This document shows, piece after piece, positions 1-60,232 of a DNA stretch of 60,232 nucleotides. Numbering within the stretch: position 1 is the first letter of the stretch; each line of letters starts with the position of its first letter. Both the position numbers and the translations under genes were made by a program. The notes under the pieces were generated by a model, which did not search any database, was not told the DNA's origin, and worked only from the letters and a program-made list of their open reading frames with translations. This stretch comes from a virus. Its lineage: Duplodnaviria > Caudoviricetes. The stretch covers positions 1-60,232 of IMG/VR virus record IMGVR_UViG_3300045921_000410; one strand, given 5' to 3'.

Positions 1-388
1 TTTTTCTTTATCTATAATTCCAAAGACTTCATTTAAAGCTTGTATTTCTAATTTTTTATTTTGTTCGGCTACAGACTGTACATAATCTTGAAAAGATTGT
101 TTTTCCATTTTTGCCATAACCTCCAAATAATCTTTTCCTTGATCTTTAATCAGTCTTCGTTTCCAATTTTTTCTATGAATGTCATTCAATTTAGTTTCAT
201 AACTAACAATTTTTTGAACTGTTTCTAAACTAGGAACATTACCAAGTAAATAAAATAAAAACGTTCTTTGTTCTAAAGGTATATTGTCTCTATTTATTCC
301 TTGAGGCAATATACCCAAATATTTCATTAATACTCCATCAATAAGATATTTACTTTTCCTCGCTTCTTTCAGTATGTTTATTTTTTTT
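1..388 (-). CDS. Tail assembly chaperone C-terminal extension (frameshift product), 3' end outside window
   Basis: The +1 frame relative to the chaperone is open from the A9 run (381-389) to position 1: KKINILKEARKSKYLIDGVLMKYLGILPQG...; first in-frame ATG is at 327; lies between tube/chaperone and the expected tape measure gene. Confidence 0.65.
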
Positions 389-760
389 TAATCCTTCTTT
401 AAAGGAAGTAGACCAAAGATAAATTTGATTATAAAGGTAACTTAATAAATCACCATCCACACACTCTACAATATCAAACCAATCTGGAAAACCCACCAAA
501 CCGAATTCTAATGTCGCTTGTCTTTCAATCCACTCATTCGTACTTGCGTCTATAGAATCAAAAGGAACACCACCCCGCAAAATTGCTGTTCTTCTACCAA
601 TTTGAATTAAATCGCTTGGTAGAATTGCTTTGATCTGAAATTCCCATTCGTTACCGTCTTCATCTTTTATATTAATAGATTTTATTCGATCTTTTTCTGT
701 CCATAAAGCGGAACCAATTTTGAAAACTGGTTCCTTTACTTCTTTTGATTTTTTTGCCAT
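350..760 (-). CDS. Tail assembly chaperone
   Basis: Directly after tail tube; start re-called to MAKKSKE (ATG 760) because AGGAG lies upstream. Confidence 0.7.
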   Translation of the reverse strand: MAKKSKEVKEPVFKIGSALWTEKDRIKSINIKDEDGNEWEFQIKAILPSDLIQIGRRTAILRGGVPFDSIDASTNEWIERQATLEFGLVGFPDWFDIVECVDGDLLSYLYNQIYLWSTSFKEGLKKNKHTERSEEK

Positions 761-801
761 TTGGTTCTTTCTCCTATTTTGAAAGTCGTTCCAATTTAAT
801 T

Positions 802-1263
802 TTAACTTGTTTCTAATCCGGGAATAACTCTTGAAACTCGCCAAGATACTTGTTTTGTATTTAATCCTCTTGCCGGAAACGCCGTATCAATTGTACTATT
901 TTTACACGACAAACAAGTCAAAAGAATATCCAAAGTACCTAAATCGGCAAAAGCAAAATCAAAAGCACCCGCCGTATTTAAGTTAAATGATCCGTCTGGT
1001 TGCCACCCAGTAGTATATAAAGCACCGGGTTCATTTCTAGCTCTAAGCAAGTAAGTACCGACATTCATATTTGCCGTATATCCCATTGACTTAAAGAATC
1101 GGTCTCCATAAAATCCTAGAGTTCTAATACCTTCCAATTCGTAATCTTCTTGAACATTTGCCTCACTCGCAAATCCTACTATACGCCCATCTTGTGTAAT
1201 TATAGAGTCAAGTCCCGCACCAACTACACCCTCCGAGGCTCCTGCTAATCCTGTGAATACCAT
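802..1263 (-). CDS. Tail tube protein
   Basis: 153 aa after the sheath; GRIVGFASE...YELEGIRTLG resembles SPO1/Twort-type tube proteins. Confidence 0.8.
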   Translation of the reverse strand: MVFTGLAGASEGVVGAGLDSIITQDGRIVGFASEANVQEDYELEGIRTLGFYGDRFFKSMGYTANMNVGTYLLRARNEPGALYTTGWQPDGSFNLNTAGAFDFAFADLGTLDILLTCLSCKNSTIDTAFPARGLNTKQVSWRVSRVIPGLETS

Positions 1264-1282
1264 ATTTTTTACCTTCCCTTTT

Positions 1283-3028
1283 TTAAACTGTTATTGCTTG
1301 ATCGAAACCGTTCAGTACAAACTTTTGAGTCACAAAAGCATAATGTAACGGGGCTGGGACGATTCCTGTAAATTCAAATTGCCAAGAATCACCAACTAAC
1401 GAAAACTGAACATCTTGAAATCTTATTAATAGTCCTTCATTTATATAAGAAGGTAACAAAACAGTTATTGACCAGTTTTGAAATTCTTTAATTACAGACT
1501 GTGTCGGGGCAGAAGTTAGATTTTTCATTCTACTATCTATTCGACGAATAGAGTCCAACGATATAAAATCAACTGTTCGCATAACTGACGGCAATTGTAA
1601 AATTGGATTCTCTGCCTGGGAAGTAGTTATGTTATGTCCGATTTCAAAACCATTTTCCGATGGTTTAAAATATGATACTCCCGCTTGAATTAATTGCTCT
1701 TCTTGTGAGACACTATACAACTCTCCAACTCCTTGAATATTTGCACTTTTTCCAGTAGCCGATATTGTAATACTGTTTCCAAATCTAATACCTGCTCCAA
1801 TAAACGCCCCATAAAAAGGATCAAATATTCTAGTTCTATTTTGATCTAACGGATCTTCTCTTAGAATAGGAGTACCAAAATATTCAATTCTTGCATTATT
1901 TAAAAGTCTTGCTCTTGTCAATTTTGTAGAGAAGTTATCTCCAAGTAAAGCACCCGAACCACCTTGTCTATTTTTTCTGTTTTTTGTAGCACTATTAACA
2001 GAAACATGGTTTGATAGAATAGATTGTACGGTTGGATCACCACTAGCAAGCAAAACATAATTAATATTGAATTTATCTGCTAAAGTAAAAGCATCAATCC
2101 AATTTTGTGTGTTTGCTACCGATGAGGTTCCACCAGTAAAGGAAATAAATCCAGAATCATTATTTAGTGTTCCAGTTCGTACAGATTCGGAAACTATAGA
2201 CGCTTCCACTTCATTTCCCGCAACGCCATTAATACGATCTATTACTGCTTGAATCGTACCAAAAAGAGATTGCTCAGTGAAAATATCTAAGTTAGTAACG
2301 CCATCTAATGTTAAGGGATTTTTAAAAGAGAAAGAAACCGCCTCCGCCTCATAAGCTGGGAATTCATTAATCTTAGCCACTAAATCCGAAATGGTTTGAT
2401 ATTCACTTAAATTTAAACTAATTGCATCCGACGTGACTGTTCCAATAACAGTTGATAAAACACCATTGGAAATAGAAAGTTCTGCCGAACTTCCAGAACC
2501 GACATAAGCAATTTTTAAATATTCGTAAGTTATATTGTCTTCTTCCATGATTGTTTGTCCACGGAACTTAATAGTAACTTTTTTTCCAATAACAGAACCG
2601 GTTTCAACTTTCTTAGCAATTTGATTTCCTAGAGTTCCATACCTAACAGATTTTAGATCAATACAAGGCACGTTGCTAGAATTTTGAATTTCACTACTTG
2701 ATTTTGTAGCATTATTTGCTCGAATATAAATAAGCTGAGTAGGTGGGGAAATGTTTGGATCGTTAGACGGAGTTAAATAAAAATAAGAACCGTACATTCC
2801 GTTTCCATTAACCAATTTGTCAATTACGTCACGAGTATTTGTGAAAAAATTTAATTTTTCTGAATCACTCACGTTTGCATTAACCGGTACCCCACCACCA
2901 GACTCCCCTATGATAGCTACAATGTTAGCCGATGCTCTACCAGAACCCGGAGCTGGTGGAAACTGTTGATTTACGTAGGTGCCTGGAATATAAATGTCCA
3001 AGGCACCAAATTTTCTAGCTGTTGCCAT
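1283..3028 (-). CDS. Contractile tail sheath protein
   Basis: 581 aa; N-terminal YIPGTY and IVAIIGESGGGVP typical of Twort/SPO1-like sheaths; synteny. Confidence 0.88.
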   Translation of the reverse strand: MATARKFGALDIYIPGTYVNQQFPPAPGSGRASANIVAIIGESGGGVPVNANVSDSEKLNFFTNTRDVIDKLVNGNGMYGSYFYLTPSNDPNISPPTQLIYIRANNATKSSSEIQNSSNVPCIDLKSVRYGTLGNQIAKKVETGSVIGKKVTIKFRGQTIMEEDNITYEYLKIAYVGSGSSAELSISNGVLSTVIGTVTSDAISLNLSEYQTISDLVAKINEFPAYEAEAVSFSFKNPLTLDGVTNLDIFTEQSLFGTIQAVIDRINGVAGNEVEASIVSESVRTGTLNNDSGFISFTGGTSSVANTQNWIDAFTLADKFNINYVLLASGDPTVQSILSNHVSVNSATKNRKNRQGGSGALLGDNFSTKLTRARLLNNARIEYFGTPILREDPLDQNRTRIFDPFYGAFIGAGIRFGNSITISATGKSANIQGVGELYSVSQEEQLIQAGVSYFKPSENGFEIGHNITTSQAENPILQLPSVMRTVDFISLDSIRRIDSRMKNLTSAPTQSVIKEFQNWSITVLLPSYINEGLLIRFQDVQFSLVGDSWQFEFTGIVPAPLHYAFVTQKFVLNGFDQAITV

Positions 3029-3029
3029 T

Positions 3030-3368
3030 TTATTGACCGCCTTTCATAATTTTTGATTTAGTTTTTGATTTTAAATAATCGGGCAATGTTTTAGAAGGGG
3101 GACTTTCTTTAAAAAAATCAAACCTTGCCTTCCAGGTTTCCTCGGAAACCCTGTCATTTATCTTATTTTCTTTACAATATGATTTAAATGCAACTTCTAA
3201 ATAATTTCCATCACTTCTAATTCCTGAAAAATTTGCAATAAATTCTAATAAAGAAATATGTTTTTCATTATGTTTTTCATTATGTTTTTCATTATGTTTT
3301 TCATTATGTTTTTCATTATGTTTTTCATCTGGTTTTTCATCCAGTTTTTGATCTAGTTTTTTACTCAT
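3030..3368 (-). CDS. Small protein upstream of sheath with (HNEK)n repeat
   Basis: Start re-called to MSKKLDQK (GGAG upstream); low-complexity repeat at N terminus. Confidence 0.6.
   Translation of the reverse strand: MSKKLDQKLDEKPDEKHNEKHNEKHNEKHNEKHNEKHISLLEFIANFSGIRSDGNYLEVAFKSYCKENKINDRVSEETWKARFDFFKESPPSKTLPDYLKSKTKSKIMKGGQ
3258..3353. repeat. 12-bp tandem repeat ATGTTTTTCATT, 5 perfect plus 3 degenerate copies
   Basis: Read directly; encodes the HNEK/PDEK/LDEK units. Confidence 0.9.
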
Positions 3369-4161
3369 CTTCTTTACTCCATACTCTATAAGGTTCAAAG
3401 TTCTCATCTCCGAATTTTAAAAAATTTGGAAACGATTCTAAATTATAACTTTTTAAAGGTTTTTCTTTAAATAAAGTATAATTCGTAATAGTATTAATAC
3501 CAGTAAGTTCTAGTTCAGAACCAAAAATCATTCTACCAAAATTAGAATTTGTGATACCTGTATCTGTATTAATTTGTGGGTTTCTAAATCCTTGTTTTAT
3601 TAACTCTTGTTTTAATCCAAATAAAGTGGATTCCATAATTTGAGTTAAAACTATTCTTTCGTCAATACTCAAACACCAAACAGATATATAATAAGTTACA
3701 TCTTGCATGACTTGTTGTCGCATTAAAATCGCCTCACCACCTATGGACTCTGTAATTGCTAACATATTGTCCACTTGCTGATTAGTTATTAACAAGCCTT
3801 TATCAATTCGATCTTTCATTGATCCCATACTGTTTTTAAAGTTTTGAATATCACTTGTTTTTAATATTGAATAATCTTTGATTCCTTGACCTATAGAAGT
3901 TTCTTTTTCTCTGTGACTTGCGTCTGTCACCGAAATTCTGGGAAACATTCCATTTATATCCGGTAAGTTTGCACCCGAACTAAAAAGAATAGCTCCGGCA
4001 AGAACCATCAGCGGATGATCTAAAGTCACTTGAATCTTTATAGTTCTATTATTTAGTATTTGTCCAACGTCATCTAATTTGTATTGATTTAGTTCCGCTT
4101 GTAACAAATTTACTATTTGTTTCTGAGTGACTCCATAATGTGAATAACTGACTCGATTCAT
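3361..4161 (-). CDS. Putative tail completion/terminator protein
   Basis: Position between neck genes and sheath; FPRISV motif. Confidence 0.5.
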   Translation of the reverse strand: MNRVSYSHYGVTQKQIVNLLQAELNQYKLDDVGQILNNRTIKIQVTLDHPLMVLAGAILFSSGANLPDINGMFPRISVTDASHREKETSIGQGIKDYSILKTSDIQNFKNSMGSMKDRIDKGLLITNQQVDNMLAITESIGGEAILMRQQVMQDVTYYISVWCLSIDERIVLTQIMESTLFGLKQELIKQGFRNPQINTDTGITNSNFGRMIFGSELELTGINTITNYTLFKEKPLKSYNLESFPNFLKFGDENFEPYRVWSKEDE

Positions 4162-4901
4162 TTGATTTCCCTTTTTAAAATTTCTGCATATGCTTCTACA
4201 AAAGTATCTAATAATATTTTCATAGAATCTTTTAAGTGTTCTTCTACTTTTTTAAATATTGGAGTTTTATTAAATCCAGGGTGTTTCCAACCTTTAGACT
4301 TTTCGCTTACTGTTACGAAATTTATATAATTGTTATCTTTAAACACAGTCGGAATAGCTTTTACATTTGCTAGATTTAAATTTCCGGCAACTACTTTTTG
4401 TTGGGAGGATAAATTTTGACCAGTTTTTAAAGCTCTATAAATATCTTGAGGCAATTCATTTGTAAAACTGGAATGAACTTTTCCATCTCCTCTTTTAACG
4501 GGCGTTCTAGCTCGCATCGGAACACTTACAAACAATGTTCCATGCTCTGCTAAGTTTCTTTTTGCAACTTTGCCTTTTAATAAAGCGTCTTTTATAGACC
4601 AACTTTTAGAACCGTTTTCTACTAAATTATAAAATAAATCTGCCTCATTTTCTATAAATATACTACCGGTATCGTTTACATTTTTTAAATATCTTCGATC
4701 TACTAACTTTGCGTATCTTTCTCCGAAAGGTGATTCTCCTATTGCCGACATAACCCAAAACTTATATGTATTGTCTATAACCGCATTGACTGAATTTACA
4801 AGTTTATCCGGAATTTGATCTTTTAGTCTATTGTACAAAGCGTCCAATAATTTTTGATCTAAGTTAGGATCATCAATGTCAAATAAACTTAAATTTTTCA
4901 T
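4158..4901 (-). CDS. Putative neck/virion protein
   Basis: Synteny; VENG...IK..LL and F.TVSEKS.GW.HPG motifs seen in Twort-like neck proteins. Confidence 0.55.
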   Translation of the reverse strand: MKNLSLFDIDDPNLDQKLLDALYNRLKDQIPDKLVNSVNAVIDNTYKFWVMSAIGESPFGERYAKLVDRRYLKNVNDTGSIFIENEADLFYNLVENGSKSWSIKDALLKGKVAKRNLAEHGTLFVSVPMRARTPVKRGDGKVHSSFTNELPQDIYRALKTGQNLSSQQKVVAGNLNLANVKAIPTVFKDNNYINFVTVSEKSKGWKHPGFNKTPIFKKVEEHLKDSMKILLDTFVEAYAEILKREIK

Positions 4902-6166
4902 TCATCAATTCCTAACATCTGAAATTGTAAATTTTCTTTCATACTCTGGGAAAGTTCAAAGAAAGTGGGTTCTGTTTTATTTTTAATATTTTGGTAAGAA
5001 ACCCGATTAAATTTTGAAAATATATGAGCATAAAACCCTTTTGGAAAAACTTTATTTTGTAAAGCATTTGGAGAAGGCTGTTGCCTGAAAATAATATATG
5101 TAGGATTGTAAGCATATCTAACTGTATATGCTTCGCCAATGTTAGGTGAATTTTCATGCCAAACAATATTTCTATAATTTTGTAAATGAAAATCAATATC
5201 TTTTTTATATATTTGACCGGACGCACTAATAATATCATCGACTACTCTTGTTACATCGAACTCCCATAAAGAGTCAATTCCGGTTTCCGATCTTGCAATG
5301 ACTTGATTTTTAAAATATTCTGTGATGGATAAAGTTATTAAATCTCCCTCTGCGATTTCCCAGTAACCATCGATTGAAAAAAATACAGTACCCATAGGTA
5401 AATCTTGTCCAATTTTATCTTTTTCATTAGAAGATTCTAAATCTCTATGTAATACTTTAACAACTGGGGCGAAATAATAATCTACGGAAAGGAAACCGGG
5501 TTGCAAATTGGTGGGAGGCTGAACTAATTCAATAAAATTTTTGTAAAAGGTTTTTACCTCATAAACGTTATTTGTATTTTCAGTTTCATATACTTTAACA
5601 ATTTTTGTTATATCTCCTTTTGCTTTGATTGAATTAGAAGTGTTATATGAATCATTTGCGGTAAGTTTTGATACCGTTAAAATATTAGTATTTGGAATTA
5701 CATCAGTTATATCATTTTCTACAAATTCATATCGGTCTACTATATATGATCCCCGAATTCTATCTTCGTCTCTTAATTCGCCTTCAACTGTTATACTGTT
5801 TGAATCAAAATCTAAAATTTTTAAATCTACTATACCAAACTGAGATTTCCCAGAAAGAAGTTGGAATTTAATCGGTTTAAGCATCGGAACATAATAAACA
5901 TAAGCTTTGTTACTATAATTTTCTAAGACTACGCAACGATCGTCTGTGATGGTTATTTCTCTTTGATAGTCATACAATAATCCTTCTCCAAAACACAGTT
6001 GACAATATAAATCCGGAGTTCCTTTATTTGCACCCACGCATGGACAAGTTTTAGAACGCATAATTCTAGCAAACGTACCTTGATTATTTATTAACTGGGC
6101 AAACCTTTGAGGATTTACTTTTGGTTTGATTGGAAAGTTATTTCTACCTTGGTTTTGATCTTTCAT
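4898..6166 (-). CDS. Putative head closure/neck protein
   Basis: CPC...CQLCFGEG zinc-type motif of SPO1/Twort-like neck proteins; synteny. Confidence 0.6.
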   Translation of the reverse strand: MKDQNQGRNNFPIKPKVNPQRFAQLINNQGTFARIMRSKTCPCVGANKGTPDLYCQLCFGEGLLYDYQREITITDDRCVVLENYSNKAYVYYVPMLKPIKFQLLSGKSQFGIVDLKILDFDSNSITVEGELRDEDRIRGSYIVDRYEFVENDITDVIPNTNILTVSKLTANDSYNTSNSIKAKGDITKIVKVYETENTNNVYEVKTFYKNFIELVQPPTNLQPGFLSVDYYFAPVVKVLHRDLESSNEKDKIGQDLPMGTVFFSIDGYWEIAEGDLITLSITEYFKNQVIARSETGIDSLWEFDVTRVVDDIISASGQIYKKDIDFHLQNYRNIVWHENSPNIGEAYTVRYAYNPTYIIFRQQPSPNALQNKVFPKGFYAHIFSKFNRVSYQNIKNKTEPTFFELSQSMKENLQFQMLGIDE

Positions 6167-6672
6167 ATTTTTTTATTATCCAACCAAATTGATCCCTCTG
6201 GAAATAATTGATTATATGCCTGCTCACCTAGAATTTTTTTTGCTCGATTAGAATCAGCTCTGGTCACTCCGTCAATATCAAAATTGTAAATTTGATTTTT
6301 ATGATTTTCTATAAGCTTTTCCATTTCTTTGATATATGGAACAAAATGTTCTTTATTAGGTAACTTATTAATTTCTTCTATTTGTCTCTCTGCATGTTCA
6401 ATGACCATTTGATTCTGATGATTTATTAATTTTTGATAGTAACTCTCTATATTTTTCTTACTCGCCAATTCTTGTGGAACGAATTTATTTTCTTTGATTG
6501 ATTCTTGTATTTTATTTATTATTTGCCCCGGTGCCAAAATAACTTCCGATCCATGTTTCCAAAAAGAAGTTACATTTAATGGTAAATTATATTTTTTTTG
6601 TTCTTCTACTGTTTCGCACTGACAAAAAATATAAGGTTTATCATTTATTGTTCCAACAATTTGTTCAATCAT
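6163..6672 (-). CDS. Hypothetical protein
   Basis: 169-aa ORF translationally coupled to neighbours. Confidence 0.6.
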   Translation of the reverse strand: MIEQIVGTINDKPYIFCQCETVEEQKKYNLPLNVTSFWKHGSEVILAPGQIINKIQESIKENKFVPQELASKKNIESYYQKLINHQNQMVIEHAERQIEEINKLPNKEHFVPYIKEMEKLIENHKNQIYNFDIDGVTRADSNRAKKILGEQAYNQLFPEGSIWLDNKKI

Positions 6673-7712
6673 AAAATACCTATAACAACTCTATCATATT
6701 TTGGTGCATCTAATTTCATAAAGTTTTTAAGCATTCCTTCCCACTGTTTAATTCTAGCCCCAAATGTCGCACTGGTTGCGGACAAAGTAGTTCCAAAGGA
6801 TTCTGAGATAGAATTTAAGTTTGCACTGGAACTAGCTATAGGACCAAGAATACCATCACCAACATCATCTAATAAGTAAATCCCGGCTATAATCCTAATA
6901 ATATTTATTAAATCTTTTGGAACTTGATCTGCAAATAAATAACCGGACATATAGTCTGCAAATATCGCTTGTGGGAAATCTTTAAAAGGATATTTAAATT
7001 GATATATCTGAGGAGTTCTACCACCAAGCACAAACAAACTACTTGTAAGCTGAGAAGGAAAAAAATTAGAATAACCATTTAAACCTAAAAAATCTTGTCG
7101 AAATGGAAAAATATTAACTAATCCTGTTTGGATCGGATCTAGTATTTGAGCGGAAAAAATTTGAATTGTCGGTCTACCACGCCAAAGAGTAAATAAATAT
7201 TGTTTTGAGTTTGCCTCTCTGTAGGGATAACCCGGTTCCCTAACTACACGAGTATTTTTTTGATACTGATTCATTTGATCTAAATACTGTTGTAGTTTGA
7301 TTGGAATCGTTCCAGTTAAATAAGTATCGGATTTAATGTATTGTCCGTTTTCATCTTTTGGAGGTGGTTGCCTTTCTATAGACTCTCCTGTGTTTGGATT
7401 AATAGGATCAGCGTACAATCTGATTTTTGGTAAAATATCTATATTTAATGACCGTTCTACGATACCAATAGCGTTATCTATAAAATACCATAAATTCTCA
7501 TCGGTCATTGTAGTGTTATCAACACTTGCTGTAAAATCATTACCAAAACCTACGTTATATCTTAAATCATCTGGGGTGAGAGGACATCCAAAATCTGGAA
7601 AATACCTATTATGCCAATCAGGTCTATTTGTTGGTGATGTGGGATTGTCAAAATAGTATCCCGTTCGACCGTTTAATTTAGATGATCTATTTAATAATGG
7701 ATTTATTTCCAT
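6669..7712 (-). CDS. Putative head-tail adaptor (neck) protein
   Basis: WYFIDNAIGIVERSLNIDI and C-terminal S.S..SISES..T..SA..A.FGARI pattern; position after capsid genes. Confidence 0.6.
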   Translation of the reverse strand: MEINPLLNRSSKLNGRTGYYFDNPTSPTNRPDWHNRYFPDFGCPLTPDDLRYNVGFGNDFTASVDNTTMTDENLWYFIDNAIGIVERSLNIDILPKIRLYADPINPNTGESIERQPPPKDENGQYIKSDTYLTGTIPIKLQQYLDQMNQYQKNTRVVREPGYPYREANSKQYLFTLWRGRPTIQIFSAQILDPIQTGLVNIFPFRQDFLGLNGYSNFFPSQLTSSLFVLGGRTPQIYQFKYPFKDFPQAIFADYMSGYLFADQVPKDLINIIRIIAGIYLLDDVGDGILGPIASSSANLNSISESFGTTLSATSATFGARIKQWEGMLKNFMKLDAPKYDRVVIGIL

Positions 7713-7727
7713 ATTTACCTTTTAAGA

Positions 7728-7747
7728 AAGAGGGGTTTCCCCCTCTT
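7728..7747 (-). terminator. Intrinsic terminator after capsid operon
   Basis: AAGAGGGG-GAAA-CCCCTCTT followed by TCTT on the minus strand. Confidence 0.7.
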
Positions 7748-8129
7748 AGAAAAACCCATACCAAAAAGTAAGGGGATTTGTTACTGCTCCGACACTTTTA
7801 ACTGTTGGAAGAGTAAAGCTTCCAAAGACAATCAAAGCACTATCAATTTGTAACGGAACTGAATTGCCACCGTGTGCAAATTCTAAAGTTCCATTTCCCG
7901 ATTCGATCCAAATAACAAAACCTTTAATAGGTGAAACTCCGTTTGTATCTAAAGCAACCGGGTTTCCCGAATTATCGCCATCTAGTATTTTTCTTTTTGT
8001 TAAACCCGAAAAACTGTCCAAGCCTGTAACAGACTTGAACATTTGATTTAATTGTTTCGAAAATACTACTGTATTATTATCTTGATCGGATATTACAATT
8101 TGACCGTTTACTTCCGATTTTAAAGCCAT
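7746..8129 (-). CDS. Putative virion (decoration) protein
   Basis: Beta-rich 127 aa in the capsid operon. Confidence 0.45.
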   Translation of the reverse strand: MALKSEVNGQIVISDQDNNTVVFSKQLNQMFKSVTGLDSFSGLTKRKILDGDNSGNPVALDTNGVSPIKGFVIWIESGNGTLEFAHGGNSVPLQIDSALIVFGSFTLPTVKSVGAVTNPLTFWYGFF

Positions 8130-8138
8130 GACTTTACC

Positions 8139-8423
8139 TTACCAAACCAAAAGCGTCAAATTGACATCATTGACATCGCATCGAATAGAAATTGTTGAAT
8201 CAGTCCATTCTTGTGAACCATCATAAACAACCCCATTTTTGTCTTTTCTTACTACCAAATATCCTCTGGGAATATATCCGAGATCATGCGATATTGAAAC
8301 ATCTTCGTCTTGTACTGCAGTTTCTACAGTATAGTAACGTCCCTCTGTGATACCCACAAATTTTGATTTAGTTTCGTTTTCCAAAACTCGCTCTGTATTA
8401 AATGCTTTATCTGCTGTACTCAT
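8139..8423 (-). CDS. Putative virion protein
   Basis: SHDLGYIP motif (H-x-L-G-x-x-P, typical of fibre/decoration beta domains). Confidence 0.45.
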   Translation of the reverse strand: MSTADKAFNTERVLENETKSKFVGITEGRYYTVETAVQDEDVSISHDLGYIPRGYLVVRKDKNGVVYDGSQEWTDSTISIRCDVNDVNLTLLVW

Positions 8424-8797
8424 TGTACTGTTACTCCTTGATCCATATCATATCCAACCTCAATAAAAAACCCTTTTGCAATAACGCCATTCCCGCTAAA
8501 CCTTACCCCGCCTTCGATTCTAATTGGAGAGAATCCATACTCAATTAAAGTATTTGCGGGAATGTTTGAAATAATTGGTGTATTGTCACCATCCAAAATA
8601 TTCCCGATATTCGTTGCAAAATAAGATTCTAAAAAAACAATAATCCTACTATTTGCACTTGTTAGATTTCCTGGGAAACTTGGTGCATTTCCAGAAACCA
8701 CAAATTGATTATTTACCTTAGCGGTCTCTAAGTCCCTCTTAGATAAAGAGGGACTCATTGAATACTTAGGTAATCCGTTTGCTCTACCTATTGCCAT
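8420..8797 (-). CDS. Putative virion (decoration) protein
   Basis: Immediately downstream of the major capsid gene. Confidence 0.45.
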   Translation of the reverse strand: MAIGRANGLPKYSMSPSLSKRDLETAKVNNQFVVSGNAPSFPGNLTSANSRIIVFLESYFATNIGNILDGDNTPIISNIPANTLIEYGFSPIRIEGGVRFSGNGVIAKGFFIEVGYDMDQGVTVQ

Positions 8798-8798
8798 G

Positions 8799-10310
8799 TT
8801 ATACGTTTAACAGAGGTGAGGTAGATCGAACACCCACCGGAACATTTTCGATAAGTACGAAACGCAACGGTGCATAATACTGTGGAACACAGTATAGGTT
8901 CATGACTCCCCAACGATACATACCAATCTTTGCAAATTCTTGCGAAAATACTGGTGCAAGTCTTTTAAGCAAGAAAGTTCTTTCCGTACCAGTAGAAGTT
9001 AAATCCAAAATAAAATAACAGGTGGTGCCTGGAATTTTTTGGTTTACATCTCTAAAAGTAACCGGGGCTAATCCATTGGAAGCAACCGAACCAGTGTAAA
9101 GATATACGCCTGTTCCAGGTTGTGCTTCGGAAAACACTTCGAAACATGTCGCTGGATATGCAGAATTTGGATTTGGTGTAATAACAATATCCAAAGCACC
9201 ACCGGAAACTACTGTCTCTGCGTTACTTGCGGAAGTAGCTAAAGAAGTTCCAAATTGATTCTTAGCTTGTACTCTATATCGATAAGCACCCGCAACTCGA
9301 CCACCAGAACCAGAGGTAGACCATTTACTTCCCGCTACCGGAGATGAAATAGGAGTTACACTCGTTAGTACAGGTGTTAGCGGAGCACGAACTGAGGTAG
9401 CACCTTCAACTAATGTTTGTGGGTTAGAAGGATTAGGAACTCTTGATACAGTTTTTGCTTCATACTCGGAACCAATGTAAATATCACTCACTAGTTCAAG
9501 AGTACCAAAAGCTGTATGAATATCTTTTACTTTTGTTCCAATAGAGATACTACCATCGGCACCAATTTGTCCTTGGGAAATTCTTTGAGTAGTATTCTGT
9601 CCATTATTTTTCATAATGTTATTGATTGTATTTAATCCAGCTGGGGAAGTGAACAATTTAGCGTTTGGATTTCCAAAGTTGTCCATAATCAACTGACCAG
9701 CGTTATCAAAAACATCTTGAGTAGGAATAGCTCCTCGCATATCAATAACATGAGCGGATGAACCATTTGTTCTAATCGCATATTCAAACCCGTCAATTTC
9801 AGTTGGAATCAAAAGAGAATTCCCGCTGTATAAAGATCGGTTTGCTTGTCGGATCAATCTTTGAATAGAACTTTGCTTTGCCCATGTTTCGATAGGTGTT
9901 ATACTATTGACCATTCCGGCTACATCGGAAAACTTCCACTGTTGCCGTAAAAATTTCATTACGCCGAATTTTCTTTGAGCATTTGGATCAGACTCTTCCG
10001 GAGTTTCCATTTGTCCTACCCAACCACCTTGTTGTCCATATCCGGTTTGGACTGAGTATTCTTCTAGCGTACTTGTTGCACTACCTTTTGGAACATTTTT
10101 CCAAAGAGAAGCGTGAGATTCCTGAGCTGTCAATAGAACAAGACTATCTTCTAAAGACTGCGGTTGTAAAGCTGTCGCACTGTTATAGGTGGAAATATCT
10201 GTCGATTGTCCCGCCGTAACTTCCAAGGCTTTAAGAAGTTGTTGAACTTCTTTATCTGTACTTATCCCAAAACCATTATATAGGTCTGGATTGAACTGAG
10301 AAATATCCAT
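8799..10310 (-). CDS. Major capsid protein, SPO1/Twort-like
   Basis: ALQPQSLEDSL..LT...LWKNVPK..ATSTLEEY; FN3-like insertion (YRYRVQAKNQFGTS); LLKA at residues 25-28 as probable maturation site. Confidence 0.92.
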   Translation of the reverse strand: MDISQFNPDLYNGFGISTDKEVQQLLKALEVTAGQSTDISTYNSATALQPQSLEDSLVLLTAQESHASLWKNVPKGSATSTLEEYSVQTGYGQQGGWVGQMETPEESDPNAQRKFGVMKFLRQQWKFSDVAGMVNSITPIETWAKQSSIQRLIRQANRSLYSGNSLLIPTEIDGFEYAIRTNGSSAHVIDMRGAIPTQDVFDNAGQLIMDNFGNPNAKLFTSPAGLNTINNIMKNNGQNTTQRISQGQIGADGSISIGTKVKDIHTAFGTLELVSDIYIGSEYEAKTVSRVPNPSNPQTLVEGATSVRAPLTPVLTSVTPISSPVAGSKWSTSGSGGRVAGAYRYRVQAKNQFGTSLATSASNAETVVSGGALDIVITPNPNSAYPATCFEVFSEAQPGTGVYLYTGSVASNGLAPVTFRDVNQKIPGTTCYFILDLTSTGTERTFLLKRLAPVFSQEFAKIGMYRWGVMNLYCVPQYYAPLRFVLIENVPVGVRSTSPLLNV

Positions 10311-10315
10311 TTCGT

Positions 10316-11017
10316 TTAACCCTCCTTACTTGCAATCGCAACGATTTGCGAAAGTGCATTTGGTTCAATTCTTTCCAAAAATCCATTGCAACTATCAAGC
10401 ATACCAACCAATGGATTCAAACTTGAATCTGCCAAAGCTGATTTGAAAAGACGCTCTTTAATCTTAGCGTAACCTAACTCTTTTGCTTTTACAATCGGGG
10501 AAGCATTATTTCCTATTGATTGATTTGCAAAGCTTGTTACTGATTTTTGTAACAAAGGTTCATGGGAAATTTTATTTAACTTATCTGTTAGGTTAAGAAT
10601 TACCGCACAAGCTTTGTTTAAAATTTCTCTGTTAGATTTTAGCTCTACATAATTTTGAGCTATACCATCCAAAAGATTTTCTGTTACATGAACCATTTTG
10701 GAATTCATATCAATCGCTTTACCAAGAATTTCAGTACCGTCAATCATAATTGCATCAGCACCATTCATAGTATCTGGATCAATAGAATCAAAACTTGATT
10801 GCAAAGACTTTCTTAAATCTTTCGCCTCATCAAAGTTTTTTAAACAGTCCTTCATAAAAGATTGATTTTCTTTCATGAATCGCTTCATGTACTTTTTCAT
10901 ATTCTCTGCGTCATAACCATCACCGTCATCATCGTTCGATTCTGACTTTCTAAGAGTTTCGTTTAACAGAGACCTTAACTGTTCTGTGGGGTCTTGATTA
11001 TTTTGTTCTGGTTCCAT
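10316..11017 (-). CDS. Capsid scaffolding protein
   Basis: Between protease and capsid genes; helical and acidic; four L-x-K-S motifs (LRKS twice, LQKS, LFKS). Confidence 0.7.
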   Translation of the reverse strand: MEPEQNNQDPTEQLRSLLNETLRKSESNDDDGDGYDAENMKKYMKRFMKENQSFMKDCLKNFDEAKDLRKSLQSSFDSIDPDTMNGADAIMIDGTEILGKAIDMNSKMVHVTENLLDGIAQNYVELKSNREILNKACAVILNLTDKLNKISHEPLLQKSVTSFANQSIGNNASPIVKAKELGYAKIKERLFKSALADSSLNPLVGMLDSCNGFLERIEPNALSQIVAIASKEG

Positions 11018-11077
11018 TTTTTTATTACTCCTTATTAATTTTTCCAGATTTACAAGTAGGTTAAAAAATAAACTTTT

Positions 11078-11926
11078 TCATAAATTTTCCCCCACTATTA
11101 ATTTAATAAAATTATATGTTTTGTCTGCTATATCTTTGGAAAGTCCTTTTGAAATATAAAAATCAATTAAGGCTTGTTTACCGACTGGGATACTACCATT
11201 TTGTAATCCATTGATATAATCTATTGCAATGTCCATCGCTTTTTCTAAACTTTGCTTTGCTAAAGCAATCGCCGGAGTTTGCCCGGCTTCTAAAGATTTT
11301 GCCAATAAACTAGAATTATTAAAACTTTCTAAATTGTTAAAAGAAACTATATCTTCTAGTACAGATTGATTTTTTTCTTGATATATAATTGATTTAGCAA
11401 GTGTCACCGCACTGCCATCAGACATTACATACGGTCTTCCAGCGATAGCTATATGATCCCATTTAATTTTTAATATCTTACGAACTATTTTTTCAAGAAT
11501 TTCATTGAAAGTTTTAATCGTCTCTAATATTGATCCACCGACTGAGGCACCTAATACAGGTTGGTCTGCTTTTAAATGAGGCATGATTGCTTCTTTTACT
11601 ATTTTATGATCTTTTGTTAAGTTTGCATAAACTTTGGGAAGTTTTTGATTGTTCTCCGTGTACCATTCAAAATCCACGGGCTTTCCTAAAATTGCGAAAG
11701 CTCTTTGTTCTGTGGTTGGGGCTGTCCTAGATTCGTGCTGCCAATCAACAATTCCTTCTTTGAGAAAAAAATCTATTACATCTGGGGTAAAAGCTAAAGG
11801 ATCAATTTGATCGTCCACTTTATCTACGTTAAATCTATTTGCAATAATAGATACTGGAAGAATACTATCCGTTTCTATGAAATGTTTTGATTTTTGTAGC
11901 GTCCATGATCCAATTTCTATTCGCAA
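11078..11926 (-). CDS. Prohead protease
   Basis: GIVDWQH and LGASVGG motifs; synteny; TTG start with GAGGT RBS. Confidence 0.8.
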   Translation of the reverse strand: MRIEIGSWTLQKSKHFIETDSILPVSIIANRFNVDKVDDQIDPLAFTPDVIDFFLKEGIVDWQHESRTAPTTEQRAFAILGKPVDFEWYTENNQKLPKVYANLTKDHKIVKEAIMPHLKADQPVLGASVGGSILETIKTFNEILEKIVRKILKIKWDHIAIAGRPYVMSDGSAVTLAKSIIYQEKNQSVLEDIVSFNNLESFNNSSLLAKSLEAGQTPAIALAKQSLEKAMDIAIDYINGLQNGSIPVGKQALIDFYISKGLSKDIADKTYNFIKLIVGENL

Positions 11927-11939
11927 ATTTTACCTCTAC

Positions 11940-12019
11940 CGGGAAATAAAAAAACCCGACAACCTCCATTTCCTTTTTTTGCTCAAAAGGGTTTATAGAA
12001 GTTGTCGGGTCTCTTCCCG
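11940..12019 (-). promoter_or_regulatory. Long RNA hairpin with U-tract in the leader of the head operon (terminator/attenuator)
   Basis: ACCCGACAACUUCUAU pairs with AUGGAGGUUGUCGGGU using G-U pairs; outer CGGGAA/UUCCCG; U-rich tract follows. Confidence 0.7.
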
Positions 12020-12071
12020 TCAATTTAGAATGTCTTGTTTTACTATATGATTAATATTTAAAAAAAAGCAA

Positions 12072-12347
12072 CTAAATATTTAATTTACGATCGAATTTTT
12101 TGTATATTAGTTTTCCATCTTGTACTTCAATAGGAATCGTTGTTAAATTCTTACACTGTCCGCATCTTAGAATTAAATCGATTTCCCCGGATTCATTTAT
12201 ATTTAATAAACTGACTGAGGTTTGCATAAGAAAAGTTTTATTATTTCGAATTCCAAGCCCATTTTGACAATTTTGACACCTAAGCTTACCTTTCTGATTA
12301 AAAATATGAACCTTGCCGTTTTCAATACCATAATTTAAATTTTCCAT
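12072..12347 (-). CDS. Zinc-ribbon protein, Mu Com-like
   Basis: LRCQNC...LILRCGQCKNL double CxxC motif. Confidence 0.55.
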   Translation of the reverse strand: MENLNYGIENGKVHIFNQKGKLRCQNCQNGLGIRNNKTFLMQTSVSLLNINESGEIDLILRCGQCKNLTTIPIEVQDGKLIYKKFDRKLNI

Positions 12348-12371
12348 TTCCCTGTTATTTTCCCTGTTATT

Positions 12372-14318
12372 TTACTTCTTTTTAATTACATTGGTAGTCT
12401 GGTCTATTCCATGTCCAATTTCTGTTCCTACTGATTCAGTTTTTTCACCGGACAAACCATCTGCAATAATATTTGCTAAACCTTTAATAGCTGAGACAAA
12501 CGCCTCTTTAGAAGTTTTAGGAAGCCTGGAAAGCGGATTTTTTGTCTTTGGTTCTGTTTCTTGCTTTACTCTCTCCCACTTTCTATCTGACACTTTTTTC
12601 CATTTACTTCCATCTCTCCTAGTTGATATTGTTCCAATATCTGAACCTTTACCAGATTTTTCTAAATTCTCATATACGTATTTTCTATTCTGTAACCCAT
12701 GAGATTTTCTTAAAGAATTAAACTCTTCATTATTCGCCAAATAATAAGATTTAAACTGGTCAATATTCATGTATTCAATAGAGTGAAAAAAAGAATCATC
12801 GTCATAATGTCGATAAAACGTTTCCATAACTTCATCATCATTATTAAAGCCAAAAAATACTTTTTCTTCATCTATCTCACCAGTAAACGGGTCTTTTATG
12901 GTTACGACATAAACGTGGGGAGAGTTTAGATAAGAGCCTAAAAAACAATCGACTTCTTCTCCGTCCATTCCAACTGTATTTTGTACATACCCATACGGGT
13001 AGTCCATAAAAGTAAACCAATCCTCTCCGCTTCTAATAGAGCCGGTTGGATTTTCAATAGTTATAATAAATCCATTAAATTCAATTTCTTCCGTTACTGG
13101 TCTAGGTTCAGGCACTTTTACAAAAGCGTACGTTCCATCTGGTCTGGAAATATATTTAAAAGATTTTGCTAAAGCTGATGGTCTATTTATTTGCCGATAA
13201 GCTTGCTTAAAAGTCTTAGCCGGATTTTCTGTTTTTACTCCCATAGAATCCGCTACTTTATTAACATATACATTCAATCTTTTTAATACTTGCTTAATAG
13301 TGTTATCGTTAGTTCCTAAATTTTTAGCAATTTCTTTAGATTTCTTACCGGCTAAGTATTGATTGAAAATCGTAACGCCTCTTTCTTTAAACGAACTCAC
13401 TTTATTTGATTTAATTTCTTTTATGACTGCCGAATAAATGTCATCTACTTTTTGTTTTGCAACTATTGAAAGTTGTTTTACTTCTTGTTCACTGGCTTTT
13501 TCTTCCGCTTGAATTGTTTCTACGAAACTATCAATTGCATCTCCTATAGATTTATTTTTATTTGTTCGACTCATGTTTCTACCAACATTTGAAAATATTG
13601 TCGCAACATAAGAAGGGAATTTTTCTAAGGCTACATTCTGGAAACTACCTCGATCTTGTAGCTCCATAAGCTTTATAGTAGCTTCTTGAATCAAGTCATC
13701 AATCTCATAACCATCGACATTTGATTTTACAAAAGCGTATGCAAGCGTCCCAGGTTCAGTATAAGAACCGGATACTTTTACTTTCGCTATTTTTTTTATT
13801 CCACTGGGAGTAACAATGGTTTTTTCTTTAACTTGTGCTCCTTGCCAAAATCTTTCTTGAATATAATTAACTAATGTATTAACGTCCTTTCCTTTAATTT
13901 TAGAAAATTCATCCTCAGTGGGTTTTAGTTTATCGTACCATTTGTTGGATTTAGAAATTCTCTTCTCTTTACCTCCTATATCTCCGTCTGGTCGTACCCA
14001 TACGACTCTATTAAACGTTTTTCCGTTTTTACTTTTTACTTGAACTATTTTTTGAACAAGCCCCGGTCTTGCTTTTTGCAAAGTTTCTTTACTACTTTCA
14101 ATCAAAGCATTTTGTAGTTTTTCAAACCTTTTGAATGTTTGCCCAAGCTTAGAATCTTGATTTAATGGTTCATCATCAACTATATTAAATTTGTCGTATA
14201 TGAATGACCCGTCTTCTTTTAACAATCGGTACTTTTCATTTTCATAATCTACAATCACACACTTATCTTCATTGACAGTTCTTACTACTTTTCCATACAT
14301 TTGAGAAATTACGTTCAT
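12372..14318 (-). CDS. Polyvalent-type protein: ECF-like sigma70 domain plus InPase domain
   Basis: Region-2-like EIDDLIQEATIKL...FPSYVATIFSNVGRN; region-4 HTH GKKSKEIAKNLGTNDNTIKQVLKR; InPase-type ITIENPTGSIRSG...YPYGYV..TVGMDGEEVDCFLG...DEEKVFFGF. Confidence 0.75.
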   Translation of the reverse strand: MNVISQMYGKVVRTVNEDKCVIVDYENEKYRLLKEDGSFIYDKFNIVDDEPLNQDSKLGQTFKRFEKLQNALIESSKETLQKARPGLVQKIVQVKSKNGKTFNRVVWVRPDGDIGGKEKRISKSNKWYDKLKPTEDEFSKIKGKDVNTLVNYIQERFWQGAQVKEKTIVTPSGIKKIAKVKVSGSYTEPGTLAYAFVKSNVDGYEIDDLIQEATIKLMELQDRGSFQNVALEKFPSYVATIFSNVGRNMSRTNKNKSIGDAIDSFVETIQAEEKASEQEVKQLSIVAKQKVDDIYSAVIKEIKSNKVSSFKERGVTIFNQYLAGKKSKEIAKNLGTNDNTIKQVLKRLNVYVNKVADSMGVKTENPAKTFKQAYRQINRPSALAKSFKYISRPDGTYAFVKVPEPRPVTEEIEFNGFIITIENPTGSIRSGEDWFTFMDYPYGYVQNTVGMDGEEVDCFLGSYLNSPHVYVVTIKDPFTGEIDEEKVFFGFNNDDEVMETFYRHYDDDSFFHSIEYMNIDQFKSYYLANNEEFNSLRKSHGLQNRKYVYENLEKSGKGSDIGTISTRRDGSKWKKVSDRKWERVKQETEPKTKNPLSRLPKTSKEAFVSAIKGLANIIADGLSGEKTESVGTEIGHGIDQTTNVIKKK

Positions 14319-14319
14319 T

Positions 14320-17300
14320 TTACTTTACCTCTACCTTTCTTTCAAAATTAAAATCTAAATTAAATTTTATTCTACCTCTGGGAGTAACAACTTCCGTAAA
14401 AAAGTCTTCTTGCGTTTTACTAACTTTTTGGAAAGACGTGCCTTCGTACGCTTTACCTTTGTCCTCTCCTGTCGTAAAAATCATCTGGTTATGTCCTTGA
14501 TTTACAAAAACGACCGAATCTTGGTTGTATTTTGCTCCTAAATCTATCACTTCGGACTTTTCTGCTTCTGGCAAAAAGAAAATAAAACTTTCTTCTTTTA
14601 AACCTTCATAAGTTCCTATTGCTCGAACAAACTGAAACCCCATCTTAATTAAATCTTTTTTTAAATCTTCATCTCTCTTAGAAATTTGTTCATCGGTAAG
14701 TTCCATATCTTCTTTAATTTTAGGATTTCTTCCCGCCGATACAATTCCAATTTGTCCATGTTTAAGTAAAGTTTCTATTTCACTTATCTTTAAATTTATT
14801 TCTTTTCCCTCTCCTGGTTTTCGCATAATTTTAAATCGTAAATCTGCGGAAATTTGTATTCCGTCTTTTTTAAATTCATCTTTAGCTTCTTTGATTTTGG
14901 AAATATAATCTTTAGCTATTTTTATAGCTTTTTCTTTTTCCGCCTGGGAAAGGTTACCGCTTGAAATTACTTTGTCAATTTCTATTAACTTTTCAATCTC
15001 ATTTGGTTTTGCATAAGAAGGAATCTCTCCAAAATGTTTTGATTCTCTAAATTTTATAGATGGTGGTGCCTCTCCAATTTTAAACCAACGATTTACTCGA
15101 TTTCCTCTTTTATCTCGTACAGGTCTTAACTCCATTCCCGGACGAACTGCCTTCATTAATTCATCTTGGAAGTCTTGATCAAAATACATTAAAAAATCTA
15201 TTAAGAAATCCACGCCCTCATTAATGACTGATTTTTGTAAATTTGCTACTCTTGCTTTTTCTTCTCCGGTAACTTGCCCCATGAATCTAATTTTTGACAA
15301 ACTTTCCTCATTAAACTTACCGGATTCAACTGCATCTTGTCCTTTTCTACTTAATGCTTTTTTAATATAGCTAAATGCCATTTTTGGCTGTGTTCTAATT
15401 AAATCTGACATTAAATAATCTTTACCACTAATAGTTATATTTGCATCTTTCCAGTACACGTTAACATTTGGAATATCACCTGGGGTAAATGGAACATGAC
15501 TCAAAAATTCTTTAAACGATTTAAACTTTACACCTTGTCCTTTTTTCTTTTCTATAACATTAGTTGGTTTTTGTAAAATATTGTAGTCCATAACTTGTCT
15601 ATTATTCGCTACAACTTTTGGCAACGGTAAATCCGAATTACTATTTATAATTTCTTTGGCAACCGATTCCGAATCTACTGATTCTACAAGTGCCAAGGTG
15701 TCCGCATTAATTCGAGAATAATCACCCTCGACTGTGGCACCTAGAGTAACTAATTTTGTAGCCATTACCGATTTATTCCAGTTATCTATTGGATGATCTA
15801 CATACATTAATTCGACAAAAGCGGGTGACTTAGTGTTCTTTCTATTTATTCTTCCTAGAACTTGTACAAAATTATTTGCGGAAAAAGGTAAGGAAGTTAA
15901 AAACATTCTTCTCGGCTTATCACCTTGTACGTCGTCAAGACTGATCCCAGTACCTCCGGACTGAGGAGTTGTAATAAAAACCTGTGCTTTACCAGATTGA
16001 AACTGGAAAACGCCTGTTTTATCTTTCTTACTTCCAAAATAATCAACTACCTCAATCCCTTGTGCTTTTAATCCATCTGAAATAGATTGTAAGACTGCAT
16101 CGTGGCTGTATGATTGACTTCCTTCTTTTCCAAAAGTAGTATTGACTGTTTCGTTAGTTCTTGCTCCAACGATTACAACTTGTTCGCCGTTTTTAATTGA
16201 TTCAATAGTTCTTTTTATTGTTTCTTTTGCTTTAAACGATTCTAGCATTCCTCTTAACTTCATTAATCCCGTGGCTTTGGCTATTCCACGAAACATTGGA
16301 TTTTCTATAGAATCAATATAATTCTCATAATCGTTGTAAGCTTGATTAAAAGTATCAATATACTCCTCTGGAATAGAAATGTCATTTATATTTGTTTTTA
16401 AATTTTTTAATTCAACTTCTCTTTTTACTGCCAATCCTCGATCTGTTATTGTATTAAAAAATGCTTCTATTTTTTCAGCTACGTTTTTGTAATTATATCC
16501 GGATTTAGGCTCATAAGATATTTTTATAGTTCCATCGGATTTTTTATATTCCCTACTTGTCATTCCAATCATATCCATTAGAGAACTAAAGTTTATTTGT
16601 AGGGCACTCGCTATGTAGTGTAAATGCTCCGGCTTATCGACCGGAGTAGCTGAGAACATTGCTACATTTTTGGCACCCAAAATAAACTCCAATCCTTGTT
16701 TGGATTTCTCACTATCAGAATTTTTTAAATTATGCGATTCATCAAATATTACTAAATCGTATTCTTTGCCAATATTTTTTAACATAGAATAAGTAGTTAT
16801 ATTAATTTCACCCGATTTACCCTCACCTGATTTAATTCGATTTAAACTCGAACCCATTATTTTAGCATCAGTATTAAAAGCGTTTGTAATAATAGATTCT
16901 GATTCAGTAACAATTAAAATTTTTGCATTCGGATTTTCTTTCAAATACGTTTCTGCTAAACCAATCTCTTGTCTTGTTTTCCCGGTGCCTGTACCATCGA
17001 AATTTAAAATAGTTTTGTTATCTTTTTTAAAATTGTCAATAGCAAGATTTACAAAATCTCTTTGTGCTTTGTTTATATGTTTAAGAAGGCTGTCGGGAAC
17101 GTAACTATTTTCTGGGATGACGGTGTTTGTCCATCGCCCGAGTTTATATCCTTCTTGTGAGTACTCTTGGTCGCTTGTAGCATATCGTACATTAGGTTGG
17201 ATTCGCTGATTATTTGATCCCGCACTTCCTCCGGCATGCTCATCAGTTCTTTCAATTCGTTCTCGAACTGAGGGATTTCTTTCACCATTTGTTCTAAGCT

Positions 17301-17442
17301 CATTTCCTTCAACGGGTTCTGTGTTTCCATTTACATTACTCTCCTTTTCTTCTTTAATTGATACGTTTACTGTCTTGTAGTGTCCTCGAACTTTACCAGT
17401 TGCGGGAATCCAAACTCTTTTTTTAATTAAATTACTATTCAT
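14320..17442 (-). CDS. Polyvalent-type protein: SF2 (strawberry-notch-like) helicase plus C-terminal DUF3293-like domain
   Basis: DGTGTGKT, DESH, SAT, QSGGTGISL, QVLGRINR; C-terminal IVSAGRNP...GTY...EESF...LGAKYNQDSVVF. Confidence 0.75.
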   Translation of the reverse strand: MNSNLIKKRVWIPATGKVRGHYKTVNVSIKEEKESNVNGNTEPVEGNELRTNGERNPSVRERIERTDEHAGGSAGSNNQRIQPNVRYATSDQEYSQEGYKLGRWTNTVIPENSYVPDSLLKHINKAQRDFVNLAIDNFKKDNKTILNFDGTGTGKTRQEIGLAETYLKENPNAKILIVTESESIITNAFNTDAKIMGSSLNRIKSGEGKSGEINITTYSMLKNIGKEYDLVIFDESHNLKNSDSEKSKQGLEFILGAKNVAMFSATPVDKPEHLHYIASALQINFSSLMDMIGMTSREYKKSDGTIKISYEPKSGYNYKNVAEKIEAFFNTITDRGLAVKREVELKNLKTNINDISIPEEYIDTFNQAYNDYENYIDSIENPMFRGIAKATGLMKLRGMLESFKAKETIKRTIESIKNGEQVVIVGARTNETVNTTFGKEGSQSYSHDAVLQSISDGLKAQGIEVVDYFGSKKDKTGVFQFQSGKAQVFITTPQSGGTGISLDDVQGDKPRRMFLTSLPFSANNFVQVLGRINRKNTKSPAFVELMYVDHPIDNWNKSVMATKLVTLGATVEGDYSRINADTLALVESVDSESVAKEIINSNSDLPLPKVVANNRQVMDYNILQKPTNVIEKKKGQGVKFKSFKEFLSHVPFTPGDIPNVNVYWKDANITISGKDYLMSDLIRTQPKMAFSYIKKALSRKGQDAVESGKFNEESLSKIRFMGQVTGEEKARVANLQKSVINEGVDFLIDFLMYFDQDFQDELMKAVRPGMELRPVRDKRGNRVNRWFKIGEAPPSIKFRESKHFGEIPSYAKPNEIEKLIEIDKVISSGNLSQAEKEKAIKIAKDYISKIKEAKDEFKKDGIQISADLRFKIMRKPGEGKEINLKISEIETLLKHGQIGIVSAGRNPKIKEDMELTDEQISKRDEDLKKDLIKMGFQFVRAIGTYEGLKEESFIFFLPEAEKSEVIDLGAKYNQDSVVFVNQGHNQMIFTTGEDKGKAYEGTSFQKVSKTQEDFFTEVVTPRGRIKFNLDFNFERKVEVK
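17073..17330 (-). CDS. Candidate overprinted small helical protein nested in the helicase linker
   Basis: AAGGAG 10 nt before the ATG; amphipathic-looking sequence; locally higher GC. Confidence 0.4.
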   Translation of the reverse strand: METQNPLKEMSLEQMVKEIPQFENELKELMSMPEEVRDQIISESNLMYDMLQATKSTHKKDINSGDGQTPSSQKIVTFPTAFLNI

Positions 17443-17452
17443 TTATTTTTAC

Positions 17453-18301
17453 CTACTTATCCGGATATAAACTGTAAGCTGTATTTTCCACGTTTGACCA
17501 AACTATAAAATCAATAACGCTTCTATCTTTTGGAATTTTATTTTTTTCAATGTATTCCATCACTTGTTTAGTTTCAGATTCATCAAACTTATCACCAAAC
17601 AATGAAAATTTTGGTTCATTAGGTTCTCCAAAAATTCCTTCATCAATCATTTCTCGTAAGTTATCTTGGAAAGCTTTTTTATTTTTCTTTAAGTGTTTTA
17701 GATTGTCATTTGTATAAGTGATTCCTTGGTAACCGTTTCCAGCTCCGTTATTAAAAATATCACTCCAAGATTCATTTAAATCTTTTTTAAAATAATCGTA
17801 TATAACTTTTTGAGAATCATTTAGATTACTTAACTGCCTTCCATCGTTTTTAGTTTCTATTTTATTTTCTATTGCAGATTTAATTTTTTGTTTATCGCTA
17901 TCCGACAAATTCTTAAACTTTTCTTCGTTCATAATCTTATCGGAAATTTCTTGTAATTTATGAACTGATTCTACTTCGTTTATTTTGTTCAATATTCCAG
18001 ATATATTTTCTTTATTACTTTTAATCCATACAGTCTTTTGATAATTTCCATTTTTTCCTTGAACTGTTATTTTTTTAGGAACTAATCCTTCTCTAGCTTT
18101 CATAAGATTTTCAATGCTATTGTACAACTGGGAAGCTTTCCGATAGTTTACTAAATTCCAAAAACTATTAGCCTTATTTGTTTGTAACTTAACTAACTCA
18201 GATTTAATCAAATTCATGTTTTCTTCTTCGTTATCTTTCGGAAAGCAAGCATCCACGAAATTTGAAATCCACTTTTTTTGTAAACTTAAAACTTTATCCA
18301 T
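17453..18301 (-). CDS. Putative internal head protein
   Basis: LIKS and LMKA motifs; LMKA is followed by REGLVPKKITVQGKNGNYQKTVWIK, a motif shared with the 12372-14318 protein. Confidence 0.55.
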   Translation of the reverse strand: MDKVLSLQKKWISNFVDACFPKDNEEENMNLIKSELVKLQTNKANSFWNLVNYRKASQLYNSIENLMKAREGLVPKKITVQGKNGNYQKTVWIKSNKENISGILNKINEVESVHKLQEISDKIMNEEKFKNLSDSDKQKIKSAIENKIETKNDGRQLSNLNDSQKVIYDYFKKDLNESWSDIFNNGAGNGYQGITYTNDNLKHLKKNKKAFQDNLREMIDEGIFGEPNEPKFSLFGDKFDESETKQVMEYIEKNKIPKDRSVIDFIVWSNVENTAYSLYPDK

Positions 18302-18344
18302 GTTTCTGTCCTTTTATTTTTTTTAATAGATTTGGATTTTCGAA

Positions 18345-18369
18345 TTGACTCATAGTAAATTCCTATAAT
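18345..18369 (+). promoter_or_regulatory. Possible sigma70-type promoter
   Basis: TTGACT and perfect TATAAT, but only 13 nt apart. Confidence 0.3.
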
Positions 18370-18705
18370 ATGTACTTTATGGAAACCGTTGAAACAATTC
18401 AATCTAAAATTAATATTCTGAAAAAGCAAATAGAAGAAATTTTCTTAATTTCAAAGGTGGAAAAAATATACCAATCAAAACAAAACCATACTTATATTAC
18501 ACTAAATTTATCACTTGATAACCTAAGCATAGATATTTTGGAAAAAAATATTGGGCAATTAAAACAAATAATGATTGAATTTAATAAACTTAAAACCCAA
18601 CAAAATATTTTATTTAACGCCGAACAAAAACAGATATTAGAGACAAACGCCGTCGGTTTGGGTACTGACAAACTCCCAGGAATTAATTCTTCAATCCCAT
18701 TTTGA
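18370..18705 (+). CDS. Hypothetical protein, the only plausible plus-strand gene
   Basis: Fills a gap with no long minus-strand ORF; TATAAT directly upstream. Confidence 0.55.
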   Translation: MYFMETVETIQSKINILKKQIEEIFLISKVEKIYQSKQNHTYITLNLSLDNLSIDILEKNIGQLKQIMIEFNKLKTQQNILFNAEQKQILETNAVGLGTDKLPGINSSIPF

Positions 18706-19230
18706 ATTTAAGAAATACTTCATATCCCACAAAGAAACTCTACCTTTTTTGATCCAAGGAATCATAAAATATTTTTTTAATTCTTGTAAGGTTATTTCCT
18801 TAGTATCCGAATCCCAGAGTTTCTTCATCTCTTCCGGCTTTATCACAACTATAAATTTTTCAGAACCGTTTCTATTCTCAAATTCTACTCCAATCAGAAA
18901 ACACGCTCTCAGACCTTGCCTCTTTGCTTTTAATAAACCTTCGATTTGATTTGGTCTTATGTTATGTTTAGGTTTTTCTGATTTACGTATATCTTTAATC
19001 TGGAAGGCACCAGAACTTTTATGAAATTTTAATTCAATTCCCATTCTCGTTTCTTGTTTCAATCCTTGACTTTTTGGAGTAAAAAGAAAACAATCAAAAG
19101 GCTTTTCAACTATAAAGCGACTAATTCCAGCTAAACCCATTCCATCTGGTATTTTGTAGAACCAGAACTCATTAAACTGGATTGCTAAGCTTTTGGCAAT
19201 TGACAATCTTAAATCGACTTCATTTTTCAC
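18691..19230 (-). CDS. PD-(D/E)xK nuclease, Holliday junction resolvase/RecU-like
   Basis: FYKIPD...KPFDCF...GIELK...IRPNQIEGL. Confidence 0.7.
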   Translation of the reverse strand: MKNEVDLRLSIAKSLAIQFNEFWFYKIPDGMGLAGISRFIVEKPFDCFLFTPKSQGLKQETRMGIELKFHKSSGAFQIKDIRKSEKPKHNIRPNQIEGLLKAKRQGLRACFLIGVEFENRNGSEKFIVVIKPEEMKKLWDSDTKEITLQELKKYFMIPWIKKGRVSLWDMKYFLNSKWD

Positions 19231-20660
19231 TTAGCTAACCAATTCCAAAGCGATTTTGCTTTCTCTAAGACTGTAGGCTTTGATTCTTTTATCTCCACAA
19301 CTGGGGAATTCTCTGGTAACTTTCGCCAACTACTGTAAACTATCTTAGCACCGTTTTCAGTTTTTTCTAAACGCATCGGCTCCGGTAACTTCTTACCCTT
19401 CGCCTTACATAAAGTTAAAATACAATTTGCATAAGGAACGGTTTTTTTGTACTCTGTGGTAAATTCGTAAGTCTTTTCTAATTTCAATTCGTTTGGATTT
19501 GATTTCATAAATTCCCAGTCAATCTCCCCACTACGATTATCTGTGATCAATATCATATCTTTTAGTTTCCCATCCAAAACTTGAAAGTACGATCGAGTCA
19601 CTGATGACTTTAATAATCCAACCGGAATATCGCTTGCGATATATTTTACTTTTTGTTCAATTTCATTTGTCTTATTATTAGATATAAAAGCTTTAAAAAG
19701 TTTTTTGTTTTTTAAATTCACTAATATAGGTTCTTTCATTATATGCTTAATATATGATTTGGTCAAAGATTCTAAACTACGAAAATTTTGACTATCAATA
19801 ATACTCTTCTCTCTCCGCATAAAAATATTTTCTAATAGATTATATCCATCTAAAAAAGTATTTTTAAGAATTTCAAAATAACCTTCATTGAAAATTAATC
19901 CCAGCATATACCAAGCATAAGTAGTACAAAAAAGCTCTTCTCCATTTGACAATTCATAAGGGTTCTTAATTATTTTTGGCACTGTTTCTTCTTTATCTAT
20001 ATTAATATTTTTTAAAATAGATTTCCAACTATCCTTCTCAGTATCCGTTAACACCGTATTCCAATAAACATGACCAATCTCATGTAACACGGCTTCTAAA
20101 ATATTGTCACTCTGTAGCACAGTTATATTTACTCCAATCGAGTGAGCTACCTGATGATCTTTTCTTTCTTCTTTACTGGGTTTTTTTGCGGTTAAAATTA
20201 CAGGGCTAGAAGGTAGATATTTTTTGGGTAGTATATCTAATTTCTGTAATACTTCTATTGATTTAAATAGTTTTAAATTATTTTCTGAATCCCAGTTCGA
20301 TTGGATGGGATCATAAATTACAAAACTATTATTAAAATTTAAAGCACGATAAGGCTCACCGGTAAGATATACTGCCTCGCCATTCCATTTATTTTCAAAA
20401 ATGCGATCTGGAACCAGTGCCCAAAGTCCTGTGGAATCTAAAATCACTAGTCCGGACTCATCCTCACCTACCACTGCATAAACTTTATTATTTAGTTTAA
20501 CAAATACAGGTTTTCCATCAATTACATAATCTTTAATCCGATTAGTATTAGAACTCACAACTTTAACACAACCGTGATTTCTACTTTCAAGCTCTGAACA
20601 AATTGTTTCTAATTCTTGAAAATCTTTATTTAATACTTCTCTAATTTCTGAATGATTCAT
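19227..20660 (-). CDS. Putative head-associated protein with zincin metallopeptidase motif
   Basis: VLHEIGHV plus downstream EELFC; multiple L-x-K-[S/A] motifs. Confidence 0.6.
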   Translation of the reverse strand: MNHSEIREVLNKDFQELETICSELESRNHGCVKVVSSNTNRIKDYVIDGKPVFVKLNNKVYAVVGEDESGLVILDSTGLWALVPDRIFENKWNGEAVYLTGEPYRALNFNNSFVIYDPIQSNWDSENNLKLFKSIEVLQKLDILPKKYLPSSPVILTAKKPSKEERKDHQVAHSIGVNITVLQSDNILEAVLHEIGHVYWNTVLTDTEKDSWKSILKNINIDKEETVPKIIKNPYELSNGEELFCTTYAWYMLGLIFNEGYFEILKNTFLDGYNLLENIFMRREKSIIDSQNFRSLESLTKSYIKHIMKEPILVNLKNKKLFKAFISNNKTNEIEQKVKYIASDIPVGLLKSSVTRSYFQVLDGKLKDMILITDNRSGEIDWEFMKSNPNELKLEKTYEFTTEYKKTVPYANCILTLCKAKGKKLPEPMRLEKTENGAKIVYSSWRKLPENSPVVEIKESKPTVLEKAKSLWNWLAK

Positions 20661-22021
20661 TTATTCTTTTTCCTTGATCCGACCCATTCTGGATAGTATT
20701 CTTTTTCTTTTCTGTATTTGCCTTGCATATAATCAGAATCTTTCTTTGCTCTTACTGCCTCGGCTTTGTTTTGTACATTCATAAGTTTATCATTTAACTT
20801 TTTATAAAATTCGTCAAATATAAGATCAAGCTTGTCATCTTTTTCTTCCGCTACTTTTTTTATTTCTGGGATTCTTAATAATGGGTTCCAGGTCTCCCTA
20901 TCTGGGAAAAATCTACTCATAACCGCTCTACCGTACGGATGAGCCGGAGTACAAACTCTCCATTTATCTTTTTTAAATCCGACATTATTTTTACCTGACC
21001 AATAAGCAATATCTGTATATGGGTCATTAATACCCATTGCCGACAAACTATCATTATTCTGATTTTTAACCTCACTAGAAGGTATAAGTCTAACAATGGT
21101 TCCTTCCCTTGGTTGACAAAAATCACAAGTCCCACCAGTGAACACAAAATAAACAGGTGTTTTACTTGCTTCTCCTTCCAAAGTTCCGGCTTTCATTGAC
21201 TCATGGTACATTGCAAGCTCTGTATATGCTACACGTCTCCAATCTCTCTTAGTAGAAAGTAGAGTATCATTTGACAACTCTGGATTATCTTTTATATAAT
21301 CTTTGGCACCAAAGTATAGATTACTCGACAATTCCATAGGAGAAATTCCGTTCATTGCACCTAATCGAATTTGATTTGCAATCATTGATCTAGTGTCTTC
21401 ATCTACTCGCTTAACATAATCAGCCATCCTACTGTAGGAATTCGTCAAAGCTTTCAACTGGTATCTATCCGCATCTAATCGTTTTTGAAAATCTGTATAA
21501 GTATCCGGAACATAGCCAAAGAATGTACTCGCTTCAACTTCTTCAAATGTTTTCTTACCGTACGTTTTAACCGGAGATTTTTCTGACTCTTTAAGGAGGG
21601 AATATAAAGAGAGGGCTGAGGATTTTACTGCCCCCTCTTCCGCTAACCTATTCAAATAAGGTTCTAAATAATTTTTAATTTGTTTATCAATTTCTCGATA
21701 TTGATCCGGAGTCATAACAGTTTTTAGATTGATTTTTATTTTTTGTAATTCAAACGGCGAAAAAACTGATCCGGGAAATCTTCTTAAAAAATAACCTTTG
21801 ATATTTTTTGGAAGCTTTGCGAAATCTCCTAAAAACGATTTGAATAGCTCTTTATCTGTTTTAATTTTATTTGGATTTGCAATTCCTAAGTTATGAACTA
21901 TCCCAGTAACGACATTAAAAATCAATAACTCGACTACGTTTGAAAACTCCTCCGATAAATCCTCTAAATAATATAACTGCTCTGGTTCTTTACTATTTTC
22001 CAATTTTTTGAACCTTCCCAT
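20657..22021 (-). CDS. MuF / SPP1 gp7-like head morphogenesis protein
   Basis: RDWRRVAYTE, TCDFC and PAHPYGR motifs. Confidence 0.75.
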   Translation of the reverse strand: MGRFKKLENSKEPEQLYYLEDLSEEFSNVVELLIFNVVTGIVHNLGIANPNKIKTDKELFKSFLGDFAKLPKNIKGYFLRRFPGSVFSPFELQKIKINLKTVMTPDQYREIDKQIKNYLEPYLNRLAEEGAVKSSALSLYSLLKESEKSPVKTYGKKTFEEVEASTFFGYVPDTYTDFQKRLDADRYQLKALTNSYSRMADYVKRVDEDTRSMIANQIRLGAMNGISPMELSSNLYFGAKDYIKDNPELSNDTLLSTKRDWRRVAYTELAMYHESMKAGTLEGEASKTPVYFVFTGGTCDFCQPREGTIVRLIPSSEVKNQNNDSLSAMGINDPYTDIAYWSGKNNVGFKKDKWRVCTPAHPYGRAVMSRFFPDRETWNPLLRIPEIKKVAEEKDDKLDLIFDEFYKKLNDKLMNVQNKAEAVRAKKDSDYMQGKYRKEKEYYPEWVGSRKKNK

Positions 22022-22388
22022 TTACCGTGTATAAATAATAAGGTTGTTCTGGATTCACCGGATTGCTTACTTGAATTACTATTCGATAAGCTTCTCTTTG
22101 CCACTTCTCCAACTCTTCTAAATTATTTGCTAAATCTTTAATATTACAATCTGGAATATAACTAGAATCTGTACCATCCAAAATATCCATGAACTCGACT
22201 GACTTAAAATCTTTCATAATTTTAAAATGTTCGTATTTGGACGGAGTGTAAAAATAACAAACCTTAACCTTTTCTTTTTCGGTTTTGTTATTAATTAATA
22301 AGCTATTAATTCCAATGTCGGAAAACGAAACATATCCAAAAATATCTTTTCTAACTTCTTTAAAATTACTTCCTAAGTAAACTTGCAT
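21993..22388 (-). CDS. Hypothetical protein
   Basis: ORF, probable start MQVYLG; TTGATT-N17-TAAATT upstream. Confidence 0.55.
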   Translation of the reverse strand: MQVYLGSNFKEVRKDIFGYVSFSDIGINSLLINNKTEKEKVKVCYFYTPSKYEHFKIMKDFKSVEFMDILDGTDSSYIPDCNIKDLANNLEELEKWQREAYRIVIQVSNPVNPEQPYYLYTVNGKVQKIGK

Positions 22389-22435
22389 AAATATAAATTT
22401 AAAAAAACACACTTAAAAAATCAATCTAAAAAGGC

Positions 22436-22465
22436 ATAAAAAAAGGGAACCGGCATGGTTCCCTT
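22436..22465 (-). terminator. Intrinsic terminator
   Basis: AAGGGAACC/GGTTCCCTT stem with minus-strand U-tract; near copy of the 25504-25534 terminator. Confidence 0.8.
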
Positions 22466-22474
22466 AAATGTTTT

Positions 22475-22681
22475 TTACGATACTAATTCGAAAGTGTAGT
22501 AGTGATGGATTTTTGAAAAATAATCTTCAAAAGAGAAAAATCCTTGTGAATCAAACCACTCAAATTTTGACTCATTACTCCAATCCATAGAAGCAATATG
22601 TTTTTGTGCTTCCTCAATACTTTCGAAATCCATGTAAAATGGTCTACCGATAGATTTATCTACAATTTTAACTTGTGCCAT
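22475..22681 (-). CDS. Hypothetical small protein (island cassette)
   Basis: GAGGTG RBS; behind promoter repeat copy 1. Confidence 0.7.
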   Translation of the reverse strand: MAQVKIVDKSIGRPFYMDFESIEEAQKHIASMDWSNESKFEWFDSQGFFSFEDYFSKIHHYYTFELVS

Positions 22682-22704
22682 TTGCTCACCTCTTACACTA
22701 ATAG

Positions 22705-22731
22705 AAGTAAACTAAAACAAAAAAGTGTCGC
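22705..22731 (-). promoter_or_regulatory. Island promoter repeat copy 1 (GCGACA-N16-TACTT)
   Basis: Motif shared by 7 sites, each directly upstream of an RBS. Confidence 0.75.
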
Positions 22732-22905
22732 TTATTTTTTCCACGGATTTGCAAACCAGGTTTTAACTGGTTTTTTAGGTTCTGATTGTTTTAACAGATT
22801 TAAAAATTCCTGGGATTTATCTTTGCTATTGGATGGGCTTTTATTTTCTTTTTCCCGATTATTTTTAAAATTTAGCTCACTGGATGAATTTATTTTCTGA
22901 ATCAT
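22732..22905 (-). CDS. Hypothetical 57-aa protein (not in ORF track)
   Basis: AGGAGAG RBS; MIQKINSS...WFANPWKK; TAA stop abuts the promoter repeat. Confidence 0.55.
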   Translation of the reverse strand: MIQKINSSSELNFKNNREKENKSPSNSKDKSQEFLNLLKQSEPKKPVKTWFANPWKK

Positions 22906-22926
22906 TTTTATATCTCTCCTAAAAAT

Positions 22927-22960
22927 AAAAAAAAGGGGAATCCGAAATGGACTCCCCTTT
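22927..22960 (-). terminator. Intrinsic terminator
   Basis: AAAGGGGA(a)TCC/GGA(c)TCCCCTTT stem with minus-strand U-tract. Confidence 0.75.
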
Positions 22961-22965
22961 AAAAA

Positions 22966-23150
22966 CTATCCAATCAACCCAGCGTCAATAAGATTTTGAG
23001 CTGTTCGACCGTAATGTCCTTGTAATTGCCAAACTAATTTAGAATCCAAACTAATTTAGAATCCAAAATACTTTGAAAAAATTCAATCATTTCAGATTCA
23101 GTCATTTCACCGGATTCATAAGCAATTATTTGATCGACTAAATTTTCCAT
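22966..23150 (-). pseudogene. Small phage protein gene frameshifted by a 17-bp tandem duplication
   Basis: CCAAACTAATTTAGAAT occurs twice (23029-23062); removing one copy restores 55 aa MENLVDQIIAYESGEM...LVWQLQGHYGRTAQNLIDAGLIG. Confidence 0.8.
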
Positions 23151-23203
23151 CGTTTTTACCTCTTTCATTTATAAAAGTAAACTAAAAAGAAAAAGTGTCG
23201 CTT
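23148..23203 (-). promoter_or_regulatory. Island promoter/RBS repeat copy 2
   Basis: AAGCGACACTTTTTCTTTTTAGTTTACTTTTATAAATGAAAGAGGTAAAAACGATG; identical to copy 6 over 60 bp. Confidence 0.8.
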
Positions 23204-23567
23204 ATTTATTATTCACGAACTCTTGAACATAATTTGGCAAGTCCAGAACTAAATCCCCACCTCGATAAAGGTCATGAAAAGAAACAAAATCAGAAAAATA
23301 ACTATCCCCCGATAGTTTACTTTTTTCTATTTTGTCTAATATATCAAAACCATAAATCGCAAATAGATTGGATTCTTCTATCACCGCAACGACTGTTAAA
23401 GTCAAAGGAACTTCTTCCGATGGTTTGACAAAAAAAGTACAACTTGACTTTCTATCACCAAACAAAGACATTAATATTCTTAGTCTATCACCAAAATCAG
23501 CTCCTTTTGCAACGGCAATAAGATACCTCTTAAATTTTCTTTTGTGTTTTATTTTTGACCATTGCAT
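23202..23567 (-). CDS. Hypothetical protein
   Basis: ORF with GGAG RBS; stop abuts repeat copy 2. Confidence 0.65.
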   Translation of the reverse strand: MQWSKIKHKRKFKRYLIAVAKGADFGDRLRILMSLFGDRKSSCTFFVKPSEEVPLTLTVVAVIEESNLFAIYGFDILDKIEKSKLSGDSYFSDFVSFHDLYRGGDLVLDLPNYVQEFVNNK

Positions 23568-23570
23568 AAT

Positions 23571-24182
23571 CTACTCCACAAGAACATGGTAAGCATCCAA
23601 AAAGTTTCTCACTTCTTTGGCTTCCACGTTACTAGCAAGATGATTCTGTTTTAAAAAACTGGGGTCGTTTTCTATACTTTGTACGAATTCGTGCCTGAAC
23701 GGACAAACTACAAACAAAATATTTTTATCTTCATTAATAAACGTTAACTTTTGCGGTACCGGTTTATTAAGCATTACTGTCCAGTTTTCACCAATCAATA
23801 AATTAAAATAAAACACGTCGATACATACATTACAAAAAGGAATAATACTAACGTATTTTATTTTATCTTTTTTCTTAACACCTTTTTCTTTTTTTAAATT
23901 CAGCTTGTAGACACTTTCCGATACTTTTAATTTAATCACATTCCTCCATTCTTCTTTTAATTTTACATGAAAGTCGGCAATATTGAATCCATCTAATTCT
24001 GGATACCTTAAATATTGTGACTTACTCCAATACTTCCCAAATAAATCAGATTGAACAACGACTAGAGAACTTAAATCAGTTGCAATAAACCGATTTACTT
24101 TTTTATTCTTAGATGGTTCAACTAAAATGAAATTGTTTAAATTAGTTTTTTTATTAATTATTTTTTCTATTATTTTATTCAT
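23571..24182 (-). CDS. Hypothetical protein, possibly a truncated sliding-clamp (DnaN)-like fold
   Basis: FIATD..LVVV, RYP, IDVFYF and FVVCPFR echo beta-clamp motifs. Confidence 0.35.
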   Translation of the reverse strand: MNKIIEKIINKKTNLNNFILVEPSKNKKVNRFIATDLSSLVVVQSDLFGKYWSKSQYLRYPELDGFNIADFHVKLKEEWRNVIKLKVSESVYKLNLKKEKGVKKKDKIKYVSIIPFCNVCIDVFYFNLLIGENWTVMLNKPVPQKLTFINEDKNILFVVCPFRHEFVQSIENDPSFLKQNHLASNVEAKEVRNFLDAYHVLVE

Positions 24183-24196
24183 TTTTTTTACTCCTT

Positions 24197-24228
24197 AAAA
24201 AAAATACCCGCCAAAAAATTGACGGGTA
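24197..24228 (-). terminator. Intrinsic terminator
   Basis: TACCCG(c)CAA/TTG(a)CGGGTA stem plus minus-strand U-tract. Confidence 0.7.
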
Positions 24229-24250
24229 TAGTAAATTGTTGTGAGAGATT

Positions 24251-25024
24251 TTATGCTTCGACTAAATCGTTAGCAAGATTTAATAGTTTTGTGTTTAAAT
24301 CGACAAGTACCTCCATAGATTTAATTTTTCTAGTTCTTCTTAACTTGCCTTTTTTCGAAACAATATGCAAGTTTCCCCTAACCAACGACTCTTGAACTCG
24401 ATTCAAAACATTCCAAAGATTGTCTTCTTTTTGTTCAAAGTGTAAGCATCGCACAGATTCTTCTACAGTACTTTGATTGAACTGCTCTGAATCGTATCTT
24501 AACTCGATAGCTTTTTGAGCGAAAACTTTTACTTGTTCTGGGGAAAGAACTTTTTCCTCGAAACGTCTAATTCCATTTGCAAATTTATTTACCAGTAAAT
24601 CGAACTGAGAAATAAATGTTTTCATCGCTTGAAATCCGTTTTCAGAGTGCCGGATCGAAATTGCATTTCCTTTTCCCAGCATATCTTTGGAAAATAACTG
24701 GTTAGCACAAGCCACGACCATACATCCGATAAACAACTGCAAACCGGAAGTACCGTTATGAGAATTCCGAATGCAAAACTGAATTGATTTCTTGCCATCA
24801 CGAAAATTTGGATGTTCCATGATGATTATATGTTTCTGAAAACCATCGATTCCTCGCTCGATAGATTTCTTTCTTAAATTTGCCTCACCGGTTCTAACCA
24901 CGTTCCAACCGTATTTTTCGGCTTCTTTGATAACTTCCAAAGTAGAGATAAATCTATATTTATCTGTACGATCAGAATGCTTACAAACCGCCAAAGCTGA
25001 TTTTGGTAAAATTGATTGATTCAT
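24251..25024 (-). CDS. DUF932/DUF945-family protein
   Basis: FISTLEVI...GW...GFQKH...NSHNGTS.LQ..GC.VVACAN. Confidence 0.8.
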   Translation of the reverse strand: MNQSILPKSALAVCKHSDRTDKYRFISTLEVIKEAEKYGWNVVRTGEANLRKKSIERGIDGFQKHIIIMEHPNFRDGKKSIQFCIRNSHNGTSGLQLFIGCMVVACANQLFSKDMLGKGNAISIRHSENGFQAMKTFISQFDLLVNKFANGIRRFEEKVLSPEQVKVFAQKAIELRYDSEQFNQSTVEESVRCLHFEQKEDNLWNVLNRVQESLVRGNLHIVSKKGKLRRTRKIKSMEVLVDLNTKLLNLANDLVEA

Positions 25025-25050
25025 TTTATTTATTCTCCTGTTATTAATAT

Positions 25051-25076
25051 AAGTAAAACAAATTAAAAAAGTGTCG
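25051..25076 (-). promoter_or_regulatory. Island promoter repeat copy 3
   Basis: CGACA-N16-TACTT followed by AGGAG RBS. Confidence 0.75.
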
Positions 25077-25080
25077 TCAC

Positions 25081-25119
25081 AAAAAAAATCCTCCCAAGGT
25101 TTTTAATCTTGGAAGGATT
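25081..25119 (-). terminator. Intrinsic terminator
   Basis: AATCCT(c)CCAAG/CTTGG(a)AGGATT stem plus U-tract. Confidence 0.75.
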
Positions 25120-25125
25120 CTGAAA

Positions 25126-25449
25126 TTAAGCTCCGTACTCTCTGCGATAGTGAGAGTAAGATTTTCCTCGACTCCCTCTCCAATAAGAGGCATATGAATC
25201 AGCGTTTCTTTCGTTGTGCTCTTTAAGCTCCTTACTGTATTTCCATCGGGCAATTTGCACAATTTCACAGAACTCTCTGTAATTTACAATTTTCCCGATT
25301 TCTGCATAGGCTTGAGGAATTGTCTTACCGTTGACATCGATAGAAAATAAAAGATTTCCATCCGAATCCTCACCATAAACCGTAATGGTTTCTTGATATA
25401 AATCAACCGAACTATCTAGTTCAATATTTTGTTTTTCTACTGTTCTCAT
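25126..25449 (-). CDS. Hypothetical protein (island cassette)
   Basis: Start MRTVEK follows the repeat RBS; MKEVKT in the ORF track is the translated repeat. Confidence 0.7.
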   Translation of the reverse strand: MRTVEKQNIELDSSVDLYQETITVYGEDSDGNLLFSIDVNGKTIPQAYAEIGKIVNYREFCEIVQIARWKYSKELKEHNERNADSYASYWRGSRGKSYSHYRREYGA

Positions 25450-25499
25450 CGTTTTTACCTCTTTCATTTATAAAAGTAAACTAAAAAAAAGTGTCGCTT
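25447..25499 (-). promoter_or_regulatory. Island promoter/RBS repeat copy 4 (spacer 3 nt short)
   Basis: GCGACA-N13-TACTT with a T8 spacer tract. Confidence 0.7.
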
Positions 25500-25503
25500 A
25501 GAA

Positions 25504-25534
25504 TAAAAAAAAAGGGAACCAAATCGGTTCCCTT
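25504..25534 (-). terminator. Intrinsic terminator
   Basis: AAGGGAACC/GGTTCCCTT plus U-tract. Confidence 0.8.
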
Positions 25535-25539
25535 AAATC

Positions 25540-26409
25540 TCATATTAAAGCTTTTTTCAAAATTTGCAATCCATAAGCGTTTTCACTTTCCAAAATTGGA
25601 AGCAAGTCTCGGACTGCAATTTCTTTTGTATTTTCCAAGCCATACTTTTTACAAAACTCATTTACTCCAAAACTACAAGCCCCTGTGATTTCAGAGTAAA
25701 GTCTTCTTGTCATCTTAGTATCTAAAGTGACATTGTTGAGCCGAAAGTATTTTTTGACTGATTTATCGATTTTTTTGTACAAACCTTCGATCGCGTCGCC
25801 CCATGAAATTTCAGAGTGATATGCAAAATTCCCACGAACCGCAATCTTAACTCTTTTTGCTTCAATGTCTCGACCATCTTGCACAAAAACTTCCGCATCG
25901 ATCAAAGTGATTCCTTGTTTCACGGTTTTTGAGTAAATCTTTTTATTGATAATCCCGTCAATCACAAGGAATTTTCTGGGAACGCTATCAATGTCCGATA
26001 GACAAAAATTAACACTGTAAATCGATTGTGAGTTTAAGTACTTGCCTGACTTGGCAGTTTTATATCTTTTAAGCAATTCGAATTCTTCATCGCTTGCAGT
26101 AAAAACTGTTCGGTTTTTGGTGATCGCAAGGAACTTAAACTTTTCCAAAAATAACTCAGAAAGAATAGAAACCTTGGACAAATTGTACCTATCTCTCAAA
26201 GTTTCAAATTCTGCATCTTTGATTTGTTTTCTTTCGGCTCTTTTTTGCATGACAGTTTTTGCAAACGCCAAAGACTCTTTTTGCGATACATTTACAAGAT
26301 TTTGTGATTTGTAATTTTTGCAAAATTCGCAAATGTCTTTTTGTGTTAATTTTTCGGAATTTACACAAAAATCGTATAAAGCTTTAAAATATTTAGTATC
26401 TGTTTTCAT
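25540..26409 (-). CDS. Hypothetical protein
   Basis: 289 aa; C-terminal ITGAC.FG...FC motif; its RBS is the 3' arm of the ribozyme stem I. Confidence 0.75.
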   Translation of the reverse strand: MKTDTKYFKALYDFCVNSEKLTQKDICEFCKNYKSQNLVNVSQKESLAFAKTVMQKRAERKQIKDAEFETLRDRYNLSKVSILSELFLEKFKFLAITKNRTVFTASDEEFELLKRYKTAKSGKYLNSQSIYSVNFCLSDIDSVPRKFLVIDGIINKKIYSKTVKQGITLIDAEVFVQDGRDIEAKRVKIAVRGNFAYHSEISWGDAIEGLYKKIDKSVKKYFRLNNVTLDTKMTRRLYSEITGACSFGVNEFCKKYGLENTKEIAVRDLLPILESENAYGLQILKKALI

Positions 26410-26417
26410 CGTTTTGT

Positions 26418-26478
26418 ACCTCAGACCATTCCCAGTTGCATGGGAAGGTTTCGCTTATTTAAAGCTCATCAGTGAGGT
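26418..26478 (-). ncRNA. Type I hammerhead ribozyme
   Basis: ACCUCA-CUGAUGA-GCUU(UAAAU)AAGC-GAAA-CC-UUCCCA(UGCAAC)UGGGAA-U-GG-UC-UGAGGU: intact catalytic core, three stems, GUC cleavage triplet. Confidence 0.9.
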
Positions 26479-26479
26479 T

Positions 26480-26656
26480 TTAGAATTGCTCAGTGATATG
26501 AGCGATAAATGCTTTTTTATCCATTACTCTTTCCACAACCCCGTTTTTGTTGAGCAATCCATATCTGGTCTTGTAACCAGTTATAAACGAAAATCTTTCG
26601 TATCCAAAACGGTTATTTGCATTCTCAATTATTTGATTTAATTCTGTTTTGTTCAT
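26480..26656 (-). CDS. Hypothetical small protein (island cassette)
   Basis: Start MNKTELN after the repeat RBS. Confidence 0.7.
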   Translation of the reverse strand: MNKTELNQIIENANNRFGYERFSFITGYKTRYGLLNKNGVVERVMDKKAFIAHITEQF

Positions 26657-26709
26657 CGTTTTTACCTCTTTCATTAATGTAAGTAAAACAAATTAAAAAA
26701 GTGTCGCTT
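26654..26709 (-). promoter_or_regulatory. Island promoter/RBS repeat copy 5
   Basis: GCGACA-N16-TACTT...GAAAGAGGTAAAAACGATG. Confidence 0.8.
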
Positions 26710-26741
26710 AAAATAAACCCCGGTTTTTGAACAGAACCGGG
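26710..26741 (-). terminator. Intrinsic terminator
   Basis: CCCGGTT/AACCGGG stem with TTTATTTT on the minus strand. Confidence 0.65.
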
Positions 26742-26758
26742 AAACTGTGTTTGAGAGA

Positions 26759-27114
26759 TCAATCACGATGAAATGATTGCGTTGTGCTGACCTCATCTTT
26801 GTATATATCCGACATACATTCTATTTGAAATACGGGATGGTCTAATTCCTTTTTCAAAGTATGGATTTTTCTTTCTTCCGCAATACCATCAACAATTATC
26901 CAAGTCAACTCTTGATTATTCTCTAAATTTTTCGCATATATTATGTATTCGTATTCTTCTACTTTTTCAACGTGAAACTCAGAATCCATCTGTATAAGAT
27001 CCATTCTAAATTTATGATTTTCGTCTATCTTTTGAACCAATTCCTGATATTTGCAAATAATAAAGATTATTTTTTTAATCTCTGATTGCCATTTTGACTT
27101 AATTTAATTTCCAT
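26759..27114 (-). pseudogene. Island cassette gene with an apparent 1-nt frameshift near the 5' end
   Basis: ATG after the repeat RBS gives MEIKLSQNGNQRLKK-stop; an overlapping frame (KSKWQSEIKKIIF...ELVQKIDEN) is open to 26759; span is 356 nt. Confidence 0.55.
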
Positions 27115-27167
27115 CGTTTTTACCTCTTTCATTTATAAAAGTAAACTAAAAAGAAAAAGTGTCGCTT
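27112..27167 (-). promoter_or_regulatory. Island promoter/RBS repeat copy 6
   Basis: Identical to copy 2. Confidence 0.8.
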
Positions 27168-27526
27168 TAAATTCTGCTTTTAACTTGATTTCTAAAACAG
27201 GCTATGTCTTCCAATTCTAAAATCGCTGAATCAGTAAAACCGAAAATCCAATTGGATTTTATATTATGGTCATTCATAAAAAATTGAATTGTCTCAGCTA
27301 AATCTAAAACCATCGGCTCGATTAAATCTGTTATTGTATTAGCTACTTGATTGTTCATGGGCTGGAAAAGATCATAGTACTGCTCTAAGCTTTTTTGATT
27401 TCCAAAACTATCAAGTATAATTCTATTTTTATTAAGCCTGTGTTTTAAAATAATAACCTGAACATTTTTTAAATTTAGTTTTTGGTCTAAATAATTACAA
27501 AGTTTTTCACTATTTTCTAAATCCAT
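27167..27526 (-). CDS. Hypothetical protein
   Basis: ORF with AGGAG RBS. Confidence 0.65.
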   Translation of the reverse strand: MDLENSEKLCNYLDQKLNLKNVQVIILKHRLNKNRIILDSFGNQKSLEQYYDLFQPMNNQVANTITDLIEPMVLDLAETIQFFMNDHNIKSNWIFGFTDSAILELEDIACFRNQVKSRI

Positions 27527-27531
27527 ACTCT

Positions 27532-27912
27532 TTACTCCTGTTTTTTCAAACTATTCCTATTTACAAAAATCTGTTTTTCATAGTCTGGAATGTCCAGTAA
27601 AATACTTTGCGACAAAATGTATTCAATGACCGCATCTAATAAATCAAAATTTTCAGTTATTTTATCTTCAAAAACTTTTATTTCTACTTCAAACTTAAAA
27701 ATTTTTATTTTTTGTTCTTTAACTGAATTTGGATTTTCTATATCAAAGCTACCATCTGATTTTTCATCCCACCGAACACAGTAAACTAATCCATCCGATC
27801 CTTTCGCAAAACAAACAAGCTCGTATGAATTCTCTTGCAAACTATCTTCTTTTCTTCTCAACTGTTTTATGTCGGGAATTTGTAGACTTATATTTTTATA
27901 ATTTAAATTCAT
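27532..27912 (-). CDS. Hypothetical protein
   Basis: ORF in operon. Confidence 0.65.
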   Translation of the reverse strand: MNLNYKNISLQIPDIKQLRRKEDSLQENSYELVCFAKGSDGLVYCVRWDEKSDGSFDIENPNSVKEQKIKIFKFEVEIKVFEDKITENFDLLDAVIEYILSQSILLDIPDYEKQIFVNRNSLKKQE

Positions 27913-28121
27913 TTTTTACCTACTTTTTTATACTTAAATACGGGTTTAGAAGTCTGGGAAAAATTCCAAAAACAATCTAAACCTAACATTTTATACTCAG
28001 TTATTATTCTGTTTCTTTCCTTTCTAAAATCAAAATCGCTTTTAAATTTAGAACTATCTAATGAGTCGATATTTGTTACCGACCCATCCGCATTTAAAAC
28101 ATTTATGTAAATAATCATATT
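27909..28121 (-). CDS. Hypothetical protein
   Basis: Probable start near MIIYINV, just after the upstream stop; start uncertain. Confidence 0.5.
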   Translation of the reverse strand, partial: NMIIYINVLNADGSVTNIDSLDSSKFKSDFDFRKERNRIITEYKMLGLDCFWNFSQTSKPVFKYKKVGKK

Positions 28122-28122
28122 A

Positions 28123-28434
28123 CTATAACCGAGTACGCAATTTTGTATAATTTTCAAAAATCTCAACTAACTGCTCGGCGTAAACATCCATTATTTGTTC
28201 TTTGATTTTTTTCTGTCCACTTTTACGATCAAGATTAAAAAATGTTAAATCGTACATATCGTTTCCGAACATATCGTTTCCATTCAGTACAATTTCTAAA
28301 TACTTAGCAACCCTAGTTATTTTTAGTTTTAATAACAAGCCATTCTCGATTATGACAGAACTCGACCCTGTCATAACTAGAAATCTATCTCCGCCTAACT
28401 GATTAAAAATTGTTTTAGCTACTGTTTTGTTCAT
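28123..28434 (-). CDS. Conserved-looking phage hypothetical protein
   Basis: VAKTIFNQLGGDRFLVMTG...DMYDLTF...DVYAEQLVEIFENYT; partial repeat RBS (AAGGAGATAAAAACGATG). Confidence 0.7.
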   Translation of the reverse strand: MNKTVAKTIFNQLGGDRFLVMTGSSSVIIENGLLLKLKITRVAKYLEIVLNGNDMFGNDMYDLTFFNLDRKSGQKKIKEQIMDVYAEQLVEIFENYTKLRTRL

Positions 28435-28450
28435 CGTTTTTATCTCCTTC

Positions 28451-29131
28451 TTATCTCCCATTCATTTTCTTAACTATGGGGATTATAAAATCTTTATACT
28501 CTTTGCAGAATCTTAAAGCTTTCGAATCTATTTCTGAAATTCTTTCATCGCTGAAAGATTCCCACTCTTCTATCGAGTGTTGTTCGCATCCGATTGCTAA
28601 CTGGTCTTTTGTGAATGCAATATGCCATTTAAGACCAATTATGTTTTTTATGTATATCCCATCTCCTACACAAAGAAATATCTTAGCACCTCGAAAATCA
28701 GCGTTTTCGAGATTAGCATTTCTAAAATCAGCATTCATAAGATTTGCATTTGTAAAATTAGTAAATCTTAAATCGGCATCTCTGAAATTAGCATCGTTAA
28801 GATTATTGTCTCTGAAATCAGAATATCTTAAATTAGCATATGCAAAATTAACACTCGCCAAATATGCATTTCTAAAATCAGCATCCATAAGATTTGCACA
28901 AGTGAAATCAGCATTTCTAAAATCAGCATCTCTAAAATCAGCATCTCTTAAATCAGCATCTCTTAAATCAGCCGATTTGAAATCAGCATTTCTAAAATCA
29001 GCATCTCTGAAATCGACATTTCTTAAATCAGCGTCTTTAAAATCAGCTCTCTCACCACCATCTATGCCCTCTAACCATAATTTATGTTTTTCCAAAATTG
29101 TTTCTATCTCAGTTTTACTTAGTTTTTTCAT
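28451..29131 (-). CDS. Pentapeptide-repeat protein with C-terminal DUF5758-like domain
   Basis: About 24 A(D/N)(F/L)xx repeats; ILEKHKLWL...GERAD N terminus; IGCEQH..EEW C terminus. Confidence 0.9.
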   Translation of the reverse strand: MKKLSKTEIETILEKHKLWLEGIDGGERADFKDADLRNVDFRDADFRNADFKSADLRDADLRDADFRDADFRNADFTCANLMDADFRNAYLASVNFAYANLRYSDFRDNNLNDANFRDADLRFTNFTNANLMNADFRNANLENADFRGAKIFLCVGDGIYIKNIIGLKWHIAFTKDQLAIGCEQHSIEEWESFSDERISEIDSKALRFCKEYKDFIIPIVKKMNGR

Positions 29132-29151
29132 TCTTTTATACCTCATTTTTT

Positions 29152-29209
29152 TAGAAAAGCTTACTTTTCTATCCTTACGGGCTAGCTATCTAACCCGCAA
29201 GGTAGAAAA
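29152..29209 (-). promoter_or_regulatory. Long intergenic hairpin with a competing short hairpin
   Basis: UUUUCUA-CCUUGCGGGUUAG(AUAG)CUAGCCCGUAAGG-A-UAGAAAA; alternative UAGAAAAG(UAAG)CUUUUCUA. Confidence 0.5.
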
Positions 29210-29789
29210 ACAAACTACCTGTCGATCCACCGACAAGTGTTTCTTTTAGATTTTTTGCGTCTTTATAGGTAACGTTTAAATCAATTCTTAATTCTTGGAT
29301 AGTTGGAAGATCGGAGACTGTTTCATAGTTGTCCTTGTAAAAATGTAATGTTTCTCCATTATCTCCGTTCTCGTCATCTAGCCAAACCATAATGTTTGAT
29401 TTGTAAATTTTGATTATACTGATTTTCCTTTTTTGTTTTTCTTTTCTAAGTTTAAGATCGGCATCCTTGAGATTCGCATTATTAAGCACGTTAGGTGCTA
29501 TTTTAGCATTCCCAGGGGTTTGTCCAACTTTTGTTGTATTTTTTTTAATCAAAGCTTTGATTCGGCTTTTTGTTTCTGTGCTTACTTGATCCCAGGGTAA
29601 ATTTTTTGTTTTGAAAATTCCATACCCATCCCCGTTGTCTATAACAATATAATGTGTGCCTTGCTCTTTGTATACTAACAAACCGCCATAATCCAAGGAT
29701 TCGACACAGCAATTTTCGTAATTTTCTGGGTCAAATTCTTCGTAACTTATTACTTCTTGTCTTTTTTCTAACTCTTTAAGTGTTCTCAT
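29190..29789 (-). CDS. Hypothetical protein (first island cassette)
   Basis: Behind repeat copy 7; carries a pentapeptide remnant NANLKDADLK. Confidence 0.7.
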   Translation of the reverse strand: MRTLKELEKRQEVISYEEFDPENYENCCVESLDYGGLLVYKEQGTHYIVIDNGDGYGIFKTKNLPWDQVSTETKSRIKALIKKNTTKVGQTPGNAKIAPNVLNNANLKDADLKLRKEKQKRKISIIKIYKSNIMVWLDDENGDNGETLHFYKDNYETVSDLPTIQELRIDLNVTYKDAKNLKETLVGGSTGSLFFYLAG

Positions 29790-29841
29790 CGTTATTTACC
29801 TCTTTCATTAATGTAAGTAAATTAAAACAAAAAAGTGTCGC
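29787..29841 (-). promoter_or_regulatory. Island promoter/RBS repeat copy 7
   Basis: GCGACA-N16-TACTT...GAAAGAGGTAAATAACGATG. Confidence 0.8.
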
Positions 29842-30268
29842 CATTTCGAAAAATTTCTGACCAAATAAACCTAATTTTTAAAGCTTGTGCAAGCTCTGAG
29901 TCTACAACTCTATCACCAATTACTATAGAATTTTTATAGTCAATAATCACAAAATTATAAAATAAATCTCTTTCTGCTAAAGCAATCATACCTATCCCTG
30001 GTTTACGTATAATTGACTTTATATCTTGCGGATAAAAACAATAATAAATAGAATAAAAAGGATTACGAATAAACATGTTTTCTAATTTGAATTGGCTATT
30101 ACATAAACCAACAACTTCATAATTAGCGTCTTTATATTTCCAAATTTTATCTTCAATTCCAGGATATAATTTATAATCATATTTATTTTCTGGGAAAGCT
30201 TTACCCGATGCAGTTTGTCTAACCGTACTATCTATATCAATAAATAAAACAGGTTTAACTTCGTACAT
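29822..30268 (-). CDS. HAD-IIIA phosphatase (PNK 3'-phosphatase/GmhB-like)
   Basis: LFIDIDSTV, RKPGIGM and IGDRVVD motifs. Confidence 0.8.
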   Translation of the reverse strand: MYEVKPVLFIDIDSTVRQTASGKAFPENKYDYKLYPGIEDKIWKYKDANYEVVGLCNSQFKLENMFIRNPFYSIYYCFYPQDIKSIIRKPGIGMIALAERDLFYNFVIIDYKNSIVIGDRVVDSELAQALKIRFIWSEIFRNGDTFLF

Positions 30269-30273
30269 TTTTT

Positions 30274-30453
30274 TTATCTCTTATTAGCAATAAACCACAT
30301 AGCGTACAGAATGTTAGCTATAACAATTAACCAGATAAAAATAAATCTCATAACCGGGTGCCAATTTAAAAAATTAAAACTTAAATAAACAAAAGAAAAC
30401 ATAAAGTACAAAACAGTAACTACTATTGAATTGTAAATACCAAAAATTCTCAT
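30274..30453 (-). CDS. Small two-TM membrane protein (not in ORF track)
   Basis: 59-aa hydrophobic ORF MRIFGIYNSIVV..., ATGA-coupled to the upstream gene. Confidence 0.55.
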   Translation of the reverse strand: MRIFGIYNSIVVTVLYFMFSFVYLSFNFLNWHPVMRFIFIWLIVIANILYAMWFIANKR

Positions 30454-30704
30454 AACATAACCTCAAATATACTCATAAAATTGTCATCTTTGTAAACACT
30501 AAAATTTACACCATCGTAAACAATCCAATCACCAATATTTACTAATTGATTATATTTTGAACGCCGCAAAAATATATGTAAATTATTTGATTCCAATTTA
30601 ACTGAAAAATCTTTCTTCAACCAATTAACAATAATATCAAATTTATCAAAGCTATCAAAACAAACCGCCTCATACTCTTTTTTGATTTTACACTTGTGGA
30701 TCAT
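30450..30704 (-). CDS. Hypothetical phage protein
   Basis: YEAVCFD...VNIGDWIV...FSVYKDDNF..IFE pattern. Confidence 0.65.
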   Translation of the reverse strand: MIHKCKIKKEYEAVCFDSFDKFDIIVNWLKKDFSVKLESNNLHIFLRRSKYNQLVNIGDWIVYDGVNFSVYKDDNFMSIFEVML

Positions 30705-30936
30705 GTTTAATTTTTCTCCGCTTTGCGTTATACTCTTTGATTTTATGTTTATTATTTTGTAACCAATTAACGTTAGTTTTATTTTGACATTCTTTACAAC
30801 TGCTTTTTAATTTTAAAAAACTAGTCCTATGTTTATCTTGGGAAAACTCACTAAACTTTTTCCACTGGGAACACTTTGAACATACAATCATTGGCTCTCC
30901 GTGCTCATTAAACTTAATTATTCTTGGGTGTGCCAT
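30688..30936 (-). CDS. Zinc-finger protein (HNH-associated N-terminal domain only)
   Basis: CSKC..WKKFSEF...SSCKEC. Confidence 0.65.
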   Translation of the reverse strand: MAHPRIIKFNEHGEPMIVCSKCSQWKKFSEFSQDKHRTSFLKLKSSCKECQNKTNVNWLQNNKHKIKEYNAKRRKIKHDPQV

Positions 30937-30954
30937 GCCTGATCTGTTGCCTGA

Positions 30955-31287
30955 TTAATTTTTTTTGAATTTATGGGAAAGGTAAAGCGTTAGATGCCAA
31001 TCCAGATCTAAATTTAATCGATACGACAAAATAAAAGAATGAACGATTAACTCTGCAATCTTATCTTGAATTGATCCTTGTATATTATTTATGTAATATT
31101 CTTTTGGTTGTAAAGACTTTTCATATTCTTCAAAATCAGTAAGACTTGTCCAATTCCGATCTTTTGATATATCCATTCTTCTTAAATCGATTAAGATTTT
31201 CTCTAAACTATAAATATCTTTTTTAAAATCATTCAAACTCCGATCTAAACCACTTGATTCGATATAACTTATAATTTCCTTAACCAT
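30955..31287 (-). CDS. Hypothetical protein, possibly MazG-like
   Basis: SIQDKIAELIVH...LNLDLDWH pattern; probable start MVKEII. Confidence 0.4.
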   Translation of the reverse strand: MVKEIISYIESSGLDRSLNDFKKDIYSLEKILIDLRRMDISKDRNWTSLTDFEEYEKSLQPKEYYINNIQGSIQDKIAELIVHSFILSYRLNLDLDWHLTLYLSHKFKKN

Positions 31288-31486
31288 TGTTATCCCCCAT
31301 ATAAATACTTTTTTCCGCATCCGGATCATTTTCAAAAATCAACGAATCTGCTTTGACTTGATATATTAATCGATTTAATTCTACTACTGCCATTAATTCC
31401 TCATTCTTTTGATCGTAATAAAATCTATGAAAATACACTAGGTAAGACTCCGATGACGTTTCCGAAACGATTTTAGCTCGACGCAT
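31280..31486 (-). CDS. Hypothetical protein
   Basis: ORF behind a TTGACA element. Confidence 0.55.
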   Translation of the reverse strand: MRRAKIVSETSSESYLVYFHRFYYDQKNEELMAVVELNRLIYQVKADSLIFENDPDAEKSIYMGDNNG

Positions 31487-31496
31487 ATAAATATCA

Positions 31497-31524
31497 AAAA
31501 TAAACCATCATATATTTTTGTCAA
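31497..31524 (-). promoter_or_regulatory. TTGACAAAAA-type putative promoter (also at about 48144, 51356 and 57777)
   Basis: Perfect -35 hexamer plus AAAA at four gene boundaries; -10 boxes are weak. Confidence 0.5.
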
Positions 31525-31534
31525 ACAATTTTAC

Positions 31535-31570
31535 AAAAAAAAGCACGAAAAGAATTTACTCTTCCCGTGC
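31535..31570 (-). terminator. Intrinsic terminator after holin
   Basis: GCACGGGAAGA/TCTTTTCGTGC stem plus T8 on the minus strand. Confidence 0.75.
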
Positions 31571-31596
31571 CAAAGTTTTAAATTCAGGAGACCGAT

Positions 31597-31920
31597 TTAA
31601 GATTTTATTTGTTTATATACTTGAACGGCAAATTCTACACCGTCTCGAATAAACTGGTAGGTAAGCATTATTACGCCACCTCCCGAAAATAATCCAGTAA
31701 GTGTAATATCGTTGTAACCAATCGAAACACCCGGGTAATAATGAGCTGAGACAAAACCAAGACCAAGCATTAAAAACGAAATTAAGTATCTAAGTAAATT
31801 TGAACTCCGAGTGATAGAGTGATCGACAAACTCTAAGCTTGTTTTTAACAATTCCTTAGCTTGTTCGGAATTTGGATCAAGATTTATTAATTCTTTGGCT
31901 GTATATTTTTTACGACTCAT
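31597..31920 (-). CDS. Putative holin
   Basis: Two hydrophobic segments; ATGA-coupled to the peptidase gene. Confidence 0.55.
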   Translation of the reverse strand: MSRKKYTAKELINLDPNSEQAKELLKTSLEFVDHSITRSSNLLRYLISFLMLGLGFVSAHYYPGVSIGYNDITLTGLFSGGGVIMLTYQFIRDGVEFAVQVYKQIKS

Positions 31921-32543
31921 TTGAAACATTCCTCTTTTATGATATAAGAATAAGAAGTATATCTATGCTTGCGACCGTTTCTTTCGTACTCAAAACCATT
32001 AACAAGCATTTTTTTTAAAAAATCATCGGTAACTCTTACAAGCTCTCCATTATGATTTCCATAATTTGTATTTGGATCACCATAAGGGTCTTGTAATATT
32101 AAAGTTTTTGGAATTGAATTACTACCACCAACAACCGGGGATATATGGGAAGTGGCATTTCTTAATAAGTGTCCAATCCAAAATCCAACGACAACAGGTG
32201 CTTTATATTTTTGTATATAATCTCTAATTTGCTGATTACTAAACGTAACTCGTTCAAATTCTAATCGACCTTGAAAAACAAAATTTAAGTATCTTATATG
32301 CAACAAACCATGAAATCTATCTTCCCCTGGTTTTCTCAAATTAACTTTTTCAATATTGTGCAAATAACTGTAAGCTGTTATTCTATCAAAAGCACGATCG
32401 TTTAAAATTTGCCCCGCATATCTAGCCAAATGAGCAAAACTTTCAATCATACACTGATTATTTCTATTTGGTGTTTGATCTAAATTAAAATTGTCTCTTT
32501 GTGTTTCGTACGGTACTAGTGGATCGGTAAAAAACTCGCTCAT
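31917..32543 (-). CDS. Peptidase C39-like protein, candidate endolysin
   Basis: PYETQRDN...NQC...HISPVVG...LILQDPYG (Cys-His-Asp, papain-like). Confidence 0.7.
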   Translation of the reverse strand: MSEFFTDPLVPYETQRDNFNLDQTPNRNNQCMIESFAHLARYAGQILNDRAFDRITAYSYLHNIEKVNLRKPGEDRFHGLLHIRYLNFVFQGRLEFERVTFSNQQIRDYIQKYKAPVVVGFWIGHLLRNATSHISPVVGGSNSIPKTLILQDPYGDPNTNYGNHNGELVRVTDDFLKKMLVNGFEYERNGRKHRYTSYSYIIKEECFK

Positions 32544-32573
32544 ACGATTAGATTAACCAAGCATAAATGAAAA

Positions 32574-32861
32574 TCAATCTAATTTTATGAGTCTTTTTGT
32601 ATATTTTTGAATATTTGGTAAAATTTTTTGACTAACTGGAAACGATACCACGGCACAGAATACGATAGTTTTTACTCCAACGGAAGGATCAAATATAAAC
32701 CCGGACGTTATTATTTCACCATTTAAAGAATCAAGCTCCGCCAAAAAATCGTTTAACGGAACACTACTAACTTTATTATTATCTAGCTCAAAAACTGGAA
32801 CGTATATTTCACCGTTTTGGAATTGCTCACCACGGATATATAATTTAACTGATTTATGCAT
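32574..32861 (-). CDS. Hypothetical protein
   Basis: Probable start MHKSVK. Confidence 0.55.
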   Translation of the reverse strand: MHKSVKLYIRGEQFQNGEIYVPVFELDNNKVSSVPLNDFLAELDSLNGEIITSGFIFDPSVGVKTIVFCAVVSFPVSQKILPNIQKYTKRLIKLD

Positions 32862-33105
32862 AAATGGGCACCTTAATATAATTGCCTTTAACAGTAACTT
32901 TAATAATTTTATCATTTTCCAAAACTATCGGAACTAATGTACTATCCGAGTGCAACTGGATCAACGGTAAATCGATACAAGCTGTACCATCTTCCAGCAA
33001 TACATAATTATTGGCAAACAAAACTTGAACATAAGCTCCATGAGAATTTTTCGACATTACAATATATTTATGCCCGGTCTCATCTACTGCCTCTTCAATA
33101 ATCAT
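32854..33105 (-). CDS. Hypothetical protein
   Basis: ORF immediately after portal. Confidence 0.6.
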   Translation of the reverse strand: MIIEEAVDETGHKYIVMSKNSHGAYVQVLFANNYVLLEDGTACIDLPLIQLHSDSTLVPIVLENDKIIKVTVKGNYIKVPIYA

Positions 33106-34761
33106 TTAAATCAAAGTCCTCACCTTCGGTTTTTCTGCTTTAAATAAATCATCAAAATTAAAATCATCATCTAAATTCGGTGCCTGTTCTGTTTCCTGTT
33201 CTGTTTGCATTTGTTTTTCTTGTCTAATTGATTGCAAATTTTGCAAAAAAGTAGGATCTAAAATAATATCACCACCCTCAATCGGATCGTAATCATTTTG
33301 TTTACGAATATCATTAACAGTTCTATATATTTTAACTTCTTTACCTTCTCGATCTAATTTTTGAGAAGAGTCTTCATCTCGGATTCCCGTAAATCGCAAT
33401 CGATACTTATTAATTCCAAACTTAATAAATATTGATTCCATATTTTGTTCAAAGATAGTCAACGTATCAATTAAACCACGGTCACGAGAATGTTTTTGCT
33501 TACCTTCTTGATTTTCATTTAAAACATTTTGTGCCTGAGCATATCTTAATCCAAGCTCAGAACTATCCGTATTAAAAACTGCTAGTATTAGACTACCAAC
33601 AAACTCAGTATAGTCCATGTACTCCATATCACGATTATTCTTTAACAAGTCTAAAACTTCAACCGCACCCGACAAAATAGGAATACGCCAAACACCGTTT
33701 AAACCCTTAAAATTAGCAAGCCACTGATCTTGCATTAACTGTAGCTGTTCAGTAGAGAATGATTTATCTTTGTAATTTAATGCTATTTTAGGAATAGTTC
33801 CATTGTCGAATGATTCCATATTATACGCTAGAGCAAACAGAAAAGCTGTAATAACATGCACAGATTGTTCAGTTTTCGAGTAACCGTAATGATACTTTAA
33901 AACATCAGTTCGTTTTCTTGAAATTTGTAAATGCAAGTCCCTATAGGTATATCCAGCTACTATTTGTCCCACAATTTCTTGCACATAAGCAATATCATTA
34001 ATTTCTGGAATTGCACGAATTCTAGCATCCATCAACTTTTTATCTAAATTATTTTGTGGAAAATAATTGTATCGAGGATCAATATCACTTTTTATACCAT
34101 TCAAACCGCCATACACTACTTTTTTGATTGTTGCCCCATCTACTGCAAAAAACGAAACCGGATTTCCGGATCGATCATACTGTAACTCGGTAGCCATTTG
34201 ATCAATACAAAATAAATCATCGACTAAACGAACACAATAATCTGGAAATAAATCTTCCCGCATTTCAGAGCCTTTAAAATCTCTTCTTCCAGTATTATAT
34301 ACCCATTCAGTCAATCGTTGCATCTCTTCTCTTTCAGCGTGAGTAACTCTTGACAATTTATCTTTTTTCTCAATCACAAAACCCGGTGACTCACCTTTGG
34401 GGTCTGGGGAAGGCTGAGTGAACTGTCTAATTTGTGCAACTCTAAGATTGACTACTGCCGAAATTAATGGATTTTTATTTTGACAATCTCTTAACAGAGA
34501 AAAAGGAACAGAACCAATTCGCTCGATCACCCCACGACTGTTAAACTGTACATCTTTAGCATACGTTTGAGATTTTGGAACTTCTACGTTCTCTGCTCCG
34601 GACATACTATTTAATTTAGCAACTACACCCGATTTTAGTAAAAAATCTTCCGGAGTCATTCCTAAAAATTTTGCCGACGCATGTATATCGGCGTTAGTCG
34701 AATTTGGCTGAAATAAAAAAGGTTTTGGAATTTCTTCGCTAAATTGATCCCAGGTTGCCAC
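33106..34761 (-). CDS. Portal protein
   Basis: FFAVDGATIK, YGYS..E, F.NGTIPK..L, NRDMEYM.Y, TVNDIRKQNDYDPIEGGD. Confidence 0.92.
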   Translation of the reverse strand: MATWDQFSEEIPKPFLFQPNSTNADIHASAKFLGMTPEDFLLKSGVVAKLNSMSGAENVEVPKSQTYAKDVQFNSRGVIERIGSVPFSLLRDCQNKNPLISAVVNLRVAQIRQFTQPSPDPKGESPGFVIEKKDKLSRVTHAEREEMQRLTEWVYNTGRRDFKGSEMREDLFPDYCVRLVDDLFCIDQMATELQYDRSGNPVSFFAVDGATIKKVVYGGLNGIKSDIDPRYNYFPQNNLDKKLMDARIRAIPEINDIAYVQEIVGQIVAGYTYRDLHLQISRKRTDVLKYHYGYSKTEQSVHVITAFLFALAYNMESFDNGTIPKIALNYKDKSFSTEQLQLMQDQWLANFKGLNGVWRIPILSGAVEVLDLLKNNRDMEYMDYTEFVGSLILAVFNTDSSELGLRYAQAQNVLNENQEGKQKHSRDRGLIDTLTIFEQNMESIFIKFGINKYRLRFTGIRDEDSSQKLDREGKEVKIYRTVNDIRKQNDYDPIEGGDIILDPTFLQNLQSIRQEKQMQTEQETEQAPNLDDDFNFDDLFKAEKPKVRTLI

Positions 34762-34764
34762 TTA

Positions 34765-34920
34765 CTATACTCCCTTTCTCGGCAAACTTGAAATAACTTT
34801 ATCGGAGTTACTTCTAGGTTTTGAGAAAATTATATACTTAGAGATTAATTTAACACTAAAACAACCCGCTAAAAAACCAAGTACAAAACTAACAATTAAT
34901 AAAAATAAAAAACTAGACAT
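34765..34920 (-). CDS. Small membrane protein or lipoprotein (not in ORF track)
   Basis: MSSFLFLLIVSFVLGFLAGC..., 51 aa with an LAGC lipobox-like motif. Confidence 0.5.
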   Translation of the reverse strand: MSSFLFLLIVSFVLGFLAGCFSVKLISKYIIFSKPRSNSDKVISSLPRKGV

Positions 34921-35200
34921 TTAGATACCTCGACATTAATTTTTTATGATATTCAATAAAAGACTCGTAACCAATTATTTTATTTTCAAGTGACCGTCTA
35001 TCGCCCTCTTGCTTAATAGTTTTTAATTCTTTTTTAGTATCTTGTATTTTTATCTCTAAATCTAATATAGCATCCTGATTCAACTTAACCACTAAACTAT
35101 TTATTCGATCTATATAATCAATAAGCTTATTTCGTTCCGCTTCTTTTTTTAAAACGGCAACTTTAATTCTTCTTAACAATAACTTAGTTTTTTTGCCCAT
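34913..35200 (-). CDS. Hypothetical coiled-coil protein
   Basis: ORF in operon. Confidence 0.6.
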   Translation of the reverse strand: MGKKTKLLLRRIKVAVLKKEAERNKLIDYIDRINSLVVKLNQDAILDLEIKIQDTKKELKTIKQEGDRRSLENKIIGYESFIEYHKKLMSRYLNV

Positions 35201-35428
35201 TTAAAAAATTCCTTTTTCATTTTTAAGCCATTCCCAGAATTTTAAGTCATTAATATAGTATCCTTCTTTATACTTATTAATTTTTTTATCTCTGTAAGCA
35301 TTAGAAACAACTCTTCTTAATTTTGAATAATTTGGATATTTTGTTTTAAGCTGATCGTGGATTTCTTCAACTGAAATAAGCTGAGAATCTGGAATATACT
35401 TATCGCAAGTTCTAGAATCATAAATCAT
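35201..35428 (-). CDS. Hypothetical protein, possible HTH
   Basis: ORF in operon. Confidence 0.55.
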   Translation of the reverse strand: MIYDSRTCDKYIPDSQLISVEEIHDQLKTKYPNYSKLRRVVSNAYRDKKINKYKEGYYINDLKFWEWLKNEKGIF

Positions 35429-35703
35429 AATAGAGACAAACTACTTTGGTCTGTATAAACGTCAAACAATTTTTTAATCTTATTTTTATCTGTTTCTGTA
35501 AATTTAGAAACTAAATCTTTACTTTGGTTGTAAATAATTATTTGGCATGTTTCCATTTCTCCATCTTTACTTACTGGAAAAATTAACTCAGCTAAACTGT
35601 TAGGCTTACTAATATCGAAATATTTGGCACTTAATTGCACAACGTAACAACCTATCGCTTTTACCGATTTCTTCCTATTTTTTATGAATTTAATTTTGCT
35701 CAT
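35425..35703 (-). CDS. Hypothetical protein
   Basis: ATGA-coupled to the TerL gene. Confidence 0.6.
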   Translation of the reverse strand: MSKIKFIKNRKKSVKAIGCYVVQLSAKYFDISKPNSLAELIFPVSKDGEMETCQIIIYNQSKDLVSKFTETDKNKIKKLFDVYTDQSSLSLL

Positions 35704-37583
35704 ATTATGAGACCACCTGTATTATTTCGAAAACCTACCCCCACTAACTTCTCTAATCCGACATCAGCGTACATGTTAGAATCGAAAAAATGGTCATCAC
35801 CAAACTTTACAACAATTTCGTACTCTCTATTTGCCTCGACATTCAATCTGGGCTGGATACCTAAATTGCAATGGTGGTCAATAAATTTCCTAATTGTTTC
35901 ATTATAATCCCCGGTTGCTATTGGAATCAATACTTTTTCTTGCCTAAACTGATTTTGTATTTCTTTTACACGGGAAAGTTTAGAAAAAGTGACTCTTTTT
36001 TGATCTTCATTCCAGTTTGGAACGATTAATTTAGAAGCACTCCCACGCAACTGTTTACCAGACTCCGACGTATCAAAAAAAGCTCCGTAAACTTTGTTAG
36101 GAAAATACTGCATTAAAGTTTTATTTCGATCAATTCCAATTCCATTTGCATCATTTACAATAATATCAATATCAAAATGTCTAATTATTTGAGCGACTCG
36201 TTTAACATGAGCAAGACCATCTTTAGGACTTAATCCAGCTCTTAAAATCACGTTTTCATTTATTTCCTCCAAATATACAATGGCGTTAAATCTATTTTTA
36301 CCAAAATATGCAACTTTAACAACAACCCAAGACTGCTTCTCACCCCAGTCAATACCAATAGAACGATTACTCATCTGAGCTGTGAAAGCTGTTTGTAATT
36401 TGTAGTCACCCTGACAAGCTAAAATGTCTCCTTGACTTAAACGACTGTTACCTTTGATAAACGCTGTACCCCAATCTTCATTCCAAAATTGCCAAGGGTA
36501 AGAACTTAATTTATGAGACTTTCTTAAAAGCGACTTACCAGTATTCCACGGTACAATCGGGGCAACCATTCTATAAGAATCATGAATATTTATTAATTCT
36601 TTCTTTTTAGGCACCCAAAAAGAATTTTTAATATAATAATTTGAATTTCTATCAATAGGAGTTTTACACTTTCTACAACCTATATAAACTAAATCTAATT
36701 TTTTCTCGTAACTGGGAGATATTTGTTCAAATGAATTCGCTTCAAAACCATTAATAATGTTTTCATAAAAATCAAACGTCTGTTCAGTTTTACATTTTGC
36801 ACATTTAAAGTGCCATTCATTTTCGGAACCCTCAGAAACCTTTTTATCTATTCCTACTCCTGGAACAGTTCCAGTACTAAAAAATCTCTCCCACTGCATA
36901 TCACTGTGAGAAAGCATAGCCCGAAACACACCAACAATAGATTCAGGCATAAAATCGTACTCATCGTACGCAATTACATCTCTTGATCCAGATCGCCCAC
37001 CAGCTTTTCCAATCGCACCAGAAATACTATACTGTGAACCGTTTAAAAATTTAAATCTTCTTATATTAGCTGAATCTAATTGTCTATTTATTCTAGGAGA
37101 TTCTTTAATTGCCGGACTAATTTTTTCAGATGAAAAGTTATCTCCCATGACATCTGTCGGAAATAAATGATGAACTCTTCTATATCCATGACTAAGACAA
37201 ACAAAAATTAATTCGTTTAAATGATTTTCGGACATTTCTGTCTGTCTTGCTTTAATTATTGATTTAGTGGGTGCCTGTGATCTTAGATACTGATTTAAAT
37301 AATGACGTGAAAACTGGGAAGGTACTACATCGTACTTTCCCAGCTCCATCTTAATTCCTAGCGACTTAAATGACCAGGGCTTACCGTTTATAAATCTGTA
37401 ATGCGAAATCCATTCTATAATGTCTGAATAATTACTTCTATCTTTTACATCATTAAGAAACTCTTTCGCTTCTTCTTCTCTTTTTTTGAGAATTATATTG
37501 ATCGATAACCCGTAAGTTCCTAAAGTATTTTGTCTTTCTAAGTTTAACTTTGCGTAACTTTTATGAGCTAGACGGTAAGCCAT
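35700..37583 (-). CDS. terL: Terminase large subunit (GpA/SPO1-like)
   Basis: KARQTEMSE Walker-A variant, IAYDEYD Walker B, CAKC/CRKC zinc motif, GIDWG and DDHF nuclease motifs. Confidence 0.92.
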   Translation of the reverse strand: MAYRLAHKSYAKLNLERQNTLGTYGLSINIILKKREEEAKEFLNDVKDRSNYSDIIEWISHYRFINGKPWSFKSLGIKMELGKYDVVPSQFSRHYLNQYLRSQAPTKSIIKARQTEMSENHLNELIFVCLSHGYRRVHHLFPTDVMGDNFSSEKISPAIKESPRINRQLDSANIRRFKFLNGSQYSISGAIGKAGGRSGSRDVIAYDEYDFMPESIVGVFRAMLSHSDMQWERFFSTGTVPGVGIDKKVSEGSENEWHFKCAKCKTEQTFDFYENIINGFEANSFEQISPSYEKKLDLVYIGCRKCKTPIDRNSNYYIKNSFWVPKKKELINIHDSYRMVAPIVPWNTGKSLLRKSHKLSSYPWQFWNEDWGTAFIKGNSRLSQGDILACQGDYKLQTAFTAQMSNRSIGIDWGEKQSWVVVKVAYFGKNRFNAIVYLEEINENVILRAGLSPKDGLAHVKRVAQIIRHFDIDIIVNDANGIGIDRNKTLMQYFPNKVYGAFFDTSESGKQLRGSASKLIVPNWNEDQKRVTFSKLSRVKEIQNQFRQEKVLIPIATGDYNETIRKFIDHHCNLGIQPRLNVEANREYEIVVKFGDDHFFDSNMYADVGLEKLVGVGFRNNTGGLII

Positions 37584-38154
37584 CTTTTGTTAGCTGTTCA
37601 ACTTTAATCGATTCTAAACTTTTAGACTCTTGACTAATTGGAGGATATTGAACCCCAGCGTTAGGATTACTTGTAACCCCAGGCAACGGTAAATTGCTCC
37701 TAGACTGAGAAGCTATATCATCTGGAACAGTATCTATTCCAATTGTTGGGTCATCGGCAATTCCGACTCCGATATGAACATCTGACTGTTGTTCAACTTT
37801 ATCTAAGTACTCAGTAGGATAAACTTTAAGTAAATACTTGGATCGGTTTTCCGGTGTATTTTTAATAACCTCAAAATTGTCATCAGAGGCACCAGTACGT
37901 TCAATAATCACTCTTTTAAAAATGATTATATTAGAGAATTTTTCAGGAAATGCAACTGCCATTCCATTGTAAAATCGCACATAATCAAACCAAGTCTGTG
38001 AACCAGGTTTTATATCAATCGATTCGAAAAGAAAAGAAGTAGCCTGTTCATAGAAGTATTTCCAAGAAATTTTTTGTTCCAGCTCTACTGATTCCGATTC
38101 TTGCTTGTTTAGTTCCTTAGAACTAAAATTAGGTTTATTTTTTGATTTTGCCAC
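37561..38154 (-). CDS. Hypothetical protein
   Basis: Start re-called to GTG (MAKSKNK) with AAAGAGGT RBS. Confidence 0.6.
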   Translation of the reverse strand: MAKSKNKPNFSSKELNKQESESVELEQKISWKYFYEQATSFLFESIDIKPGSQTWFDYVRFYNGMAVAFPEKFSNIIIFKRVIIERTGASDDNFEVIKNTPENRSKYLLKVYPTEYLDKVEQQSDVHIGVGIADDPTIGIDTVPDDIASQSRSNLPLPGVTSNPNAGVQYPPISQESKSLESIKVEQLTKDGLPSSS

Positions 38155-38197
38155 GGCTTTTTTTACCTCTTTAAAACAAAATAACATAACAGTGTAA

Positions 38198-39109
38198 TCA
38201 CTGCAAGTCAATAAGTACTGCTCTATTACCTAATTTTTTAGCGACTTTTCCGACAGTACCAGAACCAGAAAACGGATCAAGAACAATACTTGATTTACTT
38301 ACACTAATCTTACACAAACATTGTCGATCTATTTCAGTAAATTTTTCAAACTGCATACTTTTTACTATTCTATCTTTTGTTTGACTTGGAATTTGTGCTT
38401 TAGTTCCTGCATAATCTTTTTTTGAGTTTCCACCAAGAGACCTGGTTGAGTAGTTTTTCCTTTTAATTTTTTTAATTTTAAAATCAATAGGCTTGGAACA
38501 ATTAGAACATACTCCGTATTTTGAAAGAGATAAACGTAAGCAACGATCTACAAGTTCCTCTGGAAAAACTGCCGTATGATTATTGTCTATTGTAGACTCA
38601 GTGTTTATTGCCCAAACACTGTGCAATAAAGAACCGCTCGGATTCTTTTGACTTATGTTATCAAAAAAATATTTTGGTTTTTTAGAAAATAGAAATAAAT
38701 ATTCGTGTTTATTAACACAACGATCCGTAACACTTTCAGGAATTCCATTTGGCTTATACCATATAACACTTTGCCTATGAATCCAACCGATTTTTTTCAT
38801 TTCTTCTACAAACAAAAACGGAACATTAAGCAAACATTTTTTAGAGTCTTTACTATAACTATCATTTATATTTACCCAAAGAGTACCGTCATCTCTTAAT
38901 ACTCTAAATACCTCCTTAAATACCAATATTAAATTAGATAAATACTCTTCTTTGCTTTTTTCTATTCCAATTTGATTCTGAACTTTATAGTCTCTCAAAT
39001 TAAAATACGGGGGAGAAGTAACAACTGCATGAATTGATTGACTGGGTATATTTTTTATGACTTCTCTACTATCTCCTATTATTTTATATATACCATTTTT
39101 AAAATTCAT
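38198..39109 (-). CDS. Beta-class amino-methyltransferase (SPPY type, probably N4-cytosine)
   Basis: VTSPPYF, H.AVFPEELV.R and VLDPFSGSGT motifs; zinc-like insertion. Confidence 0.88.
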   Translation of the reverse strand: MNFKNGIYKIIGDSREVIKNIPSQSIHAVVTSPPYFNLRDYKVQNQIGIEKSKEEYLSNLILVFKEVFRVLRDDGTLWVNINDSYSKDSKKCLLNVPFLFVEEMKKIGWIHRQSVIWYKPNGIPESVTDRCVNKHEYLFLFSKKPKYFFDNISQKNPSGSLLHSVWAINTESTIDNNHTAVFPEELVDRCLRLSLSKYGVCSNCSKPIDFKIKKIKRKNYSTRSLGGNSKKDYAGTKAQIPSQTKDRIVKSMQFEKFTEIDRQCLCKISVSKSSIVLDPFSGSGTVGKVAKKLGNRAVLIDLQ

Positions 39110-39738
39110 ATCAAACTCGGATTAACATAAAAAACTGGGATGGATTTCATTTTTATGAACTCATTAGAATCGGGAATATTTTCAAAATAATCAGAATAAT
39201 CTATATTTTTATTTTCTAAATACTTGTTCTTTAACAATGTTCGTTGCGGTTCAAAATTTAAAAAAATATTTTTTTCATACACCGGATACATAATGTTATT
39301 TTTGTCATCGACATGCTTTAATCCAAAACAGTGCCCGATTTCGTGGGCTAAAATTAATGTTTTATCAAAATTACTGTATCGATTCGAATTCCATATTTCT
39401 GACTTAACTATTGCTACACTTTCTGTAATTTCACCACCTGAATTATATCGCAAAATGCAAGCTCCAATCAAAGAACTATACTGCGAACATAGTGAATCGT
39501 ACTCTTTCAAATCAGGTTCTTGACAACTTAGATTAATTGACTGAGTGATTCTATTTTTTTTAAACCTATCATAATCTAAGCTAAACTGTATATTTAATCC
39601 CCAAATATTAAACGCCTGATTTACTTTATTTTCTGAAAAAAATAAAGGTATTAAGTATTTAGTTTTATCCGATGAATCATTATTTACACATTTAAAAAAC
39701 GCAAATAATAATAATAAAAATAAAAACGTATTTTTCAT
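39106..39738 (-). CDS. Matrixin-family (metzincin) metalloprotease, predicted lipoprotein
   Basis: HEIGHCFGLKH plus NIMYP Met-turn; signal peptide MKNTFLFLLLLFAFFKC. Confidence 0.8.
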   Translation of the reverse strand: MKNTFLFLLLLFAFFKCVNNDSSDKTKYLIPLFFSENKVNQAFNIWGLNIQFSLDYDRFKKNRITQSINLSCQEPDLKEYDSLCSQYSSLIGACILRYNSGGEITESVAIVKSEIWNSNRYSNFDKTLILAHEIGHCFGLKHVDDKNNIMYPVYEKNIFLNFEPQRTLLKNKYLENKNIDYSDYFENIPDSNEFIKMKSIPVFYVNPSLI

Positions 39739-40196
39739 ATTTCTCCTCGAATCAGCCTTTCTTTTGCATCTCTCAATTTTTTCTTCTCCATCAAATACTT
39801 GTAAGCATTTAAAGGCTGAAATTGTAAACGCCGAGTAACATCAAAATCTTTATCAAACACAGGAATAGCGGAGTACTGCTCTGAAAATTCAAGTAGCTCT
39901 CGACCCGTCAATATATGTATATTTGGATTACAATCTGGATGGTACATATTCAATTCCATCAAGTATTTAATTTGATCCACGCCTTGCATATTTTTAATAG
40001 CTAAATAAGTATCCATTTGTTTTTGTGTAAGATCGTTTCTCTTTTCACCCGGAGAATAAACATAGTACTTTTCGTCTAAAAAAATAATTCGATTAAAAAA
40101 CGGCACTTTCTTTCCCAAACCAACTTTGTCGTTTTGCTTGTGGCTACTTTTTTCTACTTCAAAACCTTGCATTACTTCTCTTTCAGCTTCATTCAT
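39735..40196 (-). CDS. Hypothetical protein
   Basis: Coupled ORF. Confidence 0.6.
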   Translation of the reverse strand: MNEAEREVMQGFEVEKSSHKQNDKVGLGKKVPFFNRIIFLDEKYYVYSPGEKRNDLTQKQMDTYLAIKNMQGVDQIKYLMELNMYHPDCNPNIHILTGRELLEFSEQYSAIPVFDKDFDVTRRLQFQPLNAYKYLMEKKKLRDAKERLIRGEI

Positions 40197-40504
40197 ACAA
40201 ACATACCTCTAATCGCATCAATATCATTTCCTGATTTATTTTTTAATTTGTCAGCTTCTTTTAAACATTCAATAAAAGAAGCTAAATGCTTTAACGATTG
40301 CAACTGTATTTTCAAAATGTTTGTTTTATTCGAATCATAAGAAGGGTGTAAAATAAAAGCAACTTCTTGAAAATTTATCTGCTTTTCAAAAGCTTTTATT
40401 GAATTTTCTAAAACACTAAAATCGATTAAATGAATTTGTACTTTAATTGATTCTATAATTTTTGATAACTCTATAGTCTGCTCTACTGTAACTTTTGAAT
40501 CCAT
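40193..40504 (-). CDS. Hypothetical protein
   Basis: Coupled ORF. Confidence 0.6.
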   Translation of the reverse strand: MDSKVTVEQTIELSKIIESIKVQIHLIDFSVLENSIKAFEKQINFQEVAFILHPSYDSNKTNILKIQLQSLKHLASFIECLKEADKLKNKSGNDIDAIRGMFV

Positions 40505-40512
40505 CTTTTTAC

Positions 40513-40752
40513 CTACTCATGAATTTTATATACTTTGTAATATGTCAATTGTGTAGATTTAGATTTTGTCTTTTCTAAAAATTCTGGAAAAGACAATAAC
40601 CCCCAAACCGTATCAATTAATAAACTATCACTTTTTAATTTGATAGTTTTACAAAAAGATTCCCAAATACTTACTTTATCATCTTTTTTAGTCAACTGGA
40701 CAAAAGTCACATGCCCAACAAAAATAACTTTTTTATTACTTAAACCTAACAT
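40513..40752 (-). CDS. Hypothetical protein
   Basis: ORF in operon. Confidence 0.55.
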   Translation of the reverse strand: MLGLSNKKVIFVGHVTFVQLTKKDDKVSIWESFCKTIKLKSDSLLIDTVWGLLSFPEFLEKTKSKSTQLTYYKVYKIHE

Positions 40753-40907
40753 TATTTTCCCCTAACAGAATCAATAACTCTTGATAACGATTCACACCTA
40801 GCTCTATGTCGATCAGGATTTTCTGGAATTTTACCGTACCACATTGGCAAATATCCAAAACGATTAAGATACCACTTATTCATTACTTGAACAAAATAAT
40901 TTTGCAT
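40752..40907 (-). CDS. Hypothetical 51-aa protein (not in ORF track)
   Basis: AAGGAG RBS; fills the gap exactly. Confidence 0.5.
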   Translation of the reverse strand: MQNYFVQVMNKWYLNRFGYLPMWYGKIPENPDRHRARCESLSRVIDSVRGK

Positions 40908-41228
40908 TTAATTATTCTCCTTATTCATTAAATTTTTTAAATTCTTTTTCGCTTTTGAATTTCCACTTCCACCCCAAACATAATTTTTACCCGGAACATT
41001 AATTCTATTTCTAACGTGTAATTGAATTAAATTTCGCCTTATTTCTCTTTCTCGTCTCTCTAATTTTATTTTGATTCGCCACATTAAAGCTACTCGATAC
41101 CTATAAAATCTAATAAACTTTCTGGGTTTAAAAAACCGAAACATGATCATTTTTAATCTTTCTATCTTTTCAAACTTCGGCACTATGGAAAGTTTTTCGT
41201 TTTTTGTAAAAAATTTTAATGGTCGCAT
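40908..41228 (-). CDS. Hypothetical basic protein
   Basis: GAGGA RBS; Arg/Lys-rich. Confidence 0.55.
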   Translation of the reverse strand: MRPLKFFTKNEKLSIVPKFEKIERLKMIMFRFFKPRKFIRFYRYRVALMWRIKIKLERREREIRRNLIQLHVRNRINVPGKNYVWGGSGNSKAKKNLKNLMNKENN

Positions 41229-41621
41229 CTAATTATCCTCTATATTTAAAATATTTACATTTCCAATAATACAATAAATCCATTGATCTATTTCAATTTT
41301 ACCGCTCTGGTGTGCTTTTAATAACCTAGATAACAACTCAGATTTTAAATTTTCATCAAATCTGACCCATTGAACCTTGTTACTAAAAAAAGTCAAATAA
41401 TAGCCGAAACAAGTAAAATTTATTCGACCGAAAACATCAATAACACCAGACAATTTAACTTGATACAAATTGCCATAAGATTCTTGCACTTTCAAAATTA
41501 AATCATTTACCTTTGGTGGTTTTATATCATATAAAATAATAAAAATTTCTCGATCTCTTAAAGATAAAACAACTGGATCTTTATATAAAACATTTGAAAA
41601 AAATTCTATATTATTATTCAT
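41229..41621 (-). CDS. Hypothetical protein
   Basis: ORF in operon. Confidence 0.55.
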   Translation of the reverse strand: MNNNIEFFSNVLYKDPVVLSLRDREIFIILYDIKPPKVNDLILKVQESYGNLYQVKLSGVIDVFGRINFTCFGYYLTFFSNKVQWVRFDENLKSELLSRLLKAHQSGKIEIDQWIYCIIGNVNILNIEDN

Positions 41622-41624
41622 TAT

Positions 41625-42425
41625 TTAATTAACCTCTTTTACGTCATTTAAATCGTGTGGCAAATAAGCCATGAATGCCTGGGATAAGTCTGCATTTATA
41701 TTGTTATATACTTTTTCGTACACCTCTGGGGAATCATTCAAATGTCTTTGCAAATTTTTATTTACCAACTGTAAAACTTCGTTCAACTTTGCAATAGTGA
41801 CAACATTATTTCTAGAGTACTCTATCTTAGTTTTTTCCAAATTTAACTTTTCCAATTCCATGATAAACTCAATCAAACCTTTAAATAATTGACGTACCAT
41901 TTCGTACACTTCCGGATCATCAATAAACTCCGTACTTACCTCTAAATATAAATTAGCTACGTGATCTACTGAAATTTCATCATTTGACCACTCTTGTTTT
42001 ATATCTTTAACAATCTTTTTTAACTGTTGTTTAATTTCATTTAATCTAGTGGCTCTCACTGGATTTTGTAAAATTTGGGTAAACAGAAAATGTCTGGTAT
42101 GTTTATCTTTTTTTATGATTGCTTCTTCAATAATAACATGAGCAAGAGAGTCAACTAACGATATTTTTGAGGGATCTTTATTTATTTTTTGTATTAAAGC
42201 TTCATAATCTTGTATAGATAATTTTGGATCAAAATACTTAGTCAAAGCATCTGAAATTATTTTTTGTCTTTCTACTAAAGAATAAGAAGGCAAAATTTTA
42301 TTCATTTTATTTTTTAATTCTTTCGCAACTGTACGGGAATCTTTAACACCTTTCTTTCTACCGTTTAAATTACCTGATTGTCCAGGCTTAAAAGACGTGG
42401 AATTTGCTTTTTTCTTAGCGGGCAT
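41625..42425 (-). CDS. terS: Putative terminase small subunit
   Basis: N-terminal FKPGQSGNLNGRKKG (DUF5681-type) with a helical body. Confidence 0.6.
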   Translation of the reverse strand: MPAKKKANSTSFKPGQSGNLNGRKKGVKDSRTVAKELKNKMNKILPSYSLVERQKIISDALTKYFDPKLSIQDYEALIQKINKDPSKISLVDSLAHVIIEEAIIKKDKHTRHFLFTQILQNPVRATRLNEIKQQLKKIVKDIKQEWSNDEISVDHVANLYLEVSTEFIDDPEVYEMVRQLFKGLIEFIMELEKLNLEKTKIEYSRNNVVTIAKLNEVLQLVNKNLQRHLNDSPEVYEKVYNNINADLSQAFMAYLPHDLNDVKEVN

Positions 42426-42825
42426 AATTTAAAATCCTTGGATATTTATTTTGAAACGTACTATATAACTTTGGATTCTGGAAACGATTTCCAACGACTT
42501 GCACATAAGAAAAAATGCTATCGATTACGCTCAAAGAAATAACAGGACACTTTGTATCATCAGTAAGCATAACTAACTCCGAGTCACGATCTTGTAATAT
42601 CAAAGCTTGACATTTTTTTGGAAAATAACCTTTGTGATTTTTGGGTGAATCAGAAAAAGATACATTAATTATATCTAATTCAAATATTGGGGCACCAATC
42701 GAATCTTCAAAAAAACTAAATAACATTGCATGAATCTCTGTATTTGAATTAAAATAAAATATGGGATTATCGTAATCAAAATAAAACATACTATCTTTAC
42801 GAACATCCCATACTCTAAAAATCAT
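42415..42825 (-). CDS. YopX-like protein
   Basis: MIFRVWD...QVVGNRFQNPKL termini. Confidence 0.65.
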   Translation of the reverse strand: MIFRVWDVRKDSMFYFDYDNPIFYFNSNTEIHAMLFSFFEDSIGAPIFELDIINVSFSDSPKNHKGYFPKKCQALILQDRDSELVMLTDDTKCPVISLSVIDSIFSYVQVVGNRFQNPKLYSTFQNKYPRILNYAR

Positions 42826-43523
42826 TAACCTAATGCTACCGATTCAATAGTTTGAAAGAAGATATTTTCCATAGAATCAGCTAACATCTCTATTTGCTTT
42901 ATCTCTTCTAAATACTTCCAAAACTGATTATAGTCTTTATTTGTTTTAAATTCAATTTTAAAACTCACTTTTTCAAGAGTAGTTTTACTTACTGAACCTT
43001 TTCCAGTTATTACAGAATCCTCTTCATCACTATCCTCTTCATCAACTGCATCAACCTCTTTTGGTCTTTGTGCTGTGCGATCTGCTTTTTTATTTGCGTA
43101 CAAAAATTTATAGGAAATCTCAGATAGTTCTTTTTTTAATTGATTAACTGGAATATCATTAGCAAACGTCAAGAACCCAGATTTTGTAGGGGTTCCAAAT
43201 ATAGAACTGGCAAGAAGAATCTTTGCTTTTGCATCGTCAAAAGAATTTGCTTCAATCGGAACATAAGGTAACGGATCAATCTTGTAACCTTTCTTTTCCA
43301 ATGATTCTAGTACTTTTGTTCTTCGAGAACCGTCAATTATAGCACAGTCATCTTTATCCCTTACCCATAGAAAAAAAGGAAAAACAATACCTCGTTTAAT
43401 CAGAGAAAACTCTAACTTATTTAAATCTTCCTCTGATTTTAAATTTCCCTGAATGACATTACAAGAATGCCAATCTATTGTAGGACACTTTGGAACATTG
43501 TTTTTTATTATTTTATTTGACAC
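42825..43523 (-). CDS. ParB/Srx N-terminal domain protein
   Basis: KLEFSLIKRGIVFP...IIDGSRR. Confidence 0.75.
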   Translation of the reverse strand: MSNKIIKNNVPKCPTIDWHSCNVIQGNLKSEEDLNKLEFSLIKRGIVFPFFLWVRDKDDCAIIDGSRRTKVLESLEKKGYKIDPLPYVPIEANSFDDAKAKILLASSIFGTPTKSGFLTFANDIPVNQLKKELSEISYKFLYANKKADRTAQRPKEVDAVDEEDSDEEDSVITGKGSVSKTTLEKVSFKIEFKTNKDYNQFWKYLEEIKQIEMLADSMENIFFQTIESVALG

Positions 43524-44130
43524 GATTTATATACTCCTTTAAAGCTCGCAAAACAATTTTAGTACGATCTTTTGTTTTATACTTTGCCGATAAAGTTTCC
43601 ATATACTCATCCAATTTATCAAAATTAGATTCTAAGTACATAAATTCGACAACTGTGTTATCAATATTATCACTAATCGTCTTAACGCTAGATACTTGCA
43701 ATTTAAGCTCTGGGAAATGAACATAATTCGCAATCTGCTTTAAATTTAATCCCTCGCTAAACGCTTGAAAACCACGCTTAACAATCTGCCCATAGTGAGA
43801 CTCCGATAAAAGTGCAAGCTCTTTCGCTTGTGCTACATTATTTGCTTTTACCAAAACACAAGGAACAGGATCAATTTTAAATTTAGCTAACTCTAGCTCT
43901 CTTAATACCTGTACTTCGACTTCTCGATGAATTACTGTAGGCTTACCTTTGTTAAGCCATACATAAACCGGAAACTGCATTCCAAGATCAATTAAAGAAG
44001 TACGACATTTCTGTAACTGCTCTGGCGTGCTCTTTAATAAACTACCCGTAAAAGAAACCAACTCACTTAAATTATACGTAAATGGTGCCTGTTTACAATT
44101 ATTTGCAATTATTTTTAAATTTTTTGCCAC
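43513..44130 (-). CDS. Divergent ParB/Srx-like paralog
   Basis: Aligns by eye with the neighbour (SL..G..FP...W, KIDP.P.V...AN....AK) but lacks the DG.RR motif. Confidence 0.6.
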   Translation of the reverse strand: MAKNLKIIANNCKQAPFTYNLSELVSFTGSLLKSTPEQLQKCRTSLIDLGMQFPVYVWLNKGKPTVIHREVEVQVLRELELAKFKIDPVPCVLVKANNVAQAKELALLSESHYGQIVKRGFQAFSEGLNLKQIANYVHFPELKLQVSSVKTISDNIDNTVVEFMYLESNFDKLDEYMETLSAKYKTKDRTKIVLRALKEYINRVK

Positions 44131-44153
44131 CGATTATTTCCTCCTTTTAAATT

Positions 44154-44178
44154 AAAAATCGGGGATTTAAGTCCCCGA
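44154..44178 (-). terminator. Intrinsic terminator
   Basis: TCGGGGA/TCCCCGA stem plus U-tract. Confidence 0.7.
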
Positions 44179-44190
44179 CTAAAAAACTAA

Positions 44191-44337
44191 CTAATCTTCG
44201 AAATCATCTGAGATTTTATCATCTTTGACTGATTTTCGATTTTTGGTTTCTACTTTATTTTTCACAACCGATTTTTTCTTATTTATCGATTTTTTAGCTA
44301 CTTTCTTCTTTTTGGCTACTTTTTTCTTTGCACCCAT
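44191..44337 (-). CDS. Histone H1-like Lys-rich 48-aa protein (not in ORF track)
   Basis: MGAKKKVAKKKKVAKKSINKKKSVVK...DDKISDDFED; AAGGT RBS. Confidence 0.6.
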   Translation of the reverse strand: MGAKKKVAKKKKVAKKSINKKKSVVKNKVETKNRKSVKDDKISDDFED

Positions 44338-44353
44338 GGAATGCTTTACCTTC

Positions 44354-46948
44354 TTAAAATTTTATTTTCTTTGCAGTACCCCAACTGGAACCTGTTTTAC
44401 AATCAACAACCAGCTTGACTTTTTGAACTTGTGGAATTTTAGATTCCATAAGTTTTTTTATTTGCTTTGGAACAAACTTGGTCTCACTGTTATGAACCGC
44501 AAACATAATCGAATCGTGTACTGTAAGAACTGGATATGTTTTAAGCTTCTTAGCTCTCAAATAACCACACACTCTGTTTAAAGCGTGGGTTACAACATCG
44601 GAAGCCGATGACTGTACAGGATAGTTTACCGCTTTTCTAAAAGCTTCGGCAATCCTAAAATCATCTTGTGAATCAAAATCTGGAATCTTAATCTTTCTTC
44701 CAAATAAAGTATTAATATAACCATTTTGTCGAACAAATTGTTTTTGATTATTCACCCAGTTTTTTAAACCGGGATGCTCATTAAAAATAGCTTGAATTAC
44801 CTGCTCTGCTACCGGCACCGTAACACCTAAATCAGCCGATAAACCATATCCTGTTTTCCCATAAATAACAGAAAAACCTATTATTTTTGCTTTAACTCTT
44901 GGCTCTGGGTCACTATAATCGCTCTCGAATTCTTTTGGCAAATATAACTTTCCGTTTGGTTTTGGAATCTTATATTTTACTAATATATTAACTCCATTGT
45001 AAACGTGAGTATCTTGACCACTATTTAATCTATCTATCCAAGGCAAATCTTGTGAGTACTCCGCCGCAATTCTAACTTCTAACTGAGAGTAGTCAAATTC
45101 ATACAGAGTGTACCCTTTTGGGACAACTACACACTCTCTAATATCCGAATCTCTAGGTATGTTTTGAAAATTTGGATTAGAAGAAGATAAACGTCCGGTA
45201 GCTACGCCACTTTCATCACTGCCTGCCGTAGTACCCATGTTAAAAGAAGTATATATTTTTCCTAAAATACTCTTTTCTAAAAAAGTATCAATATAAGTAG
45301 ATTTTAATTTTGCAACTTTCCTATGATTACTTAAAGCTTTACAAAATTTTAATAATTCTTTAACGCCTTTAACTTTAGGAATGGACTCGGCTATCTTAAT
45401 AACTTTAGAAATCGTTTGTTTATCTGTACTCTCTGATTCTAATTTTTTCTTTAAAGATCGATCTTTTACATATTTATAGATGGGCTTTAAAAAATCACGA
45501 TCATATAAAACTTTAACAAGTTGAGTAGGACTGGAAGGATTTAAGTCTTTCACACCGGAAGTTTTTCTAATCTCTTTTTCTAGCTCTACAATTTGCTTTT
45601 CGTACTTATTTTTTAATTCTTGTGACTTTTTTAAATCAATAGAAATTCCCGCATACTCAATCTCACAAAGATTGTACCTTGTCTTATTTAACTCAGGAAT
45701 TAAATTTTTAACACTATGATTTTTTGCTTCTTTTAATTGATTTTCGTAAACTATAAAAGTTCCAACGGTATCATACACACCGTACTTAGCTAAAGGTAAG
45801 GGTGGAATATCTGAATAATCCTTAGACTTACCTTTTTGATTACTCAGATAAAAGTCTAAATCGGACTCATAACCACCAAAATCAGTATAGTACTGAACCA
45901 GTGTTTTTAAGCCATTACCTAAATCATTCAAAACATCATTAACGACTAACGTATCGTATGTATAACCATAAGGCAATATAAAACCGTACTCTCTAAACCA
46001 CTTATACTCAAAGGATAAATTATGAATTATTTTTAAAGATTTTTTAGATTCAATTACAGATTTAATTTTCTTTTTATATTTTTTGTATAAATTACTTTCT
46101 TTATCTTTAATCCATCGTCCCTCTGGGAACTGATCGGACGAATTCAAATCAAAATCCATAAAAGGAAAAAACCAACCAGTTTTTGAGTCTATAGAAAACG
46201 AAACACCTATAATTTTACCGTCTCTATGATTTATACCTTGCGTTTCAATATCTATGACTACTTTACTAGCCGTCTGTAACTTTAAAAACATCTTATCCGC
46301 TTGTATTTCGTTACGAACAAAAACATGTTTTGGTTGTACAAAAGAAATTTTTTTATTTAACACTTCTTTGGCTTTAATCAATGACCTGACTATATTCTCT
46401 GAATTATGAGCCACGTCCCTGGGATGAATTAAGGGCATAACATAACAATTTAAAGCCGGGCTTTTAACTATTTTACCCGACCACTCAGCTATATCGGATT
46501 GATTTAAAATACTTTGCAAAGCAATGTAACCAAGCGGAATAACCAATTTCGGTTTTAGTCTTTCTATTTCTCTATATAAATAAGGTTCGCAATTTCTTAC
46601 TATTTTTTTTCTATCGACAGTTTTTTGAAACCTTATATCACCAGAACCCAAAGAACATCTAGTAAGAGTATCTAAATACACAACCTTCTTATCCAATTTA
46701 GCTTCGACTAACCAACGCCTAATTATAGCTCTCAAACCACCAGATAAAACTTGACCATAATAAATGTCTTCTTTCGTTATACCATCGGTAACAAATAAAA
46801 TATCTACCTGTTCCGATTCTTTTTCAAAATAATTTCCTTGAATACAATTAATTTGAACTGTTGTCATCGGATGACAACGACTACAATAATCGCTAGAATC
46901 AAATTCAACTAATTTATTTTTTAATTCTTTTGTAGTACTCGATGACAT
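44354..46948 (-). CDS. polA: Family A DNA polymerase with N-terminal UDG-like domain and 3'-5' exonuclease
   Basis: CSRC, RC, C.PYL.REI...KPK.VIPLG and HP (UDG family 4-like); IDIET (exonuclease); TGRLSS.NPNFQNIP, DYSQLE.R, R..AK...F...YG and VHD (polymerase). Confidence 0.95.
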   Translation of the reverse strand: MSSSTTKELKNKLVEFDSSDYCSRCHPMTTVQINCIQGNYFEKESEQVDILFVTDGITKEDIYYGQVLSGGLRAIIRRWLVEAKLDKKVVYLDTLTRCSLGSGDIRFQKTVDRKKIVRNCEPYLYREIERLKPKLVIPLGYIALQSILNQSDIAEWSGKIVKSPALNCYVMPLIHPRDVAHNSENIVRSLIKAKEVLNKKISFVQPKHVFVRNEIQADKMFLKLQTASKVVIDIETQGINHRDGKIIGVSFSIDSKTGWFFPFMDFDLNSSDQFPEGRWIKDKESNLYKKYKKKIKSVIESKKSLKIIHNLSFEYKWFREYGFILPYGYTYDTLVVNDVLNDLGNGLKTLVQYYTDFGGYESDLDFYLSNQKGKSKDYSDIPPLPLAKYGVYDTVGTFIVYENQLKEAKNHSVKNLIPELNKTRYNLCEIEYAGISIDLKKSQELKNKYEKQIVELEKEIRKTSGVKDLNPSSPTQLVKVLYDRDFLKPIYKYVKDRSLKKKLESESTDKQTISKVIKIAESIPKVKGVKELLKFCKALSNHRKVAKLKSTYIDTFLEKSILGKIYTSFNMGTTAGSDESGVATGRLSSSNPNFQNIPRDSDIRECVVVPKGYTLYEFDYSQLEVRIAAEYSQDLPWIDRLNSGQDTHVYNGVNILVKYKIPKPNGKLYLPKEFESDYSDPEPRVKAKIIGFSVIYGKTGYGLSADLGVTVPVAEQVIQAIFNEHPGLKNWVNNQKQFVRQNGYINTLFGRKIKIPDFDSQDDFRIAEAFRKAVNYPVQSSASDVVTHALNRVCGYLRAKKLKTYPVLTVHDSIMFAVHNSETKFVPKQIKKLMESKIPQVQKVKLVVDCKTGSSWGTAKKIKF

Positions 46949-47285
46949 CTATTTTTTCCTGCTTCTTATATAATAAATATAATTTATTAAAATCTTCCTC
47001 ACCTAAAACTTTCCTACAAACTTCAAAATTCTTTAACTGATCGGATTCTAATTTATTATGACAATTTCTGCAAACAGAGAGACCATTTAAGGGATTTAAT
47101 CTCAAAGACTGGATCGACCGAGTAAAAATATGGTGCACTTCTATCGCAACTTTTTTACACCCAGGCAATCCAATTCGACAAATACCTCGATCTCTCTGCC
47201 TACAGTAGAGACTCCAATCTCTATCGTTTTTAATTCCCTTATCTAATTCTAAGATCGATTTCTTTTCTGATCTTAAAACCTTCAA
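46914..47285 (-). CDS. HNH endonuclease
   Basis: RD...C...C...EVHHI...NGLSVCRNCH. Confidence 0.85.
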   Translation of the reverse strand: MKVLRSEKKSILELDKGIKNDRDWSLYCRQRDRGICRIGLPGCKKVAIEVHHIFTRSIQSLRLNPLNGLSVCRNCHNKLESDQLKNFEVCRKVLGEEDFNKLYLLYKKQEKIDVIEYYKRIKK

Positions 47286-48096
47286 CGCTATTTCCCTCGG
47301 GTAAATTTAAGGAATCTGCATAATTTTGAATCACTGAAATTCTTTGCACCTCTAAAGCACTTAATAAAGATTTCGGCAATCTTCCTTCAACGACCGCTTT
47401 TACAAATTCAAACAAATCGACTAACTCTGCTTTATAGACAAAACGAGAACTACCACTACCTACAGAAGTACTACTTTTTATTCCTTGAATTGGAACAGAT
47501 GATACTGCGACCGGAACACTCTCTAATTGTCTTTGTGCCTCTTCCACTTTTTCTACGTCACCTAACTCAACTGCATCTTGTAGTGCTTCTTTTGCTGAAT
47601 CTTGCTTTTCTTTAATTTCCTTTTCTTGCTCGATTCTTTTTAATTCTGCTAGTGCATTTTGTCTTTCAATTTCTTTACGATCAAACTCTTTAACTAAATC
47701 GTTAAGCAATTCAATCGCTTTATTAACGTGCAATAACATTGCCGATTCCCTAGCTTTAACAGAGGCAAGCGTTTCTTTCGCTGATTCAATAGTTTTTTTA
47801 GCTTTATCAATCGGCTCCTTAAATAACATTTGTACTCGCTTTGAGTACTCTTTACTTGCTTTGAGCATAGCAATAGCGGATTCTCTGTCTTTTAAACTCT
47901 TAACTTTACCGATCTCTTGTGCTTGTTTTAAAATCTTTTTACCGATTATGTTTAAACTATCGGCTTCTTTTTCCGGTATGGACACCTCATTAATTATTTT
48001 GGAAGCTTGCAAAACTCTATCTTTTGCAACGACTTTCTTTTTAGAAGCGACTTTCTTTTTAGAAGCAATTTTCTTTTTAGAAGCAATTTTTTTCAT
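47239..48096 (-). CDS. Coiled-coil protein with Lys-rich N-terminal repeats
   Basis: KK(I/V)ASK repeats encoded by an 18-bp DNA repeat; long helical body. Confidence 0.65.
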   Translation of the reverse strand: MKKIASKKKIASKKKVASKKKVVAKDRVLQASKIINEVSIPEKEADSLNIIGKKILKQAQEIGKVKSLKDRESAIAMLKASKEYSKRVQMLFKEPIDKAKKTIESAKETLASVKARESAMLLHVNKAIELLNDLVKEFDRKEIERQNALAELKRIEQEKEIKEKQDSAKEALQDAVELGDVEKVEEAQRQLESVPVAVSSVPIQGIKSSTSVGSGSSRFVYKAELVDLFEFVKAVVEGRLPKSLLSALEVQRISVIQNYADSLNLPEGNSVEGFKIRKEIDLRIR

Positions 48097-48134
48097 CCTA
48101 TTATTCTCCTGAGTTTTTTATACAATGAAACTAC

Positions 48135-48398
48135 TTATATTTTTGTCAAACTATTTTTTAAATTAAAAAAAAGATTTTCAAGATCGACTCCAACTGCCCA
48201 AACTGATCTTTCTATTATTTCAGTTTTATCCTGACCAACCGAAATTTCTATTTTATAAATTGTTTTCTTTGTTTTATTATTGGCATCGAAAAAAACGTGA
48301 AAGCCAACTGTCTTACCCGAAATCACAAGAAAATCATCGCTTAAAGTTAAGACATTAGTATTTGGTTGTAATACACTAATTGAAAAACTTTCGTACAC
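48135..48398 (-). CDS. Hypothetical protein
   Basis: GTG start with GGAGGT RBS. Confidence 0.55.
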   Translation of the reverse strand: MYESFSISVLQPNTNVLTLSDDFLVISGKTVGFHVFFDANNKTKKTIYKIEISVGQDKTEIIERSVWAVGVDLENLFFNLKNSLTKI

Positions 48399-49075
48399 TA
48401 TAATATACCTCCGATCGAATCTATATACTGTTTTTTCATAATCTCTACTTCTCTGGGAATTTTAAAATTTACATTTAAGACATCAGAACCACAAACTAAT
48501 TTAAAAATTTGCTCTGCATACTTATTGTACACATCAGTAAATTTATACTTAACTTTGCCATTTGCATTTTTTACCAAACTCAAAATATGTCTTTGAGCAA
48601 CCGGATGATTATATATATTACGATACATTAAAGCATAGGCATTAACTTGAAAAACGTCTAATAAATAAAATACTTTTCTAGTTTTTAAATCTACCAAATC
48701 TAAAGAATTTACTCCTACAACATTGTTAGGCTTTTCAAAAATCTTATCTAAAGTTCCGGCTATATTTAATTTATGATCCACGAGAGTAAGCTCACTGTAC
48801 TTTAACGAATACTTATACGATTCTCTAAATTCCAAATAAGCATCTAAATAATTATAGTAATCTTTATACGTTTTATTAATTGATTGACCCAAATCATACA
48901 GATGAACCATTTCATGTACTTTTTTTCCTCGCTCGGACGCTTTTACCAAATAGTGAATAGGAATTTTAGAATACTGCCCCGGGAACAAAGAAGAAATAAT
49001 TTGCGTTACTGAATATTTACCATCATATCTAGGAGTGAAATGATTTTTCTTTGATACATCTCCAATTAAATTCAT
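48398..49075 (-). CDS. PD-(D/E)xK (Cas4/RecB-like) exonuclease
   Basis: SVTQII, RGKKVH, SE...AGTLD...VDLKT, QVNAY. Confidence 0.85.
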   Translation of the reverse strand: MNLIGDVSKKNHFTPRYDGKYSVTQIISSLFPGQYSKIPIHYLVKASERGKKVHEMVHLYDLGQSINKTYKDYYNYLDAYLEFRESYKYSLKYSELTLVDHKLNIAGTLDKIFEKPNNVVGVNSLDLVDLKTRKVFYLLDVFQVNAYALMYRNIYNHPVAQRHILSLVKNANGKVKYKFTDVYNKYAEQIFKLVCGSDVLNVNFKIPREVEIMKKQYIDSIGGIL

Positions 49076-50193
49076 TTTACTTGACCACGCAAAATTGTCT
49101 TTTCGTCACATAACAATCCAAATTGATTTTTATATGATCTAAGAATTAAATCTAAATACTCATATACTTCGCTATTCTTAACAATACCATGTTTCGGAAC
49201 ATCAAAGCCTGTCTTAGTAAGCTTACAATATCCCAAATGAACGCCTAATGAAAAATAATCATAAGCTATATCGTACCCCAACCCATACATGAAAGGAATT
49301 TCACAATCTTGAAACGGAGGGGCTATTTTATTTTTTACAGTCTTAACATTTGCAATAGAACCAAGTCTTTGAGTCTCTTTCGTGCTTAATAACTCTCCAA
49401 CGTTTTTTGCTCCTTTAACGGCGTTTTTTTCAGACTTAGAAAGTCTTAATTGCATTCGAATAGTAGAAGCAAATTTTAAAGCTTGCCCACCTGGGGTACT
49501 TATAGGGTCTCCGAAAACAACTCCTATTTTAAACTTTACTTGATTTACACATAACAACGCTGTACGATTTTTTGACATAACAGGAGTAAGAACTTTAAAA
49601 GCATCAGAAAGCATTCTTGCCTGTAAACCCATAGATTGCTTTTCAAACTTTGCCTCTGACATAGATTTAGGTACAAGCTGTGCAATAGAATCTAATATAA
49701 TTAAATTTGATCCTTGCTTAGACAACTCCCTAACAACTTCTAAAGCTTCCTCTCCAGTATCGGGCTGGGAAAATATTAAATTTACAATATCCACACCTAA
49801 CTTCTTAGCATAATTGGGATCAATAGCATGCTCCATATCTACAAAAGAACACACTTTATTCTTTGCCTGTTCTTGTGCAACTGCATTCAAAAATAAAGTA
49901 GTTTTACCGTTAGACGGTTCCGAGAAAGCTTCCATTATTCTACCGTAAGGCAAGCCAATAAACGGATTTCCAGTAGCTATATAATTAATACTCGGAACTC
50001 CAAATGATATTCCTTCCAACTTTGCATTCTTAGATTGAACACCTAACAAAGTTACTGAGCTACCTAAGATTTTTGACGCTGATTCAAAAACCGACTTTAC
50101 ATTTCTATCGACTTTTTTTTCAGTTTGTTTTTCTTCAATTAAAGAATTAGTCACGGCTTTTTTTGCCGTGACTTTACTTTTAACTTTTTTCAT
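49072..50193 (-). CDS. recA: RecA-family recombinase
   Basis: GLPYGRIME, GKTT, DMEHAIDP.YA.KLGVD, QPDTGEEAL, GLQARM, TPGG.ALKF, KNKIAPPF. Confidence 0.95.
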   Translation of the reverse strand: MKKVKSKVTAKKAVTNSLIEEKQTEKKVDRNVKSVFESASKILGSSVTLLGVQSKNAKLEGISFGVPSINYIATGNPFIGLPYGRIMEAFSEPSNGKTTLFLNAVAQEQAKNKVCSFVDMEHAIDPNYAKKLGVDIVNLIFSQPDTGEEALEVVRELSKQGSNLIILDSIAQLVPKSMSEAKFEKQSMGLQARMLSDAFKVLTPVMSKNRTALLCVNQVKFKIGVVFGDPISTPGGQALKFASTIRMQLRLSKSEKNAVKGAKNVGELLSTKETQRLGSIANVKTVKNKIAPPFQDCEIPFMYGLGYDIAYDYFSLGVHLGYCKLTKTGFDVPKHGIVKNSEVYEYLDLILRSYKNQFGLLCDEKTILRGQVK

Positions 50194-51047
50194 TTTTTCT
50201 TATTTGCGGATTTTTTCTTAGCTGGGGATTTTTTTGTATTTTTTTTCTCCCCAGCAAGAATTGTTTCCAACTCGGAAGAAAACGACATAGCCATGTTTTC
50301 CAAAGCATTAGAATCTACAACCCCCAAATTATCAAAACTAACTCCTGTATTAATTGGAACTTCTATTCGATTCTTGCTCAAAATTTCAATAGATTGAACC
50401 GAACGATATGTACTTCCATCAGAGGTAGCACCGATATGAAAGACAACTGGGCAACCAATTAAATCCTTGGAATCGAGCTGTGCCTCTTCATAAGCACTTT
50501 GGAATTTTTTAAATGTATCTGCTGTTAAACCTAACAACGTCCATTTAAGCTTTTCACCTTTTTGTACATAAGGCTTTACGATTGTTTTGCCACCTGACTT
50601 TCTTAATTCGTATTCGATAGAAGCACCAACAAAGTAATAAGATAAAACCGAACCATACTCTTTTGCAACTGTTTTTAGCTCATCTTGCCAAATTTTATCT
50701 CCGTTTGCTTTTGCTTCTCGCCATGCTTGCCAAACTTTTTGAATTTCGGCACACTGTGGACAATGATCCTCCCCACGACCACTAACAACTGCTTGCATAT
50801 CATCAGTACTATGCACACCGCAAACCGCACGCATCACTTCTTTTCCAATTTTTGCATAGTGCACTCGCTCCGGACAAAACATTGCATTTGCCAAAACAAA
50901 AACATTTAAGTCTTTTTTAAAATCCAAATGCAAATAGCTCTGACTGTTGGTCAAACTCCTTGCTTCATCTGATCCAAATACTAAACCCTTGCCAACTAAA
51001 GATTTAGTTGCCTGATCTGTTGCCTGTTTTTTTGATTTTGCTGACAT
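50190..51047 (-). CDS. Putative single-stranded DNA-binding protein (gp32-like, zinc)
   Basis: H...C...CPQC motif; adjacent to RecA; start re-called to MSAKSKK with AGGAG. Confidence 0.55.
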   Translation of the reverse strand: MSAKSKKQATDQATKSLVGKGLVFGSDEARSLTNSQSYLHLDFKKDLNVFVLANAMFCPERVHYAKIGKEVMRAVCGVHSTDDMQAVVSGRGEDHCPQCAEIQKVWQAWREAKANGDKIWQDELKTVAKEYGSVLSYYFVGASIEYELRKSGGKTIVKPYVQKGEKLKWTLLGLTADTFKKFQSAYEEAQLDSKDLIGCPVVFHIGATSDGSTYRSVQSIEILSKNRIEVPINTGVSFDNLGVVDSNALENMAMSFSSELETILAGEKKNTKKSPAKKKSANKKK

Positions 51048-51066
51048 TCTTAAATTGTCTCCTTTT

Positions 51067-51327
51067 TTATTTGATTTCAATGATTCTTCGAACCAATAAA
51101 TCCTTCTGAGATACTGTCTTAATTCTTGTGTATCCGTATTCTTCCATAATTCTAATGACATCTTCTTTTTTCACACCCGAATACTGTCTTTTTTCTCTTT
51201 GGAACGATACGTTTTCAATCTTTAACTTTTTTTGAATTTTTTTTAATATACCCGAATTTATCCCAGTGACCGCCATTAATTCACCGGACAAATAAAAATC
51301 TTGATCCAACTCTTTGTAAACTTCCAT
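51067..51327 (-). CDS. Putative HTH DNA-binding protein
   Basis: LSGELMAVTGINSGILKK; probable start MEVYK. Confidence 0.45.
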   Translation of the reverse strand: MEVYKELDQDFYLSGELMAVTGINSGILKKIQKKLKIENVSFQREKRQYSGVKKEDVIRIMEEYGYTRIKTVSQKDLLVRRIIEIK

Positions 51328-51368
51328 AAAACTAATTAACACCAACTATTATTTTTGTCAAACAATTT

Positions 51369-51845
51369 TTAAAATTTTGATCGCTCATCACGTAAATTTG
51401 CCGATAAAGTTTGAGCTAAATTAAATTTTGCCTCCAAACTCTCTTTGTAAGTTTTAATGATTCGCATTATTCTTTCTTCCTCTTGAATTAAATTTAACTT
51501 CTCTTCCAGCTGTTTTTTATATCTTTGCCGAACTTTATTTAATTTTGCGGATTCGGTTTTCTCATTAAAAAACTCAGCTAATTTTTCTGCGATATAAAAC
51601 TCATACGCTGATTTCATAGAATTAACTTTCTTTTCGATCTCAGATAAAGCAATTCCAATGTACGCAAAATAACCAGGAATACGTGCAATCTGTTCATTTA
51701 AAATACCTAAATTATGAATGTCTAAATCAAACATATCCGGATCAAAATAATAAGTTTGTTTTCCAATATTCACTTCATAAACAACTGTAGTCTTAATAGT
51801 TTCTAAAAACTTTTTTATATTAGTTATGGGATTTTTTTTCTTCAT
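51369..51845 (-). CDS. UvsY-like recombination mediator
   Basis: D.D...LNEQ...IP..FAY...LSANLR.E pattern; helical. Confidence 0.6.
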   Translation of the reverse strand: MKKKNPITNIKKFLETIKTTVVYEVNIGKQTYYFDPDMFDLDIHNLGILNEQIARIPGYFAYIGIALSEIEKKVNSMKSAYEFYIAEKLAEFFNEKTESAKLNKVRQRYKKQLEEKLNLIQEEERIMRIIKTYKESLEAKFNLAQTLSANLRDERSKF

Positions 51846-52825
51846 TTAAACAACGCTTTAAATTCTTTTTTATTCTTTACATGGGAATTAAAATAACTAC
51901 CTAACTTACCACTAACGTGCATTTTATTTGGATCAACTTGATTTTTTTCAATCGTATGAATTAAATATTTAGAAAAATGCTTACTCAAAGCACTTTGAAT
52001 TTGATCCATAACTAATCTACGGGTATTTACAGTATTTGTCTTATTGTCTTTTAATCCATCTAATACTATAACCGGAACATCTGTAATTTTTTTAATCTGG
52101 GAAATTTGGGAATCCGTAATATAAGTTCCGTTCAACGCTACACTGTGTTCTTTATTCATAGTAAAAGACAAAGAATCGAACACACCCTCAGTTATTACTA
52201 AATAAGGAACTTTTCTTTTTCTGCTCGAAAAAATATGAGACGCTCCAAACAAACCATGCACACTACCTTGATCGCCTTCCTGATAGTATCTTAAATCTGC
52301 ATTTGGTCGAATTGATCTACCTTTTATACCAAATAGTTGACCATCAATATTTCTAATCGGATAAACAACTCTACCACGCCAATTATTCTCACTTGGCTTA
52401 CCCTCCATAAATCCATAAGTCTTAGCAATTTTTATATCAATACCTCGATTTTCTAAATACTCTATATAAGGATTTAATCTTAATGGAAAAAAATTCGCTA
52501 AAATACTTTCGTCTAATGGCTTAATTATTTTCTTTTTAAAGCTGTAAGCATTTCCAACTTTTACAAATTCACTTTTATTTTGACCAAAACCAAAATCTTT
52601 ACAAATGTCGTTTGCTTCATTTAACGAGATACATTCAATATCGGCTATAAGCTTTTGCACTTTACCAGACTCATGACAACCCCAACAATGAAAAATTCCT
52701 AACTCAGTATTAATTTGCAAACTTGGATTATTATCATCATGATAAATACAAACAATCTTACATTCTTTACTACCAACTTTTTTAGCTCCATAACGACTAA
52801 CCATATATTGCATAAATGATTTCAT
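51842..52825 (-). CDS. dnaG: DNA primase (CHC2 zinc finger plus TOPRIM)
   Basis: CIYHDDNNPS...HCWGC; ITEGVFD; VLDG. Confidence 0.92.
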   Translation of the reverse strand: MKSFMQYMVSRYGAKKVGSKECKIVCIYHDDNNPSLQINTELGIFHCWGCHESGKVQKLIADIECISLNEANDICKDFGFGQNKSEFVKVGNAYSFKKKIIKPLDESILANFFPLRLNPYIEYLENRGIDIKIAKTYGFMEGKPSENNWRGRVVYPIRNIDGQLFGIKGRSIRPNADLRYYQEGDQGSVHGLFGASHIFSSRKRKVPYLVITEGVFDSLSFTMNKEHSVALNGTYITDSQISQIKKITDVPVIVLDGLKDNKTNTVNTRRLVMDQIQSALSKHFSKYLIHTIEKNQVDPNKMHVSGKLGSYFNSHVKNKKEFKALFK

Positions 52826-54189
52826 AACTTACCTACCTTTTTTGGTTTATTTTTTCCTGTTTTAATAAATTTAGCCAAACGAACATTAATATCTAAAAAA
52901 GAGACACTGTCTAAAACCATTCTGGAAAAATCTGGTCTTACAACATAAGTAGTTCCCTTAGGGATACTCCGACCTTTGATTACACCAACTTGTCCTTCCC
53001 CAGATACTTTATCAATCTCAGATTGGTGAAATGAAAGTACAATCTGTGCCCATTCACTTAACGCCCGTGCATACTTAATATCATTTACTTGATAACCTCC
53101 TTTTCTATTTATACCCGCATCTGTAACCTGGGAACTTGTCCAAACTCCAATGTCATTTTCTAAAGCCCATTCAGTCAAAGAGTCCACAGACTCTTTTAGT
53201 TGTATCCTTTCATCTAATCTAGTATTTTTACCTTTAACAAGATATATATGATCTAATATAAAAAGATCGCACTTACTTCCCCGTTTGGCTTGTATCGAAT
53301 CTACTATTGAATATATTTCATCCATTGTTAAATTTTTTGCCGAAACGAATTCATAATAATTTTTTTGATCTCTTCTATATTGTTTAATTAACTCAGACCA
53401 ATCTTCATAGTCACGCTTCATTAATTTGCCTAAACGAAAGTCTCTACTAGGAATTTGAGTAAGCAAAGAATCTGCTCTTAATTGATTTTCAGTTACTACC
53501 ATTTCTAGTCCCAAAAAAATAACATTATAACCTAATAACCAAGCTACAGTAGCAAAATTTAATTTACCTAAAGACTTTCCTCCCCCGGTCTCAGCCACTA
53601 AAAAACCTACCTCTCCTTTTTTTAATCCGCCCGCTTGTTTATCAAATTCACGAATACCCGTCGGAATTATATCTGATTTATTGTTGTCTATACTTTTTGC
53701 ACGCTCTTTAATTAATTGCTGTCTTTGCTCCGCCGTCTCTAAATACTCAGATACTCTAATCTTTGTATTTGTTTGGTGCAATACACCAGAAAGAACTGAG
53801 GTTGCTTGCGAAACATCTTGCTCTTCAACTAACTCAATAGCTTGTTCACAAGCTGTTAGTATTGACCTACAAACATAATTATTTTGAATTACTTTTAAAA
53901 CTGCTTTTACAGAATTTGGGGTTTTTAAAGACTCTGATTTAATTATTGCATCTATACTTTCTTCAACTGTTTTTTTATTTGTACCCGCTTGATCTAATAT
54001 TACTCTTTTCAGAGTCTTAACTGGGAAGTGCGACCTTAACTGTTTTAATATTTTAAATACAATTCGTTCGCCTTGTCCATAAAACCATTCTGAATTAACA
54101 TCTAAACCAACCGAAAAATCGTTTAACGCCATATATCGCAAAAAAGACCGTTCTGCATCTAAATCAACATGCTCAAAAATTACAGACAT
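52822..54189 (-). CDS. dnaB: Replicative helicase, DnaB-like
   Basis: IPTGI..FD...GGL, AETGGGKS, LEM, ILDHI, SSQ. Confidence 0.92.
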   Translation of the reverse strand: MSVIFEHVDLDAERSFLRYMALNDFSVGLDVNSEWFYGQGERIVFKILKQLRSHFPVKTLKRVILDQAGTNKKTVEESIDAIIKSESLKTPNSVKAVLKVIQNNYVCRSILTACEQAIELVEEQDVSQATSVLSGVLHQTNTKIRVSEYLETAEQRQQLIKERAKSIDNNKSDIIPTGIREFDKQAGGLKKGEVGFLVAETGGGKSLGKLNFATVAWLLGYNVIFLGLEMVVTENQLRADSLLTQIPSRDFRLGKLMKRDYEDWSELIKQYRRDQKNYYEFVSAKNLTMDEIYSIVDSIQAKRGSKCDLFILDHIYLVKGKNTRLDERIQLKESVDSLTEWALENDIGVWTSSQVTDAGINRKGGYQVNDIKYARALSEWAQIVLSFHQSEIDKVSGEGQVGVIKGRSIPKGTTYVVRPDFSRMVLDSVSFLDINVRLAKFIKTGKNKPKKVGKL

Positions 54190-54938
54190 TGAAACGCCTC
54201 TTTAACAAACGTCTTAGCTAAATAATCTTTACGATTTAAAACTATATTATTTTTTGAATTTATTATTGCATTATTGTCACCAGCTATTTTTTCACAAAGC
54301 TGACCTAAAGATATATTAAATTTTTTAATTTCGTTTATGTTTGGCTGAGAAGTAGAAAAATAAATAGACTTACCACTATCCACCATCTTACTTAATACAC
54401 GCTCAATCTTTTTAGAAATCCAAAAATCTTTTCCAAATTCAAAATCTTCAATATCATCTAAAAGTAAAACATCACTACTAAGCAAACGATCAAAATATAT
54501 TATAGAGTCTACATCAGATTCATGTTTAATAAAATTTTCTAAATCACTCATCTTAAAAAACGAAACCCTTGCTTTATCTTGTAAAAAGGTTTTCGCTAAG
54601 TAAGACAAAAACATAGTTTTACCAGAACCCGGTAAACCATGAATCGAACCACCATCATTTAACAAACTTAAATCTACCTCTAAAAAATTAATCATTGGAA
54701 CTGTGACTGGAACTTCCCAGAATTTTCTTGGAATGTTTGCAAATATCAATTCTCTAATATACCTATGAACGACGACACAAAAACAATCCTCCGCACTTCC
54801 GGACTCATTAATCACGGCACCAGTTCCATCACAAACATCATGCCTTTTAACGATTTTATCATAAAGATTAGAAATTAATTCAATTTCTGATTTTGTAAAT
54901 TCTTTCGACCGCACAGTGAAATTTTCTAAATCACTCAT
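54180..54938 (-). CDS. DnaC/IstB-like helicase loader
   Basis: CDGTG...CFC, GLPGSGKT, LLLDDI. Confidence 0.8.
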   Translation of the reverse strand: MSDLENFTVRSKEFTKSEIELISNLYDKIVKRHDVCDGTGAVINESGSAEDCFCVVVHRYIRELIFANIPRKFWEVPVTVPMINFLEVDLSLLNDGGSIHGLPGSGKTMFLSYLAKTFLQDKARVSFFKMSDLENFIKHESDVDSIIYFDRLLSSDVLLLDDIEDFEFGKDFWISKKIERVLSKMVDSGKSIYFSTSQPNINEIKKFNISLGQLCEKIAGDNNAIINSKNNIVLNRKDYLAKTFVKEAFQCL

Positions 54939-56601
54939 ATCCTTTATTTAATTCCCCATCGTTTATAGTATTTAAATTTCTTGTTTTATTTTTAATAGCT
55001 TCAACAACTAACTCTTCGATCGTATTAGAAGCAAAAACAATTCTTTGAGTCACATGACTTTTTGATCCCACCCTAGCCGTACGACCAGTTGACTGTATAA
55101 GATCATCAGGATTATATGTCGGGGATATTATAGTAGTTCTGGGATGACCGCCATGAACGTCATGTAAGTCGATTCCAGTACCACCAGACTGAATTTGAGC
55201 AATACATAATTTTGTTTTATTATTTTGAAAATCTTCTTTGTTCTTTTCCCTAACTTGCTGAGTCTGTTTGCCTCGAATCACACTTGGATTATACTTTTTT
55301 AATTTTGTAACTAATGATTCCAACGTTTGAATAAAGTTTACAAATACTACAACGGAAAGCCCATTCTCCAAACTCTCTTCGACCATATTTACAAAATTCG
55401 GTACTTTAAGTAATTCTACTTCTTGACGTGCCCGCAAAATAATAGTAAGCTTAGATTTCTTATCTTTCTGTTTATTCTTTTTTAACTCTTGCAATTCTTT
55501 CTTCATTGATCGAAAGACATCATTAATTTTCTTTTCCTCAACCATGTCGTACGCCTGAATAATTATGTTATTTTTCGGAAAAGCATCACCAAGTTCAGAC
55601 GCTTTAGTTCTAACACCTCTACCAGAACCAAAAATAGAATTATATATTTTAATTAATGAACTCGGTAAATTAGAAAATATTATAGTTTTTTTCTTTGAAC
55701 CTTTCTTGCCCACATTTCCTAAGTAACATCCATGCTCTAATGACCAACTATAATAATTTGACAACTGTTCAAACAATCCAATAGCATAACCTGTAATTTT
55801 TAAATGTAATGGTGAATAAGCTATTGTAGCGGATAAAACAGTAATTAAATATTTTTGTTTTTTTGCAGATAGCAATAATTTTGCATTTAATGTTTTTGGG
55901 TTTTTGCATTTATGAGCCTCATCAAAAATAATTAAAGATTTTTTAGGTATTAGTTTTTCATTAAATGTAAAACTCTCACTAATTGGATCAAACGATACAT
56001 AATCACTGTTCGATCTTTTCAACGTATCGTAACTCATTACATCTATAAGATTTATTTTTAAATATTTTGACCATCGAATCCACTGGGTCACAACTCCCGC
56101 CGGAACAACCGCAAAAACAGGTATTTTAAAATAACTTGCGATCGCTAAATTCTGTAACGTTTTTCCCGTTCCAAGCTCACTTCCATCAAGCATACCACCG
56201 CTTGCAAATTTTTTAAAGCCATATACTAATTCGGCAAGTCTTTCTAACTGCCAAGGAAACAAATGACTTTTTAAAAACTGTGACGGTTTAAATGTTTTTA
56301 AAAATTTTTGGAAATCATTTTGATCTTTAATGGAAATCTGTTTGTATAAATCTACATTGGGTTTAAAATATACGACATACTTTGTACCATTTTTATATAC
56401 AAGAATCCCCTCTTCTTTTAATAACTCTTTTTTTTCTTTATATACTAACCAAAACTTTTTGCTTGGTTCTGAGAGATAAGCAACTACTTGTCCGTTTTGA
56501 ATAGACGGAACAAAATTCAAATTCAAATTAGATTCTATAATAGTAACGTATTCGGGAAAAAGCTCGGAAGTAGACATAGAATTCAACTTATTAGACTCCA
56601 T
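54931..56601 (-). CDS. SF2 helicase
   Basis: LGTGKT, DEAH, SAT, QSGGTGIDL, QSTGRTAR. Confidence 0.88.
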   Translation of the reverse strand: MESNKLNSMSTSELFPEYVTIIESNLNLNFVPSIQNGQVVAYLSEPSKKFWLVYKEKKELLKEEGILVYKNGTKYVVYFKPNVDLYKQISIKDQNDFQKFLKTFKPSQFLKSHLFPWQLERLAELVYGFKKFASGGMLDGSELGTGKTLQNLAIASYFKIPVFAVVPAGVVTQWIRWSKYLKINLIDVMSYDTLKRSNSDYVSFDPISESFTFNEKLIPKKSLIIFDEAHKCKNPKTLNAKLLLSAKKQKYLITVLSATIAYSPLHLKITGYAIGLFEQLSNYYSWSLEHGCYLGNVGKKGSKKKTIIFSNLPSSLIKIYNSIFGSGRGVRTKASELGDAFPKNNIIIQAYDMVEEKKINDVFRSMKKELQELKKNKQKDKKSKLTIILRARQEVELLKVPNFVNMVEESLENGLSVVVFVNFIQTLESLVTKLKKYNPSVIRGKQTQQVREKNKEDFQNNKTKLCIAQIQSGGTGIDLHDVHGGHPRTTIISPTYNPDDLIQSTGRTARVGSKSHVTQRIVFASNTIEELVVEAIKNKTRNLNTINDGELNKGYE

Positions 56602-56606
56602 ATATT

Positions 56607-57623
56607 TTAGTCAATCTTTTTTCTAGTTTTTGCGTACCAGTCCGCTTTATTGATTTCTTGGGGTGCCTTATTATTCTGAATTTTTCGATCACAAAATTCA
56701 TTCAAAGTAGTTATTATTCGATTCCAGGTTGGATACCAAACTCGGTTCTGTGATTTGTGTTCTTGCCATCTTTTTATATAGTATTCTACAAAGGTTTTTT
56801 CGTCAATTTGGTATTCCTGAAAAAGCTCTAAAGCTCTTTGTCCATCTGGGGAATCTAATTTTAATTTAGAAGCAAAAAGATTGTAGCTTTTATTCTGGGA
56901 AAATTCTGTGTGTATTTTCCAAAATATTTTCTGGGGAATACTTCCGTTTTCAATCTCTTCATTTACTTTTGCTTTTAAAGCTTCCAATATATTTTTATCT
57001 TTAGTACTGTATGTTTCTTTAACTAATGTTTCTACTGTTTTATTTGTTAAAATTCTCCCAGAAATTCTATCCCGCAACTTGCTTGCGTTATTGCTATTCT
57101 TTCCTGTGTTCTTTCCTGTGTAGTATCCTGGTATAGATGGGTCATTTTGTCCCAAGGATGGGTCATTTTGTCCCAAGGATGGGTCATTTTGTCCCAGCCC
57201 TGGGTCATTTTGTCCCAGGGTCTTAGAAGCTAGTTTTTTGTTCGCTTCCACTACATCCCAGTCTACTTTTATGGAACTTAATTTTGCTACTTCTTTATAA
57301 TTGATAGCGTACCAAATAGTTTTATCGTATTTATGTTTATTGTAATTTTTTTTAGACCGGTAAATTAGTTTTGAATCTTCCAGTGATTGTAAAACTCTTT
57401 GAACAGTTTTATACGACCAAAAAGGAAAATATTTTTTTTGTAAATCTCTTGAACTTTGATAAGTAAATTTTGTATCTTCTTGATATACATTTCCGCTTGC
57501 TATCTTTACTAAAAAATCTAATCTAAGAAGCATTAAACTTTCTTCTAGTCCTATTTCTTCGGCAAGTGCTATATTAATTACTAATATACGATCATCGTTT
57601 GGTATTAGAAGTGATCCTTTCAA
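56607..57623 (-). CDS. Replication initiator protein
   Basis: LAEEIGLEES, FPFWS.KTV.R....L and YNKHKYDKT.WY.I winged-helix initiator pattern; internal iterons; TTG start after AGGAG. Confidence 0.8.
   Translation of the reverse strand: MKGSLLIPNDDRILVINIALAEEIGLEESLMLLRLDFLVKIASGNVYQEDTKFTYQSSRDLQKKYFPFWSYKTVQRVLQSLEDSKLIYRSKKNYNKHKYDKTIWYAINYKEVAKLSSIKVDWDVVEANKKLASKTLGQNDPGLGQNDPSLGQNDPSLGQNDPSIPGYYTGKNTGKNSNNASKLRDRISGRILTNKTVETLVKETYSTKDKNILEALKAKVNEEIENGSIPQKIFWKIHTEFSQNKSYNLFASKLKLDSPDGQRALELFQEYQIDEKTFVEYYIKRWQEHKSQNRVWYPTWNRIITTLNEFCDRKIQNNKAPQEINKADWYAKTRKKID
57136..57219. repeat. Four iterons at 21-bp period, putative replication origin
   Basis: Core TGGGTCATTTTGTCCCA (imperfect palindrome) at 57138, 57159, 57180 and 57201. 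Confidence 0.85.
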
Positions 57624-57638
57624 TTTTGTACTCCTGAA

Positions 57639-57746
57639 ATAGAAAACCCCTTCAAAGGAAAACAAGAAAAAGACACACCACATGAACAAATTCTTGCTTT
57701 CCTCTAAAGAGGTTTTCTATTTATGTTTTATTTTTTTGTGGTGTGT
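57639..57746 (-). promoter_or_regulatory. Structured 5' leader: 30-bp hairpin plus 10-bp pseudoknot
   Basis: Arms at 57639-57668 and 57691-57720 differ only by G-U-compatible changes on the minus strand; loop UGUGGUGUGU is complementary to upstream ACACACCACA. Confidence 0.75.
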
Positions 57747-57778
57747 AAAATCTATAAATTTTAGATACTGATTTTTTG

Positions 57779-58171
57779 TCAATTCATAAAAGGAATTTTT
57801 ATTTTTAAGATTAATAAAACAATCCCTAAAATAATTAATCCAAATATTGTATATTTAAAAGCTGAGACAAAACCTATCGCCCATTCTGCTTCTTTTAAAT
57901 CTTTTTTATTTTGTAAAATTTCTCGTGCTTGGGAATGAGATTTAATTTGACAGGCTTTATTCTCACTGTTTAGTTTTTTTAATTCTTCTAAAATTAAAGA
58001 AATTTCTTCTTTAAGTAAGACTGTATTAGAGTCGTTTGTGATTTTTTCTGTTCTTACTTGAACTTGTTCAATGAGTTTAGAGCGATCATTGTATTGAACT
58101 TTAATTTCTTTTATTTCTGGATTTCCACACCCAAAAATAAAAACTAAAATAATTATGAATTTTTTAATCAT
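57779..58171 (-). CDS. Candidate unimolecular spanin
   Basis: Lipoprotein signal MIKKFIIILVFIFGC, coiled coil, C-terminal TM helix. Confidence 0.55.
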   Translation of the reverse strand: MIKKFIIILVFIFGCGNPEIKEIKVQYNDRSKLIEQVQVRTEKITNDSNTVLLKEEISLILEELKKLNSENKACQIKSHSQAREILQNKKDLKEAEWAIGFVSAFKYTIFGLIILGIVLLILKIKIPFMN

Positions 58172-58509
58172 TGTTTTTTACCTTCTTTTATTGATTTAAT
58201 TAATTCTTTATTTTCTTTTCGTTTTTCTGATTCAAACAATTCTTTTTTAATTATTTGAAACCAAGGATTAAAATTTTCGCAAGTAGTATTTACAATTTTA
58301 TTAATATCGTTTCTGTTTATATATCCTTTATGAATTAATGTCGCTGTTAAATTTCCTATTTTAGTTACTGGGATACCCGTGACTTTGCTTGCTTCTCGAA
58401 AATCATAAAAACCAACTAACTCATAATAAGCATATAAAGAGGCAAGGCTTAAATCTTTTGCACTTGTTTTAAATAATAGTTCTACGGGAATATTGACACT
58501 TCTCTGCAT
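58168..58509 (-). CDS. Putative winged-HTH protein
   Basis: FREASKVTGIPVTKIGNL...LIHKGYI. Confidence 0.55.
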   Translation of the reverse strand: MQRSVNIPVELLFKTSAKDLSLASLYAYYELVGFYDFREASKVTGIPVTKIGNLTATLIHKGYINRNDINKIVNTTCENFNPWFQIIKKELFESEKRKENKELIKSIKEGKKQ

Positions 58510-58527
58510 AAGACAAAATTTTACTAG

Positions 58528-59040
58528 TTATTCATATTCGGCAAGCTGAATTATTACAGATTCGGAGTTTTGAGTCAAAGCTTGTAAATAAGCAAAATGG
58601 GATTCTAATCCTTTTTTTGGAAAAATTATTTTGAGAAATACTCCATTGTTTTGAATTACGTCTAATATTATTTTTACAAAAGAATTTAAAGCTGTCGCAC
58701 TTATGAATTTTACAGTTGAAAGATTAATAATAAGTTTTTTTCCAGCGTAAGGTTTGCTTCTAAGATCATCTAATTCTTGTTTTAAATAATCAAAAAACAT
58801 TTCTTTTTGAGAAACACGTAAAACACCAACTAAATTAAAAACAACGATTAATTCTTGAACGTAAACTGCCTCTTTGTAAGTAAACTTAGTTTCTTTTTTT
58901 ATTATATTTGACGGTGTGGGTATTATAGTCTCACCCTTCCACTTTAATCCACGTAAAAATAGTAAAGTTAAAACGCCGATACCTAAGATTAAAATTACAA
59001 ATTGTAAACTGTATTTAATAACAAAATCTATAAATTGCAT
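58528..59040 (-). CDS. Membrane-anchored STAS-domain protein
   Basis: N-terminal TM helix; VVFNLVGVL...LIINLSTVKFISATAL STAS pattern. Confidence 0.65.
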   Translation of the reverse strand: MQFIDFVIKYSLQFVILILGIGVLTLLFLRGLKWKGETIIPTPSNIIKKETKFTYKEAVYVQELIVVFNLVGVLRVSQKEMFFDYLKQELDDLRSKPYAGKKLIINLSTVKFISATALNSFVKIILDVIQNNGVFLKIIFPKKGLESHFAYLQALTQNSESVIIQLAEYE

Positions 59041-59049
59041 ATAACTCTC

Positions 59050-59316
59050 TTATTTTTTAATAGATTCTGAATCTTTTTCTTTTTCAATTGATCCCTGACC
59101 TATTGCCTGAATTTCTGCATCTTTTTTCTTTTTTTCCTCGTCGATTTTTAATTTTTTTCCATCCCAGATTCCGTAAATTAAAATATCTGAATTAAAATCA
59201 GAATCTTTTAACTTACATAAAAAACCTAAATTACTTTCTTTTATTTCTCTACTGCTTAATTCGTTTGTCGCATAATACAAATTATTGAATTTATTATCTT
59301 TATATACATAAATCAT
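59050..59316 (-). CDS. Possible tail fibre assembly protein
   Basis: Follows the fibre-like gene; WDGKKLKIDEEKK. Confidence 0.4.
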   Translation of the reverse strand: MIYVYKDNKFNNLYYATNELSSREIKESNLGFLCKLKDSDFNSDILIYGIWDGKKLKIDEEKKKKDAEIQAIGQGSIEKEKDSESIKK

Positions 59317-59322
59317 TTTTAT

Positions 59323-60232
59323 TTACCATCCGTTATTTGCAAATTTTGGGTTTTGAATAGGTCTAAATATATTTTTATCGTCTATAAAACCTACGATATT
59401 ATTTCCGTCATTATTATTTTTCCAAACTTCATAATCAATAGTTACGTTGTTGTAATTTATAGGAGTTGTTTGATCATTTTCCACTATTTGAGTTCCGTCT
59501 TCTCCAATGCTAACATATTTATTTTTTATGTTATTATTTATTTTAAATGGTTTTTTAGTAACTATGATGGAATTGTTTTTAATTTTAGCTACATGTCCTA
59601 GATAGTTTCTAGGGGAAACAATTCCTTTCATTATACTTATTACACTCCCACCGCCATCTTGTTGCCAAATAAAATATTCTATACCTCTATTAGTAGATTT
59701 TAAAATAGAATAAAATTTAGATTCTTGTGTCCAGGTTGTATTACCGCTATTAGAAGCACTCATCATATAATCAAAAAGTTTTATAGAATAAATTTCTTTA
59801 ATTTGTAAATTTTGTTCGTTGTAAATTTTTATCATTATAGAATTGTAAAAACCCATTATGACTGCAAACTTATCATTAGATATTTTACAATAGTTATGTA
59901 TTCTGGGGTAAAAAGGAGTTCTAAGTAAAGTATTAGAATCGTCGTTATCGTTGTTAAAAATACTATTTACCTGTCTAACACCATTTGGAATATTATCACC
60001 AGAAGCTCCGGCGTCTTCTCTAATATTTACTAAATTTGTTTTGTAAGTATATGTAGGAAGTGATATTGAATTATTACCAAAATTAGTTAAGTGAGTTATT
60101 CCCGCATTATTTTTTAATGGTATATATTTAAAAGAAGTAGGTTTTGCATTTGTTATACTTGTAAATCCTACGTTTGATATCGTAATTAAATTTTGTGGAT
60201 TAGAATTATTTCCCGTAAAAAGTCCATAATAT
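59323..60232 (-). CDS. Probable tail fibre/receptor-binding protein, 5' end outside window
   Basis: The reading frame of the 59323-59856 ORF stays open to the window edge; Asn/Thr/Ser-rich. Confidence 0.45.
   Translation of the reverse strand, partial: YYGLFTGNNSNPQNLITISNVGFTSITNAKPTSFKYIPLKNNAGITHLTNFGNNSISLPTYTYKTNLVNIREDAGASGDNIPNGVRQVNSIFNNDNDDSNTLLRTPFYPRIHNYCKISNDKFAVIMGFYNSIMIKIYNEQNLQIKEIYSIKLFDYMMSASNSGNTTWTQESKFYSILKSTNRGIEYFIWQQDGGGSVISIMKGIVSPRNYLGHVAKIKNNSIIVTKKPFKINNNIKNKYVSIGEDGTQIVENDQTTPINYNNVTIDYEVWKNNNDGNNIVGFIDDKNIFRPIQNPKFANNGW

What the first reader, a model, noticed from the sequence alone, without database searches (positions are those of the whole stretch)
12372..14318. 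Possible virion-packaged, protease-released ECF-type sigma factor driving the island promoters
Seen: a sigma70 region-2-like segment (EIDDLIQEATIKL...FPSYVATIFSNVGRN) and a region-4 HTH lie between LQKA (aa 80-83) and LAKS (aa 383-386). An InPase-type domain follows and is bounded by LRKS/LEKS. The gene sits in the late head operon between MuF and the prohead protease. Established: Twort/A511-type capsid proteins mature by cleavage at Lys-Ser near the N terminus, and InPase domains mark injected polyvalent proteins. Inference: the head protease excises an approximately 300-aa sigma factor that is ejected with the DNA and redirects host RNA polymerase to the seven CGACAC...TACTT promoters at 22.7-29.8 kb. 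No other sigma-like gene is visible in the window. Virion RNA polymerases are known (N4, phiKZ, crAss); I am not aware of a described virion-delivered sigma factor.
Basis: partly seen in the sequence, partly recalled or inferred. Interest (0 to 1): 0.92.

Follow-up and report, generated by a model that had tools for sequence, protein, structure and literature searches.

The report
Sigma factor module in phage head protein
An uncultured phage carries a genuine bacterial-type sigma factor module inside a multi-domain protein of its head-assembly gene cluster, so it may deliver its own transcription initiation factor inside the virus particle, which has not been described and is not yet shown.

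Summary
The sequence features are real. ORF 12372-14318 (minus strand, 648 aa) has an ECF-type sigma-70 module (TIGR02937 above its curated cut-off) followed by an InPase domain (E 9e-30). L-x-K-[S/A] motifs are enriched about 7-fold in the ten head-module ORFs (27 seen, 3.9 expected) and not in the other 68. Seven CGACAC-N15-TACTT elements occur against 0.26 expected.

One correction: the upstream gene is not MuF. It is an SNF2-type helicase with a SAM-lyase-like end.

New here: the sigma module belongs to a family embedded in large phage proteins. Some reach 1576-1953 aa and carry LPD1 and InPase domains. Most have a conserved hydrophobic-x-K-[A/S/G] junction and a basic beta-hairpin in front of the module. 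A co-fold with the beta' clamp helices of a stand-in host passes its controls, but this is a textbook pair.

No call shows packaging, cleavage, ejection or promoter specificity, and no close relative's contig could be read.

My reading: a head-packaged, protease-processed polyvalent-type protein whose sigma fragment recruits host RNA polymerase, possibly to the island promoters. The domain calls are near certain; the full chain has a probability of about 0.35-0.4. My literature searches found no described virion-delivered sigma factor.

The parts
12372..14318 (-). Whole ORF, 648 aa: N-terminal leader, basic beta-hairpin, ECF-type sigma module, InPase domain, basic C-terminal tail
14073..14318 (-). 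aa 1-82, N-terminal leader ending in LQK|A; candidate propeptide or targeting segment (inferred)
   Evidence: the LQKA site is invariant in the 3 close sequences
13992..14069 (-). aa 84-109, basic beta-hairpin (RPGLVQK...VVWVRP) that opens the module. The same motif follows L-M-K|A in ORF 17453-18301 and in ORF 14320-17442
   Evidence: (strands E5-12 and E18-25, pLDDT 78-87)
13554..13943 (-). aa 126-255, sigma2-like domain. It holds an N-terminal helix pair, a lineage-specific beta-hairpin insert (about aa 160-200) and the DDLIQE...KFPSYVATIFSNVGRN helices
13275..13745 (-). Stretch matched by TIGR02937 sigma70-ECF (aa 192-348, profile positions 13-157 of 165)
13269..13421 (-). aa 300-350, sigma4-like helix-turn-helix (GKKSKEIAKNLGTNDNTIKQVLKRL)
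13161..13172 (-). LAKS, aa 383-386; candidate cleavage site between the sigma module and InPase. L383, K385 and S386 are invariant in the 3 close sequences
12744..13091 (-). aa 410-525, InPase (polyvalent-protein type inorganic pyrophosphatase) domain
   Evidence: E 9e-30; 9b41_L 'gp19 Portal', E 7e-17
12654..12713 (-). LRKS (aa 536-539) and LEKS (aa 552-555), further candidate sites. They are less conserved: LRKS is SRKE in P0002 and LEKS is absent in both homologues
12375..12656 (-). aa 555-648, basic C-terminal tail with the conserved GKG..IGTI.TR.DG..WKKV...KW..V motif; similar motifs follow the sigma module in distant relatives
11078..11926 (-). Probable prohead serine protease, 282 aa. 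H64, S128 and H158 are invariant in 5 sequences, and it has four L-x-K-[S/A] motifs
   Evidence: weak; the model has pLDDT 55
10316..11017 (-). ORF in the scaffold position, 233 aa, with six L-x-K-[S/A] motifs
   Evidence: no family hit; scaffold role inferred from position
8799..10310 (-). Major capsid protein with LLK|A at aa 25-28
   Evidence: (phrog_752, E 3.4e-70)
14320..17442 (-). Upstream neighbour, 1040 aa: ResIII/SNF2-type helicase core plus SAM-lyase-like C-terminus. LQK|S is at aa 735 and LMK|A plus hairpin at aa 762. It is not MuF
17453..18301 (-). 282-aa ORF with LMK|A followed by the same basic hairpin (aa 66-95)
22705..22730 (-). Promoter-like element 7 of 7 (CGACAC-N15-TACTT)
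23175..23200 (-). Promoter-like element 6, followed by the shared leader, SD and ATG
25051..25076 (-). Promoter-like element 5, directly after a terminator-like hairpin
25474..25496 (-). Promoter-like element 4, the one with a 12-nt spacer; it follows terminator 25534-25512
26681..26706 (-). Promoter-like element 3
27139..27164 (-). Promoter-like element 2
29815..29840 (-). Promoter-like element 1 (most upstream in the direction of transcription)

Best explanation
ORF 12372-14318 encodes a polyvalent-type cargo protein of the phage head.

Proposed chain:
1. It is made late, together with the capsid genes.
2. It is incorporated into the prohead.
3. The prohead protease cuts it after Lys in L-x-K|[S/A] motifs. 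This releases a fragment of about 303 aa (aa 83/84-385: basic beta-hairpin plus a complete ECF-type sigma2-sigma4 module) and an InPase fragment of about 150 aa.
4. These fragments leave the capsid with the DNA.
5. In the new cell the sigma fragment binds host core RNA polymerase through its region-2 helix and directs it to phage promoters before any phage protein has been made. The seven near-identical CGACAC-N15-TACTT elements in front of the small-gene island at 22.7-29.8 kb are the best candidates.
6. The InPase part may remove pyrophosphate locally. That is the suggestion of the polyvalent-protein paper, and I did not test it.

Shown here: the domain identities, the motif enrichment, the repeated promoter-like elements, and the recurrence of this sigma module in large multi-domain phage proteins.

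Inferred: packaging, cleavage, ejection, sigma activity and promoter specificity.

My odds for the steps: packaged about 0.65; cut at these motifs about 0.6; acts as an initiation factor with host core about 0.5; reads these seven elements about 0.3.
For: (1) Sigma identity.
- TIGR02937 is over its cut-off.
- A 22-sequence family profile hits solved ECF sigmas across both domains. SigE 9m9d_F matches at E 7.9e-6 over profile positions 187-354; SigW, SigH/AlgU and SigL also match.
- The AF2 model of aa 84-400 has pLDDT 79.9 and an all-helical sigma2/sigma4 layout.
- 35 of the 48 listed Foldseek rows are sigma/anti-sigma or RNAP-sigma entries, though none reaches E <= 0.001.
- Of 9 distant family members tested, 9 hit TIGR02937, at E 2e-18 to 4e-6; 1 of the 9 is over the cut-off.

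(2) Core-binding surface.
- D208, Q211 and E212 are nearly invariant in the family.
- The co-fold with RPOC_BACSU residues 200-360 scores 0.67, with best control 0.01. That mark was reached by 58 of 80 solved complexes and 2 of 110 mismatched pairs. The runs agree in at least 43% of contacts, and the partner's pLDDT is at least 67.
- The interface is beta' 260-287 with target aa 146-158 and 204-218.

(3) Head or virion association.
- InPase matches at E 9e-30. The same domain sits at the C-terminus of a solved phage portal chain (9b41_L).
- It lies under 'minor head protein' or 'portal' annotations in the listed rows of 458 phage records.
- The paper calls InPase phage-specific and likely packaged.
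- The gene lies in one co-directional block with the capsid, scaffold-position and putative protease genes.

(4) Processing.
- L-x-K-[S/A] occurs 27 times in the 10 ORFs at 8799-22021, against 3.9 expected; 0 of 2000 shuffles reach 27. In the other 68 ORFs the counts are 17 against 14.6.
- Control patterns are not enriched.
- 23 of the 27 sites lie outside the target ORF, including capsid aa 25-28, six in the scaffold-position ORF and four in the putative protease.
- The junction recurs in front of the hairpin in 15 of 18 relatives, against 1.68 expected.
- P0003 carries an extra module bounded by the same junction.

(5) Promoters.
- There are 7 elements against 0.26 expected, found only in the island.
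- Each lies about 20 nt upstream of a shared SD and ATG, and several lie just after terminators.
- Sigma-70-type consensus sites are not enriched there: 74 seen against 81.8 in shuffles.

(6) The module recurs in proteins of 1576 and 1953 aa together with LPD1.
Against: - No call shows that the protein is in virions, is cut, or is ejected.
- The protease assignment is weak. The model has pLDDT 55.4. The profile finds nothing in the PDB. T4 gp21 appears only at E 0.3.
- The L-x-K-[S/A] junction could be a structural feature of these modules rather than a cleavage site. The pattern used was widened after I had seen the data, and 2 of the 18 rows are close relatives.
- The co-fold is a textbook sigma/beta' pair and uses a stand-in host, so the pass may reflect likeness to solved complexes.
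- Foldseek gave no significant hit.
- One of the seven elements has a 12-nt instead of a 15-nt spacer, which fits poorly with a strict -35/-10 reading.
- CGACAC/TACTT is not a known ECF consensus.
- The record is about 66% complete, so another sigma or an RNA polymerase may be encoded in the missing third.
- A sigma factor made from a late operon could equally serve late or next-round transcription inside the same cell.
- Only 5 of 19 distant relatives scanned carry InPase.
- No MuF is present.
Confidence: 0.38

Rival explanations
1. The protein is a conventional, newly synthesised phage sigma factor for middle or late genes that happens to be fused to an InPase domain and encoded beside the head genes. 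It works in the cell where it is made and is not packaged.
For: - All known phage sigma factors act this way (my own knowledge: SPO1 gp28, T4 gp55, phiEco32 gp36).
- In a Twort-like phage a sigma factor seen in virion mass spectrometry was judged by its authors to be likely carry-over (PMC5618024, passages read).
- The polyvalent-protein paper suggests InPase could aid transcription by clearing pyrophosphate.
Against: - The module is embedded in proteins of up to 1953 aa with LPD1 and InPase, which is not the architecture of a free sigma.
- The gene sits inside the block that is enriched in L-x-K-[S/A] motifs.
- InPase is tied to portal and minor head proteins.
- A sigma that must be made from a late operon cannot start that operon.
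Confidence: 0.2
2. The protein is packaged and ejected, but the sigma-like module does not initiate at promoters. It binds host core polymerase as a decoy for host shut-off, or it tethers the entering DNA to polymerase or to the ejection machinery.
For: - The residues that are best conserved across the family are those of the core-binding helix, D208/Q211/E212.
- The sigma4 recognition helix varies widely among relatives.
- Basic hairpins flank the module.
- The co-fold supports only the beta' contact.
Against: - Both sigma2 and sigma4, with the helix-turn-helix, are retained in the family members I scanned with NCBIfam: 9 of 9 match TIGR02937 over both halves. A pure decoy would not need that.
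- Variation in the recognition helix is also what diversifying promoter specificity would give.
- The record holds a set of seven non-host-like repeated promoter elements.
Confidence: 0.2
3. The seven island elements have nothing to do with this protein. They are read by the host primary sigma with an unusual but tolerated sequence, or by a factor or polymerase encoded in the missing third of the genome. Alternatively they are recombination cassettes that spread promoter, leader and start codon together.
For: - The repeat extends through the leader, SD and ATG over about 55-75 nt, as expected for a duplicated cassette.
- One copy has a different spacer.
- The record is 66% complete.
- A reading of GCGACA-N17-TACTTT as a weak sigma-70-type promoter is possible (my inspection).
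Against: - The two blocks CGACAC and TTTACTT are invariant in 7 of 7 copies while the spacer varies, which is typical of a bipartite recognition site.
- Consensus sigma-70-type sites are not enriched in the region.
- No other sigma-like or single-subunit polymerase match is in the record. The polymerase search had no positive control.
Confidence: 0.35
4. The L-x-K-[S/A] enrichment reflects a shared structural motif of helical head-interior proteins, for example helix ends before a linker. It is not a protease site, and the protein stays whole.
For: - Many motifs lie in predicted helical, Lys- and Leu-rich proteins.
- In the model LAKS sits at the end of a helix with pLDDT 71-85.
- The junction is conserved in relatives from presumably very different phages, which is unusual for a protease specificity.
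Against: - Per-protein shuffles keep composition and still give 3.9 against 27.
- L-x-K followed by other residues is not enriched: 8.1 against 7.9 per 1000.
- One site sits at aa 25-28 of the capsid protein, the usual place of a propeptide cut.
- Two of the four sites in the putative protease keep the hydrophobic-x-K-[S/A] form in all 5 homologues, at aa 10-13 and 176-179.
Confidence: 0.15

Closest known systems
ECF (group 4) sigma-70 family factors
   Same: Two-domain sigma2 plus sigma4 layout. TIGR02937 is over its cut-off. The profile hits solved SigE, SigW, SigH and SigL. A conserved acidic/Gln-Glu helix is predicted on the beta' clamp helices.
   Different: It is not a free protein of about 200 aa. 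It is the middle of a 648-aa protein (up to 1953 aa in relatives), preceded by a basic hairpin and followed by InPase. Sigma2 carries a beta-hairpin insert. No anti-sigma neighbour was seen. It is encoded in a phage head module. No specific ECF subgroup model comes near its cut-off.
Polyvalent proteins of phages (Iyer, Burroughs, Anand, de Souza, Aravind 2017, PMC5512222)
   Same: Multi-domain cargo with InPase and, in relatives, LPD1. The location is a head-gene neighbourhood. The paper predicts packaging, processing and a role in 'jump-starting transcription' (abstract and passages).
   Different: The word 'sigma' occurs 0 times in the paper's main text, so a sigma module is not among the domains it discusses there. 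Its supplementary domain tables could not be opened. The paper favours zincin-type peptidases for processing, whereas here the motif pattern points to the prohead protease. In this phage the cargo is spread over several adjacent ORFs.
Virion RNA polymerases (N4 vRNAP, phiKZ-type virion polymerase)
   Same: The logic is the same: a transcription component carried in the capsid and ejected to start early transcription (abstracts listed; PMC5512222 passages).
   Different: Those are catalytic polymerases that make infection independent of host polymerase. This protein would supply only the specificity subunit and would still depend on host core enzyme.
T4 Alt and the prohead-protease-processed head cargo of T4 and giant phages
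   Same: Packaged cargo that redirects host polymerase to phage early promoters (Alt, as described in PMC5512222). A prohead protease cuts many head and ejected proteins at a short motif (SPN3US gp245, 14 sites in 9 proteins; abstract of PMC10052503).
   Different: Alt modifies polymerase enzymatically and is not a sigma. The motif here is L-x-K|[S/A]; the Glu-type motifs of those phages are from my recollection.
Phage-encoded sigma factors made after infection (SPO1 gp28, T4 gp55, Kayvirus Sig)
   Same: A phage-specified sigma redirects host core enzyme to phage-specific promoters.
   Different: Those are small free proteins expressed from early or middle genes. None is known to be a processed head component. 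The Kayvirus Sig found by virion mass spectrometry was dismissed by its authors as probable carry-over (PMC5618024).

Membership tests
Sigma-70 family, ECF-like (TIGR02937) | Score over the curated family cut-off across region 2 and region 4 | tested here: met
   45.9 bits against a cut-off of 42.9, aa 192-348, profile positions 13-157 of 165; 48.8 bits in the six-frame search
Sigma-70 family, ECF-like (TIGR02937) | Sigma2 and sigma4 helical folds | tested here: inconclusive
   The AF2 model (pLDDT 79.9) has the expected helices. Sigma entries dominate the Foldseek list, but no row reaches E <= 0.001 and TM-scores are low for the multi-domain model. The VIA-align libraries were not available
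Sigma-70 family, ECF-like (TIGR02937) | Binding to core RNA polymerase through region 2 and the beta' clamp helices | tested here: inconclusive
   The co-fold scores 0.67 against a best control of 0.01 and has the canonical interface. It is a textbook pair with a stand-in host and is a prediction only
Sigma-70 family, ECF-like (TIGR02937) | Promoter-specific transcription initiation | not testable with these tools
   Needs in vitro transcription or a reporter assay
Specific ECF subgroups or phage sigma families | Score over the cut-off of a subgroup model | tested here: not met
   The best subgroup hits are far below their cut-offs, e.g. TIGR02985 at 28.8 against 126.4 bits. phrog_1740 'sigma factor' matches only at E 5.4e-5
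InPase domain of polyvalent proteins (PF18823) | Score over the Pfam gathering threshold | tested here: met
   103.7 bits against 26.8, aa 410-525
InPase domain of polyvalent proteins (PF18823) | Acidic metal-binding residues of type I pyrophosphatases | tested here: inconclusive
   The alignment to a solved pyrophosphatase (1ygz_A) lines up DGEEVD with DGDPVD. I did not check the full active site
Polyvalent proteins (Iyer et al. 2017) | Several unrelated effector domains in one polypeptide, with marker domains such as InPase or LPDs | tested here: met
   Sigma module plus InPase here. Relatives carry a CLCA_X-like region, LPD1, the sigma module and, in P0004, InPase
Polyvalent proteins (Iyer et al. 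2017) | Packaged in the virion and transferred with the DNA | not testable with these tools
   Only context is available: head-module position and InPase on portal or minor head proteins
MuF-associated head cargo | Phage_Mu_F domain in the protein or next to it | tested here: not met
   No PF04233 match at E <= 1 in the record. The neighbours have other domains
Prohead serine protease (for ORF 11078-11926) | Family score or fold match, and catalytic Ser/His | tested here: inconclusive
   There is no Pfam, PHROG or NCBIfam family match. The ESM Atlas neighbours include Peptidase_S78 clusters. H64, S128 and H158 are invariant in 5 sequences. 12 of 50 BFVD rows are named prohead or maturation protease, from a model with pLDDT 55. 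The PDB search is not significant

The most novel reading that the evidence does not exclude
A whole family of uncultured tailed phages packages an ECF-type sigma factor in the capsid as a protease-released module of polyvalent cargo proteins. The sigma enters the cell with the DNA and reprogrammes host core RNA polymerase onto phage-specific immediate-early promoters before any phage gene is expressed. This would be a third route to transcriptional independence, beside virion RNA polymerases and packaged polymerase-modifying enzymes. Each lineage would have its own sigma4 recognition helix and its own promoter set.
Probability: 0.3. Interest if true: 0.88.

Novelty: new variant of a known kind. 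Interest (0 to 1): 0.72.

Why it matters
Phages are known to bring transcription tools in the capsid in two forms. One is a complete RNA polymerase (N4, phiKZ-type, crAss-like). The other is an enzyme that modifies the host polymerase (T4 Alt). A packaged specificity subunit would be a cheaper third solution.

It would explain how a phage can have immediate-early promoters that host holoenzyme does not read. It would also add a DNA-targeting, polymerase-recruiting domain to the catalogue of polyvalent-protein cargo.

The sigma module recurs in at least 19 divergent protein clusters, none of them in the phage genomes of the GenBank collection searched. The phenomenon, if real, therefore lies in uncultured phages and is broader than this one contig.

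The proposal can be tested with recombinant parts alone: protease plus substrate, and sigma fragment plus core enzyme plus a 60-nt promoter.

Tried and rejected
- Close relatives with genomic context were not found. IMG/VR gave none with alignment A1 or A3. The one JGI metagenome locus, L002, has MuF plus InPase and no sigma. GTDB genomes gave none. So co-occurrence of domain and promoter motif could not be tested.
- tblastn against the 50,697 phage records found no match for the sigma module alone or for relative P0013. P0011 matched through InPase only, apart from one Luteibacter phage row that reaches into aa 342-547, which I did not follow.
- The Burkholderia phage WTB 'minor head protein-like' hit, which covers target aa 277-529, is a portal-family protein without a sigma match.
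- Foldseek of the sigma model against the PDB gave no row at E <= 0.001.
- For the protease candidate, the profile found nothing in the PDB and the Foldseek PDB search was not significant.
- A Bacteroidota-type -7/-33 promoter reading of the island elements was considered and dropped, because the genes carry strong Shine-Dalgarno sequences. This rests on my own knowledge of those promoters.
- No tRNA genes were found that could hint at a host.
- No RNA holder was listed for the island.
- PF00940 (single-subunit RNA polymerase) gave no match, but the control rang nowhere, so that says nothing.
One search listed no paper that gives it, and the Felix O1 paper was not relevant.
- Supplementary files of PMC5512222, which hold the domain tables, were not opened. 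They may list a domain that corresponds to this module.
- 'Not in print' rests on searches only.


Full report
WHAT THE RECORD IS. The window is a whole IMG/VR virus record of 60,232 bases. It is linear and about 66% complete by CheckV. It has about 32% G+C, no tRNA genes, and almost all ORFs on the minus strand. Reading in the direction of transcription, from 60 kb down to 1, it holds the following.
- Replication genes: a DnaD-like loader, helicases, primase, a UvsX-like recombinase and DNA polymerase.
- A DNA methyltransferase, the large terminase (35700-37583) and the portal (33106-34761).
- An island of small genes at about 22.4-33 kb.
- A block of large ORFs of mostly unknown function at 12.4-22.0 kb.
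- A putative protease, a scaffold-position ORF and the major capsid protein (8799-10310; phrog_752, E 3.4e-70).
- Tail genes, including a sheath.

The terminase is only about 27% identical to those of SPO1-type Bacillus phages. This is a distant, uncultured myovirus of unknown host.

THE OBSERVATION.
- Pfam gives InPase at aa 410-525 (E 9e-30). It gives only sub-threshold hits to Sigma70_r2 (aa 201-248, E 0.028) and Sigma70_r4_2 (aa 321-347, E 0.0054).
- The NCBIfam superfamily model TIGR02937 (sigma70-ECF) models both regions together. It matches aa 192-348 over profile positions 13-157 of 165, at E 4.4e-12 and 45.9 bits against a cut-off of 42.9.
- The six-frame search of the record finds this place and no other. 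In that search's controls the family rang in 14 of 14 genomes at E <= 1 but over the cut-off in only 10, so only the over-cut-off status carries weight.
- The four L-x-K-[S/A] motifs lie at aa 80, 383, 536 and 552.
- The seven CGACAC...TACTT elements are there, against 0.26 expected.

Two corrections.
- There is no MuF in the record. The upstream ORF 14320-17442 is a ResIII/SNF2-type helicase (E 1.6e-12) with a C-terminal S-adenosylmethionine-lyase-like domain (E 2e-6, 28.2 bits against a cut-off of 28).
- A 91-aa zinc-ribbon-like ORF separates the target from the putative protease.

THE SIGMA MODULE IS REAL AND BELONGS TO A FAMILY. The word-indexed search of 5.8 billion proteins found only two close homologues, at 68% and 66% identity, and both have InPase. 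The exhaustive HMMER search of 1.84 billion representatives with aa 84-400 found 34 proteins at E <= 0.001, 9 of them at E <= 1e-10. I aligned 21 of them with the query. I left out the rows that matched only the helix-turn-helix in several stretches.

What the alignment shows:
- a basic beta-hairpin;
- a helix pair with a Q-x-G-D...A-L-A-x-Y pattern, which is like the first helix of ECF sigmas (that comparison is recalled, not tested);
- an optional hairpin insert;
- the D-x-x-Q-E helix;
- an almost invariant N-V-x-x-x-K-F-P-S-Y-V-A stretch;
- a long variable linker;
- a sigma4-type helix-turn-helix.

D208, Q211, E212, Q221, G224 and R347 are at least 90% conserved, and I330 is invariant.

Tests on the family:
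- The family profile hits solved ECF sigma factors across both domains (SigE at E 7.9e-6; SigW, SigH/AlgU, SigL).
- Nine of nine distant members scanned hit TIGR02937 (E 2.3e-18 to 4.3e-6), one of them over the cut-off.
- One hit, P0030 (197 aa), is an ordinary free sigma factor (Sigma70_r2, E 3.9e-17).
- AlphaFold2 on aa 84-400 with the 22-row alignment gives pLDDT 79.9. It shows a two-stranded hairpin, helices, an inserted hairpin, and then seven helices of high confidence in the sigma2 and sigma4 regions.

ARCHITECTURES. Among the 19 distant relatives scanned with Pfam, 5 carry InPase directly after the sigma module (P0004, P0005, P0009, P0011, P0017). Two are giant proteins: P0004 (1953 aa) has a CLCA_X-like region, LPD1, the sigma module and InPase, and P0010 (1576 aa) has a CLCA_X-like region, LPD1 and the sigma module. 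LPD1 and InPase are domains named in the polyvalent-protein paper. [quoted passage not shown] The InPase of the target also matches the C-terminal part of a solved 765-aa chain named 'gp19 Portal' (9b41_L, E 7e-17). In the listed rows of 458 phage records it lies under 'minor head protein' or 'portal protein' annotations. The word 'sigma' does not occur in the main text of that paper. Its supplements could not be opened.

THE JUNCTION MOTIF. L-x-K-[S/A] occurs 27 times in the 4,189 residues of the ten ORFs at 8799-22021. Each protein's own composition predicts 3.9 (Poisson P 1.6e-14), and 0 of 2000 per-protein shuffles reach 27. In the other 68 ORFs (14,553 residues) it occurs 17 times against 14.6 expected. 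The tail ORFs have none. L-x-K followed by any other residue is not enriched, at 8.1 against 7.9 per 1000. The sites are:
- one at aa 25-28 of the capsid protein;
- six in the 233-aa scaffold-position ORF;
- four in the putative protease;
- four in the target;
- two each in ORFs 14320-17442 and 17453-18301;
- six in ORF 19227-20660;
- one each in ORFs 18691-19230 and 20657-22021.

Three of them have the form L-x-K|A-(V)-R-[P/E]-G followed by the basic hairpin (target aa 80; ORF 17453 aa 66; ORF 14320 aa 762). Homologue P0003 carries an extra inserted module bounded on both sides by this same junction. In the target, LQKA and LAKS are conserved in both homologues, while LRKS and LEKS are not fully conserved. 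In the putative protease, the sites at aa 10-13 and 176-179 keep the form hydrophobic-x-K-[S/A] in all five sequences, down to 41% identity.

Across the distant relatives, a [LIVMF]-x-K-[A/S/G] motif lies within 14 residues upstream of the hairpin in 15 of the 18 rows that have enough upstream sequence. The expected number is 1.68, and 0 of 200,000 simulations reach 15. I widened that pattern after seeing the data, and two of the rows are close relatives, so one search is supporting evidence and not an independent test.

This distribution is what a prohead-protease specificity looks like. Prohead proteases of T4 and of giant phages cut capsid, scaffold, protease and ejected proteins at one short motif (SPN3US: 14 sites in 9 proteins; abstract of PMC10052503). 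It remains an inference here.

THE PROTEASE. ORF 11078-11926 has no family hit. Four lines of evidence bear on it.
- Its ESM Atlas neighbours are viral clusters, some of which carry Peptidase_S78 (scores 0.94-0.97; leads only).
- Five homologues share invariant H64, S128 (in G-A-S-V-G-G) and H158. This order fits the His-Ser-His arrangement I recall for T4 gp21.
- The AF2 model is poor, at pLDDT 55.4. With it, 12 of 50 listed BFVD rows are named prohead or maturation proteases, and 2 rows reach E <= 0.001, both of them unnamed.
- The PDB search is not significant; T4 gp21 comes at rank 6 with E 0.3.

I call the protease assignment probable.

CORE BINDING. A co-fold of target aa 117-385, with the family alignment, and residues 200-360 of B. 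subtilis beta' scored 0.67.
- The best of 3 controls was 0.01.
- That mark was reached by 58 of 80 solved complexes and 2 of 110 mismatched pairs.
- The runs agree in at least 43% of contacts, and the partner's pLDDT is at least 67.
- The contacts join beta' 260-287 to target aa 146-158 and 204-218, including Q211 and E212.

Sigma with beta' is a textbook pair that has been solved many times, and the host is a stand-in. The pass therefore shows that the module still looks like a core-binding sigma2. It does not show that the module binds.

THE ISLAND ELEMENTS. The seven elements share AAGCGACAC, a T-rich spacer, TTTACTT, a short A/T stretch, and in five of them the same GAAAGAGGTAAA(A/T)AACGATG leader.
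- Six have 15 nt between CGACAC and TACTT, and one has 12.
- CGACACTTTTT occurs exactly only at these seven places.
- Several elements follow terminator-like hairpins directly. Terminator-like sites are enriched in 18-36 kb (18 against 7.0), whereas sigma-70-type consensus sites are not (74 against 81.8).
- The genes they precede include a DUF932 protein and a pentapeptide-repeat protein. These would suit early, counter-defence functions, which is an inference.
- Two invariant blocks at a fixed distance are what a sigma-type bipartite promoter looks like. An 'AC' followed by a T-run resembles ECF -35 elements as I recall them.

Nothing here ties the elements to this particular protein.

ASSESSMENT. 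The domain identifications are secure. The protein is best filed as a polyvalent-type head cargo protein with a sigma module. That combination is not mentioned in the polyvalent-protein paper's main text. It also did not appear in my five literature searches on virion-associated or packaged sigma factors. The nearest item is a Kayvirus sigma seen in virion mass spectrometry and dismissed by its authors as likely carry-over. Every functional step is still inference. The main alternatives are a non-packaged sigma, a packaged polymerase-binding module that does not initiate, and island promoters read by something else. All three remain open.

Noticed in passing
window 14320-17442 (-): A 1040-aa ORF combines a ResIII/SNF2-type helicase core (aa 122-586) with a C-terminal SAM-lyase-like domain (aa 914-1011, at the Pfam cut-off). 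It has LQK|S at aa 735 and LMK|A plus a basic hairpin at aa 762. It looks like another processed head cargo, possibly an anti-restriction function delivered with the DNA.
   Followed up: partly
window 19227-20660 (-): A 477-aa ORF has an H-E-I-G-H motif (zincin-like HExxH) and six L-x-K-[S/A] motifs but no family hit in Pfam, PHROGs or NCBIfam. The polyvalent-protein paper proposes zincin-type peptidases as processing enzymes, so this is an alternative protease candidate.
   Followed up: partly
window 13992-14069, about 18017-18094 and about 15070-15150 (-): A basic beta-hairpin motif (R-P-G-L-V-x-K-K-x-T-V-x-G-K-x-G-...-V-W-V) recurs directly after L-x-K|A in three ORFs. It precedes the sigma module in nearly all distant relatives. 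Its function is unknown; it could be a DNA-binding or capsid-targeting element.
   Followed up: partly
window 12375-12656 (-): The C-terminal motif G-K-G-..-I-G-T-I-.-T-R-.-D-G-..-W-K-K-V-...-K-W-..-V is conserved in the close homologues. It resembles motifs that follow the sigma module in distant relatives after an L-L-L-K-A-type junction.
   Followed up: no
window 28451-29146 (-) and 24251-25024 (-): The island encodes a pentapeptide-repeat protein (E 8.4e-35), seen in the DNA as a 15-nt periodic repeat, and a DUF932 protein (E 2.2e-16). Both are candidates for counter-defence roles.
   Followed up: no
window 25474-25496 (-): One of the seven promoter-like elements has a 12-nt spacer instead of 15 nt, while keeping both conserved blocks and the shared leader.
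   Followed up: no
window 22443-22465 and 25512-25534: Two near-identical terminator hairpins (AAGGGAACC...GGTTCCCTT) lie in the island. The promoter, leader and start-codon cassette is repeated as a unit of about 55-75 nt, which suggests spread by duplication or recombination.
   Followed up: no
window 18691-19230 (-): A RecU/Holliday-junction-resolvase-like ORF (weak: PHROG E 4.9e-6, Pfam RecU E 6e-4) sits inside the head-cargo block and carries one L-x-K-A motif.
   Followed up: no
window 18370-18705 (+): This is the only sizeable plus-strand ORF (111 aa) lying in a gap between minus-strand genes. I did not check whether it is a real gene.
   Followed up: no
L002 8275-10792: A high-G+C metagenome phage locus has a MuF-like ORF, a small Cys-rich ORF and then a free InPase protein without a sigma module. 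This is the more usual MuF-InPase context.
   Followed up: no

Follow-up and report, generated by a model that had tools for sequence, protein, structure and literature searches.

What does a self-cleaving ribozyme do when one of its own helices holds the ribosome-binding site of the next gene? The question is raised by the minus strand of the window, the whole stretch of 60,232 nucleotides of phage DNA that was analyzed, where a complete type I hammerhead of 61 nt, with a full core and three stems, occupies positions 26478 to 26418. The element fills the gap between two phage genes on their sense strand, and the 3' strand of its stem I coincides with the Shine-Dalgarno (SD) sequence of the downstream gene. 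The features of the locus were assigned from the sequence, the predicted fold and the alignment to R1, a covariance model of 10 viral hammerheads that excludes the one in the window.

26480 to 26656, minus strand: upstream small ORF, 58 aa from ATG 26656, which is preceded by GAGGU and a 7-nt spacer; an in-frame ATG at 26674 gives 64 aa
26482 to 26480, minus strand: stop codon UAA of this ORF, followed by A26479 before stem I
26478 to 26473, minus strand: 5' strand of stem I, ACCUCA (sequence, fold, R1 alignment)
26472 to 26466, minus strand: catalytic core strand CUGAUGA, C3 to A9 (sequence; aligned to the invariant R1 core and to two Rfam hammerhead models)
26465 to 26453, minus strand: stem II hairpin, G-CUU/UAAAU/AAG-C, with G10.1-C11.1 and three more pairs and the loop UAAAU (fold)
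26452 to 26450, minus strand: core G12 A13 A14, GAA (sequence, R1 alignment)
26449 to 26425, minus strand: stem III hairpin of nine pairs including A15.1-U16.1 (A26449/U26425), with one bulged U and the loop UGCAAC (fold)
26424, minus strand: C17, with predicted scission 3' of C26424 (core alignment)
26423 to 26418, minus strand: 3' strand of stem I, UGAGGU, the SD of the 289-aa gene, paired with 26478 to 26473 (fold)
After the 3' strand of stem I, minus strand: leader ACAAAACG, then AUG at 26409 to 26407
25540 to 26409, minus strand: downstream gene, 289 aa, with its AUG at 26409 to 26407, 14 nt past the cleavage site
25512 to 25534, minus strand: intrinsic-terminator-like hairpin of 10 pairs followed by a T run, 5 nt past the stop of the 289-aa gene (consensus scan)

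The predicted cut falls between 26424 and 26423 and would leave a 14-nt leader whose first base lies one before the SD. Hammerhead chemistry leaves a 2',3'-cyclic phosphate on the C17 side and a 5'-OH on the next base, predicted here to be U26423. An earlier note on this DNA had described a complete type I hammerhead on the sense strand of the intergenic gap, with the same cut and a 3' product that carries the ribosome-binding site and start codon. Its coordinates and topology agree with the sequence, the fold and R1, and its cleavage site and product with the alignment of the core.

All positions that define the core of the hammerhead class (C3-U4-G5-A6-N7-G8-A9) are present, together with G12-A13-A14, the A15.1-U16.1 pair and a base other than G at position 17. 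The minimum free energy (MFE) and centroid folds both contain stems of 6, 4 and 9 pairs, with stem II closed by G10.1-C11.1. For an 81-nt piece, the MFE fold is exactly the three-way junction, with an energy of -20.1 kcal/mol and a z value of -3.36, and 2 of 200 shuffles fold as well. A loose core pattern matches the window once, at the hammerhead, against 0.18 matches expected per shuffle. R1 scores the element at 55.3 bits (rough E value of 2.8e-10), and this is its sole match at E<=10 on both strands of the 60-kb window.

The Rfam models gave no match in the window at their gathering thresholds. The Infernal search with Rfam hammerhead models proposed in the earlier note is thus negative under curated settings, while the best matches in E-value mode are two alignments below threshold: Hammerhead_HH9 with 24.3 of the 52 bits required, and RAGATH-1-hammerhead with 24.6 of 56.3 bits. 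At the same gathering thresholds, 10 related loci in which R1 gives 33 matches in all remain without a hammerhead, and absence from Rfam is therefore uninformative. Membership in both Rfam families was rejected on these scores and on architecture. The outer extension of stem I of Hammerhead_HH9 (RF02275) is not formed here, as mismatch marks indicate, and the architecture differs; for RAGATH-1-hammerhead (RF03152), the stem II of the present element is a closed 4-bp hairpin. The RAGATH-1 model aligned its extra 5' hairpin to a 5-bp hairpin at 26488 to 26503 (minus strand), within the end of the upstream ORF, the relevance of which is uncertain. Several RAGATH-1-like sequences were also found in the same viral scan.

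The element shares its organization with a family of intercistronic phage hammerheads. In this family, an A separates the upstream stop codon from a 6-bp stem I, after which comes the core, and the cut is followed by the stem I strand, an A-rich leader and the start of the next gene. All features of the R1 group are found here, namely a stop that abuts stem I, the A, the 6-bp stem I, a 4-bp stem II, a U-N-A-N-U loop, C-G following GAAA and a start no more than about 30 nt away. Covariation was assessed in 65 distinct rows of an alignment that was fitted to the R1 model, where 97.2% of cells are paired, compared with 60.0% in shuffles and 29-39% with slid partners. Double-change cells number 346 versus 93, both sides change in 13 of the 15 pairs, and all 6 pairs of stem I change on both sides across the family. 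The pairs A15.1-U16.1 and G10.1-C11.1 are kept in 65/65 distinct rows, and C15.2-G16.2 in 61/65. The only other copy of the locus is identical across the ribozyme, so that the site itself provides no covariation. Alignment A4 retained 10 of 16 candidates (L004, L020, L059, L069, L089 and L115 were dropped), including L109, which is partly misaligned; misalignment at the 3' end led to the exclusion of two MAFFT alignments, A2 (16 rows) and A3 (11 rows).

Conservation extends beyond the paired bases. Loop II follows the pattern U-N-A-N-U (U1 in 23/23, A3 in 22/23 and U5 in 23/23), which UAAAU fits, and a family member at L098:1317-1389 has a stem II hairpin identical to that of the window next to different stems I and III. 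Directly 5' of stem I, 60 of 61 members have an A (A26479 here). After stem I, the first base is A in 54 of 61 members, as it is here, and the second is A in 52 of 61 and C here. The base at the cleavage site is C in 102 of 127 members, like C26424, and A in the remaining 25/127. In 70 of 127 distinct members, the upstream stop ends -1 to +5 nt from stem I; the gap here is 1 nt. A downstream ORF starts within 90 nt in 107 of 127 members, at a median of 26 nt from the cut and at 19-31 nt in 75 of the 107. The start-codon heuristic mis-assigns a few starts (distances of 2, 2, 11 and 11), which were inspected and left out of the count of close starts. Up to 14 copies occur in 6.3 kb of one contig. 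This layout of stop, ribozyme, short leader and start supports a role of the family as natural insulators between cistrons.

A look-alike produced by chance, or a decayed motif that does not cleave in vivo, for instance because stems I and II fail to make a working tertiary contact, would be compatible with the sub-threshold Rfam scores and with the bulge in stem III. No internal loop or pseudoknot of the characterized kind that could form such a contact was identified in the hammerhead. This explanation is nevertheless highly improbable in view of the R1 E value and the single match in the window, the intact core bases, and the agreement of loop II and the flanking bases with family positions that the secondary structure does not need. 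Moreover, a second contig keeps the hammerhead intact while its upstream ORF has diverged. The element at 26478 to 26418 is thus confirmed as a genuine-looking type I hammerhead, for which self-cleavage is predicted from the sequence.

The small upstream ORF belongs to no Pfam or PHROG family, and the near-identical contig L003 has GTG in place of its ATG 26656. The 289-aa protein likewise has no Pfam (down to E 1) or PHROG family. Only 4 distant homologues of it were found, and its AF2 model, computed from a 5-row alignment, has a mean pLDDT of 68 and retrieves nothing from the PDB with Foldseek at E<=0.001. A search of the viral contigs with this protein returned the same phage only, and blastn of positions 25000 to 28000 against the phage collection gave no match. 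A search with the alignment of 5 homologues identified 9 further loci, in which the simple parser detected no hammerhead; the element is thus not tied to the 289-aa gene. Downstream, the hairpin at 25534 to 25512, if used as a terminator, would make the cleaved 3' product a monocistronic mRNA. The stem III hairpin was also considered as a terminator and was rejected, since the consensus scan flags it on the plus strand only.

The downstream gene is preceded by GAGGU 8 nt before its AUG, and the same motif lies 7-8 nt before the genes that start at 26656, 25449, 29789, 29131 and 14318; SD-like motifs precede 58 of 82 ORFs. Because GAGGU is found at the same spacing before the neighbouring genes, UGAGGU is the real SD of the 289-aa gene, and the pairing of stem I with this SD described in the earlier note is borne out. 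The 3' strand of stem I being the SD, the SD is base-paired in the uncut RNA. The predicted cost of opening five SD bases is 2.06 kcal/mol in the uncut RNA (211-nt context) versus 0.63 kcal/mol in the 3' product. This difference in accessibility, of about 1.4 kcal/mol, is small and context-dependent, and in the 211-nt ensemble the pairing of the SD bases is only partial. After the cut, the complex of the two products is predicted to be held by about -7 to -8.5 kcal/mol. The masking predicted from secondary structure is hence modest.

In a sample that was not chosen by stem I sequence, 60 of the 61 family members with a recognizable SD carry it after stem I, and only the hammerhead of the window carries it inside. 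Masking is therefore not the conserved function of the family. These observations are accommodated by an active hammerhead that does nothing but separate the cistrons, with the SD brought into stem I by compaction of the leader and masked with no measurable effect, as the cut is fast and ribosomes open stem I. We consider this account possible, if rather unlikely. It agrees with the position of the SD in the relatives, with the small masking energy, with the stop codon one base from stem I and with a leader of 14 nt compared with the family median of 26 nt. The sequence of stem I varies freely in the family (6/6 pairs change on both sides), which would make drift into an SD easy. Two points weigh in the other direction, although both are compatible with insulation: the recurrence of the layout in five unrelated contexts, and the finding that engineered versions of the layout gate translation, as reported in the part of PMC7445771 considered here.

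The position of the upstream stop raises a further alternative, in which it is mainly the ribosomes finishing the small ORF that open the SD helix. Translation of the 289-aa gene would then require translation of the small ORF, and cleavage would be secondary or serve RNA turnover only. By the size of its footprint, a ribosome terminating at UAA would extend over the 5' strand of stem I. Since a single base separates the stop at 26482 to 26480 from stem I, the helix should be melted by terminating ribosomes, and masking could be irrelevant. Stops that abut stem I recur, as described above, across the family (70 of 127 members). Translational coupling as the main explanation is very unlikely all the same: the complete, family-typical catalytic core would be needless, and the SD lies outside the helix in most relatives.

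To what extent the layout recurs was determined in a targeted scan for type I hammerheads with CCUC in stem I. The scan used a simple parser that accepts contiguous pairs only and undercounts bulged stems; it scored the stem III of the present element as 3 pairs. Ten distinct hammerheads with a CCUC stem I were obtained, and an AUG lies 12-15 nt past the cut in five of them: that of the window, L193, L205, L209 and L212. The last four all fold as hammerheads, and an upstream frame was found in three, its stop abutting stem I each time. Their flanking proteins are unrelated to one another and to those of the window (all E>0.1). L212 was not recovered by R1 at E<=1, and its stem III is weak by the simple parser. 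With the matched control stem CCCU, none of 7 hammerheads had a start codon at SD spacing. The comparison of 4/9 with 0/106 gives a Fisher p of 1.8e-5. Phage hammerheads that are otherwise ordinary thus carry the SD within stem I rarely, but repeatedly.

Simple compaction of the genome could account for this recurrence: the start would have moved beside the ribozyme and stem I would have come to serve as SD, without selection for masking. We tentatively raise the possibility, on balance a doubtful one, of a small recurrent class of natural phage hammerheads whose stem I is built from the downstream SD and in which self-cleavage licenses translation. For the claim that cleavage unmasks the ribosome-binding site, the outcome is mixed. 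It is favoured by an SD that pairs within stem I and by four unrelated phage hammerheads that share the layout; the modest predicted masking, the single case among 61 in the family and the terminating ribosome that would open the helix speak against it.

The reading that we prefer, and judge probable though well short of certain, is that of a functional type I hammerhead of a recurrent intercistronic phage family, whose constitutive cutting sets the two cistrons apart and uncovers the ribosome-binding site. Transcription would yield a single RNA with the small ORF, the ribozyme and the 289-aa gene, and in this RNA the 61-nt ribozyme is expected to fold and cut after C26424. The upstream fragment would retain stems II and III at its 3' end, closed by the 2',3'-cyclic phosphate. 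The downstream fragment would be a monocistronic mRNA that starts with 5'-OH-U-GAGGU, has the 14-nt leader and terminates at 25534 to 25512. Its SD would be freed once the 6-bp helix of stem I, the sole remaining link between the two products, comes apart. Activation would thus be constitutive and dependent on processing rather than responsive to a signal. What the sequences establish is the anatomy of the element, its place in a covarying family, the identity of the SD and the repeated occurrence of the layout; self-cleavage, co-transcription, the extent of masking and the use that the phage makes of it are inferred.

The term translation switch, used in the earlier note, overstates the case, as the element has no signal-sensing part and stems II and III are plain hairpins. 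A cleavage rate that answers to temperature, Mg2+, a protein or a ligand, and so turns on the 289-aa gene conditionally, is extremely improbable. The SD does lie within a helix, and the contig occurs in DNA runs whose labels are hot springs or microbial mat, which makes temperature-dependent folding conceivable; no RNA run was listed as containing this DNA. On the other hand, the element has no extra domain in its 61 nt, its stems II and III are minimal, and the family alignment gives no hint of a ligand pocket. A regulated switch is accordingly unsupported for lack of a sensor domain.

Bacterial and phage hammerheads are known in their thousands, yet a 2019 review describes their biological roles as "largely elusive" in the part considered here (PMC6765202). 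The locus of the window, together with L193, L205, L209 and L212, physically ties ribozyme cleavage to a ribosome-binding site and suggests that cutting may turn on the downstream gene. If translation is indeed licensed by self-cleavage, phage hammerheads would gain a concrete role in ordering or delaying expression within a polycistronic transcript. Since the curated Rfam thresholds miss the whole group, annotation pipelines for phages that depend on such thresholds miss these hammerheads too.

Several known systems share parts of this arrangement. In a bacterial 5' UTR, the self-cleaving glmS ribozyme alters downstream expression through the new 5'-OH that its cut creates (PMC6765202, in the section considered here), as the present element may do. 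It differs in its fold and its dependence on a metabolite, and once cut, its mRNA is open to degradation and expression falls. The glmS case implies that a 5'-OH end need not stabilize the message, and the proposal that cleavage stabilizes the downstream RNA cannot be upheld in general form, the effect of the 5'-OH being host-dependent and the precedent one of destabilization. The type I hammerheads of fungal RNA viruses span nearly the whole of a short intergenic region and cut a few nucleotides before the next start (7 nt in a fusarivirus), and the authors link them to translation of the downstream ORF (PMC13725137, as far as that account is considered here). These viruses are eukaryotic and use no SD, and the proposal there is subgenomic RNA formation with cap-independent initiation, not the freeing of a paired ribosome-binding site.

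The closest natural relatives are the bacterial and phage type I hammerheads of Perreault et al. 2011 (PMC3088659), which, in the text of that study considered here, have the same core, the same three-stem topology with an open stem I and an intergenic position on the sense strand of phages. They flank single genes, and processing of long phage transcripts was proposed for them. In the present element, stem I doubles as the SD of the downstream gene; the text of that study considered here names neither a Shine-Dalgarno sequence nor a ribosome-binding site. RAGATH-1 (RF03152), the best Rfam model alongside HH9, is also of type I, with a short stem I preceded by UAAAA and a phage-like context. 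In its Rfam consensus, stem II consists of a single pair and a further hairpin lies on the 5' side, whereas the stem II of the present element is of the ordinary kind, with 4 bp and a closed loop.

Engineered type I hammerheads that pair the SD within a lengthened stem I reportedly go back to aptazyme papers of 2008. Within the openly accessible full-text literature, an SD in stem I was found only in engineered systems, and the supplementary alignments of PMC3088659 could hold further cases. The devices of PMC7445771, in the part considered here, are synthetic, built on a scaffold of the Schistosoma type whose stem I is extended, and made ligand-dependent by an aptamer on stem III. The present element, by contrast, is natural and has a 6-bp stem I and no sensor. 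The central arrangement is the same: the devices control translation in E. coli from the 5' UTR, with the SD paired in stem I and freed by cleavage for the start of translation (PMC7445771, same part). If self-cleavage does license translation at the phage loci, they would represent the natural counterpart of these synthetic ribozymes that mask a ribosome-binding site.

The hammerhead lies on the minus strand, which also carries essentially all long ORFs of this 60,232-bp IMG/VR virus record (completeness estimate 66%; GC ~31%). Phage genes recognised in the window encode a portal protein, the large terminase, an SU10-type capsid protein, a family A DNA polymerase and helicases. The gap between a small ORF and a 289-aa gene is 70 nt long and is filled, in order, by the parts of the ribozyme. 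The features of the locus, taken from the ORF list for the two genes and from the sequence for the ribozyme, are as follows.

26656/26674 to 26480, minus strand: upstream small ORF
26482-26480, minus strand: stop codon UAA of the small ORF, then A
26478-26473, minus strand: stem I 5' strand, ACCUCA
26472-26466, minus strand: core strand CUGAUGA
26465-26453, minus strand: stem II, 4 bp, with loop UAAAU
26452-26450, minus strand: core GAA
26449-26425, minus strand: stem III, 9 pairs with one bulged U
26424, minus strand: C before the predicted cut
26423-26418, minus strand: stem I 3' strand, UGAGGU
Between stem I and the AUG at 26409, minus strand: ACAAAACG
26409 to 25540, minus strand: downstream 289-aa ORF
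25534-25512, minus strand: terminator-like hairpin directly 3' of the 289-aa gene

For an 81-nt piece, both the MFE and the centroid structure match the hammerhead junction exactly, with a folding energy of -20.1 kcal/mol (z -3.36; 2 of 200 shuffles as stable). A loose core pattern occurs in the window at this site only, with 0.18 occurrences expected per shuffle. The earlier note had described a type I hammerhead here, and its coordinates, topology, cleavage site and 3' product sequence are all correct when read on the minus strand. Pfam and PHROGs gave no recognisable family for the 289-aa protein, and comparison of its AF2 model with the PDB by Foldseek gave no recognisable fold.

Several other minus-strand features of the window were observed. 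In a 1040-aa protein (14320-17442), a helicase of the ResIII/SNF2 type is joined to a C-terminal S-adenosylmethionine lyase domain (PF23780, 28.2 bits, at the threshold of 28); the protein could be an anti-restriction fusion. A 648-aa protein (12372-14318) has an InPase (inorganic pyrophosphatase) domain, and the family A DNA polymerase (44354-46948) bears an N-terminal uracil-DNA glycosylase-superfamily domain. A perfect 32-bp hairpin (57634-57725; -44.2 kcal/mol, z-score -7.4) is located just 5' of the RBS that serves the ORF with its start at 57623; the hairpin's 40.6-bit match to the plant MIR319 precursor model is surely due to shape alone.

In an Infernal search with the Rfam models, proposed in the earlier note as a check, the hammerhead site is not called at curated thresholds, and in E-value mode the two best matches at the site are hammerhead models, both far under threshold (HH9, 24.3 bits versus 52; RAGATH-1-hammerhead, 24.6 bits versus 56.3). 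Relatives were sought in viral contigs with the pattern UAAAA, short gap, CUGAUGAG, gap, CGAAAC, which returned at least 118 stretches; many of the matches listed are type I hammerheads in which stem I has 6 bp and stem II resembles that of the element. A covariance model, R1, was built from the 10 of 16 candidates that were cleanly aligned by MAFFT, leaving out the window sequence. Its one match in the window at E<=10 is the hammerhead site (55.3 bits, E 2.8e-10, with rough calibration). Applied to the fetched loci, R1 gave 78 matches in a first set, 65 of them distinct, and later 118 additional matches.

The helices of the R1 family covary strongly. Across the three helices of the first set, 97.2% of cells are paired, versus 60.0% in shuffles and 29-39% with the partners slid; double-change cells number 346 versus 93, and all six stem I pairs vary on both sides. 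The alignment was fitted to R1 and favours the structure, and the slid controls use the same alignment. Rfam 15 at gathering thresholds calls no hammerhead in ten loci (L080, L085, L098, L079, L051, L154, L143, L170, L139 and L109) where R1 gives 33 matches in all, the sole Rfam matches there being one Flavo-1 RNA and one tRNA. The curated cut-offs miss the phage type I group entirely. We conclude that the element belongs to a genuine and recurrent group of type I hammerheads in phages, and infer that it cleaves itself.

Element and family also have in common a loop II pattern and flanking A residues that are not required for secondary structure. Among the 23 distinct members whose stem II has 4 bp and whose loop has 5 nt, loop II follows the pattern U-N-A-N-U (U1 in 23, A3 in 22 and U5 in 23); it reads UAAAU in the element. 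In a sample of 61 members not selected by their flanks, stem I is preceded by A in 60, as in the element, the first base after it is A in 54 (element: A) and the second is A in 52 (element: C). The hammerhead at L098:1317-1389 has a stem II hairpin identical to that of the element; its stems I and III are complementary and differ from those of the element. The sole other copy of the locus found has an identical ribozyme and a diverged upstream ORF. A DNA contig from sequencing run X5 agrees with the window as far as 26465 and diverges beyond it; on the minus strand, the 15 letters past this point form another 4-bp stem II, whose loop is U-N-A-N-U, and then GAA. This one short contig hints at a co-occurring ribozyme variant with a swapped stem II. 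The viral-contig scan for relatives also contained a second subgroup (L008, L021, L053, L055, L068, L071, L072, L075, L095, L107 and other loci), in which a CCAGGAG-like sequence lies 5' of UAAAA and stem II is very short, GACUGGAC. It agrees with the RAGATH-1 consensus given in Rfam, and a pseudoknot is probable.

Gene layout was counted over 127 distinct hammerheads, including the window element. In 70 of them an upstream open frame has a stop codon that ends -1 to +5 nt from stem I, and a downstream ORF starts no more than 90 nt away in 107, at a median of 26 nt from the cut (19-31 nt in 75 of the 107). The four shortest distances (2, 2, 11 and 11 nt) are artefacts of the start-codon rule, and the 14 nt of the window element is the shortest credible case among the members counted. 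The typical order is stop codon, ribozyme, short A-rich leader, SD if the phage uses one, and start codon. In L080, an IMG/VR viral contig, R1 gives 14 type I hammerheads in ~6.3 kb (~2284-8613), placed before almost every small gene; most have the stem I GUAAUA/UAUUAC, a strong GGAGG SD follows stem I directly, and several copies have C or A at core position 7. The family layout fits the proposal, made in PMC3088659 and PMC6765202, that phage hammerheads divide long transcripts into single-gene or operon-length mRNAs.

The phage itself uses SD sequences, since 58 of the 82 ORFs of the window have an SD-like motif 4-11 nt before the start. The 289-aa gene (start 26409) is preceded by GAGGUACAAAACG-AUG, the genes at 26656 and 25449 by GAGGUAAAAACG-AUG and the gene at 29789 by GAGGUAAAUAACG-AUG. 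Because neighbouring genes have the same SD version, the stem I 3' strand is the true SD of the 289-aa gene, which bears out the placement of the downstream SD in stem I by the first reading. An identical 21-nt stretch, AUGAAAGAGGUAAAAACGAUG, precedes two neighbouring genes (26676-26656 and 25469-25449, minus strand); both copies contain an upstream in-frame AUG, then the SD, then the likely true start, and it looks like a repeated RBS cassette. Among the 127 hammerheads, 61 have a downstream ORF with a recognisable SD. It follows stem I in 60 and lies inside it only in the window element. SD masking therefore does not account for the conservation of the family.

A scan of viral contigs for hammerheads with CCUC in the stem I 5' strand (GAGG in the 3' strand) returned 38 stretches, of which 10 distinct ones were closed as type I by our own parser; 27 further matches did not close as type I, and in many of them stem I is a hairpin, as it is in type III. 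An AUG lies 12-15 nt after the cut in five of the 10, so that stem I is the SD in the window phage and in the four viral-contig loci listed here.

Viral-contig loci with the SD in stem I
L193: SD GGAGGA; AUG 14 nt after cut; 203-aa gene; R1 35.4 bits
L205: SD AGAGGU; AUG 15 nt after cut; 275-aa gene; R1 44.4 bits
L209: SD GGAGG; AUG 12 nt after cut; 137-aa gene; R1 26.2 bits
L212: SD GGAGG; AUG 13 nt after cut; not recovered by R1 at E<=1

All four fold as hammerhead junctions. The upstream stop codon adjoins stem I in L193, L209 and L212, and no upstream frame of at least 40 codons was found in L205. Their flanking proteins are unrelated to one another and to those of the window (all E>0.1). 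A control scan with CCCU, of the same base composition in a non-SD order, gave 48 stretches and seven distinct type I hammerheads, none with a start at 12-15 nt; starts were found for six, at 27-66 nt. With the window phage excluded, 4 of 9 CCUC hammerheads have the layout versus 0 of 106 in the family sample (Fisher p = 1.8e-5). The SD-in-stem-I arrangement thus recurs independently. The recurrence shows that stem I really acts as the SD in these cases; selection for masking does not follow from it. Compaction, in which the gene start is shifted against the ribozyme and the freely variable stem I is recruited as SD, would give the same picture.

From the sequence, the SD constitutes the closing helix of the junction in the uncut RNA, and once cut, the two products are joined solely by the 6-bp stem I helix. 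The computed cost of opening the five SD bases is 2.06 kcal/mol in the uncut RNA (211-nt context) versus 0.63 kcal/mol in the 3' product. A computed energy of about -7 to -8.5 kcal/mol keeps the cut complex together, which is weak enough for dissociation. Secondary structure predicts a modest masking effect. DNA sequencing runs X1-X6, which contain 97-98% of the sampled words of window positions 25400-27400, come with metagenome labels of hot springs or microbial mat. Should the host live in warm conditions, the masking would be weaker than the helix stabilities calculated at 37 °C suggest. A terminating upstream ribosome should also open stem I, a competing route to the same SD, and the upstream stop codon is one base from stem I.

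In the processing route, the ribozyme would cut during transcription or soon after. With the type I topology, its body would stay with the upstream fragment, and the downstream message, a monocistronic mRNA with a 14-nt leader, would start with a 5'-OH, have its SD free and keep only the six stem I bases. The observation in the earlier note is confirmed and its interpretation is partly supported; a regulated switch is unsupported. The element has no sensor domain and is therefore read as constitutive, processing-dependent RBS exposure rather than a switch. In Gram-positive hosts, a ribosome retained at an SD near the 5' end can protect the mRNA; such protection, if it applies, would suit an SD at bases 2-6 of the product. 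Stabilisation of the message by the 5'-OH end depends on host RNases, and glmS, as cited in PMC6765202, is a case of destabilisation.

Type I hammerheads are known in phage intergenic regions (PMC3088659), and type I motifs are described as usual in bacteria and bacteriophages (PMC13725137); the ribozyme is rated as a new member of this known class. It is of an ordinary kind in an ordinary place. Its layout, rare but recurrent, makes the role of phage hammerheads approachable by a simple experiment. Full-text searches of openly accessible papers, supplements aside, gave no account of a hammerhead in nature with the SD as stem I, and the layout is therefore rated as a new variant among natural hammerheads. 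The SD-in-stem-I design is already known from an engineered device in E. coli, as described in PMC7445771. Among fungal RNA viruses, according to PMC13725137, there are type I hammerheads filling an intergenic UTR and cutting 7 nt before a start codon.
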